Shown here in pieces: positions 1 to 64,000 of a DNA stretch of 64,000 bases. Every line of letters starts with the position of its first letter. Positions within the stretch are counted from its first letter, which is position 1. The position numbers and the translations under genes are program-made. The stretch is from Vermamoeba vermiformis (taxonomy: Eukaryota), in NCBI GenBank assembly GCA_045837725.1, contig JBEWZL010000227.1, positions 248,001-312,000 on the forward strand, given 5' to 3'. The notes under the pieces were generated by a model. It ran no database searches. It had not been told where the DNA came from and saw only the letters and a program-made list of their open reading frames with translations.

Positions 1-201
1 CCGTCAGATGGACCATCAAGTACCAACCCTGGCTCACCTTCAAGTACCAATCCAAACACGCCGTCCGGTTCTAACCCAAACAATCCGAACTCGCCTGGTA
101 CTTCCCGAGGACCTGACTCTGCATTGACATCTTCTGCTTCATTAAGTCAAATTTTGTTGGCCAAGTTCTTGTTACTGGTCGTCAGCTTTTTACTTGTTTA
201 A
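1..201 (+). CDS. 3' end of a Pro/Ser/Asn-rich surface protein with a GPI-like hydrophobic tail (partial)
   Basis: Frame 1 reads PSDGPSSTNPGSPSSTNPNTPSGSNPNNPNSPGTSRGPDSALTSSASLSQILLAKFLLLVVSFLLV* with TAA at 199-201. Confidence 0.7.
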   Translation, partial: PSDGPSSTNPGSPSSTNPNTPSGSNPNNPNSPGTSRGPDSALTSSASLSQILLAKFLLLVVSFLLV

Positions 202-281
202 ATTAACTTTCCAAGTATGCAACTTATTTATTCAAGTAAAAAATGTTACTAAAATATTTCTTTTTAAAATACAATTAAGAA

Positions 282-3281
282 CTAGTTCGCGATGAAAGAG
301 TACAAAATCGTCGCTGCAAAGATAATCAAGCTTTGCGGTCCGATAGTGTTTGAACCTGAAACGGCTATTGGGGTGTTGGACACAGGCGGGGCAGTAGGAC
401 TGGCGACTGGGCTGGCAGGAGGGCTGGGTGAAGAGTCATATCGATTGCCGCGCACTTCAACTCCTGTTGGCGTTGGTGTGATGTTTTTGATGTTCGTGTT
501 GGGATCGTAGCCTTGCAACAAGTCCTCGTCAACCTCCGTGCTGTTGCGCTTGTAATCTCCGACTGCTGATCTGTTAATGAAAATCAACGTCAGAACGATG
601 TCGCCAAAAAATGACATGTTGACACGTGTCACTTTAGAATTTTTTCGCGCTTGTATCTGAAAACGATCATAATGCTTCAAATCGGATCTTAGTCCGATTA
701 TGATTCCGGTTTGCATATGACGCGTGTCAAAATAATCAAATTATCTTACTGAACGGCTTCGGCAGGAGTTGGTTCTGAAGCTTCAGTTTCATCTAAAAAG
801 CTACTATTAAAACGGTACAAAAATGAAACGGCCCTGGATCTTGTACGTACTAGCCGGTGCAATGGTAACAATGACGTCATATCTATTGTAATTGGTGGCC
901 CGTTTTGCAGGAAGAGGGCCGGCAGTTTGAATCGCTTCAGTCGTCAATCGATCAACAGAAATGTTGTACCTGCATAATGATCCTTAGACACTTGTTGTTG
1001 AAGACCGGACATTGCTTACCTTCGCGCAAAGTTGTTCCCGAAGACGTTTCCGTTATCAAGGTAACCTGGTGTTATAACGTCCTCAACGAAGCCAAGAGCT
1101 AATGTGAGATTTTGTTAGTAAAAGATATCACACGTCTGTCCGCAAGTTTGACGTACATGTCGGGCACAAGACGGCAGTAATGTTCGTCAAATCGACGGTC
1201 AAGTTGTACGAGCCGAGGACCCAGTTGATTTGAGTTACAGTTGTAGGGATTGTCGTGACATAGGGCGAGAGAGGATACGTCAGAGTTGAACCAACGGCGA
1301 ACTGTTGAGGTCGGTCGGTCTTTTCATAAAAATAATGTGTTAGTACGGTCGTTAGCAACGTCTTCTGAAAGGTTCCGTGAAATTTCCGACAAAAGACTTA
1401 CAGCAAGGGTGCTAGGTGTAAACAAGTTTGCATTGCCATGTTGCAAGGTCTGAACAACACTATCTTCATTGATAAAGCTGAAGTGGAGATTGTAACCGTT
1501 GTTCGATGTTTCAACACAATCGAGCACAGGCACCACATTTGGCAAGCCGCAGGTACCTTGATATCCAGTCAAACCATACAAGCAGCGACAATTAGCACCA
1601 CAGTTGGCACCTCCGTCGCATTCCTCGTTTAGTTCGAGTTGACCGTTGCCACAGAACGTCAAAACTTGTTGCCAAATGTCACCTCTCAGAGGATTTTTGG
1701 CGACAACTAAAAGATCACCACCAAGCATTGGAACGAATCGCAAATAATGCAAATCGCTGGCAACTAGGTATACAACAGATTAATAAGAGTTAACGTGTAA
1801 TAATCGAAAGTCGTACTGGAGTACTGGATCGGGCTTGCAGAAAATGCCGTAAGTTCGCCATTGAAGCTATAAGTACCAGTGTGATCTGAATATGGTTAAA
1901 ATTTTAAGAGTTGAAATGAAATTTCATGTTTTACGTACAAGCCAAGTGAAAGGAGTTGTCGCTGATGTTGGCATAACGGTAGGCGATAAATGTGCTCACG
2001 TCATTCAAACCAACAATAGCAGGTGCTGAATAATTAGATCCGCTAACTGCAGAGAAAAGAACTCCCTCTTGGATAAGTCCCAAGTCCAAGGTAGTCGAGG
2101 CAACTGATCAAATCCGTCAGTTTGAGTTGAAGAAATAAACTTAACTCCAGCTAAATATACTCACAGGATATAGAATCTCCAAGACTGTAAAGCGTGGTAA
2201 GAATATTTCCAGTCAGAGCGATTGCTGGTTCCGCTGGATGCTGGACATTATCTGGCGTAAGAGCAATTGTTTTGAAGCTACTGAAGCTTGGAGTTGCTTG
2301 CACGAGATTGATATCAATACTAACGGATTCTATGGCCATATAAGAAGTCGTCCGAGCACGATCTCCGACAATGGCACCAGCAACCGACATCTAAAAAAGG
2401 AATTTCAGGTCGTGCAACAGAATAAACAACGATGAGCTTATGATTACCTCAGTTACATATGCACAAAACGACCACATATTAGAATCAGTGGAGTCATGAG
2501 CCACGGAAGCTACGCAGGAAGAAACGGAGCTGAAATAAAGAATGGCAAAGCTTTTGTCAGCGAAGCCCACTAATTCTACTCCATCCTGGTCATGATAAGT
2601 ACATTTGAGTCATGTTAAAGGTAATAAAATACGAAGTTTGAATTTAAAGGTCAAAAGATCTGCCCGATCGATACCTCGAGGAAGTTCAACATGGCGTAAT
2701 TCTGGTCGTCGGATGCAAGAAATGATGCAGCAGCAGGAGTACCATCCGCATTAAATCTTCTTGCCCAAATCGTTGGCTGAGAGTCCTGCCGGAAAACTAC
2801 CAAAAATCTGAAATTCGATAAATAATTATTTAATTGAGCAAAACTAAATCATGTGATTATCTTACGTATCGTCGTTGAAAACTACAACGTTGGGAGCTGA
2901 AAATATATAGGTGGTTGGCTGACTGGAATCCAGCTCGAATTCCGCTTTCGCTATTGAGCCGTCCGCGTTAAATATTTGACCAACAGCAAGCGATTCTGAG
3001 TTGGTTGTTGCAATAGTGTATACAATTATATAGCGACCATCGGAAAATGAAGCAGCTCGAGGTGGGGCATAAAACTTTCCCTCTGGAATTGCAGTCCCAT
3101 TGTTAACTTGCACCCAATCCCTCTTAATCGTTGGTTGGGAATAACCTATGTAATTATTGTTAGTAATTAAATACTTTTGATTACGTGCAACAGAATGCTA
3201 AGGATGTTTCATGAGATCTGCTGTTTGCCGCAACTTACCCAGGGCTACAAATAGAGCAATAACCAAGACTAGCTGCCTCAT
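282..3281 (-). CDS. Multi-exon secreted/GPI-type surface protein with a cysteine-rich CGNG..EECD repeat
   Basis: First exon is a signal peptide, MRQLVLVIALFVAL|gtaag. Later exons carry GQIFNADG/ARRFNADG repeats and CGNGQLELNEECDGGANCGANCRC (myxobacterial disulfide-repeat/DUF4215-like). Ends in a Pro/Ser stalk and hydrophobic C-terminus SLIIFAATILYSFIAN*. Confidence 0.75.
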
Positions 3282-3620
3282 ATTGTAATCGATTCGTATT
3301 TTAATAAAATATTCCGTAACGACTATAAATAAAGCGGTCCTGTCATAAGTTTGACAGCTTCGGAGTTAAATTTTGAAATTGCGATCAAACCCAAAAATAC
3401 TTGCAATAAATTCATGAACCCGAGACATAGATGAAGGAACATCACTAATTTTGTCGGGGGGGTAATTTTGGCTCGGTTTTTCTCTTCAGTGCCGTATGTT
3501 GCAATTGGAGACCACAATCTCCTGTCGTTTGAACGCGGATACGACTGGACTTATGACATGTTGACACGTGTCAAACGACGAAAAACGACCAACCGCGATT
3601 GACTAGGTAACCGTTACTAT

Positions 3621-5370
3621 TTATTTGAACCAAACTTTTTGGTAATTCTGATGTCTACCAGGGTATTGCCCTTTTGATGCCAAATATGGCATATGTAGTC
3701 CAAGCTGCGACCCGGTCAATCCCGTAGTTTGACGCGTCGTGAAATTCAGTTCAATCAAGTTTGTTAACTTCGTCAACGCAGATCCATCACTTTTTTTGCA
3801 AAAGACGCTGAGGTAAGTCAATCGGGTCATATGCAGCGAGATCAAGTCCAGTTTGGCAGATGAAATATGCGGCAGCGTAAGCTCTACTAGTCGTGTTAAC
3901 TGAATGACGTGGTTGACTTGCGTTTTAATTTTGTTTGTTGAGTGGAGGCTGGAAGGAATGTGCAATTTAACCAGATTCGTTAAAGCCGTTAACCAAGGCA
4001 AGGAAATCCTGTCACCTTCTTGGACTGTCAATTGCGTCAATCGTGTCAACTTAGCAATGCTGTCAATGACATTGCGTTTCGACGAGGCTAAACTTTCAAC
4101 GACCAGACTTTCCAAATTAGGCAACAGTAGGTAATTCAGAGGTACAACTGTCCAAATGGTGCGTACATTGGTTAGATTGCCTAAAAAGGAAATATCTTGC
4201 AAGTTAACGGCCTCAATCGAAGTCAAGTTTCCTGAAGGGAATTTTCCAATGCATCCAGTGAGGTTTAGTTCTTGCAGTGCGGTGCAATGTGACATATCCA
4301 AATTAGGAATAGAAGGGCCGAATCTGGGAAATTTCAGTTGTAGTTTTGTCAGGTGTTCACCGTTGAGCGGTAAGATTGCTGATATATTGTCACATTGTTC
4401 GGCAGACTGTAGTGTCAAACTTTCCAAATTTGGCAAGTCTTTCATGAACGATGCAAGTGGTTCTATGACATCTGGCGTGATCTGGCGGAGTGAAATGGCA
4501 CGTAATCTCGTCAGTGATCTCCAAGTCAAAATATCTTGCTGGTGGACACCGTGAAAGAGCAGTGTGTTGACTGACAGGTTCGTCAAGTTGATATTCCGCG
4601 AAATTTCATAAACATTCGCTGAAACAGCGCCGTTGATCTCCAAAGATTCCAAGTTGGTGGTCGATAATTGAATTGGAAACGGTACGGTCGAGTTGATATG
4701 CAAAACTTTCAATGCAGTCAATTTGTGCAAAGATATAATAGCTCCTATATTATACAGCACTAATTTTGTGAGGTTTGTGCAATGGTCAGTGCAATTTGTC
4801 ATTGAGGAGCCGAATTCGAGATCCAGTAATTGTGATGCTGATTTTGGGAGTGGTGCAATCCCACACCCAATACTTAGACGAGTTAAACAAGGTGGTAGAG
4901 CTGTTATTGAATCATCCGTGTATTGAAAAATTCGAGCGGATTCGAGGTGCGAATATTTTTGAAGTGGGAAATGCACGTTCTTATTGAGGTTATTTCCCTC
5001 AATATCTGATACATCAATCTCCGTTATGCTTTCTATCTTTGATAACTCTTCGTAGATTTTGTCCCAATCGGCCTGCATCATTGTGACCACTGGTATGTTT
5101 TTGAATCTGACACGATCTGCAGCTGAGGCTTTCAATATTCTAATTGTGCTACTTAATTTCTTAGGAGAAGGTGATTTTATGATATATGTACTTTTCTTGA
5201 GCATGCGAGCGATTGTTGAACAAGTTTCGCGACAGATGTGCCAAGTCGCCACATCCGTGAACGAAAAAATTTGTAGAATTGTTTCAAGAGGCAAAAATTC
5301 CTATAGATAATATTAATAAGCGAAAATAAATAAATATAATTCTAATTTAATTTCTAAAATGACTTACCAT
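3621..5370 (-). CDS. F-box + leucine-rich repeat protein
   Basis: ATG-only first exon (5368-5370, then gtaag). Exon 2 opens with EFLPLETILQIFSFTDVATWHICRETC (F-box-like), followed by many LTNLxxLxL repeats in the 557-aa ORF. Confidence 0.85.
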
Positions 5371-5531
5371 TACAGTTTTTTGTTTACAACGCTTTTGGCT
5401 TTGTTCCGATAATAAATTGATTAAAATGAATATTTAGCGGTTGTGTTCTTATTTAATGTTAAACGAGACAGAAAAAAAAAAGAAAGATTTTCGTGCTCGT
5501 GCAAAATCTACTCTTCCAAAAATAGATCTAT

Positions 5532-6877
5532 TTAAATGAAGCACAAAACCGTCATCACGCCATAAAGCAAGCCTGGCAAAATGGTGGTAGACTTTGAAAC
5601 AGACTGCGTAATGTTGGTCGAGGCGGCGATGAAGGCGTATTGGCCGTGCTTGGAGCTTCAGAGATGGTGGAGTGACATTCGACGAGTCATATCGATTGCC
5701 GCGCACTTCAACTCCTGTTGGCGTCGGTGTGATGTTTTTGATGGTCGAGTTGGGATCGTAGCCTTGCAACAAGTCCTCGTCAACCTCCGTGCTGTTGCGC
5801 TTGTAATCTTCAACGACGGATCTGTAAACGGAAATCAACGTCAGAACAATGTCGCTAAAAAATGACATGTTGACACGTGTCACTTGAATACTTGCTTTAC
5901 TGCGTCTGAAGATGTGGGCTCCTGTGCGGCCGTCGTTTCATCTAATAACTCATCAGACACGTACTCTTACATCAATAATAAACTTACTAGCAGGCGCAAC
6001 AGTGACCGTGATGTCGTATCTGTTGCGATAGATCACTCTCTTAACGGGTACAGATCCACCTGTCTGAACTACGTCTGCCGTCAAACGAGAAGCCGAGAGA
6101 TTGTACCTGTTTAATATAGGCTTTAGTAAATATCTTGGCTTGAAGACTAATCATTTAATGCTTAATTTAATCATGCAAACCTTCTAGCAAAATTGTCAGC
6201 CAGCACGTAACCGTCGGAAATGTACCCGATCGAAGTCACATCTGCGACGAACCCTGGGGCTTTTATCGTGATTAAAGCATTAGTACCAGCTCTTTAGTAT
6301 AATATTATGACTCACAAGTGGGACACAAGATGGCAGTGATGTTCGTCAAATCGACGGTCAAGTTGTACGAGCCCAGGACCCAGTTGAACTGCGTCACGGT
6401 GGTAGGTATTGTAGTAATATAGAGGGAGACAGGGTACGTCAAAGTTGAGCCAACAGGGAACGTTTGAGGTCGGTCAGTCTTGTCACGTGACGTGAGTTTA
6501 GGCGTGATGAAATTTTTCGAAAAATACTTACTGCGAGGTCACTAGGCGTGAAGTAGTTCTTGTAGCCATGCTCCACAATCTGGTCAATTCCGTCTTGATT
6601 GATAAAGCTGAAGTGGAGATTGTAACCGTTGTTCGATGTTTCAACACAATCGAGCACAGGTACTACATTCGGCAAGCCGCAGACTCCTTCGAAGCCAATC
6701 AGGCCATTCATGCACCGACAATTTGCGTCACAGTTGGTACCTCCGTCACATTCCTCGTTGAGTTCGAGTTGACCGTTGCCACAGATCCCGGATTGTGCAC
6801 GAGCCTCTGGATTGATTCTTAGTTGACTTACTTAGAGCAACTAAAAATGCTGCACTTAAGATTAATAATATGCGCAT
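5532..6877 (-). pseudogene. Shorter paralog of the 282-3281 surface protein, frameshifted
   Basis: Near-identical exons (CGNGQLELNEECDGG, GLPNVVPVLDCVETSNNGYNLHFSFIN, DYKRNSTEVDEDLLQGYDP) and its own signal exon MRILLILSAAFLVAL. The GPI-like tail STTILPGLLYGVMTVLCFI* is reached only through two frame changes near 5620-5665. Confidence 0.6.
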
Positions 6878-7089
6878 ATTGTGCTAACCTTTAAATAAAG
6901 TTGGATTAACTTACAATTAAATTGCAGAGCTAAAATTACGTACTTGTCAAGTCGTTGACACGTGTCAAATGTCAAATGTCAAATTGAATTGGAGCTTCGG
7001 TCTGCTTTTGACAGCTTTAAATATTAGAAGTACGTTCAATTTACTAACTATATATTTATTTAGATAAACTTACATTAATGTTAAACAGT

Positions 7090-8843
7090 TTAAAGGAGGT
7101 CTCTGATCAATCGGTATGTGTCCCGTACAGGTGACAGCTCAAACGTTACCAAATATGGTAATTGACTCTCGAGTATCTTAGCCAACCCTTTGAGTGCCTT
7201 TGGTGAGTTGAAATATACTTCGATCAAATTTGTCAATCTCGTTAAGGCAGATCCGTCTGCATCTTTGCTTCGTACAGACAGAAAAGTCAATCGCGTCAAA
7301 TTCAGTGAAATTGAATCGAGTTCGTGTGCCGTAATAAGACGCGGTAAAATCAGTTCTTCTAACTTTTGCAAACTTGTAATATGTTTGACGTGTCTTCGCG
7401 TTGATTTTTTGTAAGCAAAACGCGCGTTATTTAAAATGTGCAATTGAACGAGGTTCGTGAGCGATGCCAAATAAGGCAAGTCCATGCAATTGTCATCTAA
7501 TATAGTCAAACGTGTCAAACGTGTCAACACTGTGATAGTTCTAACCAGGTCAGCTTCCATAAGATACCGTGTCAGAAACAACTTTTCCAAATTAGGAAAG
7601 TCGTTGAAATTAATTTCGGCTGCAGTACGAAGTGATCGCACGTTGGTGAGACTTCCTAAAAAGGTAATTTTGTTTGTTTGGAACGCTTCTATTGACGTCA
7701 AGTTGTCTGCAGGTACTTTTGCGGTGCCAAGTGTTAAGAGTATATCACGTAGTGTGGTGTACCGTGACAGATCCAAATAAGGAATATTGTAAGCGTGAAG
7801 CTTTGTCAGGCGACTGCCATCGAGCGGTAAAATTGGTGAAGAGAAACCGTGAAGTGTTAAACTTTCTAAATTTGGTAAGCCGCTCATGAAAGTTTCGACA
7901 GCTTCCGAGTCTGGTGTTACGTCTCTTATAGTTAGTTCTCGTAATCTCGTTAATGAGCTCCAAGCTGATAGATCTGGGACGCCTTGCGTCCATTTGATAG
8001 AATTCATGCTTATTGTTAGCTTCGTCAATTTTGAATATTGCAAAACATTCTCTTGTTTGACATCGGCGTTCTCGATCTGCAAAGATTCCAAATTTGGCAT
8101 CGACGGTAGATGTACTAAATTGGGCATGCCAGTATTAGTGATTTGCAAATCTTTCAATGCTGTTAATCTTTGTAAATGAACCTCACGTCCAATATTCATT
8201 ATTAATCTTGTGAGATTTGTGCAATATTCGTCAAAGGATCCACCGTTGGCAGATCGATAAGACAAATTAAATTCTAGATCGAGCAACTGTGATGCAGACG
8301 GTTGGTGCAGCATATCAATATTAGCTTCGCTTAATTTGGTAAGATTAGGCGGCAGTGTCATTGCTGTGCTAATACTTGGGTAAAATCTAACGGATTCAAG
8401 TCTTGTAAACATTGCCAAAGGAAAAAGAATGTACGGCTGTCTTGGCAATCTATTGAACTTAGTTACATCTAATTCAGTGATGTTCTCCAACGTGGATAAT
8501 TCTTCATAAATTCTTCGAATATTTGCTGGCGTGGTTGTGGCTTTTGGTATTTTTGTAAATCTGACACTGAGCCGATCTGATTTTGAGCGCCTCAACGTTC
8601 TTACTATACTATCAAAATCCTTCATTTGCATTGATTTGATGACAGCTATGCGTTTCTTGAGCATGCGAGCGATTGTTGAACAAGTTTCGCGGCAGATGTG
8701 CCAAGTCGTCACATCCGTGAACGAAAAAATGTGCAGTATTATTTCAAGCGGTAAAACATCCTGCAGGAAATGTTAATATTTTAAACGAATAAATATTAAA
8801 TAAAAATTGTCTAATTATTTTCCAAACCAATTTAGCTTACCAT
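7090..8843 (-). CDS. F-box + leucine-rich repeat protein (paralog of 3621-5370)
   Basis: ATG-only exon at 8841-8843. Exon 2 opens DVLPLEIILHIFSFTDVTTWHICRETCSTIARMLKK, near-identical to the first copy, followed by LRRs. Confidence 0.85.
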
Positions 8844-9136
8844 TATATTCAATAAAGACACGATATATTATTTTGAGTAGGTACTAGCTACGCTATTAAT
8901 TACTGACAATCCGTTCTGAGACTTTTCGCGGATGGAGATCTAAATGCGTGAGTACCTCTACTGACACAATTAACCAATAAAATAACCAAACAAATATTTA
9001 TTATTGCGTAGTAAGCAATGACTTTTGCTGCTTATCGTGTTGATTTGTACAAAAGTAACCGTTGCAAAGTAATTTTATTTATAATTTCCTCCCAAGAATC
9101 GCAGCACATGAGGTGATATAATATACGACATTATAG

Positions 9137-9852
9137 ATGAAAAGAAATCGCTCTGATGCAGAGATTGACGAACCTTTCGAAGCGAAACGCCAAAAACAAG
9201 TAGATTCGGCATTAAACAGGTAAACTTCTTTTTCTATCGCTTCACTTATCGTTACTCTGCTTATATAACTGTAATTTATTATTTTCGATATTTTCCGAAT
9301 TAAATGAGTAATTTTGTTCAACCGTCGATCCTTTACTGAGCTTTATTTTGCACAGATACCACCACTACGTTAACAATTTCTTCAATTGTATGAAGAAAAG
9401 ATTTTTAAGCGGCAATTTAAAGAAAAAAGCGCAGCCTGAAATTGAATCGTAAGTACATCCAACATGGTTGTGGGCAATAAATAGTTCCGTTTGCTATTTA
9501 TTAGTTGAAAAACGCTATATTTTTTTGTCGTTTAATAGCCAAAGCGCTTCTCTAACTGAAACTTTTCTCATTAACAACCAGATCTGCTCTGCCGAACATT
9601 GATGAAATCTTCGCGGACATCATCTTCGAGCAAATCGACTACAAATCAATACCCAATGTTATGTTGGTTTGTTCAAAGTGGTACAACATAATCAAAAGCA
9701 AACCAGATCTCCAGTACAAAATCAAATATTTTACTACTTTTGGAGAGGAGGCTACTCCCAAAGAATTTGACGATAATACTAAATCTTGGAAAGAAAGATA
9801 CGAAAATAGAATTAATATGGATAGAAAGCACGCACAACAACAACGCACATGA
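9137..9852 (+). CDS. Small F-box protein (about 3 exons)
   Basis: Exon 1 MKRNRSDAEIDEPFEAKRQK. Last exon SALPNIDEIFADIIFEQIDYKSIPNVMLVCSKWYNII is F-box-like. GT-AG introns; start uncertain. Confidence 0.6.
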
Positions 9853-9968
9853 CCGGATGTGCTAACTTAAACCACTTGTATATTACTTAAAACTATTATA
9901 AATATCTTACTATTAGAATGGAACGCCTTATTAAAATAATTACTGTTTATTTAAAAATTTTAGTAAAT

Positions 9969-12900
9969 TTAATCGTCCGATTCCTCGTCCGAGTCGCCAT
10001 AGAATTGGAAGTTGCGCAAGTTTCTGAGTTCGATGTACTCGACAGCACTGTTCCAAGGACTATTATACAAACCAATTAGTCATCTGTGTACCGCGTAGTA
10101 AAGAAAATGTTGAGTACGTACTCGAAGTCTTGGGTTTTGTTTCTACGGCGGTTTCCGTAGTAGCTTCCTTCTTCGTACTCCCAAGCATCGTCATCAGCCT
10201 CAGCAGCCTTCTTGGCCTTATTAGCCAACTTGACCATGACTTCAGTGCCCTCTTGGACCTCCTCAACACGCACAATCTTGCGGGGGTACTTGGAGCTCAA
10301 CTCCAACAAGCGCGTGTAGATGTCAAGAGTCTGCTTGGCAGGCACGTGTTGGTCGCGGATCGTCTTCAACAACGCAGCCATGACGCCGTCAAGAGGTGTC
10401 AAACCAGAGTGGTTCTCTTTGTTCATGACTTGGGTCTTCATGCCAATGTGAACGGTGGCTTCCATCTTGTTGACGAGCTCATTGAAGATCTCCAAGTGTC
10501 CCTTCTTGGCAGACATGTGCAACGGGAAGTCACCAGAGCTGTCGGCAATGGTAGTGGTAGCCGAAGCCTCCAAGAGGATCTTAACGATCTCGACGAAGTT
10601 GTTGTGCGTAGCAATGCTCAATGGCGTAATCTTGAAGTGCTCGCTGACAGAGTCCTTGATTTGTTGATCACAAACTAGAAGTTACGTTAGCATGACACGT
10701 GTCAAAGATTCGCGTGTATAACTTACCCTTCAAGATGATGCCCAAGCATTGAGCGTTACCGCTAGCAGTGACAAAGTGAAGCGCGTTCCAACCTCTTTCT
10801 TTGTCCTTGATGGTGACATCAGCCTTAGCCGCCAACAGCAAAGTCAGACACTCCAAGTATCCGCTCTTTGCTGCCATGTGCAAAGCAGTTTCACCACGCT
10901 TGGTCTTGTTATTGACAATATCGAAGCTCTCCTTTGATGCCAACAAAGTTCTCAACGCCTTAGCGCTGTTTCTGCTTGCGGCATAGTGAATAGGAGTACG
11001 ATCCTCTTCGTCCACAATGACTGTAGTGAAGTAACGATCCTTGTTGAGCTTGACAATGTTGTTCTTCTTCAAGTACTCGTCCCAGATAGGCTCAGCCTCC
11101 CTGCAATGAAAAGGTAAGTTAAGATACGTCATCGTAAGTAGCAAAGTACGTACTTCAACAAGAACTCAATGGAAGCAGGTTGATTGAAGTAAGCGGCGTA
11201 GTGGATGGCAGAGACACGTGGGATCTTGGGTTTTTGAGCCTTAGGTTGCAACTCAAGAGCCCAGTTGACCTTCTTGCCACCGACGTTAAGACCGTGGTAG
11301 TAGTCATCGCTGGCCTTGACCTTTTGTTCTTCTTCCTTTTGCTTGAGCTCGGCCTCGACAGGATCGTACAAACCACCGTGTCTAAGAATGACCTTGGCAG
11401 CATCAATTTTGCCTTGAAAACTGTTAGACAAGGCTAATATAATAATGGAGAATACTTACCGTGGGCAATAGCCAATTCAAAAGCATTGAGGTTGCCGTTG
11501 TTGATCTTGGCACGCAAAAGAGATTCGATCAAAGGCACTTGGACTGCAGCTTCTTCTTTCTTGCCAACACGCTTGGGCTTCTTCTTGTGGTTCTCAGTCG
11601 TCAAGACCTTCTCGACAACGGTCTCAAGACCCTTAGCGTCCTCCAACAGGACAGCGGCTTGCAACAGGTTGTGGCCGTCATCGTTAGGTGCCTTCAACAA
11701 GGTAGCAGGCGACGTCGTGCAAATGAACTTCATCTTGGCGAGTTCATTGGGGTCGTATTGAGATACATCAATGCCGACCAAAGGATTGATAGGGAACTGA
11801 TTGACGAGATTGTAGTTGTTGAGTTGGTAGTTGGTGTTGACCAATGAAGGCTGGTTGCCCTTCTTAGGCTCGGGCAAAGGCGTGTATTGCTTCTTAGCGA
11901 TCTCGATCATCTCGGCAACGCAATCATAGTGCCCGCGCTGAAGAGCGATGTGCAGAGGCGATTGCCCGGTTTCAGTAAGCTTCGAGCAAATGTGCACTTG
12001 TTTAGGTCCATCGCGTTCAATCGTCAGCTTCTTGATGGTCTTAAGATCTCCTTCCCAAGCAGCAGTAAACAACTTGTGATAGTCGTCCTGAAGTTCATCG
12101 GGGTATTGGGTACCTCTCCAGCGGTAAGAATAGTGGAATGTGTCGGGGTCTTCAGTGAACTCGTTGCGTTCGGGGATTGAGTTGTAAGTCAACTCCACTT
12201 CGTTATTGGCTCCTCCAATCTTTTTGGCAGTTTTCTTGCCAAAGGCGAAAGCGCTCTTAACCGCCTTTTTGAAGGTACCTTGCTTGGTGGCGTCTTCTTT
12301 TGGTGGCAATTTGCCCTTAAGAAGATCTTCCGCTCTGCGAATTCTCGTGCTAGCACTAATCATATGCGTTAGCTAATCGATACGCTTCATCGTGAAAAAT
12401 TGTAAGACTTACGCGGCAGGCGGGTGTTGTTTGCGTTGGTCAAAAGCCCACTTGGCAGGGTGTTTAGCAGTGATCTTCATATCTTGCAACTCGTGCGCCT
12501 TGTAGCTTTGCAACACCTTGACGCAGGCAAGAAGATCTTTAAGATCTTTCTTCTGAGTCTCGATTTGTTCCTTGATTCTAGTGATCTCTTCGGCAGGCTT
12601 TGGCTTCTTGTTTTTATTGTGGGTTTTGAGGTAATCCTGTAGCAGATGTGATTAATTAAAACGTTTTCTGATAAATAATTGATAATAATTACCTTCTTCT
12701 GTTGCTCCATGACCCACTTGGTAAACGCGTCTTTAGCATTTTGGATTTTTTCGTCAAGATGCTCAGTGTCAACCACAGCTTCATCGTTGTTTTCCAGTCT
12801 GCGCATGTTCGCTTCAAGATTATGCGACATTCCATCGAGTCTACCGAGAATGATATCCAAAGGCGTGTTGTTGCCGTAAATGTAATCGTGATCGATCTTC

Positions 12901-15900
12901 TTTGAGCACAACTCTTCCATCAGATCCGGATCGCTGACGGATTGAGCGGCAACGTTGATAGGTTGTTGAACATTTTGCATGACATTGCCCCAAACATCGC
13001 GAACGTTTTCGAGTTGGGCATCAGCGTCGTTGACCAACAAGAATTCAGCGGCCTTATGACTGAATTGCAAGGCAATAGTTAGCGGTGATTGCTGGCTCTG
13101 TGACACTTTGTTGACAATTTCTTTCTTGGACTTAGGAGCGGTCTTGTCAATGTGTTCGACAAACAACTCAACAAATTCCACACATTCAGGATTACGGCAT
13201 GCCTGCACCAAGTATTACTAAGAATATTCTAATATGAGGCTATCAAATAAGGTACTTACGTTGTGAAGTGCGTTCTCGTGCTGCAAGTTGAGGTCTTCGA
13301 CTTTAGCACCGTGCTTCAAGAGTAACTTGGCAGCATCAAGGCGCTTGCCAAGAACAGCCAAAGAAAGAATAGGAATGGTGCAAGTAGACAAGCCGTCGTT
13401 GTGGTTTTGATGATTGATGGCAGTGAGTTTGGCTCCGTTAGCAATCAGAATTTCCATGATCGTGGTCCAGCCAAAGTAAACGGCGTAGTGCAATGCAGTC
13501 ATTTTCTGATGAAAGAAAAAAACGTTCATAAGTAAGAGTTTAAATATAGTTAGTTTGAGCTTACGTTATCCCAGTCCTCAAAGTTGACGTCGAACTTCTC
13601 CTCGTCAGGACCTTTAGGCTTCTCTTTGACTTCCTTTTGTTTCTTGAAGAAGCCCTCGCCGTCGCCTTCGTCATCATCTTCGCCATCACCATCTTCGTCG
13701 TCTTCGCCTTCGCCTTCACCGTCTTCATCTTCTTCCATTTTGTCCTCATCTTCTTCGTCTTCACCGTCGCCGTCTTCATCGTCTTCTTCCATTTTATCGG
13801 CCTTCTTCTTGGGTTTGCCCTTCTTGCCTCCAGCAGCGGCGGCAGGTTCGTCTTTCTTTTCGGGCAACTTCTTGCCGTGTTCAACGAGCAAGTTGACAAT
13901 GTCTTCGCGACCGTACTGAGAAGCCAAGTGCAAGGGAGTGCGGCCGTCATTCAAACGCGATGAAATCTTGGCACCAGCGTTCAACAACAACGCAGCGCAC
14001 TCCTTTGCGTTAGCGTAGACAGCAATATGGAGCGGAGTTCTTCCGACCGGATCGCGTGCCTCGACATCGGTACCTTGAGCCAAAATACTACAAAGGACAT
14101 TAATACATGCTAATTAAGTCAGATTGGTCACTTACGCCTTAACGGTGTTGATGTTGTTCGAGTTGACAGCAATGCAAAGCTGTTCGGTGTCAGGTTGGAA
14201 GTAAGTACCCTCAGACCAATCACCTTCAGTGATAGGATGGAAACTGCCAATAGATTGACGACCAGGGTCCAAAGTGATCCACTTAAGGTCACCATCGACG
14301 AAAGGCCAATCGGGATCTGACAAAAAAAAAACATGTTAAAACATCGTGCACAAGACACTTGACACCTCCTTACCTTTTTCGGCTTCAGGGTTAGGAGGAC
14401 AAGAACCGCAGCAATCCTTGACAACTTCTCCGATAGTGCCGAAGAAGCAAGGATGGGTGTGGATCTTCTTGTTAGGGTCGTACCAAGGACTGTTCAAAAT
14501 CAAGTCCTTGCTGTACATCAACTTGCGGATACGCTCAGCGTCCCAACGAGGACCCCAAGGCAAGAACACGCACTGAGAGACGATTAGCGATAAGAGTTAG
14601 ACTATGCAATTACTTACGGAATAGTCGGAGGCGTTAGCACCACCCTCTTGCTCCATACGCTCCTTTTGCCAAGCATCGCTCTCGAATTGGCGATTGAGTC
14701 TTCGCCAGTATTCACCCTATCAAATAAAATATCAAAACCAATTCGAAGGTGTCATGTTGACACGTGTCATTCACTTACACGCAACTCGAAGCGACCGGGA
14801 CGCAACTTCTCCAAACGCTGTTGTTCCTTAAATCTAGTACGAGCCTCGGGAGTAGAAAGCTTCTCCAAGAGCAACAACTTGGCCAAGCCGTTGACATTCT
14901 CGAACTTTCGCTCGAAGATCTGAGGGTTGACGCGACCTCTGTTCAACGAGGGAACGGCGACGCAAAAACCACTAGAAAGTCAAACTTATGAGCTCACAAT
15001 GCTACAAACAATTGCTAGGCGTGCTTACCGCTCGCTGTATTTGGCCAAACGCATTTCGTAGGAAGGACTGCGTCTGCTCATATCAACAGTATTGATGCGA
15101 CGAACAATGGCACGGTGAGCACGAGGCACCATCATGACGTTCTTGCCGTTGTAACCAATAGCGCAGCAATCAACATCAAAGCCCTAGGTAATGATTAGCA
15201 TTGGGCCTTCAGAGGATCAGATCCGCGGCCTACCATCAAAATTTCAGCAGGAGACTTGTAGAGACGAAGGACGATTTGAACGTGTCTGTAAGGGTATCTG
15301 CTAACAAGGGTGATGGCGTGCTTGCTTCTAAAAGCGATTGACTCGTACGGATTCGTATCCGAGATCGTTTGGAAGACTTGCTCCAACTTCTTGGTACCCT
15401 CTGCGATTGTAGTTAGCATTTGATTAATCAATTCAGTCGCCTTACCTTCTTCGTCCAAACCATAGATAAAGATATCAATGTCAGAGCTCTTGTAAGCAAC
15501 GTTGTGGTAGTAGTGGCGGATGCCAGCGTTTGACGAGGCGTACTTGGCAGGAACAGGGAGTAAGCAAGCCAAAACGGAACCTGCGTAGTAAACGTTGTTT
15601 TAGTGGGTGCTATGATGGTCAAGACAGAACTAATACCTCCAGCCACAAAGACGTTATTCCAATCCAGATCACGAAGTAAACCTTCAGTGAAGACATTGAA
15701 GCAGCGGTTGAACTCCTTTCTGTCATTGATAGCAAGGTGACCAACAGGAGGTTTATCAGAAGCGAAGACCTTGGGCTCTTGTTCCTGCAATTTAAAGTTT
15801 AGACTTTGCACAAATTTTGCTTGCCAGAAAATTAAAGCGCCACACCAAGAATATAAACAGGATATTGTTTGATAATATTTGTCAAGATAAAAGGGCTTTG

Positions 15901-16409
15901 AAACGACAAATAGAAGATGAGTTTTCTCGTGAACCGTCACTTCCCGCCCAAAATAATTAATTTAGAGGAAATCAGAGGAAATATTTTACAACATCGCCAC
16001 GGCTGTCTATTTAAGCTTGAACTTACTTCTTCAGGGGACAACTGCTCGATTTTAAAAACATCTTCATTTTCGTGTGCGGCAATCAAAAGTAGGTTAGGAT
16101 CGGACAATAAATCATTGTCTCTGTCTTGCGCAAAAAGCTCTCGATACCTAAGAGTTGATTGTGTTAGTAATGTAGTATTTAAAGCAATTTTTTGCGAATT
16201 TTTTACTTGTTCTCTTCGGCTGTAATTTCGAACTGAAGTTGCTCTTTGGATTCAAAGTCGGTTAGACCTTTGTATCGAGCCACGTAGTCTTGGATATTCT
16301 TGAAGACAGGGAAGTTGAGTACCCTGGCCTTCTTAGGTTGAGGAGCGTCCACTTTCATGGGCACGACGGCCTGCTCCTCTTCATCAGCGCGCTTTCTCTT
16401 AGGAGGCAT
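9969..16409 (-). CDS. Large multi-exon protein: N-terminal nucleotidyltransferase-like domain, acidic tract and many ankyrin repeats
   Basis: Starts MPPKRKRAD (NLS-like). Contains DWNNVFVAGG(SV)LACLL...SDIDIFIYGL...HVQIVLRLYKSPAEILMGFDVDCC...RRSPSYEMRLAKY. Ankyrin motifs GRTPLHIA, GRTPLHLA, GETALHMAA, GWNALHF, GDFPLHMSA. Ends YGDSDEESDD*. Confidence 0.85.
13655..13800 (-). repeat. Coding low-complexity Asp/Glu/Gly tract
   Basis: KMEEDDEDGDGEDEEDEDKMEEDEDGEGEGEDDEDGDGEDDDEGDGEG within the ankyrin gene. Confidence 0.8.
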
Positions 16410-16605
16410 TGTGTTGATTGCTAAACGAGACAGATAAGAATGAGGCGAGGCAGACCGACAAAAGATTGCTTGATGATCACGTGGGGCTCCCTGATATTTT
16501 CCCTATTTTGTGGGATTGCGCAGAACTTACCTCGACACTTGACACTTCTTCACATTATTAATAGATATTAGATATTTATATACATAACATGATCCTCTCA
16601 CGGGA

Positions 16606-19263
16606 TTACAAGTCATCGGTAATACGTTCAGCCGTCAATTTCGCTGACAACAGGACCAAAGGTAAACCAGATCCGGGATGCGTAGATGCTCCAGCGAAGT
16701 ACAAATTATCAATGCTATCGTGTTTGTTTCTAGGGCGCAGATAGCCGACTTGCATAAAGTTGTGACTAAGACCGAAAGTGGCTCCCTTTTCCAAGTTGTA
16801 ATCGCGTTGCCAATCGAGCGGTGTGTGTGACACTTCGTTGGTAATATGAGACTCAATATTGTCGCCAATCAACTTATTCAATCGCTCAATAACATACGCA
16901 CGAGCCTTATTAAAACGATTTGTGAGTTGTGGTACCCGGGTCCCAACTGTGCATGATTTTTAGTCCTTACCTTTTGTCTAGTCTCCTCCCACTTCTTCGG
17001 GTTAATGTTGTTAGTCAAGTGGCCCACGGGTACTAAGACCATCAAGGAGTCTCGTCCTTCAGGCGCGACAGTCGGATCTGATCTCTTGGGTGCGTTCACG
17101 TAGAAGCTAGGCTCCTCGGGCAAAGTGTGGTCTTCAAAGATTTGGTCGTAGCTCTTCTTGTAATCGCCGTTAAGGAAGATATTGTGGTGACGGATCTTGT
17201 CGTAGATCTTGTCACAGGCCCAGTAAAACATGATAGTGGAGCTCGTGTAAGCCATCTTGTCGACCTTAGGAGCTTGAGGATCGTTCTTCAGCATGTATTT
17301 GTAGACCCAACTATCGCAAATGTCAGTACGGGACAAACACCAGTGGAAAAAACTTACGGCAAGTCAGCGTTAGCCACGACAATGTCAGGGTTGTTGAGGC
17401 GAGTGCCGTCTTTGAAAGTCAACAACTCAACCTTCTTAGTACTGGCGTTGGTCTCGATTTGATCAACCTCCTTGTTAAACTCGTACTTGACGCCGAGTTC
17501 CTTGCCAATGTCATACAGCGTTTGCGCTATTTGATACATGCCACCTTTAGGGTACCTGCAATCATCTCGTTAGATGCTAATCCTCGCTTTGATGCTACCA
17601 ATTGCTTACCAGACACCATCTGAGTACTCAGTGTATTGAAGAAGAGAATAAGTTGCCATAGCCTTATACGGGGACAAGCCCAAGTACATGTTTTGGAAGG
17701 AGAATGCTTGACGCAACTTCTCGTTTGAGAAGAATTTACTGACGTAGTCGTAGAAGTTGTTGAAGACTTTCATGCGAAGCAACAATGGCAACTTGAAGGG
17801 GTTGAAGTAGGCCAAAAAGTGCTTGAAATTTCTGCCGACGACGTGCATGACAGACCACGAGAAGTGGAAGTGTCCTTCTTTCAAGAATTGCAAGAAGTTC
17901 CTATTTATCGACATTACCTTCTATTGCACGATAGTATAGCTATTAAACGTACTCGTAGCTTCCAGGCTCAAGTTGTTCGAGGGTTAATTTCATCTTGTTC
18001 ATGTCGTTCGAAATGATGACAGTTTCGTTATCCTCGAAGTGAACTCCGTAAATAGGATCGCATCTGATAAGTTCCATGTAGTCCTATAAGATTTCGTTAA
18101 CAACTTTGACTACATTAGATGCCCAGATCTTACGTTAATATTGCGACCGAGATCTTTGTAAGTTTGAGCAAAGAATTGAGGCATAAGCATCAATGAAGGA
18201 CCAACGTCGAAGCGATGGCCGTCCTTTCTAATGATATCCAAGCGACCGCCTATTGCGTAGAAGTTTAGAAGCGGAACGGGGAAATCAACAAATGTGAGTG
18301 GTCGCGTGACTTACCGACGTGATCTTTCTTCTCGTAGACAGTGACGTTGAATCCAAACTTAGCCAATCTGGCGGCAATGGCAAGTCCTCCAATGCCAGCA
18401 CCAATAACGCTGACTTTTCGCTTGCGGGTGAGTTCAGGATTAGCTGCGAGTTTGATCTTCGTGTTCAAGTGTCCCCACAGCAGATCGAAGTTGAGTTCGA
18501 CTAAGTAGATGCCTTGAACAATAACGATGTTGGTGATAGCGAAGAACACGGCTTCTTCGATCGGCAAAGTGTTGAACAGCTTGATCCCGGTAGAAGTTCG
18601 CTCGGTGATTGACCAAGTGCCAGCGTTGATGGCGATACCATCAGTGATCCAGTAGAATAAAGTAGGAATAGTTGTAGCAAGCGCAAGTCTTCCCAAAGCC
18701 TTCGACTTCAAGATCTGGCGCATTCCAAGAATAACTTGAATGCTGATAAATGCCAAATAATAGACCACAATGGTTTTGAGGTAGAAGTAGTTCTGGTTGG
18801 AAGTGTTCAACATTACGGCGATGGTAGCCATAACAGCAGCCAAACCAATCTTGTTCGAGAGACCTTTGCCCATCCGGAAACCGCTCTTTCCTTTGGAGAA
18901 TTTCGCGACTTCGTCTTCTTGAATAGACTCGACTTGATGAGGAGTCATAACAGCAAAGTACACCAATGACGTAATCAGCGTTTGAATGCCAAAGAAAAAG
19001 TATTCTTCGTAGGGTACATCCAGAAAAGTTCCAATGACTGGCTTTGATGAGTAGCCCCAGACGCCATTACGTACTAAATATACGTCCCAAGGTGTTGCTG
19101 CTGCGTAGACTACGGCCAATAAGACAGACAACGTAGCCAATCTGATGTAAGTAAATCCACCTCGCGCGGATGCTGCTACACCAGCAATGATGAGCGCTGG
19201 AATAGTAAATATGAGATGGAATCGAGCGTATGTCAACTCGAATGAATTATTTAGTTCGTTCAT
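16606..19263 (-). CDS. crtI: Lycopene cyclase (membrane CrtYc/d type) - phytoene desaturase (CrtI) fusion, about 7 exons
   Basis: Exon 1 has two cyclase repeats (TPWDVYLV..GVWGY..VPYEEYFFF; ITDGIAI..GTWSI..LPIEEAVFF) and continues in frame into KVSVIGAGIGGLAIAARLAKFGFNVTVYEK. Later exons give GGRLDIIRKDGHRFDVGPS, AFSFQNMYLGLSPY, GVWYPKGGM and LYFAGASTHPGSGLPLVLLSAKL. Confidence 0.93.
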
Positions 19264-19651
19264 TGTTGGACGTAAAAATTAATTATAAACAAAAAAGTCT
19301 AAAATTTTTTCGCTCTTATTGTCGCAATTCGGATATTTTAACACGTGTAAGCACCTCAGCGCTCGCGACGTAGCTCCTTTTGACTACTTTAGTCCGATTC
19401 ACCGCTGCCATTTGTGAATATTTTGTGCAAATAAGTCAGATCCAAATAAAATTTCGTTAATTTTAGACTTTCTGCGGCAATGTTAAATTAATCATGTGGT
19501 TGGCTTGCTGAGCGGAAGACTAACCTCCAAGATTTCCCGCTGTCAAAGCCAACTATGGTAATGTCGCTGCAGAACGTTTCCGAGCGCGACGAGCAAATAA
19601 AAATTTTTTTCGATCCGGCCAAGTTAGTTTAAACCATTATTTTCGCCGAGA
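19264..19651. promoter_or_regulatory. Putative bidirectional promoter between crtYI and crtB
   Basis: Head-to-head ATGs 388 bp apart. Function inferred from geometry only. Confidence 0.5.
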
Positions 19652-20785
19652 ATGAACGCAACGCCTTCTGTATTAATATCTAACCACTTTACGAGTACGC
19701 CAAAAGCGGACGCCAAAGTGGATTCGGATCTGATCATAAAGAAAGCCAGCAAAAGTTTCCACTTTGCTTCACTGCTTTTGCCAGAGCGGATTCGACCTGA
19801 CATCACCGATTTGTACGCCTTCATGCGTTACTTGGACGATCTTATTGACGAAGACGAGCTCAGCATCGAAGAAAAGCGCTACGTGGTCGATCAGTTTTGT
19901 CCGCTCGTACCAAAGGATGCGCAACGAAAGCCGTACGAACTGAACAAAGATATTATGAACAAATTCAACGCATTGCAGAAAAAATATGGATTTGGCAACG
20001 AGATCCTCATGCTCTTCGTTGAAGGCTTGTATTGGGATCTTGAAAACAAGGAGTATAATTCTCAACAAGATCTCGTTCAGTATTGCATTAGAGTGGCTGG
20101 TACCGTTGGATTGTTCTTATGTTATATTATGGGGCGTAAGGACGAATATACGCTGTATTACGCGTGTTGCTTAGGTAAGCCCGATTTCAGATGTGACAAC
20201 GAAGAAAATTTGATTTGATTGCTGAATATTGTAGGAATTGCTATGCAACTTACGAATATTGCTCGCGACGTTGGAGAGGATCTTGACCGCAACCGAGTCT
20301 ATTTGCCGCGTGAATGGCTCTCAGCAGATTTGAAGCAAAAGTTCAGCCGATCAACCAAGTTAAACATTGCAGAGCTGTCGAACAGTGATCGAGAAAGCTT
20401 TGCCGATGCAACCTATCGTTTGTTATCGTTAGCAGACTGTTATTATACTGTTGCTGGTGTCGGAATCGATATGCTGCCTCAAGATTGCAGAACTTCGATC
20501 AGGACTGCCTCGAAAGTGTATCAAGAGATAGGCAACGAAGTACGAAAAAATAATTATAATTCGCTCGATCAACGCGCTTACGTGGCATTTTGGAAGAAGA
20601 TCTGGCTGTTTTTGCAAATCGTGCTCATCTCGTACATAATGTTTTCCTTGTTGGGCTACGTGACGTTAGACGATATTAACGACATCAATCCGAAGACTTT
20701 TGCTCTTATTGACAAGCCTGCAGTGCAAGAAACGGTTAGAATGGTCATGTTTGGTGCGCGACCTCCCACAGGCAAAGTGATGTAA
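19652..20785 (+). CDS. crtB: Phytoene synthase (2 exons) with C-terminal hydrophobic segment
   Basis: SKSFHFASLLLP, LYAFMRYLDDLIDE, YCIRVAGTVG, GIAMQLTNIARDVGED, RVYLP; intron at about 20175-20234. Confidence 0.92.
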
Positions 20786-21252
20786 TTGTAACGCTTGAAT
20801 AATACAATAAACGATGTAAATATTAGATAGTAATTTGCGTAGTATTATACCATCATGTTCTGCGATAAAATAGAAAGCAGAAAGCGTGTTTCCGTTGCAA
20901 CAACGGATTCGAGATTATCTTGGCTTGTTTAACTCAAATAATTACCTAATTATTATGGCCATCAAAGACACGTGCCCAAATTATTTTACCGTGAACGACT
21001 GCCTTTCAGCTCGATCTTCGTTTTTGGCGGGATTTGACCGGTGCCCAAGCCGAGTTCCGCACCAACGTATAGCAAAAGAGAATAACGCGCTTAGGTGAAG
21101 TTATTAATCAATCATATTGCCAGCGTGTTGGGGTCCGTTTCAATTTTCAAATAAAAATCAAACAAGAAGGCGAAATTTGATAACTTTATTCTTCAGCTTA
21201 TTCGCCTGTGATCGACCACATTAGAGCTTGATATTAATATTAAATAATCAAG

Positions 21253-23164
21253 ATGGGCAATTGTAACAAACCTGGTAATTATTCAATAATACTGCAGATT
21301 TGTAATGGGATCGAGAATAATCTTTTTCTTATTCTTTTACGATAGAGACGGATACGAGCTCAACGACAATTCAAACACAACAGCAACAACAGCCTAAAAA
21401 TGTGGATTAGTATGCAAATATAATTATTCAGCTAATAATATTTAATTTTCAAAATAACGGATTCAAGTTCATAATTAGTCTTGACGGTATATTAATCGTT
21501 ATATATTTTAGTGATTACATGTGCAAGCTACTATTATTAGGTATGTAATTTTTGATCCATGTAGAACACGAAGCTAAAAATTGCTGCATCCATTTCTTAT
21601 GGGAAGACCGTTGGAAACTTCTATTAATTTGTTCTCTTAATATCTTTAACGCTAATATTTATATAAAGGCGACTCTGGTGTTGGAAAGAGCGCTCTAATG
21701 ATGAGATTTGCGGTAAGTCAACGAAACAACGGATCAGCAACAGACCGATCAGATCGATTATTCTGCGCTATTGGCTTTATAATTTAAATTAACTTATAAT
21801 ATAGCATTAGATCAAAATTTCGCCTTTATTAAACAATTACTTTCGGTGGCAGCCTCGAGACAATTATTAACTTTTTTTCTTTAGGAAGACGCATTTAAAG
21901 GAACATTTATTAGTACCGTTGGCATTGACTTTGTAAGTAATTAATTAATATCGTTATTATTATAGTTTCCCGAAGCTTCTTTCCTACCAAAGTTTAGCAC
22001 GGGATGCGAACACAAAAAAAATGTCACAATTAGGACCCTAATTGTAGACAAAAGATCTTCATAATCAAATAACGCTTAGTGAATATAATATAATAACCCA
22101 TAATCGAACAACGGTCTCGATATGACAGATCCGCTATTTTAAGGGTTGCATTATGAATCTCATATTTTTCTCTTGCAGAAAATGAAAACAGTTAATATTG
22201 GAGGCAAACGCGTTAAAATTCAAATTGTAAGTATACTTAAGAATACACGAAGAGGACATTTGACATCAAATCAGACTATAATTTTCTTTCTTCCCTTTGC
22301 AAAAGAATACGCTCAACAACATTGATTCTAACGTGTTTATTATTATAGTGGGATACTGCTGGCCAAGAACGATTCGTAAGGACAAAAAGAATTGATTTTT
22401 TTTCCAATAATTGTGCATTGATGAACACGTCCAACTAACGTCCATTATTTTCACGTACAGCGAACAATTACAAAGACATATTATAGAGGAGTAAGTAGTG
22501 CTCGGCATTGTTAACATATATATACCTTTGATTATGATATTTGATATATACATAATAAGTGATAGTGATGCGAAGTGGTGGTAGATCTTGTGTTTCGTGT
22601 TCTTACAGAGACGTTTTATATTATAGGCTCAAGGCTACGTATTGGTATTTGATATCACAGCCAAGGACTCGTTCGATCACGTCAAGTACTGGCTCGGAGA
22701 AATTAAAAAGAACGGCAATGACTTCGTGCCAAAAGTGCTCGTGGGAAACAAATCAGGTACGTCTTCAGAATCATTTGCAACGTGGTGATAACGATACGTA
22801 CACGTGTTGTATATTGCATGACACGTGTTCGATAAAAATTTATGCAAATTACATCGAGATTACGTTTTCGTTCCGTAACCGATTGACTAAATTTTATTCG
22901 TAAAGATTTGGAGGATAAACGAATGGTTAGTAAAGAAGAGTGCCAGGTACGTCAAATATACATATATAAACACTTCTATATGACTGTATATAAATATTCT
23001 ATGCATAGAAATTTGCCGAAGAAAAGGCGATCCCGTTCGTAGAGGCCAGTGCGAAGGACGGAAACAATGTGCAGGAGCTGTTTATCAACCTCACAGAACG
23101 ATTTATCTCTAGTACCCAGGCCCAAGAACGTACCCAAGAACGGGCGAATGAAGAGAGCAAATAG
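21253..23164 (+). CDS. Rab1/Rab8-like small GTPase (about 11 short exons) with atypical termini
   Basis: Spliced protein: [114 protein letters not shown]. Confidence 0.9.
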
Positions 23165-23652
23165 ATAGCGACTTCCCGTTTAAGTAATTCCATACCGTAA
23201 AAACACATCCCGAGAAAAGCTAACAAAATTTTTATCTCATGTCCAGATTTTAATTTTATTAGCTTTTCTTATCATTATCTTTCTATTAGTTTATAGCGAT
23301 CTTGCTATTAGATTAATAGACTAAGATTCAACTCTCGCGATCTTGTTACAAGATTCGCAATTTTTTGTCTTTCATACCTGTAAATAAACCATTATATATT
23401 AACATTTGATCGTTAGGTCCTTAATTAGTTAGCACTAAACAGAAGCTCCTTTGCGTTCACATCCTCCTGAACTTTACACTTTGACGTTAGTTTGATTAAT
23501 TAGACTTGCTATATTTAGGCCGTTGTTTGCGGACGAAAAATCCAACTTTCTGGTCCTGTTTTGCATTTCACTTTGCATTAGAAGAGAATAAGAGAACTCG
23601 TTGCTTTGGCTCGTACGTGGATCTTTAAAGAATCGAAATCCAGCGAAGAAGC

Positions 23653-26144
23653 ATGAGGAGGACCGAGCTTTCTTTGGCGGTACTATGTAAGTAATATAAT
23701 GAAATATAGTAACTCCAATAATAATTCGCAAATTAATGGCTTATGAAGTTGAGTCTACTGTCGGGACCAGTGATCTAATTCTCTTTTAATTATAGTTGTT
23801 TTAATATGTACCTGTTATTCTCTTACGATTATAGAGCCCAGGGAATATAATGGCATGGTAAGAACAACACCTTATCCTATTGTTTCATTTCACAACGGAT
23901 CTATTGACGGGATGTCACAACGCGAATGTATTTCTGAAGCATCTAATGCATTTGTAATAATTATAGGTGATACCCACTCCACATTCTCGAACAATAGGGC
24001 CGCGAGATTGGACTTTTGAAATCGTTCGAGAGCTTGTATTGCCAGATGCAGCAAATTTAACCGACAGGTACAACTTATTATCGAATCAAATCTACTATTT
24101 ATATTTTATATACGTAATATTATTCGGCGTGTTTCCGATTTTCCATATTAGAAAAAATTAAGGAATAATGCACGCATCTTGTCAGCGGCGTTTTTGCGCG
24201 CTTTCAAACGTCATATATCATCGTTTCTAATATCGGCTACTCCTTAACAATATTATACATATGATTATGTTACTGCTTATTATACATTGCGAGCTATTGT
24301 TTGACGGGGGACGGCAAAAACGTGGGATCTGATTCAATTTAATTGCAGAATTATTTTATTGGATTTACCCGTGGGATGGTCGCAAGAGCGAATGGCGTTG
24401 CTAGCAGTAGAAAATAATACAGCTGGAATTATAACTCCTATCCGAGCGGACGGTACGGAAAATCTCATCAACGCAATCTCTTTCTAAAAATACTTACATT
24501 TCCATTTATAGTGCCCTTTCCTGGCTTAGGAGCTTATATTTGGGACGGAAGGTACGAATAATTATATTTTAACTCAATCTCCATTTTTCTAATCACAATT
24601 TTTTTGTAGCGACTCACATCTGACGATGATGCCTGCGACTGAGTTGATTATGCCCGATTTCAATTTCTTATCGGACTTAATTAAGAATCAATCGCGCGTC
24701 GTAGTTAATATGACGTCAGAAGGTAAGCAAATAATAGAAATAATTCTCTGCATCTCGATCCTGATCTTCATTTTTATGTGACAAAAGAATACAACGCATG
24801 GGACGAGACATTCCAAAAAGGAGGCATAGCTTTCAGCGTCATATTGTCGCCATTGACGTTCTTCGCGATGGGTTTTGCCGCCTTTAAACTATTTTATTTC
24901 ATCAAATACCGTGGCGTACAAGTCTCAGTCGTGCAAATTGTGTTATTATTCCACGTTATAGGCAATGCTAGCAAGTCTATAATATATCTATATTAAAGTA
25001 ATATTACCTTTATTAATATTAAAATTCTTTTGTTTAGTTCGTTTTGTGGAGTCGACGGTAGATCCGATCATGTCAAGAACAATATTCCCGCTCATAGTCC
25101 AGCAATTATTATTGACCGGCAGTTGGCCCTTTTCATCGTGCTCGACACTGTTAATATCCTTTTATTGGTATGTACTATACGGCGAATCTTTGTGTCGAGA
25201 TTCAAGTGTCAAAACGTCATGGTGAAAAATAATTCCGCTGAATAATTGCGGATATTTTACGAGCATGCAATTCATTAATTAATTACTTCGTTACTATATT
25301 AGGCAAGAACTTATCGATAAGACGAACGCACGAGTCAGCCTCTTCGTTAAAAAGTTGAAGATTCCGTTTTGGATCATCTCGTGCCTTATTTTTGCGATGG
25401 AGCTCGTTAGTTCGACATTACGCGGCACTTATTTTCCGCTGAGTGTTTTAACGACTTTGACGGGCATTTTGTACATTGTCACCGAGATCGGCCTTTCTAT
25501 TCTTTACTTCATTTCAGGTAACTTACAAATGCGATTTTATGCGATCCTATATATCATAGGAATCTATAGTTATTGGTTTATGGAGCTGATTTGATTCTTT
25601 TTTGTAGGAATTAAAATTATCAAGTACATCCGAGCGTCATCAAAGGACAAAACTTCAAAACGCAAGGCCAATCTCATGCGAGTACGTATATTATGGATAA
25701 AACAATACAATATGATCGATTTCTTATTAATTCAATACAGACAACGCGAAGTATCATTATCAGCGGAATTTTGATGATTTTCTTCGTGGTCGCGTTGGCT
25801 ATTGGAGGCTTGAGTAACTTGCTCTATGTTCCTTGGGCCTATTGGACAATTTGGTTCACTATTTACTCCTTCTTGACTGTTGGCAGCATTTTCCAAATTG
25901 CCGCGTTCAATTTGCCCAAAAAAGGCAAGTAGCTTGCAAATTCTTTTTCCAACGCTTTGTTACCTTAATCGTTATGAATATATGCATATTAAGGAGATTA
26001 TTAACTTTGTCCGCAGGTCAATCGACTACAGATGGCGGATCCGTTCGAACAGTCAGATCTCAGAACTCTTTACTCACAGCAAGCGGCACTGGTAGTAGAA
26101 TTGAATTGCATATTCCCCAAGAGTCGACGGCGCCAGCAGTATAA
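23653..26144 (+). CDS. Multi-exon protein with an N-terminal extracellular region and about 7 TM segments (GPCR-like/THH1-TOM-like, uncertain)
   Basis: Signal-like first exon MRRTELSLAVL; successive hydrophobic exons at 24790-25925; Ser/Thr-rich tail ending ESTAPAV*. Confidence 0.6.
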
Positions 26145-26390
26145 TAGTACTAATATTATGATGGGTCGTATCTTAAGTCGTTCTAGTCGTTGACAAATGG
26201 CAAGTCCCCGGCAGTAATTTAATGTATAATAATAAATTGTTAATATAATCAGCTTCTCGAACGTTTAGCGCTAATAAGAATAACGACAATTCACTAATCT
26301 CGCTAAAATAGCCTGAAACAGATATCATTATCAAAAAGATTTTTAAGTTTGATCCGCAGGCTACCAGTCCAATCGGTGTTTATTGCCAAA

Positions 26391-28112
26391 TTAAGAACAA
26401 TGACGTAGATAAGGCATCTTGCTAGTCAAATTCTCGCAGAATGCTAATCGCGCATTACCAAGACCACGAATGTCTTGCAAAGACGTCAAAGCAGACAAAT
26501 GTCGACCGAAGAAAACACCTTCTTCTGCTGGAGAAATGCGCAAAAAAGTCAAATGATTCAACGCTGTAAATAACAACACGTTTTCTTCGCTTCTCCAATG
26601 ATAAAACACCAGCCTCCGCAACGTTGTTATCTTCACTAAGCAGTCTATCAATTTTTCACTACTGTTTGTGCCATTGCAAAAAGAGGTTAATTTTAAATTG
26701 TCAAAATTATAGGCAAAATCTTCGTCTTTTAAATTGATATTTAAAGTGAGCGCTGACAATTTCGATAATTTTGATAAATTATTGACAATGCTGGCCAGTG
26801 GTGCTAATAATGGAATCGCCAAACGTTCCAAAATTGTTAATTGGTCTAAATTTAGCTGCTCGTAATCTCGAGGAATTTTTCTGCCGTTCAAATCGAGGGA
26901 CTTCAACTTGGTCAAAGCATTGACAGTGCTGATATTATTTGCTGAATATGCCTCTAATGATGTCAAGTTGGTAAGATAACGCAAGTAATCCAAATCATTG
27001 GTGACTCCGCGCAATTCTAACGATTCTAATTTTTCGAACTGGATCAAGGATTGCACTTCAAAGTTTCCAACTAACGACTTTAAAGTTGTCGATAATAGAT
27101 TGGCTAGTAATCTATCTTTGTTTCTATCACGAATATCATCATCTGGTGTTGAATCATCGATGTCAAACTTTTGCAGATCTGTCATGGCTGTCAAAAATTC
27201 AAATAGTTTGTACTCAGCATTTGACGGCCAATAAATGTATAATTCTCGTAGCTTCTTTAACTGCGAATATTGATTCAAATGATCCACTGGAATGTTGTCG
27301 CAGAGCATTCGCAAGTACGTTAGATTCGTGTTTGTGTGAAAAGGTAGAGCTTCATTTGTACACAATTTTAGTGATTCTAGCGACGTTAATTGGTCCAAAT
27401 GAATGTCTATAATTTCTGTACCAAAGCTTTCGTATTCGAGGACTTTCAAGTTGCAAAACTGTTTGAATTTTTCGACGGATGCATCCGTTGGTCTAACTAC
27501 TCTTAGATATAGCTTGGTTAACTTGCTAGGGTTCTGTAATTGAGTGAATGGATCGATGCTAAATTTGCCGGAGTGATTTAACTTCAAACACTCTAGATTT
27601 GGTGTCCCTTTCAGAATTTGAGCGAGTTCTTTGGATCCAGCACTTAAAACTAATTTTCGAATTTTAAGGAACTTAGTAATAAACCCTGGGGGAGGATTCT
27701 GCCATCTAAGAAACTCCCATTCCTCGATATTGGTCAGATTGAATTGATTTCGTTAACTTCATCCAATCTTCAAATGTGATGTCTTCGGCAAGCCTTTCTT
27801 TGAATATAAATGACCTTAGATTTGTTAGTATTGATATCGCTGAAACGACGTCTTTGACTGGCATATCAAGTTTGGACTTTGCGAACGAAAGTGAGATTAG
27901 ATGTGGGATCTTCGATAAATGCTCGGTAATGCTGAAAAAATTGTTGTCATTTGCTAAATATATTCTAAAATTATCATAGTGAATAATGTTGAACCATTCT
28001 TTGTTTGCTAAACGAAGAGTTCGTTTCGGATGGATCTTGCATCTAAAAACGTCGTAATCAACTGCCATAGCTCTAAGGGAATACAACCAAATATCCCTCT
28101 TTCTTTATCCAT
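26391..28112 (-). pseudogene. F-box + LRR gene with two frameshifts
   Basis: MDKERGIFGCIPLELWQLITTFLDARSIR continues as TLRLANKEWFNII only after a shift at about 28025. A second shift at about 27745 leads into the long LRR frame. Confidence 0.7.
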
Positions 28113-28799
28113 AATTATTATAGATTTTTTTCTCGCACCGCACGTGCTGTTCTAAACCATCAAAAATAGAAAATGCAACTTAAAATCTATCGGAAGTGGC
28201 TGGCCACGAGCTTAATCATCTGCTAACGATTAGTATAGTGTATAGTATAGCTAGGATAGGCTCATTCAAGAATCGACGCGATCGTCGATCTGGTTTATTT
28301 CTGATCGCGCAGAAGAGACGATGTTTACAAATTATCGAATTTAGAAAATACAGTTACAGCGTAAAAAAGGAGTAACGATAAAAAACGAATGAAAATTCCA
28401 TGGTCAAGCCGCCAATACTTTTGCGTGACGAATGTTTGGAACTGCTTCGGGGTGAAGGGATAAAGCATGAGATAACATATTAAATTATTAGCCTCGCATT
28501 TTACGTCGTGTTTCGCATGACGAGCAAAATCTTCATTGAATACGAAAATTGCTGTTAGAGCCACCAAGCATGAAACATCTCCATCAACGTTTAATCCATT
28601 AATATAACCATGCTCACTTCTTCCAGGCATGCAGATCGGGAGTGGGTAGGATGCCTGCAAGATGCAGAGAGAGGCTCGCCGTACAAATTTATGATGAACA
28701 GCCCAATACCTTGACCACAAGCAGAAAGTGCCGTTTTGAATGAAAGAAACAAAAAGCTAGACACAAGCATCAAGGTGCTCGACCAATGAACGTAACCCT

Positions 28800-29160
28800 C
28801 CCGCCGCAAAAAACGACCAAAAATACAATCCGAGATGAAGATTGATGCCATTATTATTTTGAGAATCAATAAAGAACGGTTGTTTGCTAGCGAAGAGTTG
28901 GGCAGGTAAACAAGGAAGAAATTTGTTAATAATTAACTTCGAGTTATATATACACCTTACCTTATAATCACCTCATAGCCAGTTCCCTTGCGGAAAGAGA
29001 CAATGCCAGAGTTGGAATGGATGGCAGCGGATCGAACTCCTGCACGAAACAATATTATTAATATTTTTTAAAAATGCAGTGCAGTGGTTGCAATCATAGC
29101 ACTAAAACAAGGCTCATGGAGTTGGATTACGTGTACATTATTTTTTAAAAATTCAGAAAC
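28800..29160 (-). pseudogene. 5' fragment and upstream region of a third copy of the Kelch/EGF surface gene
   Basis: 28800-29360 aligns by eye with 31050-31640 (for example gagaatcaataaagaac..gttgtttgctagcgaa). ATG context MASI.. matches the 33146 copy; the rest of the gene is absent. Confidence 0.5.
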
Positions 29161-29363
29161 TTCTTGTTGGTTGAATATTGGCTAGCGTACGATAAATAAT
29201 GCTATAAAATATATTTAATAATTGTCGTTATTATTTGCAAAATATTTATTGCCATAAAACAAAAAATACCTGATCTTTGTTTGGCCTGCAATTGTGCGCT
29301 CGAAGGGAATGATTTCCTCAGCTAATCTTGATATAACTTTGCATTTCGAACATGAACTGTCGT

Positions 29364-31102
29364 TTACAGTACAAAAATAATTGCAGACAAAACGAGCGAT
29401 GAAACAACAACGAGCGAACCACTCGAAATAGAACTCTTCGGGGCCTTGACTGGCGATTGAACGGGTTCGGGACTCACTGGCGGTGCTTGAGGGGCCTCGA
29501 CTGGTGTGTCGCTTGAGGAGGTATTACAGCAGTGCAAGTATATCCGTCACCAGTAAAGCCATCGTTGCAAGCACACGAGTATCCAAGCATTTCATTGACA
29601 CAGTGTGCATTTGAATCGCAGCTGTACGTTGCGTTGTTGAAGCAGTGGTCGGATGGGATCAGCCACAAATCGTTGCTAGCTCCACCGCCAATGCCACCAA
29701 GCATGAACAAATCTCCATTGAGGCTCCGTCCCTTTGCTGTGCCGTGAAAATAGCGACCAGGCATCACGGAGCCAGGAGTGCGGTAGTGAGTGAAGTTGCC
29801 GAGAAGATTGGATTCGTTGTACACCAACTTCCATTGTTTTGACGTCTTGTTGAACAGCCACACGTCATTGAGACCTTGACCACAAGCCATGATAAGTGTG
29901 CCATCCTTACGATCGACAAAGGAGGCAGTTTCTCTTGCTGAAGGATTGTTGTCTGGATGGAAGTCTTCAGAAACGACTGTTTGAGCATTGTTTTTCGTAG
30001 TCGCGTCAGAGCCACGTTCAACTTGCCATTGCGTGGTGCGAGTATCAAACGACCAGACGTCGCTGAATATAGAACCAACGCGGAGAGGAACGCTGACTTC
30101 AGATCCTCCAAAGAGCCACACACGATCGTTCTCATCAATATCACAACCAGGTCCTTGGCGACCACCATAAAGACTGTCTGCGTACACTGTTTGCACAAAG
30201 CTGGTGTTGCCACTGATGAACGTCCATTGCAGCGATGTCGTGTTGAAGTGCCACACACGATTGGTTGATTCAGCGGGTGAAATCATCACGCCACTTAGCA
30301 GCCAAAAGTTGTTCAACGAGTCAGTCACAAAGCAAGCCGCTTCCAACGTTCCCGCGGCTGGAGAGACACCGTCTGGTCCTTGCATCCGTGTGAACAAATA
30401 CGATGTTGTATTGAACATCCACAGCTCACAGCAGTATGTAGTCGTGAAGAACCAAAGGTTGTCGTTGTGATCGATGGTTGAGATGGTGTAATACACTGGA
30501 CCAGGTGCGTTGTCTGGTGAAGGTACGCCAAGCACACCAGGGTTGCGGGGAACTGTGAAGTTGCCAGGACCAGCGACCCATCGGTAGAGATCTGTCTTCG
30601 GATCGTAGTTCCAAACTGTCGTCACGTACACATTATTCGGATTAATACCGAATGAAATCCAAAGTGTCTGTTTCGAGTCCATTAAAACCATTGGGATTTT
30701 TTTACGACCACCAGCGCCAACTGAAATATTACTCCAAACTCCGCGTTCTGGAAACTGTTCGACCGCATCTACGCAAAATAATTTAATTAGTTACAACAAA
30801 TATCCGATTATTATTATTATTAATAAATCGAATTTATTTATCGTCACTTAACAACTTTGTAAAATTATTGAACGAATCCGGAAATACCGGATGGGTATTT
30901 TAGGGATCCGTAAAAAAAAATACCGGATAGATCTTGGTGCAACAAATGCCTAGGTGCCAAGGCACTATTAATTAATGCTTAACTTACCTGCTACAACGTT
31001 TGTTGGCGATAACCAGATCGGCGCAACTTGTGCCGCCAACGATATTGACACGAACAGGCCCACGAACAACAAAACGACCAAAAGTACAACTCTAGATGTC
31101 AT
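29364..31102 (-). CDS. Secreted Kelch/galactose-oxidase-like beta-propeller + EGF + Pro stalk + GPI-like tail protein
   Basis: Signal exon MTSRVVLLVVLLFVGLFVSISLAA; Kelch-like motifs VWLFGG..SDVWSFD and LFMLGG..NDLWL; EGF CDSNAHCVNEMLGYSCACNDGFTGDGYTC. A single-base shift near 29510 separates the tail ...SGSLVVVSSLVLSAIIFVL*. Confidence 0.8.
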
Positions 31103-31644
31103 TGTTGTCGTTGAGAATCAATAAAGAACAGTTGTTTGCTAGCGAATGAGTTGGGGTTAAGCACGTGACATCCCAAACAAGGAAGAAAGATTCGTTAAGA
31201 ATTAAAGACATTTTCGAGTTATATTATACAACACTTACCTTCCGTAGTCTATGTTCCTTACCGGAGGAGACAACCGCCGAACTTGTAATGGGATGCATTG
31301 CCGGCTAGGCACGGATCGAACTCTCTGCACAAAACAAAATTGTTATTAATATTCTTAAAATATATCGTCTGTAGTTGCGTAATTACACAATTAAACAAGA
31401 CTTATGGAGTTGGTTTAGGTAATATTTAAAATTTAGAATCTGAATCTGGTTTGTTGGTCGAATTCGATAAATAATAGTACCAAATATAAGTAATAGTTTT
31501 AGTTAAATTAATATTATTAATTATTGTTTCCGTAACAACAAAAAATACCTGATCAGGTATATTGCTTGGCCTGCTATTGTGCGCTCGAAGGTAATGAATT
31601 CCTTAGCTAATCTCGAGTTTACTTTGCATTTCGAACATTGTCGT

Positions 31645-33146
31645 TCACAGCACAAAAACAAATACAGATAAAACTAGCGATGAAACAACAACGAGCGAAC
31701 CACTCGAGACAGAACTACGGCTCTTCGGGGCCTTAACTGGCGATTGAACGGGTTCAGGGCTCGCTGGTGGTTCTTGAGGGGCTTCGACTGGTGATTGAAC
31801 GGGTTCGGGACTCACTGGCGGTGCCTCTTGAGGAGGTATTATAGCAGTGCAAGTATATCCATCGCCAGTAAAGCCATCGTTGCAAGCACACGAGTATCCA
31901 AGCATCTCGTTGACACAGTGTGCATTTGAATCGCATTCGTAAGATGCATTATTGAAGCAGTGGTCAGATGGAATCAGCCACAAATCGTTTCTATTTCCAC
32001 CGCCAATGCCACCAAGCATGAACAAATCTCCGTTGAGGCTCCGTCCCTTTGCTGTGCCGTGAAAATAGCGAGCAGGCATCGCCGAGCCAGGAGTGCGGTA
32101 GTGAGTGAAGTTGCCGAGAAGATTGGAGTCTCCATAGATCTGTTTCCATTGCTTTGACGTCTTGTTGAACAGCCACACGTCATTGAGACCCCCTTGACCA
32201 CAAGCCATGATAAGTGTTCCGTCCTTGCGATCGACAAATGACGCAGTGTCTCTCGCTGAAGGATTGTTGTCTGGATGGAAGTCTTCAGAAACGACGTTTT
32301 GAGCGTTGTTTCTGGTGGTATCGTTTGATCCGCGTTCTCCATTGCGTGCGGGACAAACGACCAGACGCGCGACAAAGACCGTGAGAGCCGGCGCTGCCAG
32401 ATCCTCCAAAGAGCCCAAGATCTCGTCAATATCACAACCATCCTTGGCGACCACATAAAATTGCGTACATTGCAAATGTTGCAGGAACGTCCATTGCATG
32501 ACTTGAGGCAGAGACGTACACACGCCACAGCAGCCATGTTCAACGAGTCGGTCACAAGCAAGCTGTTTCCAACGTTCCCGCGGCTGGAGAGACACCGCTG
32601 GTCCCATCCTAAGATGGTTTGAACATCCACAGCTCGCAGCAGACTGGTGAGAACCAGTTTGTTAGGGTGGGAATACACTGAGCCAGGGCGTCGGGAAGGA
32701 CGCCAGTCACCAGGCAGGACCAGCGACCCACGGTGAGATGTCCGGACGAGTCCAAGCTGTCATCAAGTGTGAAAGCACTCGAACCGAATGCAATCCAAAG
32801 CGTCCTCTCGAGTCCATTAAAATCATCGGGATTGCTCTGCGACCACCGGTGCATGAAATATTACTCCAAACGCCACGTTCTGGAAACTGTCGAGCACTAG
32901 TATAGAGTTTTTCTGGTGAGTAATTCTTTGTCGTAGTATTTTAGGGATCCGTAAAAAAAAATACAGGATAGATCTTGGTGCTACAAATGCTTACGTGCCT
33001 AGGCACTATTAATTACTGATTAACTTACTTGCTGCAACGTTTGTAGGCGATAACCAGATCGGCGCAATTTTTGCCGCCAACGATGTTGACACGAGCAACA
33101 AAACGATCAGGTACACAAAGCGAGATGATGAAGAGATTGATGCCAT
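31645..33146 (-). pseudogene. Tandem paralog of the Kelch/EGF gene, 5' half riddled with small deletions
   Basis: 31645-32330 is intact and close to copy 1. 32330-32900 is colinear with copy 1 but has many short deletions. Signal exon MASISSSSRFVYLIVLLLVSTSLAA. Confidence 0.65.
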
Positions 33147-33969
33147 TGTTGCTGTTGAGAGTCAAGCAAGAATAGTTGTTATGAAAGTGAATAATTTGTG
33201 TTGTTGAAACGAGCAGCACGTGCTGGCATCACACGGATCCAGTGTACCGAACTAAACAAGGAAATTATGAGCACAAAGAAAGAAATTTTAATAATTAAAT
33301 ATTTTCAAGTTATATCAACACCGACCTCCAATAAGTATGCAGTCCTGGTAATCCGTTCGAGGAAAATTCCGCCAAGTTTTGAAACACTAAATAAATTTGG
33401 CTTAGGAATACATATACAGTTTATATTATATATTATATTTATTTGTACTTAAATAATTTAATTTAATATCGGGACATCGGCGTTATTAATAAGTAATTTG
33501 TGCGGAAAAAATATTCTGGATTCGATCAAATACGACCCAAATAATTTACCTTACCAGTAAGTTTATTATACGAGAGGAAGATGGCCGATAGGATCTCGTA
33601 GAAACCTAGTATTGATCCGGCGACGTCCAGCCTGGACAGTACTGGTCAGCCTTGCATCAGAACCTACCTCTGACTTCAACGGATCTTTATCATTCTAATG
33701 TTAAGGGAATTATTAAATATATGATCGGGTGCTGTGCGATCACATGTTGTCTTCATTTCGTTCTGTTTACTTATTTTCTTATTATTTTGATTGATGTTCA
33801 CAGAGCGCCAGGAAAAAAATCAGAAGCGTGAGACTGGCTGTGAATTGTAAACAATATTATTTTAATTTGTCAATGGACCGTTTTTTGCATTGTAAAATCA
33901 ATACGGATCAGTCTAGACTCCTTCGTGTGGAAGTACTAATTGATGATAAGAGCTTTCGAAGAGGCTGTC

Positions 33970-35715
33970 ATGGAGGAAAGTCAACCTAAAGCGAATAAGA
34001 AGCCAAGATTGGTAAGGGGACTCAAAGATCTTTTGTCAATTATAACCAATTAAATCCGTTAACTAAATTATAAATATAATGAGGATGATTTATTATATTT
34101 TGTTAGGTTGGGCTAATTTCTTATTTTTTTCTAGCCTTATTATGACACATCTGCACTTCCAAAAGACGTGTGGGGTGTTGTGCTCAAGTGTCTGCATTTA
34201 TATGACATAATATTTATACGCGCTACGAGTTCAACGTTTTACAAGTTATGCAAAGAGTACCGACCGTTCCCGAAGTATTTCGTTCTGGATCAAGACAAGT
34301 GCATGGAGTATTTGGTCGAGAAAGGCTTCATATCGTGCTTGGACTATGTTAAGAACACTCTACGCTTCGAATGGCCCCAAACCAATGCACTCTTTTCCAT
34401 CGCCATTCGATCTGGTCAAGTTCACATGGTGAAATTTCTACGAGAAAAAAACTACGTCCTGAACCCCGATGCTCTATGTGAATGTACTGCGGGCACTTGC
34501 GACTTATCGATGCTCAAATACTTGCACGAGAGTGGCGTGCCTTTCGCGCAAACTTTTCAGGGAAAACCTGTTCGCTCACAACCAATGGCGAACATGGCCT
34601 TCCATGGGCACTTGGCGTGCATGAAATATGCGATGGAGAATGGTTACACTCAACACGTGATTAATTACACACCGTCAATCGAGTGCTTGGACTTTGCCAT
34701 TCAGCATGGATTCGATTGGAAAGGCTATCTACTCTATGAAAATATCTGTGAAGTGGCAGCAGAGCACGGCAACTTGGAGATGTTGAAGTATGCACATCAA
34801 CACGGTGCACGGCTCAAAACTAGCACAACGTTGGCAGCTAAAGGAGGGCATTTAGAGTGCTTGAAATACGCAGTAGAGAGCACGGATAACACTGACTCAC
34901 CAAGCTTTGCTAAAACATTGCCGTGCTTCAAATATCTGGTAGAGAAATATCCGCAGACATTCAAGACAAATCCGAATTGGATCGCACAATTTAAATTGGG
35001 CAATATTGAAATATTACGATTCATGCTCAACAAGGGTTTTCCTGTGCCAGACAAACCATTTCATTCATTTATGGTGGATGCAGCTGCAAGCTCGGCAGAA
35101 AACTTCAAATTCTTGCTGGATGACTTGCAGGTGTTAGATCCGTCCCAGATGTCACTTTATCTCCCTTTGATCTATGGTGATATAAACAGCTTGAAGATAG
35201 CACTCGAGCGCAATCTATTGTACGATTCACCGGAATTAAAGCCAAATGATCGTGCAGATATTGCTGAGAAAGCAATTAGGTCAAAAAATGTCAAAATCGT
35301 GGAACTTATTTGGGAGAAATTTCAACTCAAACTCCAACCAAAAATTGATCCATACAGCTCATTGATGTTTGCCTTAGCACAATCAACCCCCGAAATTTTT
35401 GACTTTTTGACGCAACAAGGAGCGATATGGACTTCGGACCATCTTGTGGCCGTTTCAGAATATAGCTTACCTAATATGGCATATCTCACCCGTCTAGGCT
35501 GTAAGTTTAGGTTAAATTTTGTTGTACGGACAAAAACGTTTGACTAAATAATTATTATGATTATTCTTATCAGGTAAATGGGGCGAAAGAGCTTGTTCAA
35601 CGAAGATTGCGATGTGTGTCAAGTATGCAAGAGAACATGGCTGTGTACGTTTTGTGGGATGTGTAGATTATAAATTTTTTTTTTTTTTTGAGAAAAGCAG
35701 ATCCGGCAAAACTGA
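33970..35715 (+). CDS. F-box-like + ankyrin-repeat protein (amoeba/giant-virus type)
   Basis: SALPKDVWGVVLKCLHLYDIIFIRATS; repeats ICEVAAEHGNLEMLKYAHQHGA and AAKGGHLECLKYA. 3' end approximate. Confidence 0.8.
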
Positions 35716-35774
35716 AGGACCCTCAAATATAAAATGAAAGAGAAATCTTTAATACTAAACGCTATGAATCAAGT

Positions 35775-38230
35775 CTATATCTTATTGCCATTCATCTCTT
35801 CTTGCGTTGGGCCGTCAGATCTGGTCAAAACAACTTCAGGCACGACATCCGTATTTCTGCTCTCGATCAACTGCTTGTGTTGAATGAATCTCGGACACTG
35901 AACTTGCTCTTGACGAGTCCACAGTGGTCCTTCATCACCAATAGAGTCACGCTCAATAGGACCGTACTTGCGCAACAAAAATTTGTACGGATGTACCTCG
36001 CTGCACGCAATGTTGCACATAATATCGAATTCGTGATTAACGCTTGGCTCCATTGGTCCAAGGCGAGTGAAAAAGTACATCTCGGTATATGCAGCCCTAT
36101 TATTAGAAATTATTGTTAGTTCGATCTCGATCGCAGATTTAAATCCTATTTCTTACTTGAATAATTTTTCGTCCATAAATGCTTTTCCGCGTTTCCAAAG
36201 AGTTTTTCCGTGTTGCCATTGAATAGCTTGCGTTTTAGTGGCGTATTTAATAATCATTTTGTTGTAGTAGCCAGACTTCTCGGGGTCATCAGCGAACTTC
36301 GTCTTCAATCGCGAATAACATTCGCTCATATTACTAAATAAGGCAACTCTAGTTTCTGTATCTATGATTGGGCAAATTTTAACACCTTCTTCGTAATTCT
36401 TCAACGCAGCTTCAACATCTGATCCGATCAGCTTGTTGCCGCTGTTCTTGAGATCTTTTGCCTTATTTGACAATTGCATTAATTCGGCTTGTGTCATTTT
36501 AGCCTCTTTTGCGTATTTTTCCGCAACTTCTCGTGCTGCAGCTAACATTTTAAACGGTCGTGTTTCGCCGTTTAAATTTTTGACTAATTCTTCCCAGATC
36601 TTGTATCGCAGGAATTCTTTTCCTTCCTATAATCGATTATATTAATACTACATATGACTTATATTGTATTCGACGTACTGCTCGACGATCCCAAAAAGTT
36701 TCAAATTCGACCAGATCTTGCAACATCTCGCCAAAAATCTCGTCAGCCTTTTCACGCGTCTCTTCATCTTTATATAAATTGACTACGACTTCAATAGCAG
36801 AATGTTGCACCATCATGCCAGTGAGTGCTGTGTGTCTTAACATCTCGCATATTTTTAGTTCATTAATAATTGCTTTTCTTCCAATTTTGGTATGCGACAA
36901 ATAACTCAAACACGACAACGCGTCCATAAAACTAATATATATATAATAAGTATATAGGCCTCATATGTCAATGTTGGGTAGTACTTACGTCCTATTCACT
37001 TGTTCGTTATCGCCAAAGTGAAACAAAGTCAAATCAATTTCAACGAGTTCATAGAACAATTTGAAATTTGCATGTTTGCAAATGATATTTGCAGCCTATA
37101 AAAAAACAACAATATATACCACCGTTATAATTTTCAGACTTTGACGGATCCAATAACGTACCTCTTCGGTGTTTTTAATAGCAGCATCGTTCAAGACATG
37201 CACTAACCAACATCGCGTATTGTCCATCCATTGCATGGCCATGCAGCTCTGCCAATCAGCGCCGCCGTGAAATCCATCGGTGAGCAGTTCTGATTGGTAG
37301 AACAATCTGAAACAAATCAGAATATAAATACATAATAGTGTTATATGTTAATATGGTGGTAAGGTTGGGTACGTACCGCTCATCAGGGAACTTAATGTAT
37401 TCTCTGTAAACCACGTCGAAGATCTCAAAAGCGACATCCATGCACGTTTCAATCAACTCCTTCGAAAATTCGACTATATACAATATTAATTAATATATTA
37501 GCAATAATTGATTGTTATCGCGTTATTTTTTGAGACTTACAGCGTAAGAAGTAAAGTACGCGGGCAGCAGCAAATCTTTCAAACCAAGTTAATGCGCCAC
37601 GAATAAGCTTGATCAATAAAGGCATAGCACCTTAAATATAAAACGATATTTAATATATAGATAATAATAAAGTTTTTGTGAGAATAAAGGTAGAATTTGT
37701 TTGGATCTTGATCCTTACCAGCATCGTAAATTCTGTCGTGCCATTCTTTTACTTTTGCAAGGTTGCTTAATATCATAATCGAAATGAATATAATATTATT
37801 ATGCTCTCTAATCCACACACGATCGTCTAGGGCCTTATTGGCAAGGTCGATCAGCATCTTGATCAAATCCGCATTGACCAAATCTTGCGCGTATGATTTG
37901 ACTTGCGGAGGTTTAATACTTTCTCTTGTTAATGTGGACCATATGGAAAGTAAAGGAAATCCAGACTCTGATGATGAAAGAATTAATCATCGTATTCAAA
38001 ATTAAGTTTGATTATTAAGTAGATTAAATAAAAATTATATTTAATCAATTAAGACCTATTAACACGATCGTCACCGTACCTCTCTCATCTCTACCGTTGC
38101 TAAGAATATTATTAAATAATTTTTTGAGCTCAACAACACGTTGATCTGCAGTTGATTCTTTCAATGCGCAGTCTAGACAGTACTTGCTGTGCACGACCGG
38201 ATTTTTGCCGCACTTGAAAGATTGTGCCAT
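35775..38230 (-). CDS. Multi-exon helical-repeat (ARM-like + TPR) protein
   Basis: TPR-like exon AKDLKNSGNKLI..AALKNYEEGV..VALFSNMSECY..KTLWKRGKA; chain of GT-AG exons starting MAQSFKCGKNP. Confidence 0.65.
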
Positions 38231-38535
38231 GGGGCTAGCTGACTTTTGTTGCTTCGTGTTACTGACTTGCAAAAAAAATTATGACTTGTTCGCACGTAGT
38301 ATTTTTCTTTTACAATCCCAATCACTAAAGATAACAAACAATCATCAATATATTATAATAATATATTATTATTATAATCTCCTTAGCGTTATTATTTGTC
38401 TTCTTGCACTACCGTAAAACGTTCGTAAACCACCTCTTCGTTCTTCCGAACCAAATTTGCACAACTGAATTGCTTATTTTGAAGGTAAGAATAAATATAC
38501 AGCACTGCAAGCCATTAAACAAATAATGACAAGTT

Positions 38536-39202
38536 TTATTTCGATTGACTCTTTTTGGTGGCAAGTTGATCTTCAGCCTCGAGTCGAATTTTGATTAGAT
38601 GTTGTACAAATGGATGTTCTTTTTCATATTTCGTCTTATATAGTTCTTCTACGCGTCCTTTTAATATAAATTCGTTTGTTAAAGCCAATCCTCGCAGGTA
38701 AGGATCCGATGCGAAAACGGATTTAAGTGGCGCTGAGTTGCGGTAGGTATAAAATACATTATTTACAAGATACTCGAAGGTTATATGTGGTAGTGTATAT
38801 TCTTGACTGCTATTGTTAACTACGGCCAAATATTTAATTAATTTTGCTTTCGTCGGATCTGGGGAAGTTTCTTCAAAATAATGAACTGTTAATCGTGATT
38901 CAGTGCCAAAATTCTCTAACGTCCATATTTTCTTCTTTAAATATAGCATCGATAGCCGAAAATTGGCTTTGCTTTCATCTTTGGAACCTGCCTAAAAAAT
39001 TAAAAAAATTAGATAAATATACAGAACGTTCGCACGTGAATATTTCATAGTTTAAACAACACTATATTATTAAAATAATAATATCTAATTTTTTGGCGCT
39101 TACTGGAGATTTTGTAATCAGATCGAAGCTAAATTTGTTTACAAAACATGGCGCGAACTTTCTTTGTAACGCCTCTACTGATTTAAGTGCATAAACTAGC
39201 AT
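38536..39202 (-). CDS. Hypothetical protein (2 exons)
   Basis: MLVYALKSVEALQRKF..TKSP|gtaag spliced in frame to AGSKDESKANFRLSMLYLKKK.., the 137-aa ORF. Confidence 0.5.
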
Positions 39203-39437
39203 AATTAATCATAGCCAGTAAAAAAAATATTTATGGCAGATCCTTTGTGGTACTTTGTCAAGCGTTACAAAAAAAGACTGCTTGGTAAACCATTGGACTT
39301 GAGTTCACATTATTCAAAATCGAATAGAGAATGCTTCGTATTTATTATAGACTATCTAGTGATTAGTATATACAACAAAAATGAATTCGTACACCGCGAG
39401 ATTTGCCATGGACCCAGATCTCCTATGCCTTTGGACC

Positions 39438-42400
39438 CTATTTCTGCGAATGAGTTGTACCAGTATTGTTCTCACTCGAGTTGGTCATAGCAATTGAAGG
39501 ATTAGTAGTCATTGTAGTATCGCCACTGTCGTAACGACGGATGTGCTGGATCTTGGAGTAGTACATGGTCGACAAGCTGACGAGACAAGCCAATATGATA
39601 CCAACACTACGCAAGCCAAACAATAGCTCTCGATCGATTTGACCTGATGCTTGGATAATCGCCACAATAATCGAAAAGATGAGCGTGTTGTAGATCGCGA
39701 ATCCGATGATCTTGGACTCGTCGTAGACCTTCAATGGAACTCGACGCACTTGAATAGCCAAGACACTGCCCCAAATGAGCAAAGCTTAATAATAACCGAT
39801 CAGTAAACTATGAAGATGCAACATAAAAAAGTTTGCGGATTTGGATGTGGTCAGATCCGCAACATTCTGACGTAAGGTGAAATTAAAGTACGTATTATAC
39901 ATACCAAAATTGATACCGCACATGAGGGCGATCATAACGTAATGAGCAGTGCTGACACTGCAGTCAGGAATGTCGAGACTTGCGCGCCAAGGATCCTGGG
40001 GCTCAAAAACGACAGTAGGAGTCGCAATGGCAGTCCATAAGACCAACAATATGAGTTGAGGAGCTAAGGCTACGAGTACAACTAAAAACACTTGGACGTC
40101 TGTCACACGTAAGTTCTTGTTGAGCGGATCTGCCGTCCATAAAAAGTAAATTCGCCATGTCTTTGCGAACAACGCTCCAAACATCAATACGAAGCCTAAA
40201 ATAACATATTATATTAGTATTATGCATATTTTGGTTCAGTAAATCTCAACAGCTTCAAGATCCGGTTGACACGTGTCAAAGATGTCAAACGCACTCGTGT
40301 GCAGTTCTCTAACGCGTAGATCTTGTTATAATAGTGTACTTACCGATATTGAGGAACCATACGCGCAATACACAAGTCGCTACAGAAACGTAAGTCAAGT
40401 TCCAAACGTAGATCGTGGCAAAGGCCAGCAAAGCACCAGCAACCATAATGACCAAGAAAGACGGCGATGAAGAGCGAATAATTTTGTGGCGCCAATGAGC
40501 TGCGGTGTAAATAGCCCAAGCAATACTGAGTGCCATAGCTGCAGCTGTCAAAGCGAAAATAACGGATTCGATGATTGTGATCTGAGGCGCAAACACTCGT
40601 TCTTCCCACGTAGGCATAGGATAGACCATATCGAATTGTTGCAAAGATCTCGGACCAATCAACGCCTTAATATAGCAATGGTTAATTTAAATTAGCCAAC
40701 AAAAAAAAGAATTCAAAACGAAAGCCAAAATTTAAATTTAACAGTGACGCGCTCCGAAAATTGCATGTAAACGATTGAGATTAACGTTCAATAGTGCTTA
40801 CCAAGCTATTGAGACCGCTGTCATCATTAATAGGCTGCGCTTGAATAAGTAGAGGTTCGCGAGCTTGAGATCTAGAAATCAATGTTAGCCAGGACTAACT
40901 TCGTAACTACCCGCTTGTTAACTTAAAGATATAAAGTCACTGATAAATCTGAATTGCTTAAAAAAGAAATACTTTTTTGAAATTAGATCCAACATACAAA
41001 CGCTTCAAACAGCGTCAATCATGCTGATAATCGTTAAATAGATAATAAAACGCTCTTTTTAGCGAGAGTAAACGAAAAAATCAACATCTCTATCGACTTT
41101 CCATTTTAGGAAATTGAAAATTGATCTGAAAATTTTATATCGATCTTACCGATCAGCAGCCCAATTAATCTTGCCAAAGAAGCTCTGGAATGGATATCTA
41201 AGCATGGCAGTGAATACCTTCTCTTCATCGGTCGAGTTTGAGTTGATCATGCCTTCATAAAGCGCCATAACCGCAACGGCGCCATAAGCCTCGCTTTCGC
41301 CGGGAACAGTGCCATAAAGGTTAAAAAACTCGTCTCTGAAGTTGCTCCAACTGCCGAAAATACGATCTGGCGGGATCTCCGCGTCATCCACAATTGTCGT
41401 TGTAGATGTGACAAAGTCCATTACTTCGGTAGCATTAGTGGTGCCAAATGTCGGAAAGTCAGTTTGGGTAGCAGAAGCAATAATGACAGCACCAGGAGTC
41501 CAATTCAAATCTTTAAAAGCTGTCATCAGGTGAACTGCGCTTGTAACTAAAAATACATCCGTTAATAAATCAGAGTATATCGAATACTTCTGTTAGAATA
41601 CTAACTACGATGATAATAGTAAGCATTTAATTAATTGCTAGCGGGTAAATGACGATTGAGTAAGTCATTTTACGCACTAACTGTCCGTTTGAAATGACTC
41701 ACAAAATTTACTTGAAATCGATACGCATGCGTTTAATATATTAAATTTAAAGACTACCTACCGGTTTCGCAATAGAAGATTGCATCAGGATTCATATCTT
41801 TGACGATCTGCGCAACCGCGGTGAGATTCTGGATCATGGCTTCGGAAATTACTCCGCCACTAAAGGGACTCGCTTCAATATGCAACTGGTCTAATATTTC
41901 AATACCAGCATCAGGTGCATTATCCACGATTCCTTGAGTGTACAATTTTTTGTCCAATCCGTTTGACAACAAGACGACAGCGGATTTAGCTTTTTTAACG
42001 CGCAGTTCCAATAGAGCGACTTTCAATACGTTAACATTAGCTGTTACGATTGAGATCGCACGTTGCGTAGTGAAATAAAAATCTTGGATGGATGTAGCTG
42101 TTCCAAGGATCCACCTGTTTCATCGATAGGACGTTAGATTAATGCTTGTATTACTATACTTAGCGTTTTTAAGACTATTTTAAGTGAGTTTAATATTTTT
42201 TACGCACCTCGATGCTGCTTCTGTGATCTTCAGCGCAATGACACTGTAGTCAGATAATACAGGCCCCAAGATAAAATTAACGTTGCTGTCATTGACGAGC
42301 TGTCTATAGTTGGCAGCTAGTATAGTCGTGTTGGCTTTATCGTCCAAAATGCCCAATGTCAACTGAACTGTCCTGTTGCCAAGTTGGATGCGGCCGTTAT

Positions 42401-42617
42401 GGTACTCGTTGATTTTCTTTACTGCGAATTCGTAGCCTCGCTTTAATTTGCCGCCATAGACCACTCTGAAGAACTCTTTTCCGTTGTTAGGTGAAACACC
42501 GCTCAACGACAGACTTCCTCCGATGACAACGGGCTCGGGATCCGCTTGTGCTACTATCAGAGGCAAAACACAAGCTAATAGGAGACATATTAATAAGGTC
42601 CACTGTGTTCGTTCCAT
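39438..42617 (-). CDS. Class C (GABA-B-like) GPCR with periplasmic-binding-protein-type ectodomain
   Basis: Signal peptide; VVIGGSLSLSG..GYEFAVKKIN..LDDKA..NFILGP (ligand-binding fold); 7TM motifs IIRSSSPSFL, MFGALFAKTWRIY, DESKIIGFAIYN. Confidence 0.88.
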
Positions 42618-43246
42618 CTTTTAATTTTAAATTTTGAGACAACTTGCGCGATTGTGCGTAAAAGTATTTTTATCGACGGAAAAACTCGTTTAGAAAATTC
42701 GCCCCGAAAACGCAACGCGGAGGTGAATTATCTCAGCTGAAATGCTAATTCCGCATCACTGAATCTGCTGCAGTATAGTATTATCTATTGGCGTATCTAA
42801 AAATCTGAAAGAATTGCAAACTTTTCTGGCATGATTCTGTCGACGGAACAAATTTCTGCAAATTCCGAGTTAAAGATTCACTTAGGCATCTATTAACACC
42901 TTTCGATCGGCATATCTCAAATTCGTTTGCAAAAGTACCCGGACTCGTAGTCCGAGCTGCAATTCACAGTTGTCAAATTTTTCAGGCGTGAACCTTCTTA
43001 AATCTTGCGCTGCGGAGGTTACCATTTAAAAGAATATTGTGCTTTTTAGGACAATAGTAGTGTCATACTATTGAATTTAGCGATATATATGAGGATCCTT
43101 GTGAGACCTTTTACGGATCTCCAGCCTAAGTTTTAGATATTTGTTCTTTCAGTTTTTAACTTTACGAATTCCTCGGGCTTTGCGCATAAAATTTAATTAT
43201 GGAACCTATAAATATTACGGTAATAAAAATTATTTGTTTCGAAAAG

Positions 43247-43253
43247 TATAAAA
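43247..43253 (+). promoter_or_regulatory. Candidate TATA box
   Basis: TATAAAA about 55 nt upstream of the 43309 ATG. Confidence 0.4.
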
Positions 43254-43308
43254 GACATTCTCCGCTGCTTCGTCATTTCAATTAACTCAATCGACTCAAA
43301 TACCACAA

Positions 43309-44952
43309 ATGACCCGCTCTAGTGTCATTCGCTCTTTAGCCCTCTTGGCTATGATTGTCTTTGCCCACGCTGGACAATTGACTACGAACACCGTGATCTA
43401 CACCGGTGATGCACTTGCCATCCAAGGCAGTACCAGAATCTTTGGCTCAGTAAGAGGAAATGCAGATCTTACCGTGGATACCGGTTCTTCAGTCTACGAC
43501 GCTACTATCGCTGGCAATGTTGTTGTGGATCGCGGCAGCAACGCTGGTAACATTGTGGCATCCGGAACTGTCTCTTTGCTTCGCGGATCGACTGCCGCAT
43601 CTGTCTCCGAGCAAAGCACTGTCGCTGGTACTAGTCTTCATGGCATCTCAACTCTTCAACAGGGCTCTACCTCGGCTTTTTCCGGTGTGATTAGCCCTGG
43701 TTGCTATGACAGCTTGTCAGTAAATCATGGTCAAACTGTCACTTTGACTGCTGGAACTTACTCATTTACTGATGTCTCCGTCGGTAATGGCGCCAACATC
43801 AACGTGCAAGCCTCGTCTTCTCTCGCTGTTGTCGTCACTGTCGCCGGAAATTTCGTTGCTGGTCACGGATTCCGTATGAACGGAGACTCGTCCAGAACTG
43901 CCTTTTTAGTCAACGGCAGCGTTAATGTTGGCAATGGTGCTCTTCTCAACGCTAACTTCTTCGTTCCCAACGGTGACTTCTATGTTGGCTACGGCAGCAA
44001 TGTCAATGGTGGTGTCTACGCGAAGAACGTTGAACTTACCAATGGTGACAGCGTCGTTGGCAACACTTACACTGGCTACACTAGCCCTGCTCCTGCCTAC
44101 ACAACTGCTTCTGTTCGCCGCAACATCACGCACGTGACTGGTCTTGTGCCCGTGTCTTACTACTTCCCAGCCAACGCTGCCGCCGACCAAAAGTTCCCCT
44201 TGTTTATTTTCCTTCAAGGAGGCAACACTGCCGGCACTCTCTACTCGTCATATGCTACCCTCGTTGCTTCTTACGGCTACGTCGTCGCTGTTCCGGACTA
44301 CTTCCGCAGTGTTGGAGGTCCCGCTAACTACTTCACTTCGATCGCTTTGGTCAACTCTGTTGAAGACGACGTCCGTTCTGTTGGTGGTGTTCCTGCTGAC
44401 CCCGACACTGTCGTTGCTGGTGGCCACTCATTGGGTGGTGCTCTTGCCATTGCTGCTCTCGGATCGACTTGCGATCCCACATCCGTCGTTTGCCAAGGTT
44501 ACGTTCGTCGCGATACCTTGAAGGGCGCTGTCGTGTTTGCTACTAACAACCGCAACATGAGCAACACTGCTTTCGATCAGTTCTTGAACACTAACGCTGA
44601 TGGCCGTTTCGTCACTTACTTGCAAGGTGCCATCGATGGTCGTGCTTTCCCTTCGCGCGCACAAGGCACTTTTGACAACACTATCAACACTGATAAGCGC
44701 TCTCTTATCTTCTACAGCGGCATGAACCACTACGGCATCACTAACACCGCTACTCCTGTTGGCGCCACTCCCGATCCGAATCTCGAGACCGGAGACCATG
44801 CTGAAGGCTTGGCTCTTTTGGCTCGTGATACTCACTTTTCTATTGATGGATTCTTGAACGGCAACAAGGCCGCCATCCAGTTCCACTTGGTTGGCTATCG
44901 TGATAGCACTCGCTACTCAAGAAACATTCAAATTGAACATCCCTGCAATTAA
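43309..44952 (+). CDS. Intronless secreted protein: beta-solenoid-like N-domain + chlorophyllase/dienelactone-hydrolase-like alpha/beta hydrolase
   Basis: Signal peptide; Gly/Asn/Val-rich repeats (LTAGTYSFTDVSVGNGA; VNGSVNVGNGA..VPNGDFYVGYGSNVNGGVYAKNV); PLFIFLQG, ASYGYVVAVPD, GGHSLGG nucleophile, QGAIDG, GMNHYGITN. Confidence 0.85.
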   Translation: MTRSSVIRSLALLAMIVFAHAGQLTTNTVIYTGDALAIQGSTRIFGSVRGNADLTVDTGSSVYDATIAGNVVVDRGSNAGNIVASGTVSLLRGSTAASVSEQSTVAGTSLHGISTLQQGSTSAFSGVISPGCYDSLSVNHGQTVTLTAGTYSFTDVSVGNGANINVQASSSLAVVVTVAGNFVAGHGFRMNGDSSRTAFLVNGSVNVGNGALLNANFFVPNGDFYVGYGSNVNGGVYAKNVELTNGDSVVGNTYTGYTSPAPAYTTASVRRNITHVTGLVPVSYYFPANAAADQKFPLFIFLQGGNTAGTLYSSYATLVASYGYVVAVPDYFRSVGGPANYFTSIALVNSVEDDVRSVGGVPADPDTVVAGGHSLGGALAIAALGSTCDPTSVVCQGYVRRDTLKGAVVFATNNRNMSNTAFDQFLNTNADGRFVTYLQGAIDGRAFPSRAQGTFDNTINTDKRSLIFYSGMNHYGITNTATPVGATPDPNLETGDHAEGLALLARDTHFSIDGFLNGNKAAIQFHLVGYRDSTRYSRNIQIEHPCN

Positions 44953-45233
44953 ATCGTAAATATTTGTAATTCTATAATTATGTATTTTATTCGGACGAAA
45001 ATCGTCCGGAAAGATAAAATAAAATCAAATCCATTTCTAAAAATCGGAAAAATTGTCCTTTACTTTACGTAGCGTAAATACTCTATTAATATGAAAATAA
45101 TACCGAATATTTGTAAAATAATAATATACTTACAGGCGTCGCGTTGGCCAGCAATGATCCCGCCTTTTGTGCATTTCATTTTCAAATGTTGAACAAATGG
45201 TCGATTACAGAAAAAATGGTTGGGCCCACTGGT

Positions 45234-47034
45234 TTATTGTTTACAGTAAAGCGGCTTTCGCACCCAACCATGTTCTACCGCGTACTTGAAGCTCACGGAA
45301 CCACGATCAATTCGGTCCACTTTATTCCATTGACCTAAATAGCGCAATGTTTAGAATCTAATCGTTCATTATTTACATTCTAATGACTTACAGCCAATGC
45401 GCACCAAGTAGGCAATGTTCCACAGTCTGTCTGCCTTAGCGGCAATGGCAAGATGTTCTGACGTCCATTGAGCACCCTGTTGCGACAAAAAATGAAGGAT
45501 TTCAGGTGTCGAGTATCTTGCCGCGCAATTCAAGCATTGATTCATGTCAAAGTCTTCTTGACGCGGAATTTTCTCCCACACGAGTCGCACCACTTCAATA
45601 TTTTGCGACACTATGGCACTTTGAATAATGTCTTGATTCATGGAACCAGGCACTGGGGGAACCGGGACTCTGGTGTGCAGGCGATTGTATGCCTCGTTAA
45701 TTTCTTTATGGGATTTGTTGGGGAGATTTCGCTCAAAAGCGAGCTTCAGGCCATCAAGACATCCATAGCTGGCAAAAATAAAGTACGGATTGACGATTTC
45801 CAACGATATTTTTGCACTGAGTAGTTTGAACGATTGTACTGACTTCAAGGCATAATTGAGGTTGAACGTGCATGTCAAAATGTCTTTTGGATCCGTGTAA
45901 AGAGGGAAGTTGTTGTCAAACAAGAAGCGAAGGATCTCCATATTTTGCAATCGTAGCTGTTCATTCCAAATTTGCCTGTTCTGACGAACCGCGTCCAATC
46001 CGTACTGTTGAATAATATAATTGAGGCAGTCTAACGTCTTCATATCCATCGAAACTTCTGACAAATCGAGCGGTGAGTTCTCCATTGCGTAGACTAGGCA
46101 CTCTAAATGTCCGCTTTGAGAGGCTTCATTTGCACTTTTGTTGAGCGGTGCACCGTGTTGATGCGCGTACTTCAACATTTTTATATTGCCGAGTCTTGCA
46201 GCCTCTTCGCATATGTTTCTATTCGTAGATTTAAATTGCCCAGGCCTTTTAGGCGTGCCTTTCCAATTGAATCCATGCTGAATGGCGAAGTCCAAGCACT
46301 CGATTGACGGTGTGTAATTAATCACGCGTTGAGTGCAACCATTCTCCATCGCATATTTCATGCACGACGAGTGACCATGATACGCCATACTTTCCATCAC
46401 TGTTTTGGTTTGAAGTGCGCATTTGTGGTTTTTGTAAGGATAATTATCGTCCCAATTTTCCTCGTCATCCATGTCAGCTTGGTCCCAATCGACGCCACAT
46501 TCGCGCAAGTATTTTATCATCTCCAAGGAGCAAGTGCCTTGCGTGCATTCCAATAGAGCCGTGTCGACGTTGATTGTTTGGCCGTTTTGAACGAGATGTG
46601 CCAGCAGATCGGTTTGGCCGAACATTGCTGCAAGCGATGTTAATGACCTCGACCACTCGAAGTGTAGAGCTTCTTTAACATAGTCTAAGCACGATATGAA
46701 GCCATTCTCGACAAGATATTCGACGCACTCGTATTGATCCAGAACGAAATAACTTGGGAACGGTCGGTACTCTCCGCAGAGCTTGTAAAGCGCAGAATTT
46801 GTTGCTCGTACGAATATTATGTCGTAAAACTGCAGATGATTGAGTATAATGCCCCAGATCTCTTTTGGCAGAACGGATGTCACTTGAAATTCGAAAATTA
46901 GATTTATTAATTCATGTTGAATAAAATACTGTATATTTTTGAAGAACGGTACCCATGGAGTACGTACAAATGAATATTAATTGAAAATATTATTTATTTT
47001 AATTTGCCGCCTCTTGGTGAGGGCTTACCTCCAT
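45234..47034 (-). CDS. F-box-like + ankyrin-repeat protein (paralog of 33970-35715)
   Basis: SVLPKEIWGIILNHLQFYDIIFVRATNS; shares CMKYAMENG.TQ.VINYTPSIECLDFAIQHGF.WKG with the 34 kb copy. Termini approximate. Confidence 0.8.
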
Positions 47035-47319
47035 AAAAGTTTGAGTTTGCGGTTTCGTTTGCGTTAATAGGTAATAATTGACGTTCTAAGGAGCCTCCGT
47101 TCATGCTGCATGAAAATCGGACTTGTGGTGCACCGTTGTCAGGCTAAATCTAATTCGGAACAATCCGGGTAATTGATTAAAACACCCTTTGCCATAACAA
47201 ATGCTGTGCTTTAATTGAAGGTTGTATCGTCTCAATGCTGGACGAGACACAAAGAAGACAAGGGCGAAAAATAATTACATTTTTTTCATCGAACTTCAGT
47301 ATCCTTTTAGCTCGCAAAA

Positions 47320-50300
47320 ATGGAGAACAACGACGAGGACCAGCAACAGATCCAGCAACATGACGAGAATATGACCGAGTAAGATCGCATCCTTGTTTCT
47401 GCAAGTGTAAAGCTTAGTACTTACGTAATTGCTAGTTTTGAAATTGAGGAAATAAATTTTAACGAGGAAGAAGGTGAAGACGAAGAGGATAACGAAGATA
47501 GTAACGATGAAGGAGATGCGCAAAACGACTACCCAGATGACGAAGAAGAAGACGAAGATGAGGATGAAGAAGGTGATACTGAGTTAAATGACAAATTATA
47601 TGATGCTTGCGAAAGAAAAAACTTCGAGGAAGTTAAAAGGCTTGTAGATGCAGGTACGTGAAACCCAGATCTTTCTTACACAAATTCTAAAAAATATAAT
47701 AACATCGCATAATAATCAGACTAATATTTATAAAACATATTATCCACAAAATAAAGCAAAATTAATTGACTCAACTCAAATTCCTTTTGCACTTTCAGGC
47801 GCGAACATCAATAGCCGCAAATCCGACGACACCGATGGAAAAACTCCCTTAATGGTTGCTGCTGTTGAAGGCACATATGAAATAGTCCAATATTTACTAG
47901 AAAAAGGCGCAGATCCAGCTATGGTTACTTGGGTATGTCAGAAATCATACTACAGACAATTTATTATAATGGTTGCGAAAGCATTATTACCGAGAATTGA
48001 TATTTTCTTTAATCTGTGTATTTCATTAACGACTAAACTATTTGCTGCAGTCGAGTTCAACAGATGCGCTCAACTTTGCTTGCAGAAGTCCGAACCTTGA
48101 TGTTATTAAGCTGCTAATGGCACCTCGCGAGCAAGGAGGTGGTGGATTGAGCATTGATAGGCCGTCTGGTGGCAACTGGCTGCCTATTCATTCTGCAGCT
48201 AATTGGGGTCAAACTGAAGTGTTGAAATTATTGCTCTCCGCGTAAGTCGGAACTATATATAATCAATATTAATCTAATCATATATTATTGTGTTGATATT
48301 AATTGATAATTTCGAAGAGGTGCGCAAGTAGATGCGCAAACATCGATTGGAAGAACTCCGTTGAGCTTAGCTGCTGAATGCGGAAGAATTGGTTGCATGA
48401 AGTACGTTAAAATCGACGCGCACTTTAGTGGAATTATAATATTAATCAACTATAGGGCATTATTGGACGGTGGTGCCAATCCAAACATCCCAGATCCCGT
48501 TGGTCAAACCGCAATTTTCCACGCAGCTCGTGTGATCAGCATTGAATGCCTAAAATTATTAGTAGAGGTATATTAGTATATTTATCGTACTGTTAATTGC
48601 AGAAAAAATACTTACCGTGTTACAGGTTGGTAAAGCGGATGTGAATTGTGTTGACAAATGGGGCAACACTGCCTTTTCAGAGGCCGATAGAATGAGCATG
48701 TGGGAACAAGCTCTTTATTTGTGGAAACAAGGTGCTAGCATTAAAGGATTGAAACGAGCTAACGGAAGTAAGATCGTGAAAATTTTGACATTTGACACGT
48801 GTCATTTGCTGACCAAGATATTTGTTACAGAATTGAGTTCACTCATTTGGAGTAGGCCTATTTCACTGAACGCGCCGTCGCCACGATACAGCTCGAATGC
48901 TTTTTGGTACGCAACAATTATTCTCAGAAATTAAGCTTACCATATTTGGTTAACAGCACAGGCAACAGAGTTTGGGTGATTGGTGGATTTGGTTTGCCAG
49001 CCGATACCATAAATCCTGACCCTGAATCAACGCAGAGCTCTGACGGTGATAATTTGGGTGATGTTTATTTCTGCGATCTGGGTACGTAATTACAAAGCAT
49101 TTGCAATGCAATTTTTGTTTGATTTACGTCTCGTTTGCAGATAAAATCGAGAATGTGTTTTTAGGCAAAAAGATTGGCAACAAACAAGATATGATCGATG
49201 AAGTGCAATTAAATGCGTGGAACCCTCAAAGATGCCCCGAAGCGATTTTAATTCAACAAGATGGACTTACAATCTCATCGTCCGGAGCATTGGATCCGGA
49301 TCTGTTGGGAAGTGACGATGGAGATTGCGCGGTAAGATCATATCATGTAGTTTTAATGATCCGTTGGTTAATAATTCCTCTTTTAGAGCGTGCAAGCCAT
49401 CAAGCCTTTTACGCCAGACGATCCAATGACATACTTTGAAATAACCGTTATTGATCACGGCAAACGAAAGTAAGCTTATTTTATCGCACTGTAATACGTA
49501 TTAACTTTATTTTGCAGCATTATCACGTTCGGTTTGACCCACGAAGAATTTGAACTCGATGCACTTCCAGGCTGGAAGAAAAAGTATGCAAAACGTTTTT
49601 CAGTGCAACAAGTCACGTGTCTAACGCGTTTACAGGACAATCGGATATCACGGAGATGACGGCCAATTGTTTTACAATAGAGGACGAGGTACTCCTTGGG
49701 GCACTCGGTACGTTACGCTAGATTAATACCCAGCATGACATTGCCTAATATGGTAATTCTTGAAGATACGGCACAGGAGATACGGTCGGCTGCGGTGTCA
49801 ATTACAAGACACGAGAAGTGTTTTTCACGAAGAACGGAGAGTTCTTAGGCGTCGCAGTGAAGGGCGTGTCAGTCGACAGGTGGTTCCCGACTGTTGGCTT
49901 CAGATCGCCAAGCGCCATTGTGAAAGCTAACTTTGGTCTCGAGCCGTTCAAATTCTCGTTCAGCGCACGTAAGTCCGACACTTTCAGTTGACACGTGTCA
50001 AATCGCGAGAAAATTTTTGGTTGGAATACAAGGCAAATATCTTTGACACGTGTCATTTTTTCATTTCAACTTAATTTTAACCGTTGATTCTTACCAGCGA
50101 TGCTCAAGTGGATCAAAGCTGACATTAAGTTCGTGGACAGTCTTATTCCTCAACAGCCTTTTACTGTGACAGATTATACTCCAACATCAAAAATAGTTCT
50201 CGGCCATGACTTGTCAGATTTGTCTCGTGTTCATATCTTTGACTTTGGTAAGGTCTTCGCGCGTTGACTAGAACTAATTATTAATTTCTTCTGCAGAAAA

Positions 50301-53300
50301 TCTCGTCATGATGAGCAAACCTGTCACTTTTGATGCGGGCAACACGCCGTACATGTACGGGCTAATATGTAGCATGAAAGCCGGTGACAACATTTATTTT
50401 GTCTGCAGACGTGAGTACCTTTTGAAGTCGCTTCAAGAACGGCACTAAGATTTGAACCTTTTTAGGAAGGTCAAGACACGGACTGACTAATAAGGAGAAG
50501 TACGACATCACTGTGTGGAAGTTGGATCTGTCGCCACAACAGCTCGAGACATGGGCTGTCACTAGAATTATTCCGCCAGTACCTAAATCAGCCCCTGCCG
50601 TACGTTTTTAAAATTATTCTAGTTAACTTAAATATATTGTTGACACGACATTTAGCCTGAAGAAAGAGAACAGTCCGCGATGCAAGTTGAAACTGCACAA
50701 GACCTATTTGAAGAAGCGGCACTTTCGATCCAAGAGTTTGGACTACCCGTATGTCAAATAGCAGCTCAATCGCATGCACATGTATTAACGTTAATTCTCG
50801 TTTAGGGCGTAGAAATTACCACAAACAACAATAAGATTGTATTTATTGGCCGTCAAAACCTGCTCGAATTCAATCCGGGTGAGTTGACACGTGTCAAATT
50901 AACTCGTTACCGGAGCTAATCTCCATTATGCTACAGCGACAGGTGAAGCCCGAAAGATTGAACCTTCAGGCAAGTTCCCGAGCACCAAGTCTTATTCAAC
51001 TACATCTGTTGAAAACCAAATCGTCACTTTTGGTGGCTGGAACGAGCACGAGCAACAATTTGACGTGTACATCTACGAGCAAGGTCAGTTAGTATCCACC
51101 ACTACCCACCATCAGGCACTTACATGTTGATTAGATCGAGCGATGTGGTACAAGCCACATGTCACGGGCACTGTCCCTCGCCCGCGCAACAATAACGCCA
51201 CTGCATTTGCTGAGAACCAGGGCAAGATGATGTTTATTGGAGGCTGGAACGGACGTAACTTCATCGATGACATTGACGTCCTGTCAATACGTAAGTACTT
51301 TCACCATCTTCAAGAAATTGTTCGGTCGCGAAGAAATTGATATCCAACGGGTCGCGAGTGTTAAAATCAGGGCGAGCAAAATCAACAAGGCACTCATGGT
51401 CTAGGGGCATGATGTGCGCCATGACACGCTGTCTTTCCCTCTCGCAAAATCAACAAGGCACTCATGGTCTAGGGGCATGATGTGCGCCATGACATGCTGT
51501 CATTCGGTCCGACCAAAATCAACAAGGCACTCATGGTCTAGGGGCATGATGTGTGCCATGACACGCTGTCTTTCTGTCTGAGCTAAATCAACAAGGCACT
51601 CATGGTCTAGGGGCATGATGTCCGCCTGCCACGCGGGCGACCCGGGTTCGATTCCCGGTGAGTGCATTCTTTTTTGCCTTTTTGCGCTGTAGCTTCTTCT
51701 CTCGTTGTTCGTTTATTTACTAAATTGAGCAAGGTGAAAATAATTGGTTTTATGTGACACTTCTAGACAGATTAACGTGGTGTTACCAGAATACCCTTTT
51801 ATTAGCTTGGAAGGGTTAGGGTGCACACATGCAAGGAACAGCGTTTAAATTTTCATTTTAATTTTGCACTGCGTATGTGCCCTTCCAAGCAGCCCGTAGA
51901 TGAAAATTCATTTGGCAAGCAAGCACAGTTGCTGATGCTCGTGGGTTCTGCCGCGACTTGCGTGAAGTTAATCAAGTGCGCTGTGTGGAAAATGAGCGTT
52001 TTTTTCTTCTTGAAAATGCCAGGCTAGTCTCATATCATCGCGTCGTTTTGTTCCTTGCCGCTCGACCCAACAACGGCCTAATAGCATAGTTGGTTATTGC
52101 GCCCGCCTAGTAAGCGGGAGGTCCTCGGTTCGAATCCGAGTTAGGCCAGTTTCTTTTTTGCTTGTAGGCGGGGACTATCATTCGCTTCTTAGTATTTGTT
52201 GTTTTTGGACTTCAGTTGATCTGACAACTTTTTTTTGACAGAGACCTTGGTCCCTGAAGAATTCGGCATGTACTTGAACAGTTCGGAATTGTTCGATGTG
52301 ACGCTGCAAATTCAAAATCAGAGCGTTAAATGTCACAAAGCGATCTTGTATTGTCGATCAAAATACTTCAAGGCTTTGCTCGAGAAGGATCCGGATGTCA
52401 CGCACCTGACCATCGACAACGTGAAGTTCCCGTTATTCAATGCCATGGTGCGTATTATTAATTAATTACAATTATCACATTATGATCATTCTTGCTTATT
52501 GTTGTTCTGCAGTTGAATTACTTGTACACGGATCTGATCGACACGACGCAAGTGACTGAAGAGCTCGTGCACGAGTTTATCGAACTGTGCGAGACCTATG
52601 CACACGAGCACGTGCCTAGGATCACCGAAGAACTGCTTTTGACACGTGTCCAACAGTCAAGCACGATGAGCGATGACCTGAGTCAGATCATCAATCAAAA
52701 ATTGTTTTCTGACGTCGAGTTCGTTATTGATGGACAAACGTATTACGCGCACAAGGTAACCTTATTAACATCATTTACGGCCAATTTCCCATTCGAAAAA
52801 AATTACTTTGATCTAATAATTTTTTCACGGCTCGATGAAGAGCATTGCGTTAACTTTCCTAATTAGGCAATCATATGCGCACGCTCAGAGTACTTTAGAG
52901 GCATGTGCCTCGGTAACTTGCGCGAGTCCAAGCAGCGTGTGATTGAACTGAGCGATGTCACAAGTGCTACTTGGCCCGCGATCATGCAATGGCTCTATTG
53001 CAAACGACCTGATTGGAACGCAATTACAGCACACGCGAGCGAGGTAAGTAGTTATATACTTTAAATACAAATGATGTTCTTTGCGCCTATTTATCACACA
53101 AAACTCTATCTGCTTTTGCCGGAGATATATCGTTTCCGTGCTTTGTTTCTAGTCTATTAATACGTGCCCCCGATATGACACTTTTGACACGTTGTTTGAT
53201 CGTCGGAATATTCAATCTGTCAAATTGAGTATCTCAAATACGGCAATTTGTTTCAATATGAGTCTCATACTAAGGTCATTTTGATGCTATCCGATATTAA

Positions 53301-53755
53301 CGCATGTTATTTGTAGATTTATGTCGCGTCAGGTCATTACGCAGCATTGGGCCTTAAAACTGCCGTAGAAACAGCGCTCTTGGCCCAGATCCAAGACGAA
53401 CTAGCCACCGATGATTTGACCGTTGAAGAACTGTCATCCGCACTCGCGGTACGTGCATACAATGCATAATCTATGAAATCCCGAAATATCTTTTCACTCC
53501 ACGTGGCAGATCTGAAATGACACTTTTGACACGATCTACCTTCGGAAAGTTTTCACTGAACCATATGAACTAATTATAGCATCATATTTATAGGTTTACG
53601 AGCTTGCCGATAGTTGCAATGCAGTTGAATTTGCTCAATCTTGCGCGAAGTTGATTGCGAATGCTCAATCCGCGATCGCCGCAAGTCAGATCGTGTACAT
53701 TTTGAGCGATGAAGAACGAATGTTATATACAAAAGCGATTTCATCAGTAAATTAA
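47320..53755 (+). CDS. Ankyrin - Kelch - SPRY - Kelch - BTB - BTB multidomain protein
   Basis: Acidic N-terminus; ankyrins (GKTPLMVAA, WLPIHSAA, GRTPLSLAA); SPRY (YFEITV..LPGW..IGYHGDDG..GDTVGCGVN..FFTKNG); Kelch (TFGGWN, PRPRNNN..FIGGWNG); BTBs (FDVTLQI..KCHKAILYCRSKYF; FSDVEFVI..YAHKAIICARSEYF). Confidence 0.85.
51377..51595 (+). repeat. Three tandem 68-69 bp units, each containing the 5' 26 nt of tRNA-Gly
   Basis: AAATCAACAAG-GCACTCATGGTCTAGGGGCATGATGT-G(C/T)GCCATGACA(C/T)GCTGTC-variable; tRNA-part starts at 51390, 51458 and 51527, with the intact gene at 51596. Confidence 0.92.
51596..51666 (+). tRNA. tRNA-Gly (GCC), intronic
   Basis: Acceptor stem GCACTCA/TGAGTGC, anticodon loop CTGCCAC, T-arm CCGGG-TTCGATT-CCCGG, followed by a T-run. 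Confidence 0.96.
51667..51683 (+). terminator. Pol III oligo-T terminator after tRNA-Gly
   Basis: TTCTTTTTTGCCTTTTT immediately downstream; a similar run follows tRNA-Thr at 52150-52159. Confidence 0.7.
52075..52148 (+). tRNA. tRNA-Thr (AGT), intronic
   Basis: Acceptor stem GGCCTAA/TTAGGCC, anticodon arm CCCGC-CTAGTAA-GCGGG, T-arm CTCGG-TTCGAAT-CCGAG, followed by a T-run. Confidence 0.96.
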
Positions 53756-54954
53756 TCAAAATGGCTGGATATTAAATAAATGCTCGTTACTTGTTTGAAA
53801 CAACGGCTTAAAAGTTCACATGAGTGGAAAGTGTCGTTTAGAAATAGTTACCAAAATTGGAATGATTTTGAAATAGGGGACTGCATGCTAGTCTCCATAG
53901 CCTAAAAAACTTTGTAGTATCTTGAACGAGGCCTGAAGATGTTACAGTCTGAGATAGAAACGCCTAAATGCCCGCGATTTTTATTTTTTATCATTTCCCC
54001 CCGCTTTTGCTGGTAAATGAAGGTTATTGAACAGGGAGCGGATCCGTTGACGAGTAATAGAACCGGAGTTCAGCACGTGCTTAAAAATGATAAATAAATA
54101 AGCTATTGTATATTGAGCAATAGATTTTGAAATAGAGCAGAAGAAGTACTGTTAAACCGTTTTCGGTTTATAAAAAGTCCGAATCCGAACCGTCAATTCA
54201 CTGAACATTTCACGAGCGTTAACTCTAGTAAAACGATTAAATCATCTTAAATACAATACATAAGCAACCAATAAGGCTTATTTCCTCATTGTTTGCTTTC
54301 AATTCTCCGTGACAACAGAACGACGTTTCAAGTTTTGTGAACGCAACGGTTAGGACTTTCAAATGGCTACTGGTACTCGAAATGATACCAATTATATATA
54401 CAGAGATAGAATGCAGCAAAACAACCAACATACAGGAGCGTAACTCCGTTTCCAAGGCGTAATATTGCAATCGTGTTATTGGGTTCCGACGAGCGAGATT
54501 TAAATTTAAAACGTGGGATTGTACCGCCTATCCGACAGCCATAAATTAGCTAAATCAACGTAAATATTTCGTATCGGACTATGCCCCAACGAAGGAACAA
54601 TTCAGAGTCTATTTTAAGGCGAAAATAATTCATGAATCTTTGGCCGGCAAAACCCCGAAAAGAATATGACTTTGGCGATTGATTTTTGTTGAAACTATAC
54701 TACAAGGTTTATTTGATCACGAATTTGAGCTGCTATTATCTATTGTAATCAAACATGCTCAAAAACGGATCAGATTTGAACAAAAAACATAAATTAATGA
54801 TTAAAACTACAAGTTGCTTCGACTAGGTAGCAGTTCTATAATATACATACTCGCGACTGCTGTCCATTCGAAGGGTGTTTGCGTGGGTCGGAGCGCATAA
54901 TTGCAAGGATCCAAGCCATAAAAATTCTCCGCGATCTGAAATAAGTCGGAGTTT

Positions 54955-56358
54955 TTAAGCTAAATTGAGCTTTGCTTGGATTTGACGAGCGGCAAGTTGT
55001 TCCTGTTTGAACCAAGAAGGCAAAGGAGGAGAAGAATCGCCGCTTTGGGAGTAATTTGTGGATGTGGCTTGAGATTCGGTTGTAAAGTCGAGAGATCTTC
55101 GGCAAGTATAGTCATTGACATTAGGAGCTAACTTGAAGTTGAACAAGTTGCTCGATGCAACAGCCTTTAACGGAGAAATAGTCGGAGAAACCGCCGCGGG
55201 CAAAGTTGTTGGCACATCCGGCTTGCTCATGGGATTTGACCAAGAAGGCACAGGAGTTGCAACAGTAGTGGGTGAGATTGATCTAGGGTATGCTACGACC
55301 ATATGAGGAGCGATGCCATAAGGCGGGACACTGCTGCGCAGGTTAGATCCAAAGTTGGCTTGTCGTTGCGTTTCGAAATACTTCATTGCCGTTGGATCTT
55401 GGCTTGGAGCAGATTTCTTTTGAGCTGCAGATACCGCGAAGCTAATTATATCGGAGTCCTATTAATAAATACGTTAGATCCATGCTATTCTCGTGCCTCT
55501 TTCCTAATCTAGAAAAAAATATGGAAGATTCAATCTTGAAACGTTACTCATGCCAATTAAACTGCAATCGAGCATCAGAAGCATCATAGTATGAATCTTA
55601 CCTTCATATAATCAGTTTGAGCCTTGTTTTGCGCCTTACGATCGTGCGATCCCGAATCTTCCTCGTCTTCGGAAAATGATTCGGCGGAGGTAGCCACTGA
55701 CTCAAGATGGAAAAACTTGATCAAATCATCGGGGGACATGCCTAATTGCAATTAAAAAGATCTTAGTAAGCTGTTTTTAGACCGTTGGAAAAGCTGATCA
55801 AAAAACGAGTCTATTTTAGTAACAAAACTAAAAGACAGACGTTGAGGAATAAATATTGAAATCAAATCTTTGGTCTTAGAGTCGTTTCTTACCAGCAGGC
55901 AATGCGTTGGAGTTAGTTTTAGCGAATCCGAACAAGATGTTCTCTTTCTGTCGTTGCAATCGTAAGAGTTGAGTAAAGACGCCTTCTTCTTGTGGTGAAG
56001 AGCGCAGGGAGTCTATGAGGTTCACCATCGCCTTCTCGATGCTCTTAAGCTGAAAACTACGCGTTAGAATTTTGTCTTGAAAAAATAATCCGATCCGTCA
56101 CCAAGAGCAAAATTAAACTTGATTTGCAGTATCTCAGACAACTACCATGCCTTAAAGACTTACCTTTCTAAACGGCCAGCGAGGGATACCATACTTTCGG
56201 CAAATTTTCTTCAGCAATGTAGCGCAGATGCCGATCTCCCTTGATGCGGCAGCAATAGGTAAATGGAAGTAACTTGCAATCTGGTCTCGTGTGGCAGACT
56301 TTCTTCTGCTGGATGAGAACATTGGTGTTAGGTTAGCGTCGTTCATAGTGTGGTCCAT
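54955..56358 (-). CDS. RWP-RK domain transcription factor
   Basis: TRDQIASYFHLPIAAASREIGICATLLKKICRKYGIPRWPFRK|LKSI; Pro/Ser-rich C-terminal exon. Confidence 0.9.
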
Positions 56359-57167
56359 TGAATAAATAATAATAAATATTGAAAATCAGATCTGAGATGT
56401 GACCTTAGGTTGTTATTACAACAAAACAATAAATACGAATGAACCAAAACAAGCTTTTTATCCCTGGTCCGTCACACGTGTACACCTAATTTCCGCGTGC
56501 GCAAAGGAACTTGCCCGAAGTTTGTAATTTTCCATTAGAAATTCCGCTCTAAAATTGTTGCAAAAATATACTTTCTATTTTTAGTCCTGGCGCATGTGCT
56601 GGATCTCGCGATAATTTTGTTGTGTTTGTCGCATCGCGCAATCAGCATTTCTGTTCATTTCGATAACCATCGGTCGAACTTTAATCTGGCGCCACATCCG
56701 CTCTAGTACTAAGCTAGGAATTAAGATGGATCAAAAATGCAGCTAGATCGGCGATTAGTACTAAATCTTACTCTATAATGACTTTAAAACGAGCTCTATT
56801 CTCGCGCGAGATGTTTCCATGCCCATTAATTCTTTCAAAAATAGCTTGAAAACGCCGTTTAAAGCAAAAGCGATTAAAATCCGTCAAACACATCAGTCAA
56901 AACGAGTCTCAAAATTTCTTTACTATATTAGTTAAACTAAGACTGAATTTGCAACACGCGCCGCAAACGAAATTATTTGAACCGCTTCAGATCAGCGAGA
57001 TGAAAACTCAAATGCAAACTCGAAACTAATCGTGTTAACTGATCGGCCGATTTCCGCCGATATTTGAGGGTGTAATAGTACGTAACAGTTTTGTTTGAAG
57101 CAAATTTAACAATTTTCTATGTACATCCGCGAGCCGAAAAAAAAAAGCAATTTTGAATTACCGTTCG

Positions 57168-57940
57168 TTATTGCTGGTTCTTTGCGACTACTTTCTTTTT
57201 CTTATCACCGCCCCATAGACCAGTATCTTCTGTAACCTTATTGGGTCTAGCGTGCCTACAAACAAAAATAAAATTAATGGCGGATCTTAATCCGACCGAC
57301 TTTCCGAAAGCTGCTTAAATTAGCTCGAAATTTGAATAAAAGATTATCGGCAGTGACAAAAATTGAATATGACGTGCAATAGACATGGCATTGAAGTATT
57401 TACGCCTTTGTTTTTTTGAATTCTTTTACCTCACTTGTGGTGGAACCAACGATCTGGCCACACCACCTTTAGAACTAGCTTGATTGGTCGTTTGCTTAGT
57501 CTCTAGTGGCGCATCAAACATCGAAGGTAATGTTAATTTCGGCTTTTTTGACGGAGGTTCTGGTTCAACATCCAAAGACTCGGTTTTCTCATCTGACCAT
57601 TAAATATGATCAATAATTGAAGAAAATGCTAATTATAGACTAAAATAATATATTATTCACTATGTTATCGGAATTGAGTTTAAAGTTGCTCTATTAAGCC
57701 AAATTAAATTTTGGTATTTTAGCTATTTATCAATATCGCGTTTAAATAACTATTATTCTTAATAAATGCTGTTAAATAATACTATATTGCACTAAATAAT
57801 ATTATTATAAATATTATACCTCTTGGACGTTTTTTATCGGGACTGGTTTGATTATCTTGCTCCATCTCGTCCTCTTTTACTTCTTCTTTCGAATTTTCAT
57901 CGTCCGAGCCTGATCCATAATCACCACTCACTAGACTCAT
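57168..57940 (-). CDS. Small charged hypothetical protein (3 exons)
   Basis: MSLVSGDYGSGSDDENSK..PPSKKPKLTLPSMF..LVPPQVR|HARPNKVTEDTGLWGG..NQQ*, with consistent splice phases. Confidence 0.6.
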
Positions 57941-58066
57941 TATAACAAATATATTTTAACTGGTTCTGTGGTCGTTAAAGCTCGCTAACGAAAAATTTGC
58001 TCGATTATCATTTTACGTACAATACACGTCCACATTTAATTATAAATAGCAGAAAATAGAAGAATA

Positions 58067-59956
58067 ATGAATAATGTAATAAAATTAATCACATTTGATG
58101 CTACTGGAACATTAATAAGGCCAAGAGGTGGATCCGTTGGTGCAATCTACGTAAGCCATCGATTCTAAACACTCTAATAATTATCTTAATGCGAAATATC
58201 ATGAATCTATATGCATTATAATATATTGATACTATTGCGCATCGTACTCGATTTTTTGGATAAAAAAATTTGATTTTTCTGTTTGATCTCGACAAAATTC
58301 ATTTTAGTAATTTATCGTTCTAGAAAGGCCCAAGCAGCTCGGAAGTTTGGAATTAGCATTAAAGACGATCAAGTAGGCGAACTAGACAAAGGCTTCTTCA
58401 AATCATGGAAGCAGATGACCACCTCAGAACCGAACTTCGGATACCCTGCGAAAAGGTGAGCGCACAAAATTTAAACTGTCAAGCGTCGATTCAAAGTATA
58501 TCCGAACTTTATTCCAGTAAATTGCTCCTCTGCACAATGAAATTTACGTTTAAAGCGTCGGATGCACTCCGCGAAAAGGCACGCGTTTAAATTGCACGTG
58601 TTCTTGCTATTGCAATACAATTTTTTTAGCCCTTTATGACTTGTCCCGAGTTCATAACTATTCATATATTGATAAGCTTTCGTAGTTCCAAAGACTGGTG
58701 GCGATCCATCGTTTTCAGTACGTTCAACCACGCAAGGATCAATTTGCAGCCTAATGAAGGTAATGACCTACGACCATAATGTGGCATATTACGAGAGCTC
58801 ATATAGTCGCTTCAAAGTGACGTTCTCGGTTTTCTAGAAATTACAACTATGTTCGTACACACGGGCTTGGATCCAGTCCCGTATACGTAATTATGATTCA
58901 ATTGGCACTTTGCTCATTTGTAGTATACCTTAGGTCAAGTTATCTTCGAGCATTTGTTCGAGGAGTTCAAGCAGGCTAAGAACTGGGACGTGTTTGAAGA
59001 GGTACATCCGCTCCTCAGAAAACTCAAGCAAGAATCCCCGAGAATTAAGCTCGGCGTTGTTTCGAATTTTGACGAGAGATTGGTGAGTCCAATATCTATA
59101 TTTTGTTCTAGTACTCGCACAAGTTCTAGCGTAAATTTACTCAACTCCAACTGTTTTTTTTCCTAAAAAGTCTTTAACCACTTTTTGACGTCTAATCATG
59201 TTAATTACATAGCACGATATCATGAGAAACACTAAACTGGACAATTATTTTGATTTCATATTGGCCTCGCGAGATCTGGGGATCGAGAAGCCGGATCCAA
59301 GAATTTTTCACCGGGCCCTTGAACTTGCCACTGTGGGTCATACACAAACTAGAATACTGCCACAAGAAGCAATGCATATTGGTGATCATATTACGAAAGA
59401 CTACGAGGCTGCTAAGGTAAGGCATCGGATCGATTAAATTACGACGAGAATTGCAAAAAATAATCGCAAAGTTATGGTATACGCTAACTAAATGCGGAAA
59501 CACGGAAATTTAAACTTGAAAAGGCACGAAAGTTTTATTTGGCGGTTTTCTGGGTGTTAGCAGGTGAAATTTCCTTTGGATTTTGCACCACAGAATCATG
59601 TGACTTATTACGGCAATCTAATTGTGTTGATTTTTCTGTTAATTTGCCATAAGATACGCCGTGAACCATCTTTGCGTATTACAAATTGAATTGAAATTGT
59701 GGCGGTATACTCTATGCGAATCATGATCGCTTTTTGGACTGCTTTAACAAATAGATCCACATCCGCGTGCAAATTCGATTGAATAGCGATAAATTGTTCC
59801 TATCTTTAGTACTTTAATGCTAACATGCATTTACAGAGTATAGGTATGCGGTCGATACTATTGGTAAGACAAGAACCGGCCCTGGATCCAACGAACCTTG
59901 CCCAAGACAAAAAGTCGAATCTGAATTTTATACTGGATCTACTACGCAATAAATAA
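58067..59956 (+). CDS. HAD-superfamily hydrolase, HDHD3/REG-2-like
   Basis: LITFDATGTL (motif I), LGVVSNFDERL (II), EKPDPRIF (III), HIGDHITKDYEAAK (IV). Confidence 0.88.
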
Positions 59957-60593
59957 TCATTCGGTACGAGTCGTCTCGTGCAATTTAGCGCGTAAGTTTT
60001 CTTGCATTATTTTCGTGCACACAAAAGACGTTTCGTGTGTCAAATATCAAAACAAATAAAATCTTTCGCTCGATCTCCTGTCAGTGATTCACTGGCAATT
60101 TTTCTCGTGTTTTACACTGCCAATTGAATCGAATGATTCGACCTAGCGCTACTTTACTCTAACTACTTTCTCAAGCGCATCCGTATTGCCACTATCGAAC
60201 CGTTTGGCGCGCCGTGTCCCGCGTAAGAATTGTACAATGCGCGGCGGATGTCCGCTATTGAACTTAACAGAATCTCCGTTCAATTTAGCGTGCTAATCGT
60301 CGTTTAAAGCGATTGTTTGAGCGTTTGAGGTAGGTAATTAAAGCTCCGTTACAAATCCGTTGAGGATTTCAGAAATGTCTTTTTGAAGCCTAAGCGGCTC
60401 CAAGTATATACATAACAACTATGTATAGTCGATACGAAGTGCGATTGCGACTAGGAGCGTTCCAAACTGAGATCCACTCCGCGACATGTCGGTTCGCTGG
60501 ATGTCGTTTTAAGGACCTCGAAACTTCTTTAGATAATACGGTTAGTTCTATATGAAGACCAAACGTTTATTTTACAATAGATTCGTCCAGTTG

Positions 60594-61485
60594 TTAATTT
60601 TTGGCGTTGATTGGACCTCTTTGGATCGAGTTTGTCTTCAAACGTGATTTGTACATTCGTTGTGTATCTATCTGACACTATTACTTATATTATAGATACT
60701 ACTTTACATCAAAATCGTATTTCTGCTTTTAATTTCGGTTGATTTGGCTGCGATCTGGTCCAACATTTGAATCTGACCTACTTATAGGCTTAGATGCGCC
60801 ATTTTCGATACAAGCACCTAAAAAATCGTTATTAATATATCTTCTATGATGGTTTGAGTCCAAAATAGAATTTCAAGGCGGATGTCCTATTCGCCAAACT
60901 TACTCATCCAGCTTTCGCGTTCTTGAGAATTTTCTGCAATTATATAATATGTTCTGCTTGGTGTAGCTACAGTGAATTCATAAGGATGATTCAAGTCCGA
61001 ATAAGCGCACCTACAAATTGGAAAATAATGAGAAGATTAAAATAATTAAATTTCAGGCTGTTATTTTTAATTTGACCGTTACGAAACAATAAATATGATT
61101 AATTAAAGGCATATAGACTAATATACAATTTTTTTGGTGGTTTTTAGTTTGAAAAAACGTACCGACATCCAGCTAAAGAAATAGCACCAAGTTCTTTGCC
61201 ATTAGGCCCGTCAAAATAAGACATACGACCATTCTGTACTATAAAATAACGCTTTTTCCAGTTTTTTACAATTGCTCCTTGTTTAGTAAGCCAGCCGTGT
61301 TTTGAAACTTCGGCCTACAAGTCAATCTCGTGAGATCAGTTGAAAAACTCGCGCGATATTATTATTAATGTAATTAAATAGCTCTATTACTTATATTTAT
61401 GCTATTCAATGAGATATTACAGCGATTTTACCTTTTGTAAGGGCTCCAATAATGCATTTACAGTATTTAAATCGTTCTTGCTCAT
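60594..61485 (-). CDS. Small PH-domain protein (missed by the ORF track)
   Basis: Exons give KHGWLTKQGAIVKNWKKRYFIVQNGRMSYF..ELGAISL and FTVATPSRTYYIIAENSQERESWM. Termini approximate. Confidence 0.8.
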
Positions 61486-62070
61486 TCTATAATTAAATTT
61501 TATGTTAGCTGGATAAATAAATATTATTCGACGAATATGAATGGTTTAATAAATTAATTAATTGGAATTGATGTGCCACATCCGCCACAAAATTATTCAC
61601 ACGTAATTTCAAAGAAATAGCACGACCTATAGGCCATTTTATATTGCTATAATATTTCGTTAATAAAATTGCCATTATTTGTAATATAGTTAACGGTCTA
61701 CAGCAGATCTGGATGTAAAAAAATATCTTGGACAATTAAATTACGCACCGTTAGAGCCCAATACGCCCACCAATATTTTTCAATAAATATAATACAAGTA
61801 GTGGTTCATATAATAGAAATTATAGGACGAAATGAATCGACGGGACCGACAATTTTGTGCATGCACATTTTCGGGACTGGTCGCCAATGAGTTCTTTTTT
61901 TGCAACTATTGTTTAAATTACCACTACTAGATGTAAAAAACCTTAGTGTATTCTAAACGTTGTGTTTGCATTTGAACCTGACCCGCATCTGAGATCGAGG
62001 TTGGAAATTTGACGCGTTAAAAAATAGATCAGCAGTAAAAGAACTTAATTTGGATAAATTTGAATATAAT

Positions 62071-64000
62071 ATGGAGAAGAACGACGATAGAGTTATTAAC
62101 AACGAGGAGTAAGTGTTAGACAATCTATTTTCGATAAATTTCTCACTTTATTTATTCTTAATTCATATTAATCTTTTAATCGTTATTAGTAATCAATTTT
62201 ATATGCATTTAATGCTATTCAAATAGCAATATTATATTACGGATTTATTTTATTATTTTAAATACGCACCTCAAACAAATAATGCGATGTGACGTCACAT
62301 CGAGGCTTACATAATGATTTCAGCAATCTACTATTATAATAATGTGCTATTTCAGGTTCGAGAACGATGCCGCTACAACAGCAGCAGATCTGATTCTAGA
62401 TGTTGAAAACAAAATAACCGATGCCATGAGCCCAAGTGAGGCAGTCAAATGCAACGACGATAATAATGAAATTCATATATCAAACAACAATAATACCATG
62501 GACGCAGCTGCTCAAAGTTCAAGCAATAATCTGCAACAAGCGAAACTTTCTAAAAAAGGAAACTCCGTTACCTTTCATACAGAACAACAGAGACAACGCG
62601 CGATAGGCCTTAATAGCGCCTCTAAAGAGGATAAGAAGTATTTACAATTAAATGACGCGTTTTTCCCGCCAATGAAAGTTGAAAAAGGCAGTTGGCTGTC
62701 CGAGAATAAAGAAAATGCGCAGCCCTTCTCAATTTACAAGAAAAAGAATGCCATATTGCCGTAAGTATATTAATATACATAGTATATTCGCTAGAAGTAT
62801 TGATGTTCCGCTTTTAAGTCTAATTTGGCGTTTTCGCTTGATCAGATCAAACTTTTGAAATTTTGAAACTTTTAAAGCGACAACATCCCTTATTAGTATA
62901 TAATATTATGAACGACACTATCTAAATGAATTGCACGTCATTCACATATTTAAAACAAATGCAAATTAGTTTTCTTTCGAATGTCCGTTCACGAACTGAT
63001 TTCCTTTTATAGCAAACCGACGAAAAACGTTATCTACGTGATACCCCTGGGAGACTTCCCAGAAGGTCTATCGCCAGATTTGTCAATCGTGCAACACTTC
63101 ACGGCCAGTTACTTTTACCCCGTTACAGTCGTGTTTTTGACACCTGTCAAAGAAATCGAGCGTACAGACCTCCATATGACAGTTGAGATTGAAGATGTCA
63201 AAAACAGGCTTGTAAAGCGACGCTACAAGCTGGCGATTGAGCTCCGAAATGGCAAAGTCATGTTTTTGACAGGTGACATCAAAGACATGTTGTTGAAAGA
63301 GAAATATTACTTGACCAATCGTAAGTACACCAATGACATCCACGTGATTTGTCGTGTCCGGACAGTAACGTATACGATGGCACGTGTCAAACGGCGTGTT
63401 CGAAAATCATTTCACTGAAATTCATTGCCACGCGACACGTAGCGCAGTTTTCATTCAATGACACGTTAAATTAACTTTGACATTTCTAAGTGTCATTTCG
63501 CGACGTTCTTCGTAATGACACGTGTCAACTCATGTTATCGATGCATTTCCCACCGAACTAACCGAGTAAATTTCACTTAGCATTCTGCGTCACGGCGATT
63601 ACTTTATGCGGCCTATTCACGAACTCTAAGGAATCCAAGTACCGCTATTTGTTAGGTAAATTATTCGACATCCGGCAAACGGATCAAATCCACAAAAAAA
63701 AACTAGCAGATCTAACTAAAAGTTCCTTATATGATTAGGTGAAGCATCAATAGGCCGTGGAGTAGGCGTGTTTCGCTGCGCTGGTTACAACAATCCTGAC
63801 GCCGTAAATTACCGCGACAAGTTGCTTCGACGTGCGTGTCAAGTACTTGCGCACGAGATTGGACACTTGTTTGGCCTCGAACACTGCACGTACCACGAGT
63901 GCGGCATGAACGGTGCCGTTGATATTCAAGAGAACGATCAGCTGCCGATTCATTTGTGTCCTGTGTGCCTCCACAAGCTCACATATGCGACTGGTTGCAG
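62071..64000 (+). CDS. Archaemetzincin-like zinc metalloprotease (M54), runs off the window
   Basis: GSWLSENKE..QPF, VIYVIPLG, and HEIGHLFGLEHCTYHECGMNG..LCPVCLHKL. Confidence 0.88.

Follow-up and report, generated by a model that had tools for sequence, protein, structure and literature searches.

Structure of the locus

Two genes in head-to-head orientation occupy positions 16606 to 20785 of the window, the whole 64-kb stretch of DNA that was analysed; these outer limits are the stop codons of the two genes. The first, hereafter the Y-I gene, lies on the minus strand (16606-19263) and encodes, in a joined open reading frame model of 7 exons with no internal stops, a protein of 774 aa combining a lycopene cyclase (Y) with a CrtI-type desaturase (I). 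The second, crtB, lies on the plus strand (19652-20785) and has 2 exons. Between their start codons lie 388 nt of divergent intergenic sequence (19264-19651), a candidate bidirectional promoter with a conserved block at about 19403-19455. Elsewhere in the window, no carotenoid or opsin family was matched by any of the 79 ORFs of at least 100 aa.

Exon 1 of the Y-I gene (18315-19263, minus strand) carries the start codon, the entire cyclase domain, the linker and the first ~29 residues of CrtI, together aa 1-316 and one further base, which opens the following codon. The stop-to-stop ORF 18265-19278 (minus strand) holds the ATG at 19263, PYEEYFFF, PIEEAVFF and VIGAGIGG in a single unbroken frame. 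An earlier note, made from the sequence alone, had claimed that two cyclase repeats run into the GAGIGG motif of CrtI inside one exon and that the fusion is independent of any splice prediction. Both claims hold, the whole junction lying within exon 1. The span it gave for this exon, 18316-19263, was correct at the start codon and one base off at the other end, the exon terminating at 18315 with the donor GT at 18314. The ATGs at 19263 and 19652 likewise agree with the stand-alone crtB that it had placed head-to-head at a distance of 388 nt.

The CrtI part continues on the minus strand through exons 2 (18134-18249), 3 (17953-18083), 4 (17610-17900), 5 (17358-17555), 6 (16971-17310) and 7 (16606-16905), the last containing the stop codon and the conserved C-terminal stretch of CrtI. 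The six introns (18250-18314, 18084-18133, 17901-17952, 17556-17609, 17311-17357 and 16906-16970) are all GT-AG introns of 47-65 nt, and each is absent from the X5 contigs, cDNA-like sequences guessed to be RNA that come from a close relative (95-99% alike) and skip all six exactly. For the third intron, a 28-nt version (TAC/GT...CAATAG) was discarded in favour of the 52-nt GA/GTACGT...AAATAG/G, as the latter fits the ...GSFENFLQFL... of the relatives and is the version skipped in X5. On the plus strand, crtB consists of exon 1 (19652-20174, ATG at 19652) and exon 2 (20235-20785, ending with the stop codon), separated by a 60-nt intron (20175-20234, GTAAGC...TTGTAG) that contains an in-frame stop.

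The joined Y-I model was compared with P0011, P0013 and P0014, unspliced 775-aa proteins encoded on JGI contigs of 2426-2460 nt, to which it is identical in 696-709 of 775 alignment columns. For P0011 the figure is 707 of 775 (91%), exon 1 aligning with its residues 1-322 at 88%.

The desaturase domain

The GAGIGG FAD-binding motif of CrtI (18385-18402, minus strand; aa 288-293) lies within a match to NAD_binding_8 of 38.9 bits, and the exons downstream of exon 1 match Pfam Amino_oxidase piecewise. At aa 742 the protein contains the C-terminal pattern ...G-A-S-T-H-P-G-S-G..., which we take to be the PROSITE signature pattern of CrtI. Family scoring of CrtI and fold prediction used P0011 as the 91% identical counterpart of the window's joined protein. 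TIGR02734 (crtI_fam, cut-off 238.1 bits) reached 460 bits on P0011, 450.9 on P0002 and 427.7 on P0022, the last two being the amoebozoan proteins described below. The AlphaFold model of P0011 is confident (mean pLDDT 87.1, pTM 0.80) and comprises a helical part (residues 13-264) and, after it, a Rossmann fold, with low values in the linker residues 261-280 (block mean pLDDT 66-73). In the window this linker, from the last membrane helix to the Rossmann fold, corresponds by alignment to 18415-18492 (minus strand, ~aa 258-283); its length differs between relatives, being ~19 residues longer in Protostelium. Foldseek matched the P0011 model to 4rep (E 2.2e-34, target-normalised TM-score 0.89) and to 4dgk, the CrtI of Pantoea (E 7.7e-27, target-normalised TM-score 0.75), and the corresponding sequence matches had E-values of 1.3e-77 and 1.8e-75.

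Since the best solved match by both sequence and fold, 4rep, is a gamma-carotenoid desaturase and not a phytoene desaturase, the fold does not fix the number or kind of desaturation steps; to our knowledge, the step number of a CrtI cannot be read from its sequence either. The enzyme may therefore depart from the plain four-step course, taking five steps to 3,4-didehydrolycopene or also using gamma-carotene, and together with a monocyclase it would then lead to a torulene-like or other monocyclic pigment rather than to beta-carotene. The name 'phytoene desaturase (3,4-didehydrolycopene-forming)', which JGI gives to the 775-aa proteins, points the same way as 4rep, as does NF058655 (bifunctional phytoene desaturase/3,4-desaturase), which ranks second among the NCBIfam models with 414.8 bits. 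That score nonetheless falls below the model's cut-off of 640, and the JGI names are automatic and reflect no test of activity. The CrtI equivalog models in NCBIfam (CrtID and both CrtD) are all below their cut-offs as well, only the general crtI_fam passing. We regard such a departure as a minority possibility, and favour a desaturase that would convert phytoene to lycopene.

The cyclase domain

The first cyclase repeat (18958-19236, minus strand; ~aa 10-102) contains PYEE at aa 84-87 (19003-19014) and the second (18499-18786, minus strand; ~aa 160-255) contains PIEE at aa 234-237 (18553-18564). The lycopene cyclase domain model TIGR03462 of NCBIfam detects both as separate stretches, the better one being the first; its score for exon 1 is 118.2 bits (cut-off 39.4, E 1.7e-34). 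PMC12016392 describes the PxE(E/D) motif as a universal signature of the CrtYc/d-type (heterodimeric-type) cyclase class. All six full-length Y-I sequences contain PxE[ED] in both repeats, GxGxxG and the C-terminal CrtI stretch. Hydrophobic 19-residue windows of the Y-I protein are confined to aa 15-257, and the long helices of the P0011 model span residues 13-34, 40-66, 86-106, 137-153, 158-185, 188-214 and 236-264. Based on this model, the N-terminus is predicted to form a seven-helix membrane-integral cyclase in which an extra helix connects the two repeats. The Y-I coding sequence is under purifying selection, with a dN/dS of 0.15 over the cyclase codons and of 0.04 over codons 271-316 in comparisons with L001 and L002.

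As CrtI enzymes work on membranes, selection could favour a transmembrane tether by itself, and the cyclase might be a mere anchor for CrtI, catalytically dead or repurposed, in which case the locus would yield acyclic, lycopene-type pigments. Cyclase activity is a prediction, and Pfam Lycopene_cyc (PF18916) reaches just 17.6 bits on exon 1 (aa 169-248), below its cut-off of 27. However, TIGR03462 is far over its cut-off with both repeats hit, the low dN/dS extends over the entire cyclase part, and the six full-length members, from three lineages that share only 45-62% identity, retain PxE[ED] in each repeat. Seven helices with conserved motif loops are also more than a plain anchor needs. We thus find a dead cyclase improbable and treat the domain as a putatively active CrtYc/d-type enzyme.

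The putative stand-alone phytoene synthase

SQS_PSY (PF00494, cut-off 26) matches the two crtB exons with 89.4 and 88.4 bits over profile positions 1-149 and 148-262, respectively. DDLID (aa 62, exon 1) and DVGED (aa 186, exon 2) are presumably the functional Asp-rich motifs of CrtB. The top NCBIfam models on the CrtB half-proteins are 15-cis-phytoene synthases at 75-98 bits, against cut-offs of 480-550, with HpnD close behind; the assignment to phytoene synthesis is based on the adjoining Y-I gene. A C-terminal hydrophobic segment (20582-20656, plus strand; aa 291-315) is retained in close relatives and is shorter or missing in the nearest bacterial CrtBs. The best database relatives of CrtB are bacterial, one of them labelled Deltaproteobacteria, and share 37-41% identity over the full length. 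In the crtB tree, the window's CrtB sits on a long branch (length 1.42) and is not part of the CrtB clade of Chloroflexota (support 100).

Support for the fusion

The earlier note had proposed an RNA check across the junction. In the cDNA-like sequence of the close relative, one X5 contig piece, 18314-18504, covers the last part of the cyclase, the linker and GAGIGG. The RNA-seq runs X21-X23, which bear the same species label as the best-matching DNA data, contributed only 2, 3 and 4 matching reads, too few to use and all in the same 95-99% band. No RNA run with the window's own sequence was listed, and the support for splicing is that of the close relative. The head-to-head arrangement with crtB recurs on the metagenome contig L002, from a relative at 72-78% protein identity. 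The bacterial affinity of the nearest stand-alone CrtIs, and the frequency of merges as a cause of fusions in draft eukaryote genomes, might suggest an artefact, be it a chimeric assembly, contamination by a bacterial contig or a merged gene model. This is extremely improbable given a join within a single exon without stop or frameshift, six spliceosomal introns removed in cDNA-like contigs, flanking eukaryotic repeat, receptor and GTPase genes, and the recurrence of the join in separate assemblies, namely L001, L002, two transcriptomes of EukProt and the 775-aa proteins from JGI.

Distribution and origin of the Y-I architecture

The nearest named relatives of the fusion belong to two amoebozoan phyla, in agreement with the protist host suggested earlier. 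They are P0002 from the Luapeleamoeba hula (Discosea) transcriptome in EukProt (765 aa; 466 of 776 columns identical) and P0022 from that of Protostelium nocturnum (Evosea; 798 aa). P0181 is a further, N-truncated relative. The earlier note had asked whether the architecture is already common: it is rare, with 1 Y-I and 1 I-Y against 29 Y-B among 45 representatives of clusters of long cyclase-bearing proteins. The ESM Atlas returned stand-alone bacterial/archaeal CrtI clusters only and no large Y-I cluster; absence from this resource is uninformative.

Separate phylogenies of the cyclase and the synthase, also proposed in that note, set the fusion apart. The Y-I cyclases group together (98-99 support) next to, not within, the Y-B clade, and those of the I-B-Y(-Blh) fusions make up a further clade (support 99 and 98); the CrtB of the window is not among the synthases of the Y-B clade. 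The Y-B representatives were taken as fungal from their architecture, the sequences bearing no organism names.

The best 120 matches of the I domain are stand-alone proteins of ~493-543 aa or Y-I fusions, and the five with organism names comprise four Chloroflexota and one Acidobacteriota. The nearest stand-alone CrtIs are bacterial, mostly from Chloroflexota, at 48-56% identity. A fungal-type origin of the I domain is not supported by this match ranking, which alone was used here, the tree containing no named fungal CrtI.

In Chloroflexota (Anaerolineae), crtB lies head-to-head directly upstream of crtI in 60 of the 80 loci examined, as in the window. Unlike in the window, these are separate bacterial genes without introns; a cyclase, present in 15 of the 80 loci, is unfused and follows crtI on the same strand at a distance of 1-5 kb. 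The CrtB of the window also branches apart from the CrtB clade of these bacteria. Read-through of a bacterial operon was discarded as the source of the fusion, since the cyclase is downstream of crtI in all 15 cyclase-holding loci, which would yield I-Y and not Y-I. That Chloroflexota passed on crtB and crtI together is a lead only: the layouts are alike, and the crtB tree is not supportive.

One tentative scenario, which we consider possible but rather unlikely, is that Y-I is an old amoebozoan invention predating the split of Discosea and Evosea, in which a Chloroflexota-type crtB/crtI pair was captured whole, its divergent layout was kept as a bidirectional-promoter pair and a cyclase was inserted in frame 5' of crtI. 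If so, it would represent a third independent eukaryotic welding of a transferred carotenoid pathway, and the only known fusion of two consecutive steps with the membrane enzyme first.

Comparison with known fusions

Fungi possess a cyclase-phytoene synthase fusion and a separate CrtI. The Y-I protein resembles fungal CrtYB/CarRA/Al-2 in its N-terminal two-repeat CrtYc/d-type cyclase with PxE(E/D), in the additional helix that connects the repeats and in the soluble carotenoid enzyme that comes next, and in both cases three activities are distributed over two genes. The partner of the cyclase, however, is the synthase in fungi and CrtI in the window, where the synthase is a separate, divergent gene.

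The thraustochytrid CrtIBY and the Thecamonas CrtI-B-Y-Blh proteins (Iwasaka 2018; Rius 2023, PMC10016063) are also natural fusions in heterotrophic protists, made of carotenoid enzymes of bacterial type that were probably acquired via gene transfer. They differ from the window's protein in having three or four domains in I-B-Y order. The Y-I cyclase lies outside the I-B-Y clade, and their I domains share only 24-29% identity with that of the window.

A close published parallel in content is the bifunctional protein of Noctiluca scintillans, with CrtI and CrtYc/d in this order from N- to C-terminus, as described by Rius et al. 2023 (PMC10016063). There too, the organism is a heterotrophic protist, a single polypeptide bears both activities and another gene encodes phytoene synthase. 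In Noctiluca, however, CrtI comes first, and CrtB is joined to a second cyclase; the window's protein starts with the cyclase and its CrtB stands alone. In P0052, the sole I-Y representative that we found, the cyclase branches next to the I-B-Y(-Blh) clade as its sister (SH-aLRT 95) and not next to the Y-I clade; the Y-I and I-Y fusions thus look independent, in a comparison made via P0052 rather than the Noctiluca sequence.

The earlier note had supposed the arrangement to be undescribed. Outside the Rius 2023 supplements, literature searches yielded no account of a Y-I protein from Amoebozoa, and the 'crtYI' matches were operon names. Rius et al. 2023 (PMC10016063) do mention 'two amoebozoan' CrtYc/d sequences, giving no names in the text, and the supposition stands only in part given their report of the Noctiluca I-Y fusion. 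Y-I proteins are moreover already public, in EukProt transcriptomes and on JGI contigs labelled only 'phytoene desaturase'. The Y-I split is rare and barely described, and is a variation on a known theme.

Proposed pathway and significance

We consider it likely that the window holds a genuine two-gene carotenoid locus of amoebozoan type, encoding a 774-aa bifunctional protein made of a CrtYc/d-type cyclase and a complete CrtI, and a divergent stand-alone CrtB with a hydrophobic tail. At the membrane, CrtB would condense two GGPP into phytoene, which the CrtI domain, anchored there through the cyclase, would convert to lycopene; the attached cyclase would then close one or both lycopene ends to give gamma- or beta-carotene. 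The Y-I fusion would thereby link two consecutive steps, while the fungal cyclase-synthase fusion links the last to the first. The two genes may be co-regulated; the head-to-head layout in a relative and the conserved intergenic block are consistent with this.

Natural fusions reveal which pathway steps gain from tethering. Fungi combine cyclase and synthase, thraustochytrids all three enzymes, and the Y-I family the desaturase and the cyclase that uses the desaturase product. Y-I, in which a peripheral flavoenzyme is joined to an integral membrane cyclase, is a clean test case for substrate channelling between the two. It also offers a template from nature to metabolic engineers, who already construct carotenoid fusions (PMC6350077). 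The desaturase, nearest to Chloroflexota, would be a further probable bacterium-to-protist transfer beside those described by Rius et al. 2023 (PMC10016063).

The distribution of the Y-I family shows that carotenoid synthesis genes are present and conserved in several amoebozoan lineages, where they could serve photoprotection or the supply of a retinal precursor. According to PMC6898599, a 'phytoene desaturase' mRNA is light- and H2O2-induced in Naegleria sp., and light-induced in an Acanthamoeba sp. feeding on photosynthetic prey, which suggests a photoprotective role.

Structure and transcription of the fusion gene

The window is eukaryotic DNA of 35-48% G+C. Its minus-strand ORF 18265-19278 is stop-free from the ATG at 19263, through two hydrophobic repeats holding PYEEYFFF and PIEEAVFF, to KVSVIGAGIGGLAIAARLAKFGFNVTVYEKKDHVG, and exon 1 ends at 18315 (donor GT at 18314). 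Because one frame spans both the cyclase repeats and KVSVIGAGIGGLAIAARLAKFGFNVTVYEKKDHVG, the central point of the earlier note holds, namely that lycopene cyclase (Y) and phytoene desaturase (CrtI, I) are fused within a single exon. Exon 1 scored 118.2 bits over two stretches against the NCBIfam lycopene cyclase domain TIGR03462 (cut-off 39.4); Pfam PF18916 alone gave 17.6 bits, below its cut-off of 27, and the ORF pieces downstream matched Pfam Amino_oxidase. A gene model guided by 775-aa database relatives comprises seven minus-strand exons (19263-18315, 18249-18134, 18083-17953, 17900-17610, 17555-17358, 17310-16971 and 16905-16606) separated by six GT-AG introns of 47-65 nt, and encodes 774 aa with no internal stop. 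Identical residues occupy 707, 709 and 696 of 775 alignment columns with the close relatives P0011, P0013 and P0014, and 466 of 776 with P0002. The Y-I fusion is real and the gene is well supported; its function is predicted from its intact family features.

P0011, P0013 and P0014 each read as one unbroken 775-aa ORF on a JGI contig of 2426-2460 nt; from this length, as expected for a spliced mRNA, we infer that the contigs are transcripts. Contigs from sequencing run X5, guessed to be RNA, are 95-99% alike to the window and therefore derive from a close relative or another strain. They lack precisely the six introns of the model, each CT..AC on the plus strand, and a 1127-nt contig joins exons 7, 6, 5 and 4. 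The cyclase-desaturase junction, for which the earlier note proposed an RNA check, is covered by an X5 piece (18314-18504) running from the cyclase end through the linker to GAGIGG. Three RNA-seq runs whose species label is that of the best DNA match contributed only 2, 3 and 4 reads, too few to use.

Relatives and rarity of the fusion

A word-indexed search for longer proteins returned four matches among 8000 scored candidates: the close family (P0001 cluster), P0002 (765 aa), a bacterial-looking cyclase-Blh protein and a 1450-aa I-B-Y-Blh protein (B, phytoene synthase). P0002 is a complete TRINITY ORF from Luapeleamoeba hula (Discosea, Acanthamoebidae). An exhaustive HMMER search with exon 1 over 1.84 billion representatives gave 905 matches at E <= 1e-3, only two of which reached E <= 1e-30: a close-family fragment and P0022, a 798-aa protein of Protostelium nocturnum (Evosea, Variosea) that is 45% identical to P0011 and 44% to P0002 end to end. 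A further member, P0181 (668 aa, JGI), is Protostelium-like but truncated at its N terminus, and a metagenome scan yielded L001 and L002, two contigs of a relative whose exon 1 is 78-79% identical. The Y-I fusion is conserved across amoebozoan phyla, with a desaturase of bacterial type.

Pfam architectures were assigned to all 45 of the best 150 exon 1 representatives with a length of at least 397 aa. Cyclase-SQS_PSY accounted for 29, Cyclase-Blh and Cyclase-Caroten_synth for four each and I-B-Y-Blh for three, while I-B-Y, Cyclase-P450, Cyclase-polyketide cyclase, I-Y (P0052) and Y-I (P0022) occurred once each. Y-I, found in several relatives but only once in this census against 29 Cyclase-SQS_PSY proteins, is therefore real and recurrent yet rare. 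Other unusual cyclase fusions were seen (cluster representatives P0149, P0126, P0099 and P0113), among them cyclase-cytochrome P450, cyclase-polyketide cyclase/START-like and cyclase-Caroten_synth-acyltransferase kinds; a 1058-aa protein combining cyclase, synthase and PIG-M probably reflects merged gene models.

Thraustochytrids are reported to have a CrtIBY arrangement, Thecamonas CrtI-B-Y-Blh and Noctiluca scintillans a bifunctional CrtI, CrtYc/d protein, and two amoebozoan CrtYc/d sequences to group with those of fungi, arthropods, cryptophytes and haloarchaea (Rius et al. 2023, PMC10016063). Full-text literature searches turned up no account of a fusion in Amoebozoa with the cyclase in front. 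Y-I appears to be a second, independent cyclase/desaturase fusion, opposite in order to the one already known. Phytoene desaturase mRNA is reported to be light-induced in Naegleria sp. and in an Acanthamoeba sp. feeding on photosynthetic prey; in Naegleria sp., H2O2 induced it as well, in darkness (Uzuka et al., PMC6898599).

Constraint, motifs and predicted fold

Measured against L001 and L002, a pair of almost identical contigs, the cyclase codons (1-270) have a dN/dS of 0.15 and codons 271-316 one of 0.04. All six full-length Y-I sequences have both PxE[ED] motifs, GxGxxG and the conserved C-terminal stretch of CrtI; PXE(E/D) is described as the universal signature of the CrtYc/d-type cyclase class, and an extra transmembrane segment as joining cyclase halves (PMC12016392). 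Hydrophobic windows of the fusion are confined to aa 15-257. An AlphaFold model of P0011, computed from a 145-row alignment of Y-I proteins, bacterial CrtIs and stand-alone cyclases (mean pLDDT 87.1, pTM 0.80), predicts seven long helices (residues 13-264), a low-confidence linker and a Rossmann-type domain. Its best solved Foldseek match was the gamma-carotenoid desaturase 4rep (target-normalised TM-score 0.89), and Pantoea CrtI (4dgk) scored 0.75. Both structures also lead a sequence search of the PDB, within query residues 283-775; the other matches are Rossmann-type and start at residues 262-285, and residues 1-261 had no PDB match by sequence.

Phylogeny and origins of the three enzymes

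Cyclases were placed in a FastTree phylogeny of 156 rows and a quick IQ-TREE phylogeny of 60 of these, three long-branch rows being left out (all rare fusion types, 12 of 29 Y-B proteins and 26 stand-alone cyclases, 22 randomly drawn). Y-I cyclases and one 247-aa fragment form a single clade in both (support 98 and 99), separate from the Y-B (96-97) and I-B-Y(-Blh) (98-99) clades; IQ-TREE puts Y-I and Y-B on a common, weakly supported side (83).

The best 120 of 6225 matches to the I domain comprised the fusions and stand-alone proteins of about 493-543 aa, the latter 50-56% identical; five carried organism names, four Chloroflexota and one Acidobacteriota. A prokaryote scan of one genome per species, using patterns derived from an alignment that already contained such CrtIs, kept 80 loci, 77 labelled as Chloroflexota lineages (48-55% identity). 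In a 121-row desaturase tree, rooted on I-B-Y desaturases and without named fungal CrtIs, all six Y-I domains fall in one clade (97) whose sister is P0052 (91; 43% identity), and they share a basal polytomy with CrtIs of Chloroflexota. P0052 is an 807-aa opposite-order I-Y fusion on a 19,987-nt ENA contig; IQ-TREE makes the I-B-Y(-Blh) clade the sister of its cyclase (95), so its two domains differ in affinity.

At 60 of the 80 loci crtB is the immediate upstream neighbour of crtI and is read from the other strand (median 303.5 nt between alignment ends), the same head-to-head layout as in the window. Elsewhere crtB is downstream (7) or upstream (5) on the same strand, divergent but farther off (1), otherwise arranged (1) or absent from the locus (6); a cyclase follows crtI on the same strand within 1-5 kb in 15/80. 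The divergent pair looks conserved in Anaerolineae-type genomes (L081-L160, ~300 nt spacing); L154 instead carries crtI-crtB-crtYcd consecutively on one strand, and an Anaerolineae contig (L138:603-3699) bears full-length CrtI twice in tandem (603-2054 and 2248-3699), the copies sharing 48-50% identity with the I domain of the window.

Of the separate phylogenies suggested earlier, that of crtB (190 rows) leaves the window's CrtB on a long, unplaced branch, outside the Chloroflexota (100), Y-B (99) and I-B-Y (100) clades. Its closest relatives are bacterial proteins of 37-41% identity, and together with the tree this would argue against joint transfer of crtB and crtI.

The divergent crtB and its surroundings

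The plus-strand crtB consists of two in-frame ORFs with a stop between them, both matching SQS_PSY (89.4 and 88.4 bits); a 60-nt GT-AG intron joins 19652-20174 to 20235-20785, giving 357 aa. It is indeed stand-alone and head-to-head with Y-I, the start codons being 388 nt apart. The pair is conserved, since in L002 exon 1 (3502-4449) likewise faces a crtB read from the other strand (3140 to 2037, 72% identity) in head-to-head layout. Within the intergenic region, a central block of about 53 nt (19403-19455; CGCTGCCATTTGTGAAT...TCAGATCCA...AAATTTC) matches L001 and L002 far better than its flanks do, in what is in effect a two-species comparison because the two contigs are nearly identical there; it may be a regulatory element that the two genes share. 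CrtB also has a helix-like C-terminal hydrophobic segment (aa 291-315, window 20582-20656) followed by a tail, kept in the close relatives P0289-P0291; in the nearest bacterial CrtBs the segment is shorter, part of it being missing. It may tether the synthase to the membrane that holds the fusion protein.

Nothing else carotenoid-related was seen in the 64-kb window. The pair is surrounded by many ankyrin-repeat ORFs (10028-14113, 34135-35544, 45372-48097), LRR ORFs (3624-5300, 7093-8772, 26394-27752), Kelch/EGF ORFs (29477-30790, 31648-32661), a family-3 GPCR and a Rab-like GTPase. Several exon-sized minus-strand ORFs at 39441-41592 match a family-3 (GABA-B/sweet-taste type) 7TM receptor and another matches a periplasmic-binding-protein-like ligand domain, which together suggest a single multi-exon GPCR gene. 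Small exons of a Rab/Ras-like GTPase (...VLVFDITAKDSFDHVKYW..., ...ASAKDGNNVQELF...) lie at 22627-23164 (+), and this region too is conserved with L002 (window 21174-22760, L002 53-1564).

What the first reader, a model, noticed from the sequence alone, without database searches (positions are those of the whole stretch)
51377..51666. Tandem array of tRNA-Gly 5' fragments ending in the intact tRNA gene
Seen: three 68-69 bp units repeat the 11-nt leader and first 26 nt (including the A-box) of tRNA-Gly. Each then switches, at the start of the anticodon stem, to a non-tRNA 18-mer (GCGCCATGACACGCTGTC) and a 12-14 nt more variable linker (TTTCCCTCTCGC / ATTCGGTCCGACC / TTTCTGTCTGAGCT). The core differs at only about 2 positions while the linkers differ at many, which simple recent slippage would not predict. 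The 18-mer can fold back on the tRNA part (CATGG..CCATG). Inference: either (a) a Pol III array of tRNA-derived small RNAs, with several A-boxes sharing the downstream B-box, or (b) scars of repeated tRNA-targeted integration with target duplication.
Basis: partly seen in the sequence, partly recalled or inferred. Interest (0 to 1): 0.8.

Follow-up and report, generated by a model that had tools for sequence, protein, structure and literature searches.

The report
Spreading tRNA-Gly promoter-end repeat
In one single-celled eukaryote, a 69-base piece made of the front end of a glycine tRNA gene plus a promoter-like flank has been stacked up to three times in front of several copies of that gene, most likely spread by ordinary recombination between the copies rather than by a transposon or as a new RNA gene.

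Summary
The array is real and not unique. The 69-bp unit (12-nt leader + tRNA-Gly nt 1-26 + 31-nt segment X) stands before 5 of 13 tRNA-Gly(GCC) genes of this genome (8 intact, 2 decayed units), before 0 of 69 other tRNA genes examined, and in two independent runs. It is absent from 14 of 14 stretches of a syntenic relative, including orthologs of 4 filled loci. Near-identical paralogs differ by exactly one or two units. The 'conserved core, variable linker' pattern is the ordinary profile of tRNA 5' flanks here (the tRNA-Lys(CTT) flanks show it and share ATGACRCG), so X behaves as the promoter flank of the gene behind it. The 18-mer is not wholly non-tRNA: it starts with 11/13 identity to the anticodon arm. 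No covariation, no terminator between units, no longer element and no enzyme was found; expression is untested. Flanks of these genes show concerted evolution. Best reading (0.6): one microhomology-guided duplication, spread and stacked by ectopic recombination among tRNA-Gly copies. A dedicated target-restoring element (0.17) or a small-RNA array (0.1) remains open.

The parts
51291..52241 (+). 951-nt GT-AG intron of a protein gene; holds the array and both tRNA genes
   Evidence: joint 51290-52242 in contigs of runs X6 and X14; joined exons read open
51346..51377 (+). native 5' flank of the locus, now in front of the first unit
   Evidence: 22 of 31 identical to the native flank of the unlinked locus L003
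51378..51415 (+). distal leader (12 nt) + tRNA-Gly nt 1-26 with A box; read as the original 5' end of the gene
   Evidence: role inferred
51416..51445 (+). segment X copy 1 (5 variable nt, core 51421-51437, 8-nt linker; 9 nt in runs X5 and X6)
51446..51483 (+). second leader + tRNA-Gly nt 1-26
51484..51514 (+). segment X copy 2 (core 51489-51505, two variant positions)
51515..51552 (+). third leader + tRNA-Gly nt 1-26
51553..51583 (+). segment X copy 3 (core 51558-51574): positions -43 to -13 of the intact gene, its present 5' flank
51584..51595 (+). leader of the intact gene
   Evidence: same leader in the relative
51596..51666 (+). intact tRNA-Gly(GCC)
   Evidence: ARAGORN; Rfam RF00005 58 bits
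51670..51683 (+). T runs (6 and 5): first Pol III terminator-like signal after the array
52075..52148 (+). tRNA-Thr(AGT) in the same intron, no unit in front

Best explanation
The mobile piece is best phased as [X, a 31-nt tRNA 5' promoter flank] + [leader] + [tRNA-Gly nt 1-26]. It arose once in this lineage, probably by a template switch between the anticodon arm (nt 27-39) and the look-alike start of X. It then moved between tRNA-Gly(GCC) genes by ordinary ectopic recombination or gene conversion: the 38-nt leader + nt 1-26 of a recipient pairs with an upstream copy of a donor, copies X + leader + 5' part, and rejoins the intact 3' part. Each event leaves a whole tRNA with a new flank and pushes the old 5' end upstream; recombination between the direct repeats removes units exactly. 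The X next to the gene works as its upstream flank, so its core is kept while the -21 to -13 linker mutates fast; displaced units are passengers that decay. Shown: distribution, filled/empty pairs, flank-like conservation profile, concerted evolution of flanks. Inferred: the origin, the repair route, proximal growth, promoter role of X, and neutrality.
For: 5 of 13 loci filled with 1-3 units; all 21 matches to the 5' 25-mer are the 13 genes and 8 units, none with a mismatch; 10 of 12 core matches lie in arrays, the reversed control gives 7. L002 and L009 are 98.8% alike over 1501 nt and differ by two units; L003 and L006 by one. Relative: 0 of 14 stretches, with empty orthologs of L002, L003, L004, L005. 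Five tRNA-Lys(CTT) flanks vary at 1 of 24 columns from -42 to -19, 9 of 10 from -18 to -9, 0 of 8 in the leader; X varies by 2 changes in 17 core columns, 16 in 9 linker columns. ATGACRCG stands at -41 before 6 of 65 other tRNA genes, all Lys(CTT), and at -38 in X. Flank -45..-15: paralogs within a species 22-31 of 31 identical (6 pairs), orthologs between species 9-18 of 31 (5 pairs). Inverted duplications on C304 and C282 break at tRNA-Gly genes. Literature: ectopic conversion among tRNA paralogs (PMC4981973, passages); the 20 nt upstream of active tRNA genes are hypermutable, peak 10-15 nt upstream (PMC6130373, passages). In L004 the middle 5' piece (14 of 38 changed) is more decayed than the X behind it (1 of 17; p 0.02) and like the X before it (4 of 17; p 0.37), as proximal growth predicts.
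Against: No locus has X as its only, native flank, in this genome or in 7 loci of the relative, so the donor is not seen. No two of the 10 X copies are identical (nearest distance 3-8 of 31) while nt 1-26 show 0 of 208 changes; this needs hypermutation of the flank or continued conversion of the 38-nt piece, neither measured here, and the hypermutation paper covers animals and a plant, not protists. The L004 decay lies in a CpG-poor patch (o/e 0.24), so a mutation gradient could mimic polarity; proximal versus distal core changes (1/85 versus 7/85) give only p 0.06. The ATGACRCG match comes from one Lys family and is also half of a palindrome found 2793 times in the genome. Pure drift does not obviously explain 5 of 13 loci.
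Confidence: 0.6

Rival explanations
1. Non-autonomous, target-restoring element: a dedicated recombinase or transposase recognises tRNA-Gly (and the TGACA-N3-TGTC inverted repeat) and inserts X + leader + 5' part, or these are scars of a larger element that did so.
For: Fixed length (31 nt in all 10 copies once the strain-specific deletion is set aside), exact junction at nt 26/27, strict target (0 of 69 other tRNA genes), arms of the inverted repeat invariant in 10 of 10 own-genome copies, no two copies identical. Dada elements do enter the anticodon arm of tRNA-Gly-GCC and can replace target bases (PMC8869645).
Against: No longer element at any of 21 target matches; core absent elsewhere beyond chance, from 16 stretches around retroelements and CpG-poor regions other than the L004 array itself, from viral contigs next to a tRNA (0 of 13 hits; tRNA 21-mer 0 hits) and from prokaryote genomes. 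No tyrosine recombinase (0 of 3 candidates, controls 14 of 14). Duplicated part is 38 nt, not the 6-7 bp of Dada. In run X6 one arm is mutated.
Confidence: 0.17
2. Functional Pol III array: distal A boxes share the B box and yield a long leader that is cut into tRNA-Gly 5'-fragment-like small RNAs.
For: 0 of 208 changes in the tRNA part of 8 intact units; leaders and A boxes intact; no 4-T stop between units, so a read-through precursor is possible; a 151-nt contig with a unit is in run X6, whose contigs are spliced.
Against: No covariation (0 of 15 pairs; 0 of 7); folding no better than shuffles; no Rfam match but the two tRNAs; 8 of 13 loci and the relative do without; distal units decay, including an A-box deletion in X6; one unit has lost its leader (L005). 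The X6 contig includes 64 nt upstream of the leader at the same depth as the mRNA contig (3.3 versus 3.4), as intron RNA or DNA would.
Confidence: 0.1
3. Decayed whole-gene tandem copies: each unit is a truncated tRNA-Gly pseudogene whose 3' part eroded into X.
For: X start resembles nt 27-39 (p 1.4e-4); whole X consensus against nt 27-71 scores above shuffles (p 0.02) and above all 69 other flanks.
Against: The second half of X shows no T-arm likeness (p 0.67; best single copy 0.054). Independent local decay cannot give the same junction and length at 5 loci; as an origin for the first unit only it merges with the best explanation.
Confidence: 0.08

Closest known systems
Concerted evolution of dispersed tRNA genes by ectopic gene conversion (S. 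pombe tRNA-Ser; reviewed in PMC4981973, passages seen)
   Same: Sequence moves between unlinked isoacceptor genes; paralogs stay identical; here flanks too.
   Different: Here the converted tract is a heterologous 69-bp insertion that restores the gene and stacks up to three deep; no description of this turned up in the listings.
Dada DNA transposons (PMC3706591 parts 1-3 of 4; PMC8869645 parts 1-3 of 5)
   Same: Strict tRNA target, anticodon-arm site used by Dada-tV in tRNA-Gly-GCC, tandem insertions known.
   Different: Dada are 4.7-11 kb, make 6-7 bp duplications and split the gene; here 38 nt are repeated, the gene stays whole and there is no ORF.
tRNA-gene-targeted retrotransposons Ty3, DGLT-A, TRE5, NLTR-A (PMC5911963, passages seen)
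   Same: Sit at a fixed place 5' of tRNA genes in compact genomes, in the TFIIIB zone.
   Different: They insert upstream without copying the tRNA, take many tRNA types, and carry ORFs, LTRs or oligo(A) tails; none here.
Prokaryotic tRNA-island att scars and the repeats behind E. coli tyrT (recalled; one search listed no paper on them)
   Same: Short tandem units that repeat one end of a tRNA gene and leave the gene whole.
   Different: Those repeat the 3' end downstream and involve integrases; this repeats the 5' end upstream in a eukaryote and no integrase was found.
tRNA-derived SINE heads and 5' tRNA fragments (recalled)
   Same: Begin with a tRNA 5' part and A box.
   Different: No B box, tail or dispersed copy; expression not shown.

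Membership tests
Dada transposon | 6-7 bp target duplication with 5' and 3' gene halves on either side | tested here: not met
   38 nt repeated, whole gene downstream at 5 of 5 loci
Dada transposon | kb-size element with DDE transposase | tested here: inconclusive
   no long insert at 21 of 21 target matches; CxC4 proxy search empty but rang in no control (the link of CxC4 to Dada is recalled); the paper's protein alignment could not be read
tRNA-targeted retrotransposon (Ty3/DGLT-A/TRE5 type) | ORFs, LTR or oligo(A) tail, variable 5' truncation | tested here: not met
   fixed 31 nt, no tail; 55 RT matches exist in the genome but X is not in the 13 stretches fetched around them
tRNA-targeted retrotransposon (Ty3/DGLT-A/TRE5 type) | insertion beside many tRNA types through TFIIIB | tested here: not met
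   5 of 13 Gly(GCC) genes, 0 of 69 other genes of 25 ARAGORN types
Tyrosine-recombinase integrative element | integrase in the genome or element | tested here: not met
   PF00589 no match, 14 of 14 controls ring; exon-wise search of a possibly incomplete assembly
tRNA-derived SINE | A and B box, dispersed copies away from tRNA genes | tested here: not met
   no B box; no copy of the 5' part outside tRNA-Gly loci
Structured Pol III small RNA | conserved structure with covariation | tested here: not met
   only 8 closely related sequences, so power is low
Structured Pol III small RNA | discrete transcript from each unit | tested here: inconclusive
   run X21 is a divergent strain, 23 reads laid, 22 partial, no start or end pile-up; X6 contig cannot show ends
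Ectopic conversion among tRNA paralogs | paralogs within a species more alike than orthologs between species | tested here: met
   flank identity 22-31 of 31 versus 9-18 of 31
Ectopic conversion among tRNA paralogs | non-reciprocal transfer seen directly, dependent on host recombination | not testable with these tools
   needs strain pedigrees or a reporter

The most novel reading that the evidence does not exclude
A 69-bp promoter cassette that homes into tRNA-Gly genes with a bias in its favour (a dedicated enzyme, or conversion drive), swaps the gene's upstream control flank while restoring the tRNA, and leaves a polar, CRISPR-like record of past events: a minimal target-restoring element in a eukaryote, possibly wiring tRNA-Gly output to the factor that binds the genome's dominant TGACA palindrome.
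Probability: 0.2. Interest if true: 0.75.

Novelty: new variant of a known kind. Interest (0 to 1): 0.38.

Why it matters
If the best reading holds, this is a small natural assay of ectopic conversion among dispersed tRNA genes: a marked insertion whose gains, exact losses and order can be read in strains, together with a within-locus contrast between an active flank and displaced copies that tests transcription-associated mutagenesis in a protist. It also warns that 'conserved core, variable spacer' beside a tRNA need not mean a new RNA or a CRISPR-like system. If spread is biased or enzyme-driven, it would be a new minimal class of target-restoring element.

Tried and rejected
Assembly artefact: rejected; units differ from each other, occur at 5 loci and in runs X5 and X6. 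Recent local slippage: rejected; within-locus distance equals between-locus distance. Fold-back of the 18-mer on the tRNA part: no covariation, broken in 3 of 56 cells. T-arm or B-box remnant in the linker: p 0.67. Split, permuted or non-canonical-intron tRNA: considered; no conserved helix at the junction was predicted; not tested further. Core as terminus of a larger element: 2 of 12 matches lie outside arrays, against 7 for the control; L043 is inside a coding stretch, L047 has no tRNA. Viral attP: 13 hits of the 17-mer, none with a tRNA within 500 nt; 0 hits for the tRNA 21-mer. Prokaryote genomes: 0 hits for the junction. TGACA-N3-TGTCA occurs 106 times against 27 for the control, far below the N2 palindrome (2793 against 4), so the core is not the canonical site. 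The gene's Pfam content was not obtained; 'kelch' and 'BTB' are my reading of the translation. Paper searches; only five papers were opened, and the supplements of the two Dada papers were not read and may hold similar junctions.

Full report
Observation. The window is part of a 43-Mb eukaryote assembly. Three head-to-tail units of 68, 69 and 69 nt precede an intact tRNA-Gly(GCC) at 51596-51666. Each holds a 12-nt leader, tRNA nt 1-26 and a segment X of 31 nt (5 variable nt, a 17-nt core with the inverted repeat TGACA-N3-TGTC, a 9-nt linker). The 18-mer is far above chance (3 against 0.05). Array, tRNA-Gly and a tRNA-Thr lie in a 951-nt GT-AG intron, shown by spliced contigs of two runs.

Distribution in the genome. 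A DNA search gave 13 tRNA-Gly(GCC) loci. Five carry units: the window (3), L002 (2), L003 (1), L005 (1) and L004 (1 intact, 2 decayed). A 25-mer of the tRNA 5' end, with up to 3 mismatches allowed, matches 21 places, all exact: the 13 genes and the 8 intact units. The 17-nt core with up to 1 mismatch matches 12 places, 10 of them in the arrays; the reversed control matches 7. So there is no free copy and no longer element at the target in this assembly. Of 69 other tRNA genes of 25 ARAGORN types fetched (a sample, not the full set), none has a partial copy within 400 nt. L002 and L009 are 98.8% alike over 1501 nt of flank and differ by two whole units; L003 and L006 differ by one. Gain or exact loss cannot be told apart from one genome.

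Other samples. A metagenome scan with the tRNA 21-mer gave 14 stretches (about 7 distinct loci) of a relative with the same tRNA and leader; none has a unit. Flank similarity of 67-85% makes them orthologs of L002/L009, L003, L004 (downstream side only), L005, L006 and L007/L008; the window's own locus has no ortholog among them. The unit is therefore most simply a gain in this lineage. Of 4 runs laid (of 24 listed), X5 and X6 each hold a contig over 51376-51461 with 3-4 other letters; both make unit 1 69 nt long, and in X6 the unit has an A-box deletion, two core changes and a further linker remnant upstream. X14 has no piece over the units. The RNA run X21 is a divergent strain (9 differences in exon reads; 23 reads laid, 22 partly) and says nothing on expression.

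Why the core is conserved. Among the 8 intact units nt 1-26 show 0 of 208 changes; the minimal number of changes is 5 in the first 5 columns of X, 2 in 17 core columns and 16 in 9 linker columns (clustering p 5e-5, relatedness not modelled). Counted from the gene behind it, the core is at -38 to -22 and the linker at -21 to -13. Ordinary flanks show the same profile: five tRNA-Lys(CTT) flanks vary at 1 of 24 columns from -42 to -19, at 9 of 10 from -18 to -9 and at none in the leader; three other families vary mostly in the same zone. That Lys family begins with ATGACRCG at -41 (6 of 65 flanks), the motif that X has at -38. In animals and Arabidopsis the 20 nt before active tRNA genes are the most mutable zone (PMC6130373, abstract and passages). 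Structure tests agree: folding is no better than shuffles and no pair covaries, though 8 close sequences give little power.

Origin and spread. The first 14 nt of X align to tRNA nt 27-39 at 11 identities (p 1.4e-4); the rest of X shows no T-arm likeness (p 0.67). This microhomology explains a junction at nt 26/27, whether X began as a flank or as an eroded arm. After the first event, 38 nt of perfect homology on each side of X let ordinary recombination copy it into other tRNA-Gly genes. Such exchange is evident here: flanks at -45 to -15 are 22-31 of 31 identical between paralogs within a species and 9-18 of 31 between orthologs, and inverted duplications on C304 and C282 end at tRNA-Gly genes. 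Ectopic conversion among tRNA paralogs is established (PMC4981973, passages). X copies are as far apart within a locus as between loci, and 8 of 10 have a nearest neighbour (ties included) at another locus. In L004 decay steps fit a unit phased as X + leader + 5' part added next to the gene, but that locus borders a CpG-poor patch, so the test is weak.

Against this reading. No donor locus with X as sole flank was found. No two X copies are identical, while the tRNA part is invariant, which needs flank hypermutation or continued conversion that I could not measure. Length and junction are as exact as an enzyme would make them, and 5 of 13 loci is a high share for drift. Searches for a partner were negative: no tyrosine recombinase; 55 reverse transcriptase matches, with no X in the 13 stretches fetched around them; an uninformative CxC4 search; nothing in viral contigs or prokaryote genomes. 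These searches do not exclude a lost or unassembled element.

Comparison. It works like a target-restoring insertion, but fails membership of Dada (6-7 bp duplication, split gene, 4.7-11 kb; PMC3706591 parts 1-3 of 4 and PMC8869645 parts 1-3 of 5 read; supplements not read), of tRNA-targeted retrotransposons (PMC5911963, passages) and of SINEs. The listings showed no description of 5'-fragment arrays before tRNA genes; the library is partial. The bacterial 3'-end repeats named as an analogue are recalled, not read.

Verdict. Real, lineage-specific, multi-locus and polymorphic; best read as a promoter-end duplication that travels among tRNA-Gly paralogs by host recombination (0.6). New variant of a known kind; interest 0.38. 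The novel case, biased or enzyme-driven homing of a 69-bp cassette, keeps about 0.2.

Noticed in passing
window 620, 3562, 5871, 6956, 10693, 14758, 40267, 48793, 49989, 50044, 50885, 63516; whole genome: The palindrome TGACACGTGTCA occurs 12 times in the window and 2793 times in the genome against 4 for the reversed control, often with extra TGACA half-sites and once about 45 nt before an ATG; 0 in 30 kb of the relative's loci. Probably a dominant promoter motif or a highly iterated palindrome; the paper search listed nothing relevant.
   Followed up: partly
L115:1296-1567, 5977-6392, 8690-8780 (G000:C56 17.3-24.8 kb): Tandem 77-82-nt units: palindrome TATGGCCGGCCATA, about 20 variable nt, a B-box-like GGTTCGAATCC hairpin and a T run; repeat-spacer layout in a CpG-poor region. 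Related B-box repeats on C12, C30, C64, C78, C48, C73, C84. Could be a small-RNA array or transposon ends; looks stranger than the present finding.
   Followed up: partly
L010-L013 (G000:C73), L004 upstream, patches in L137-L139, L146: Sharp CpG-poor domains (o/e 0.1-0.4) beside CpG-rich DNA (o/e above 1), suggesting regional methylation; four tRNA-Gly genes with a variant leader lie in one.
   Followed up: no
G000:C304 19-116 kb (L151-L159) and C282 234-240 kb (L160): Inverted duplications of 90-99% identity whose ends fall at tRNA-Gly genes; divergent tRNA pairs flank unique spacers of 5-6 kb.
   Followed up: partly
L014-L022, L003, window 51291: Many tRNA genes start 50-130 nt behind a GTAAG-type 5' splice site, that is at the start of introns; shown by spliced contigs only for the window's locus.
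   Followed up: no
tRNA 5' flanks genome-wide (46 representative flanks): A layered upstream layout: T-rich -50 to -40, GC-rich -39 to -30, A/T tract -29 to -23, CAA at -7 to -1, with family-specific cores; suggests upstream Pol III elements in this lineage.
   Followed up: partly
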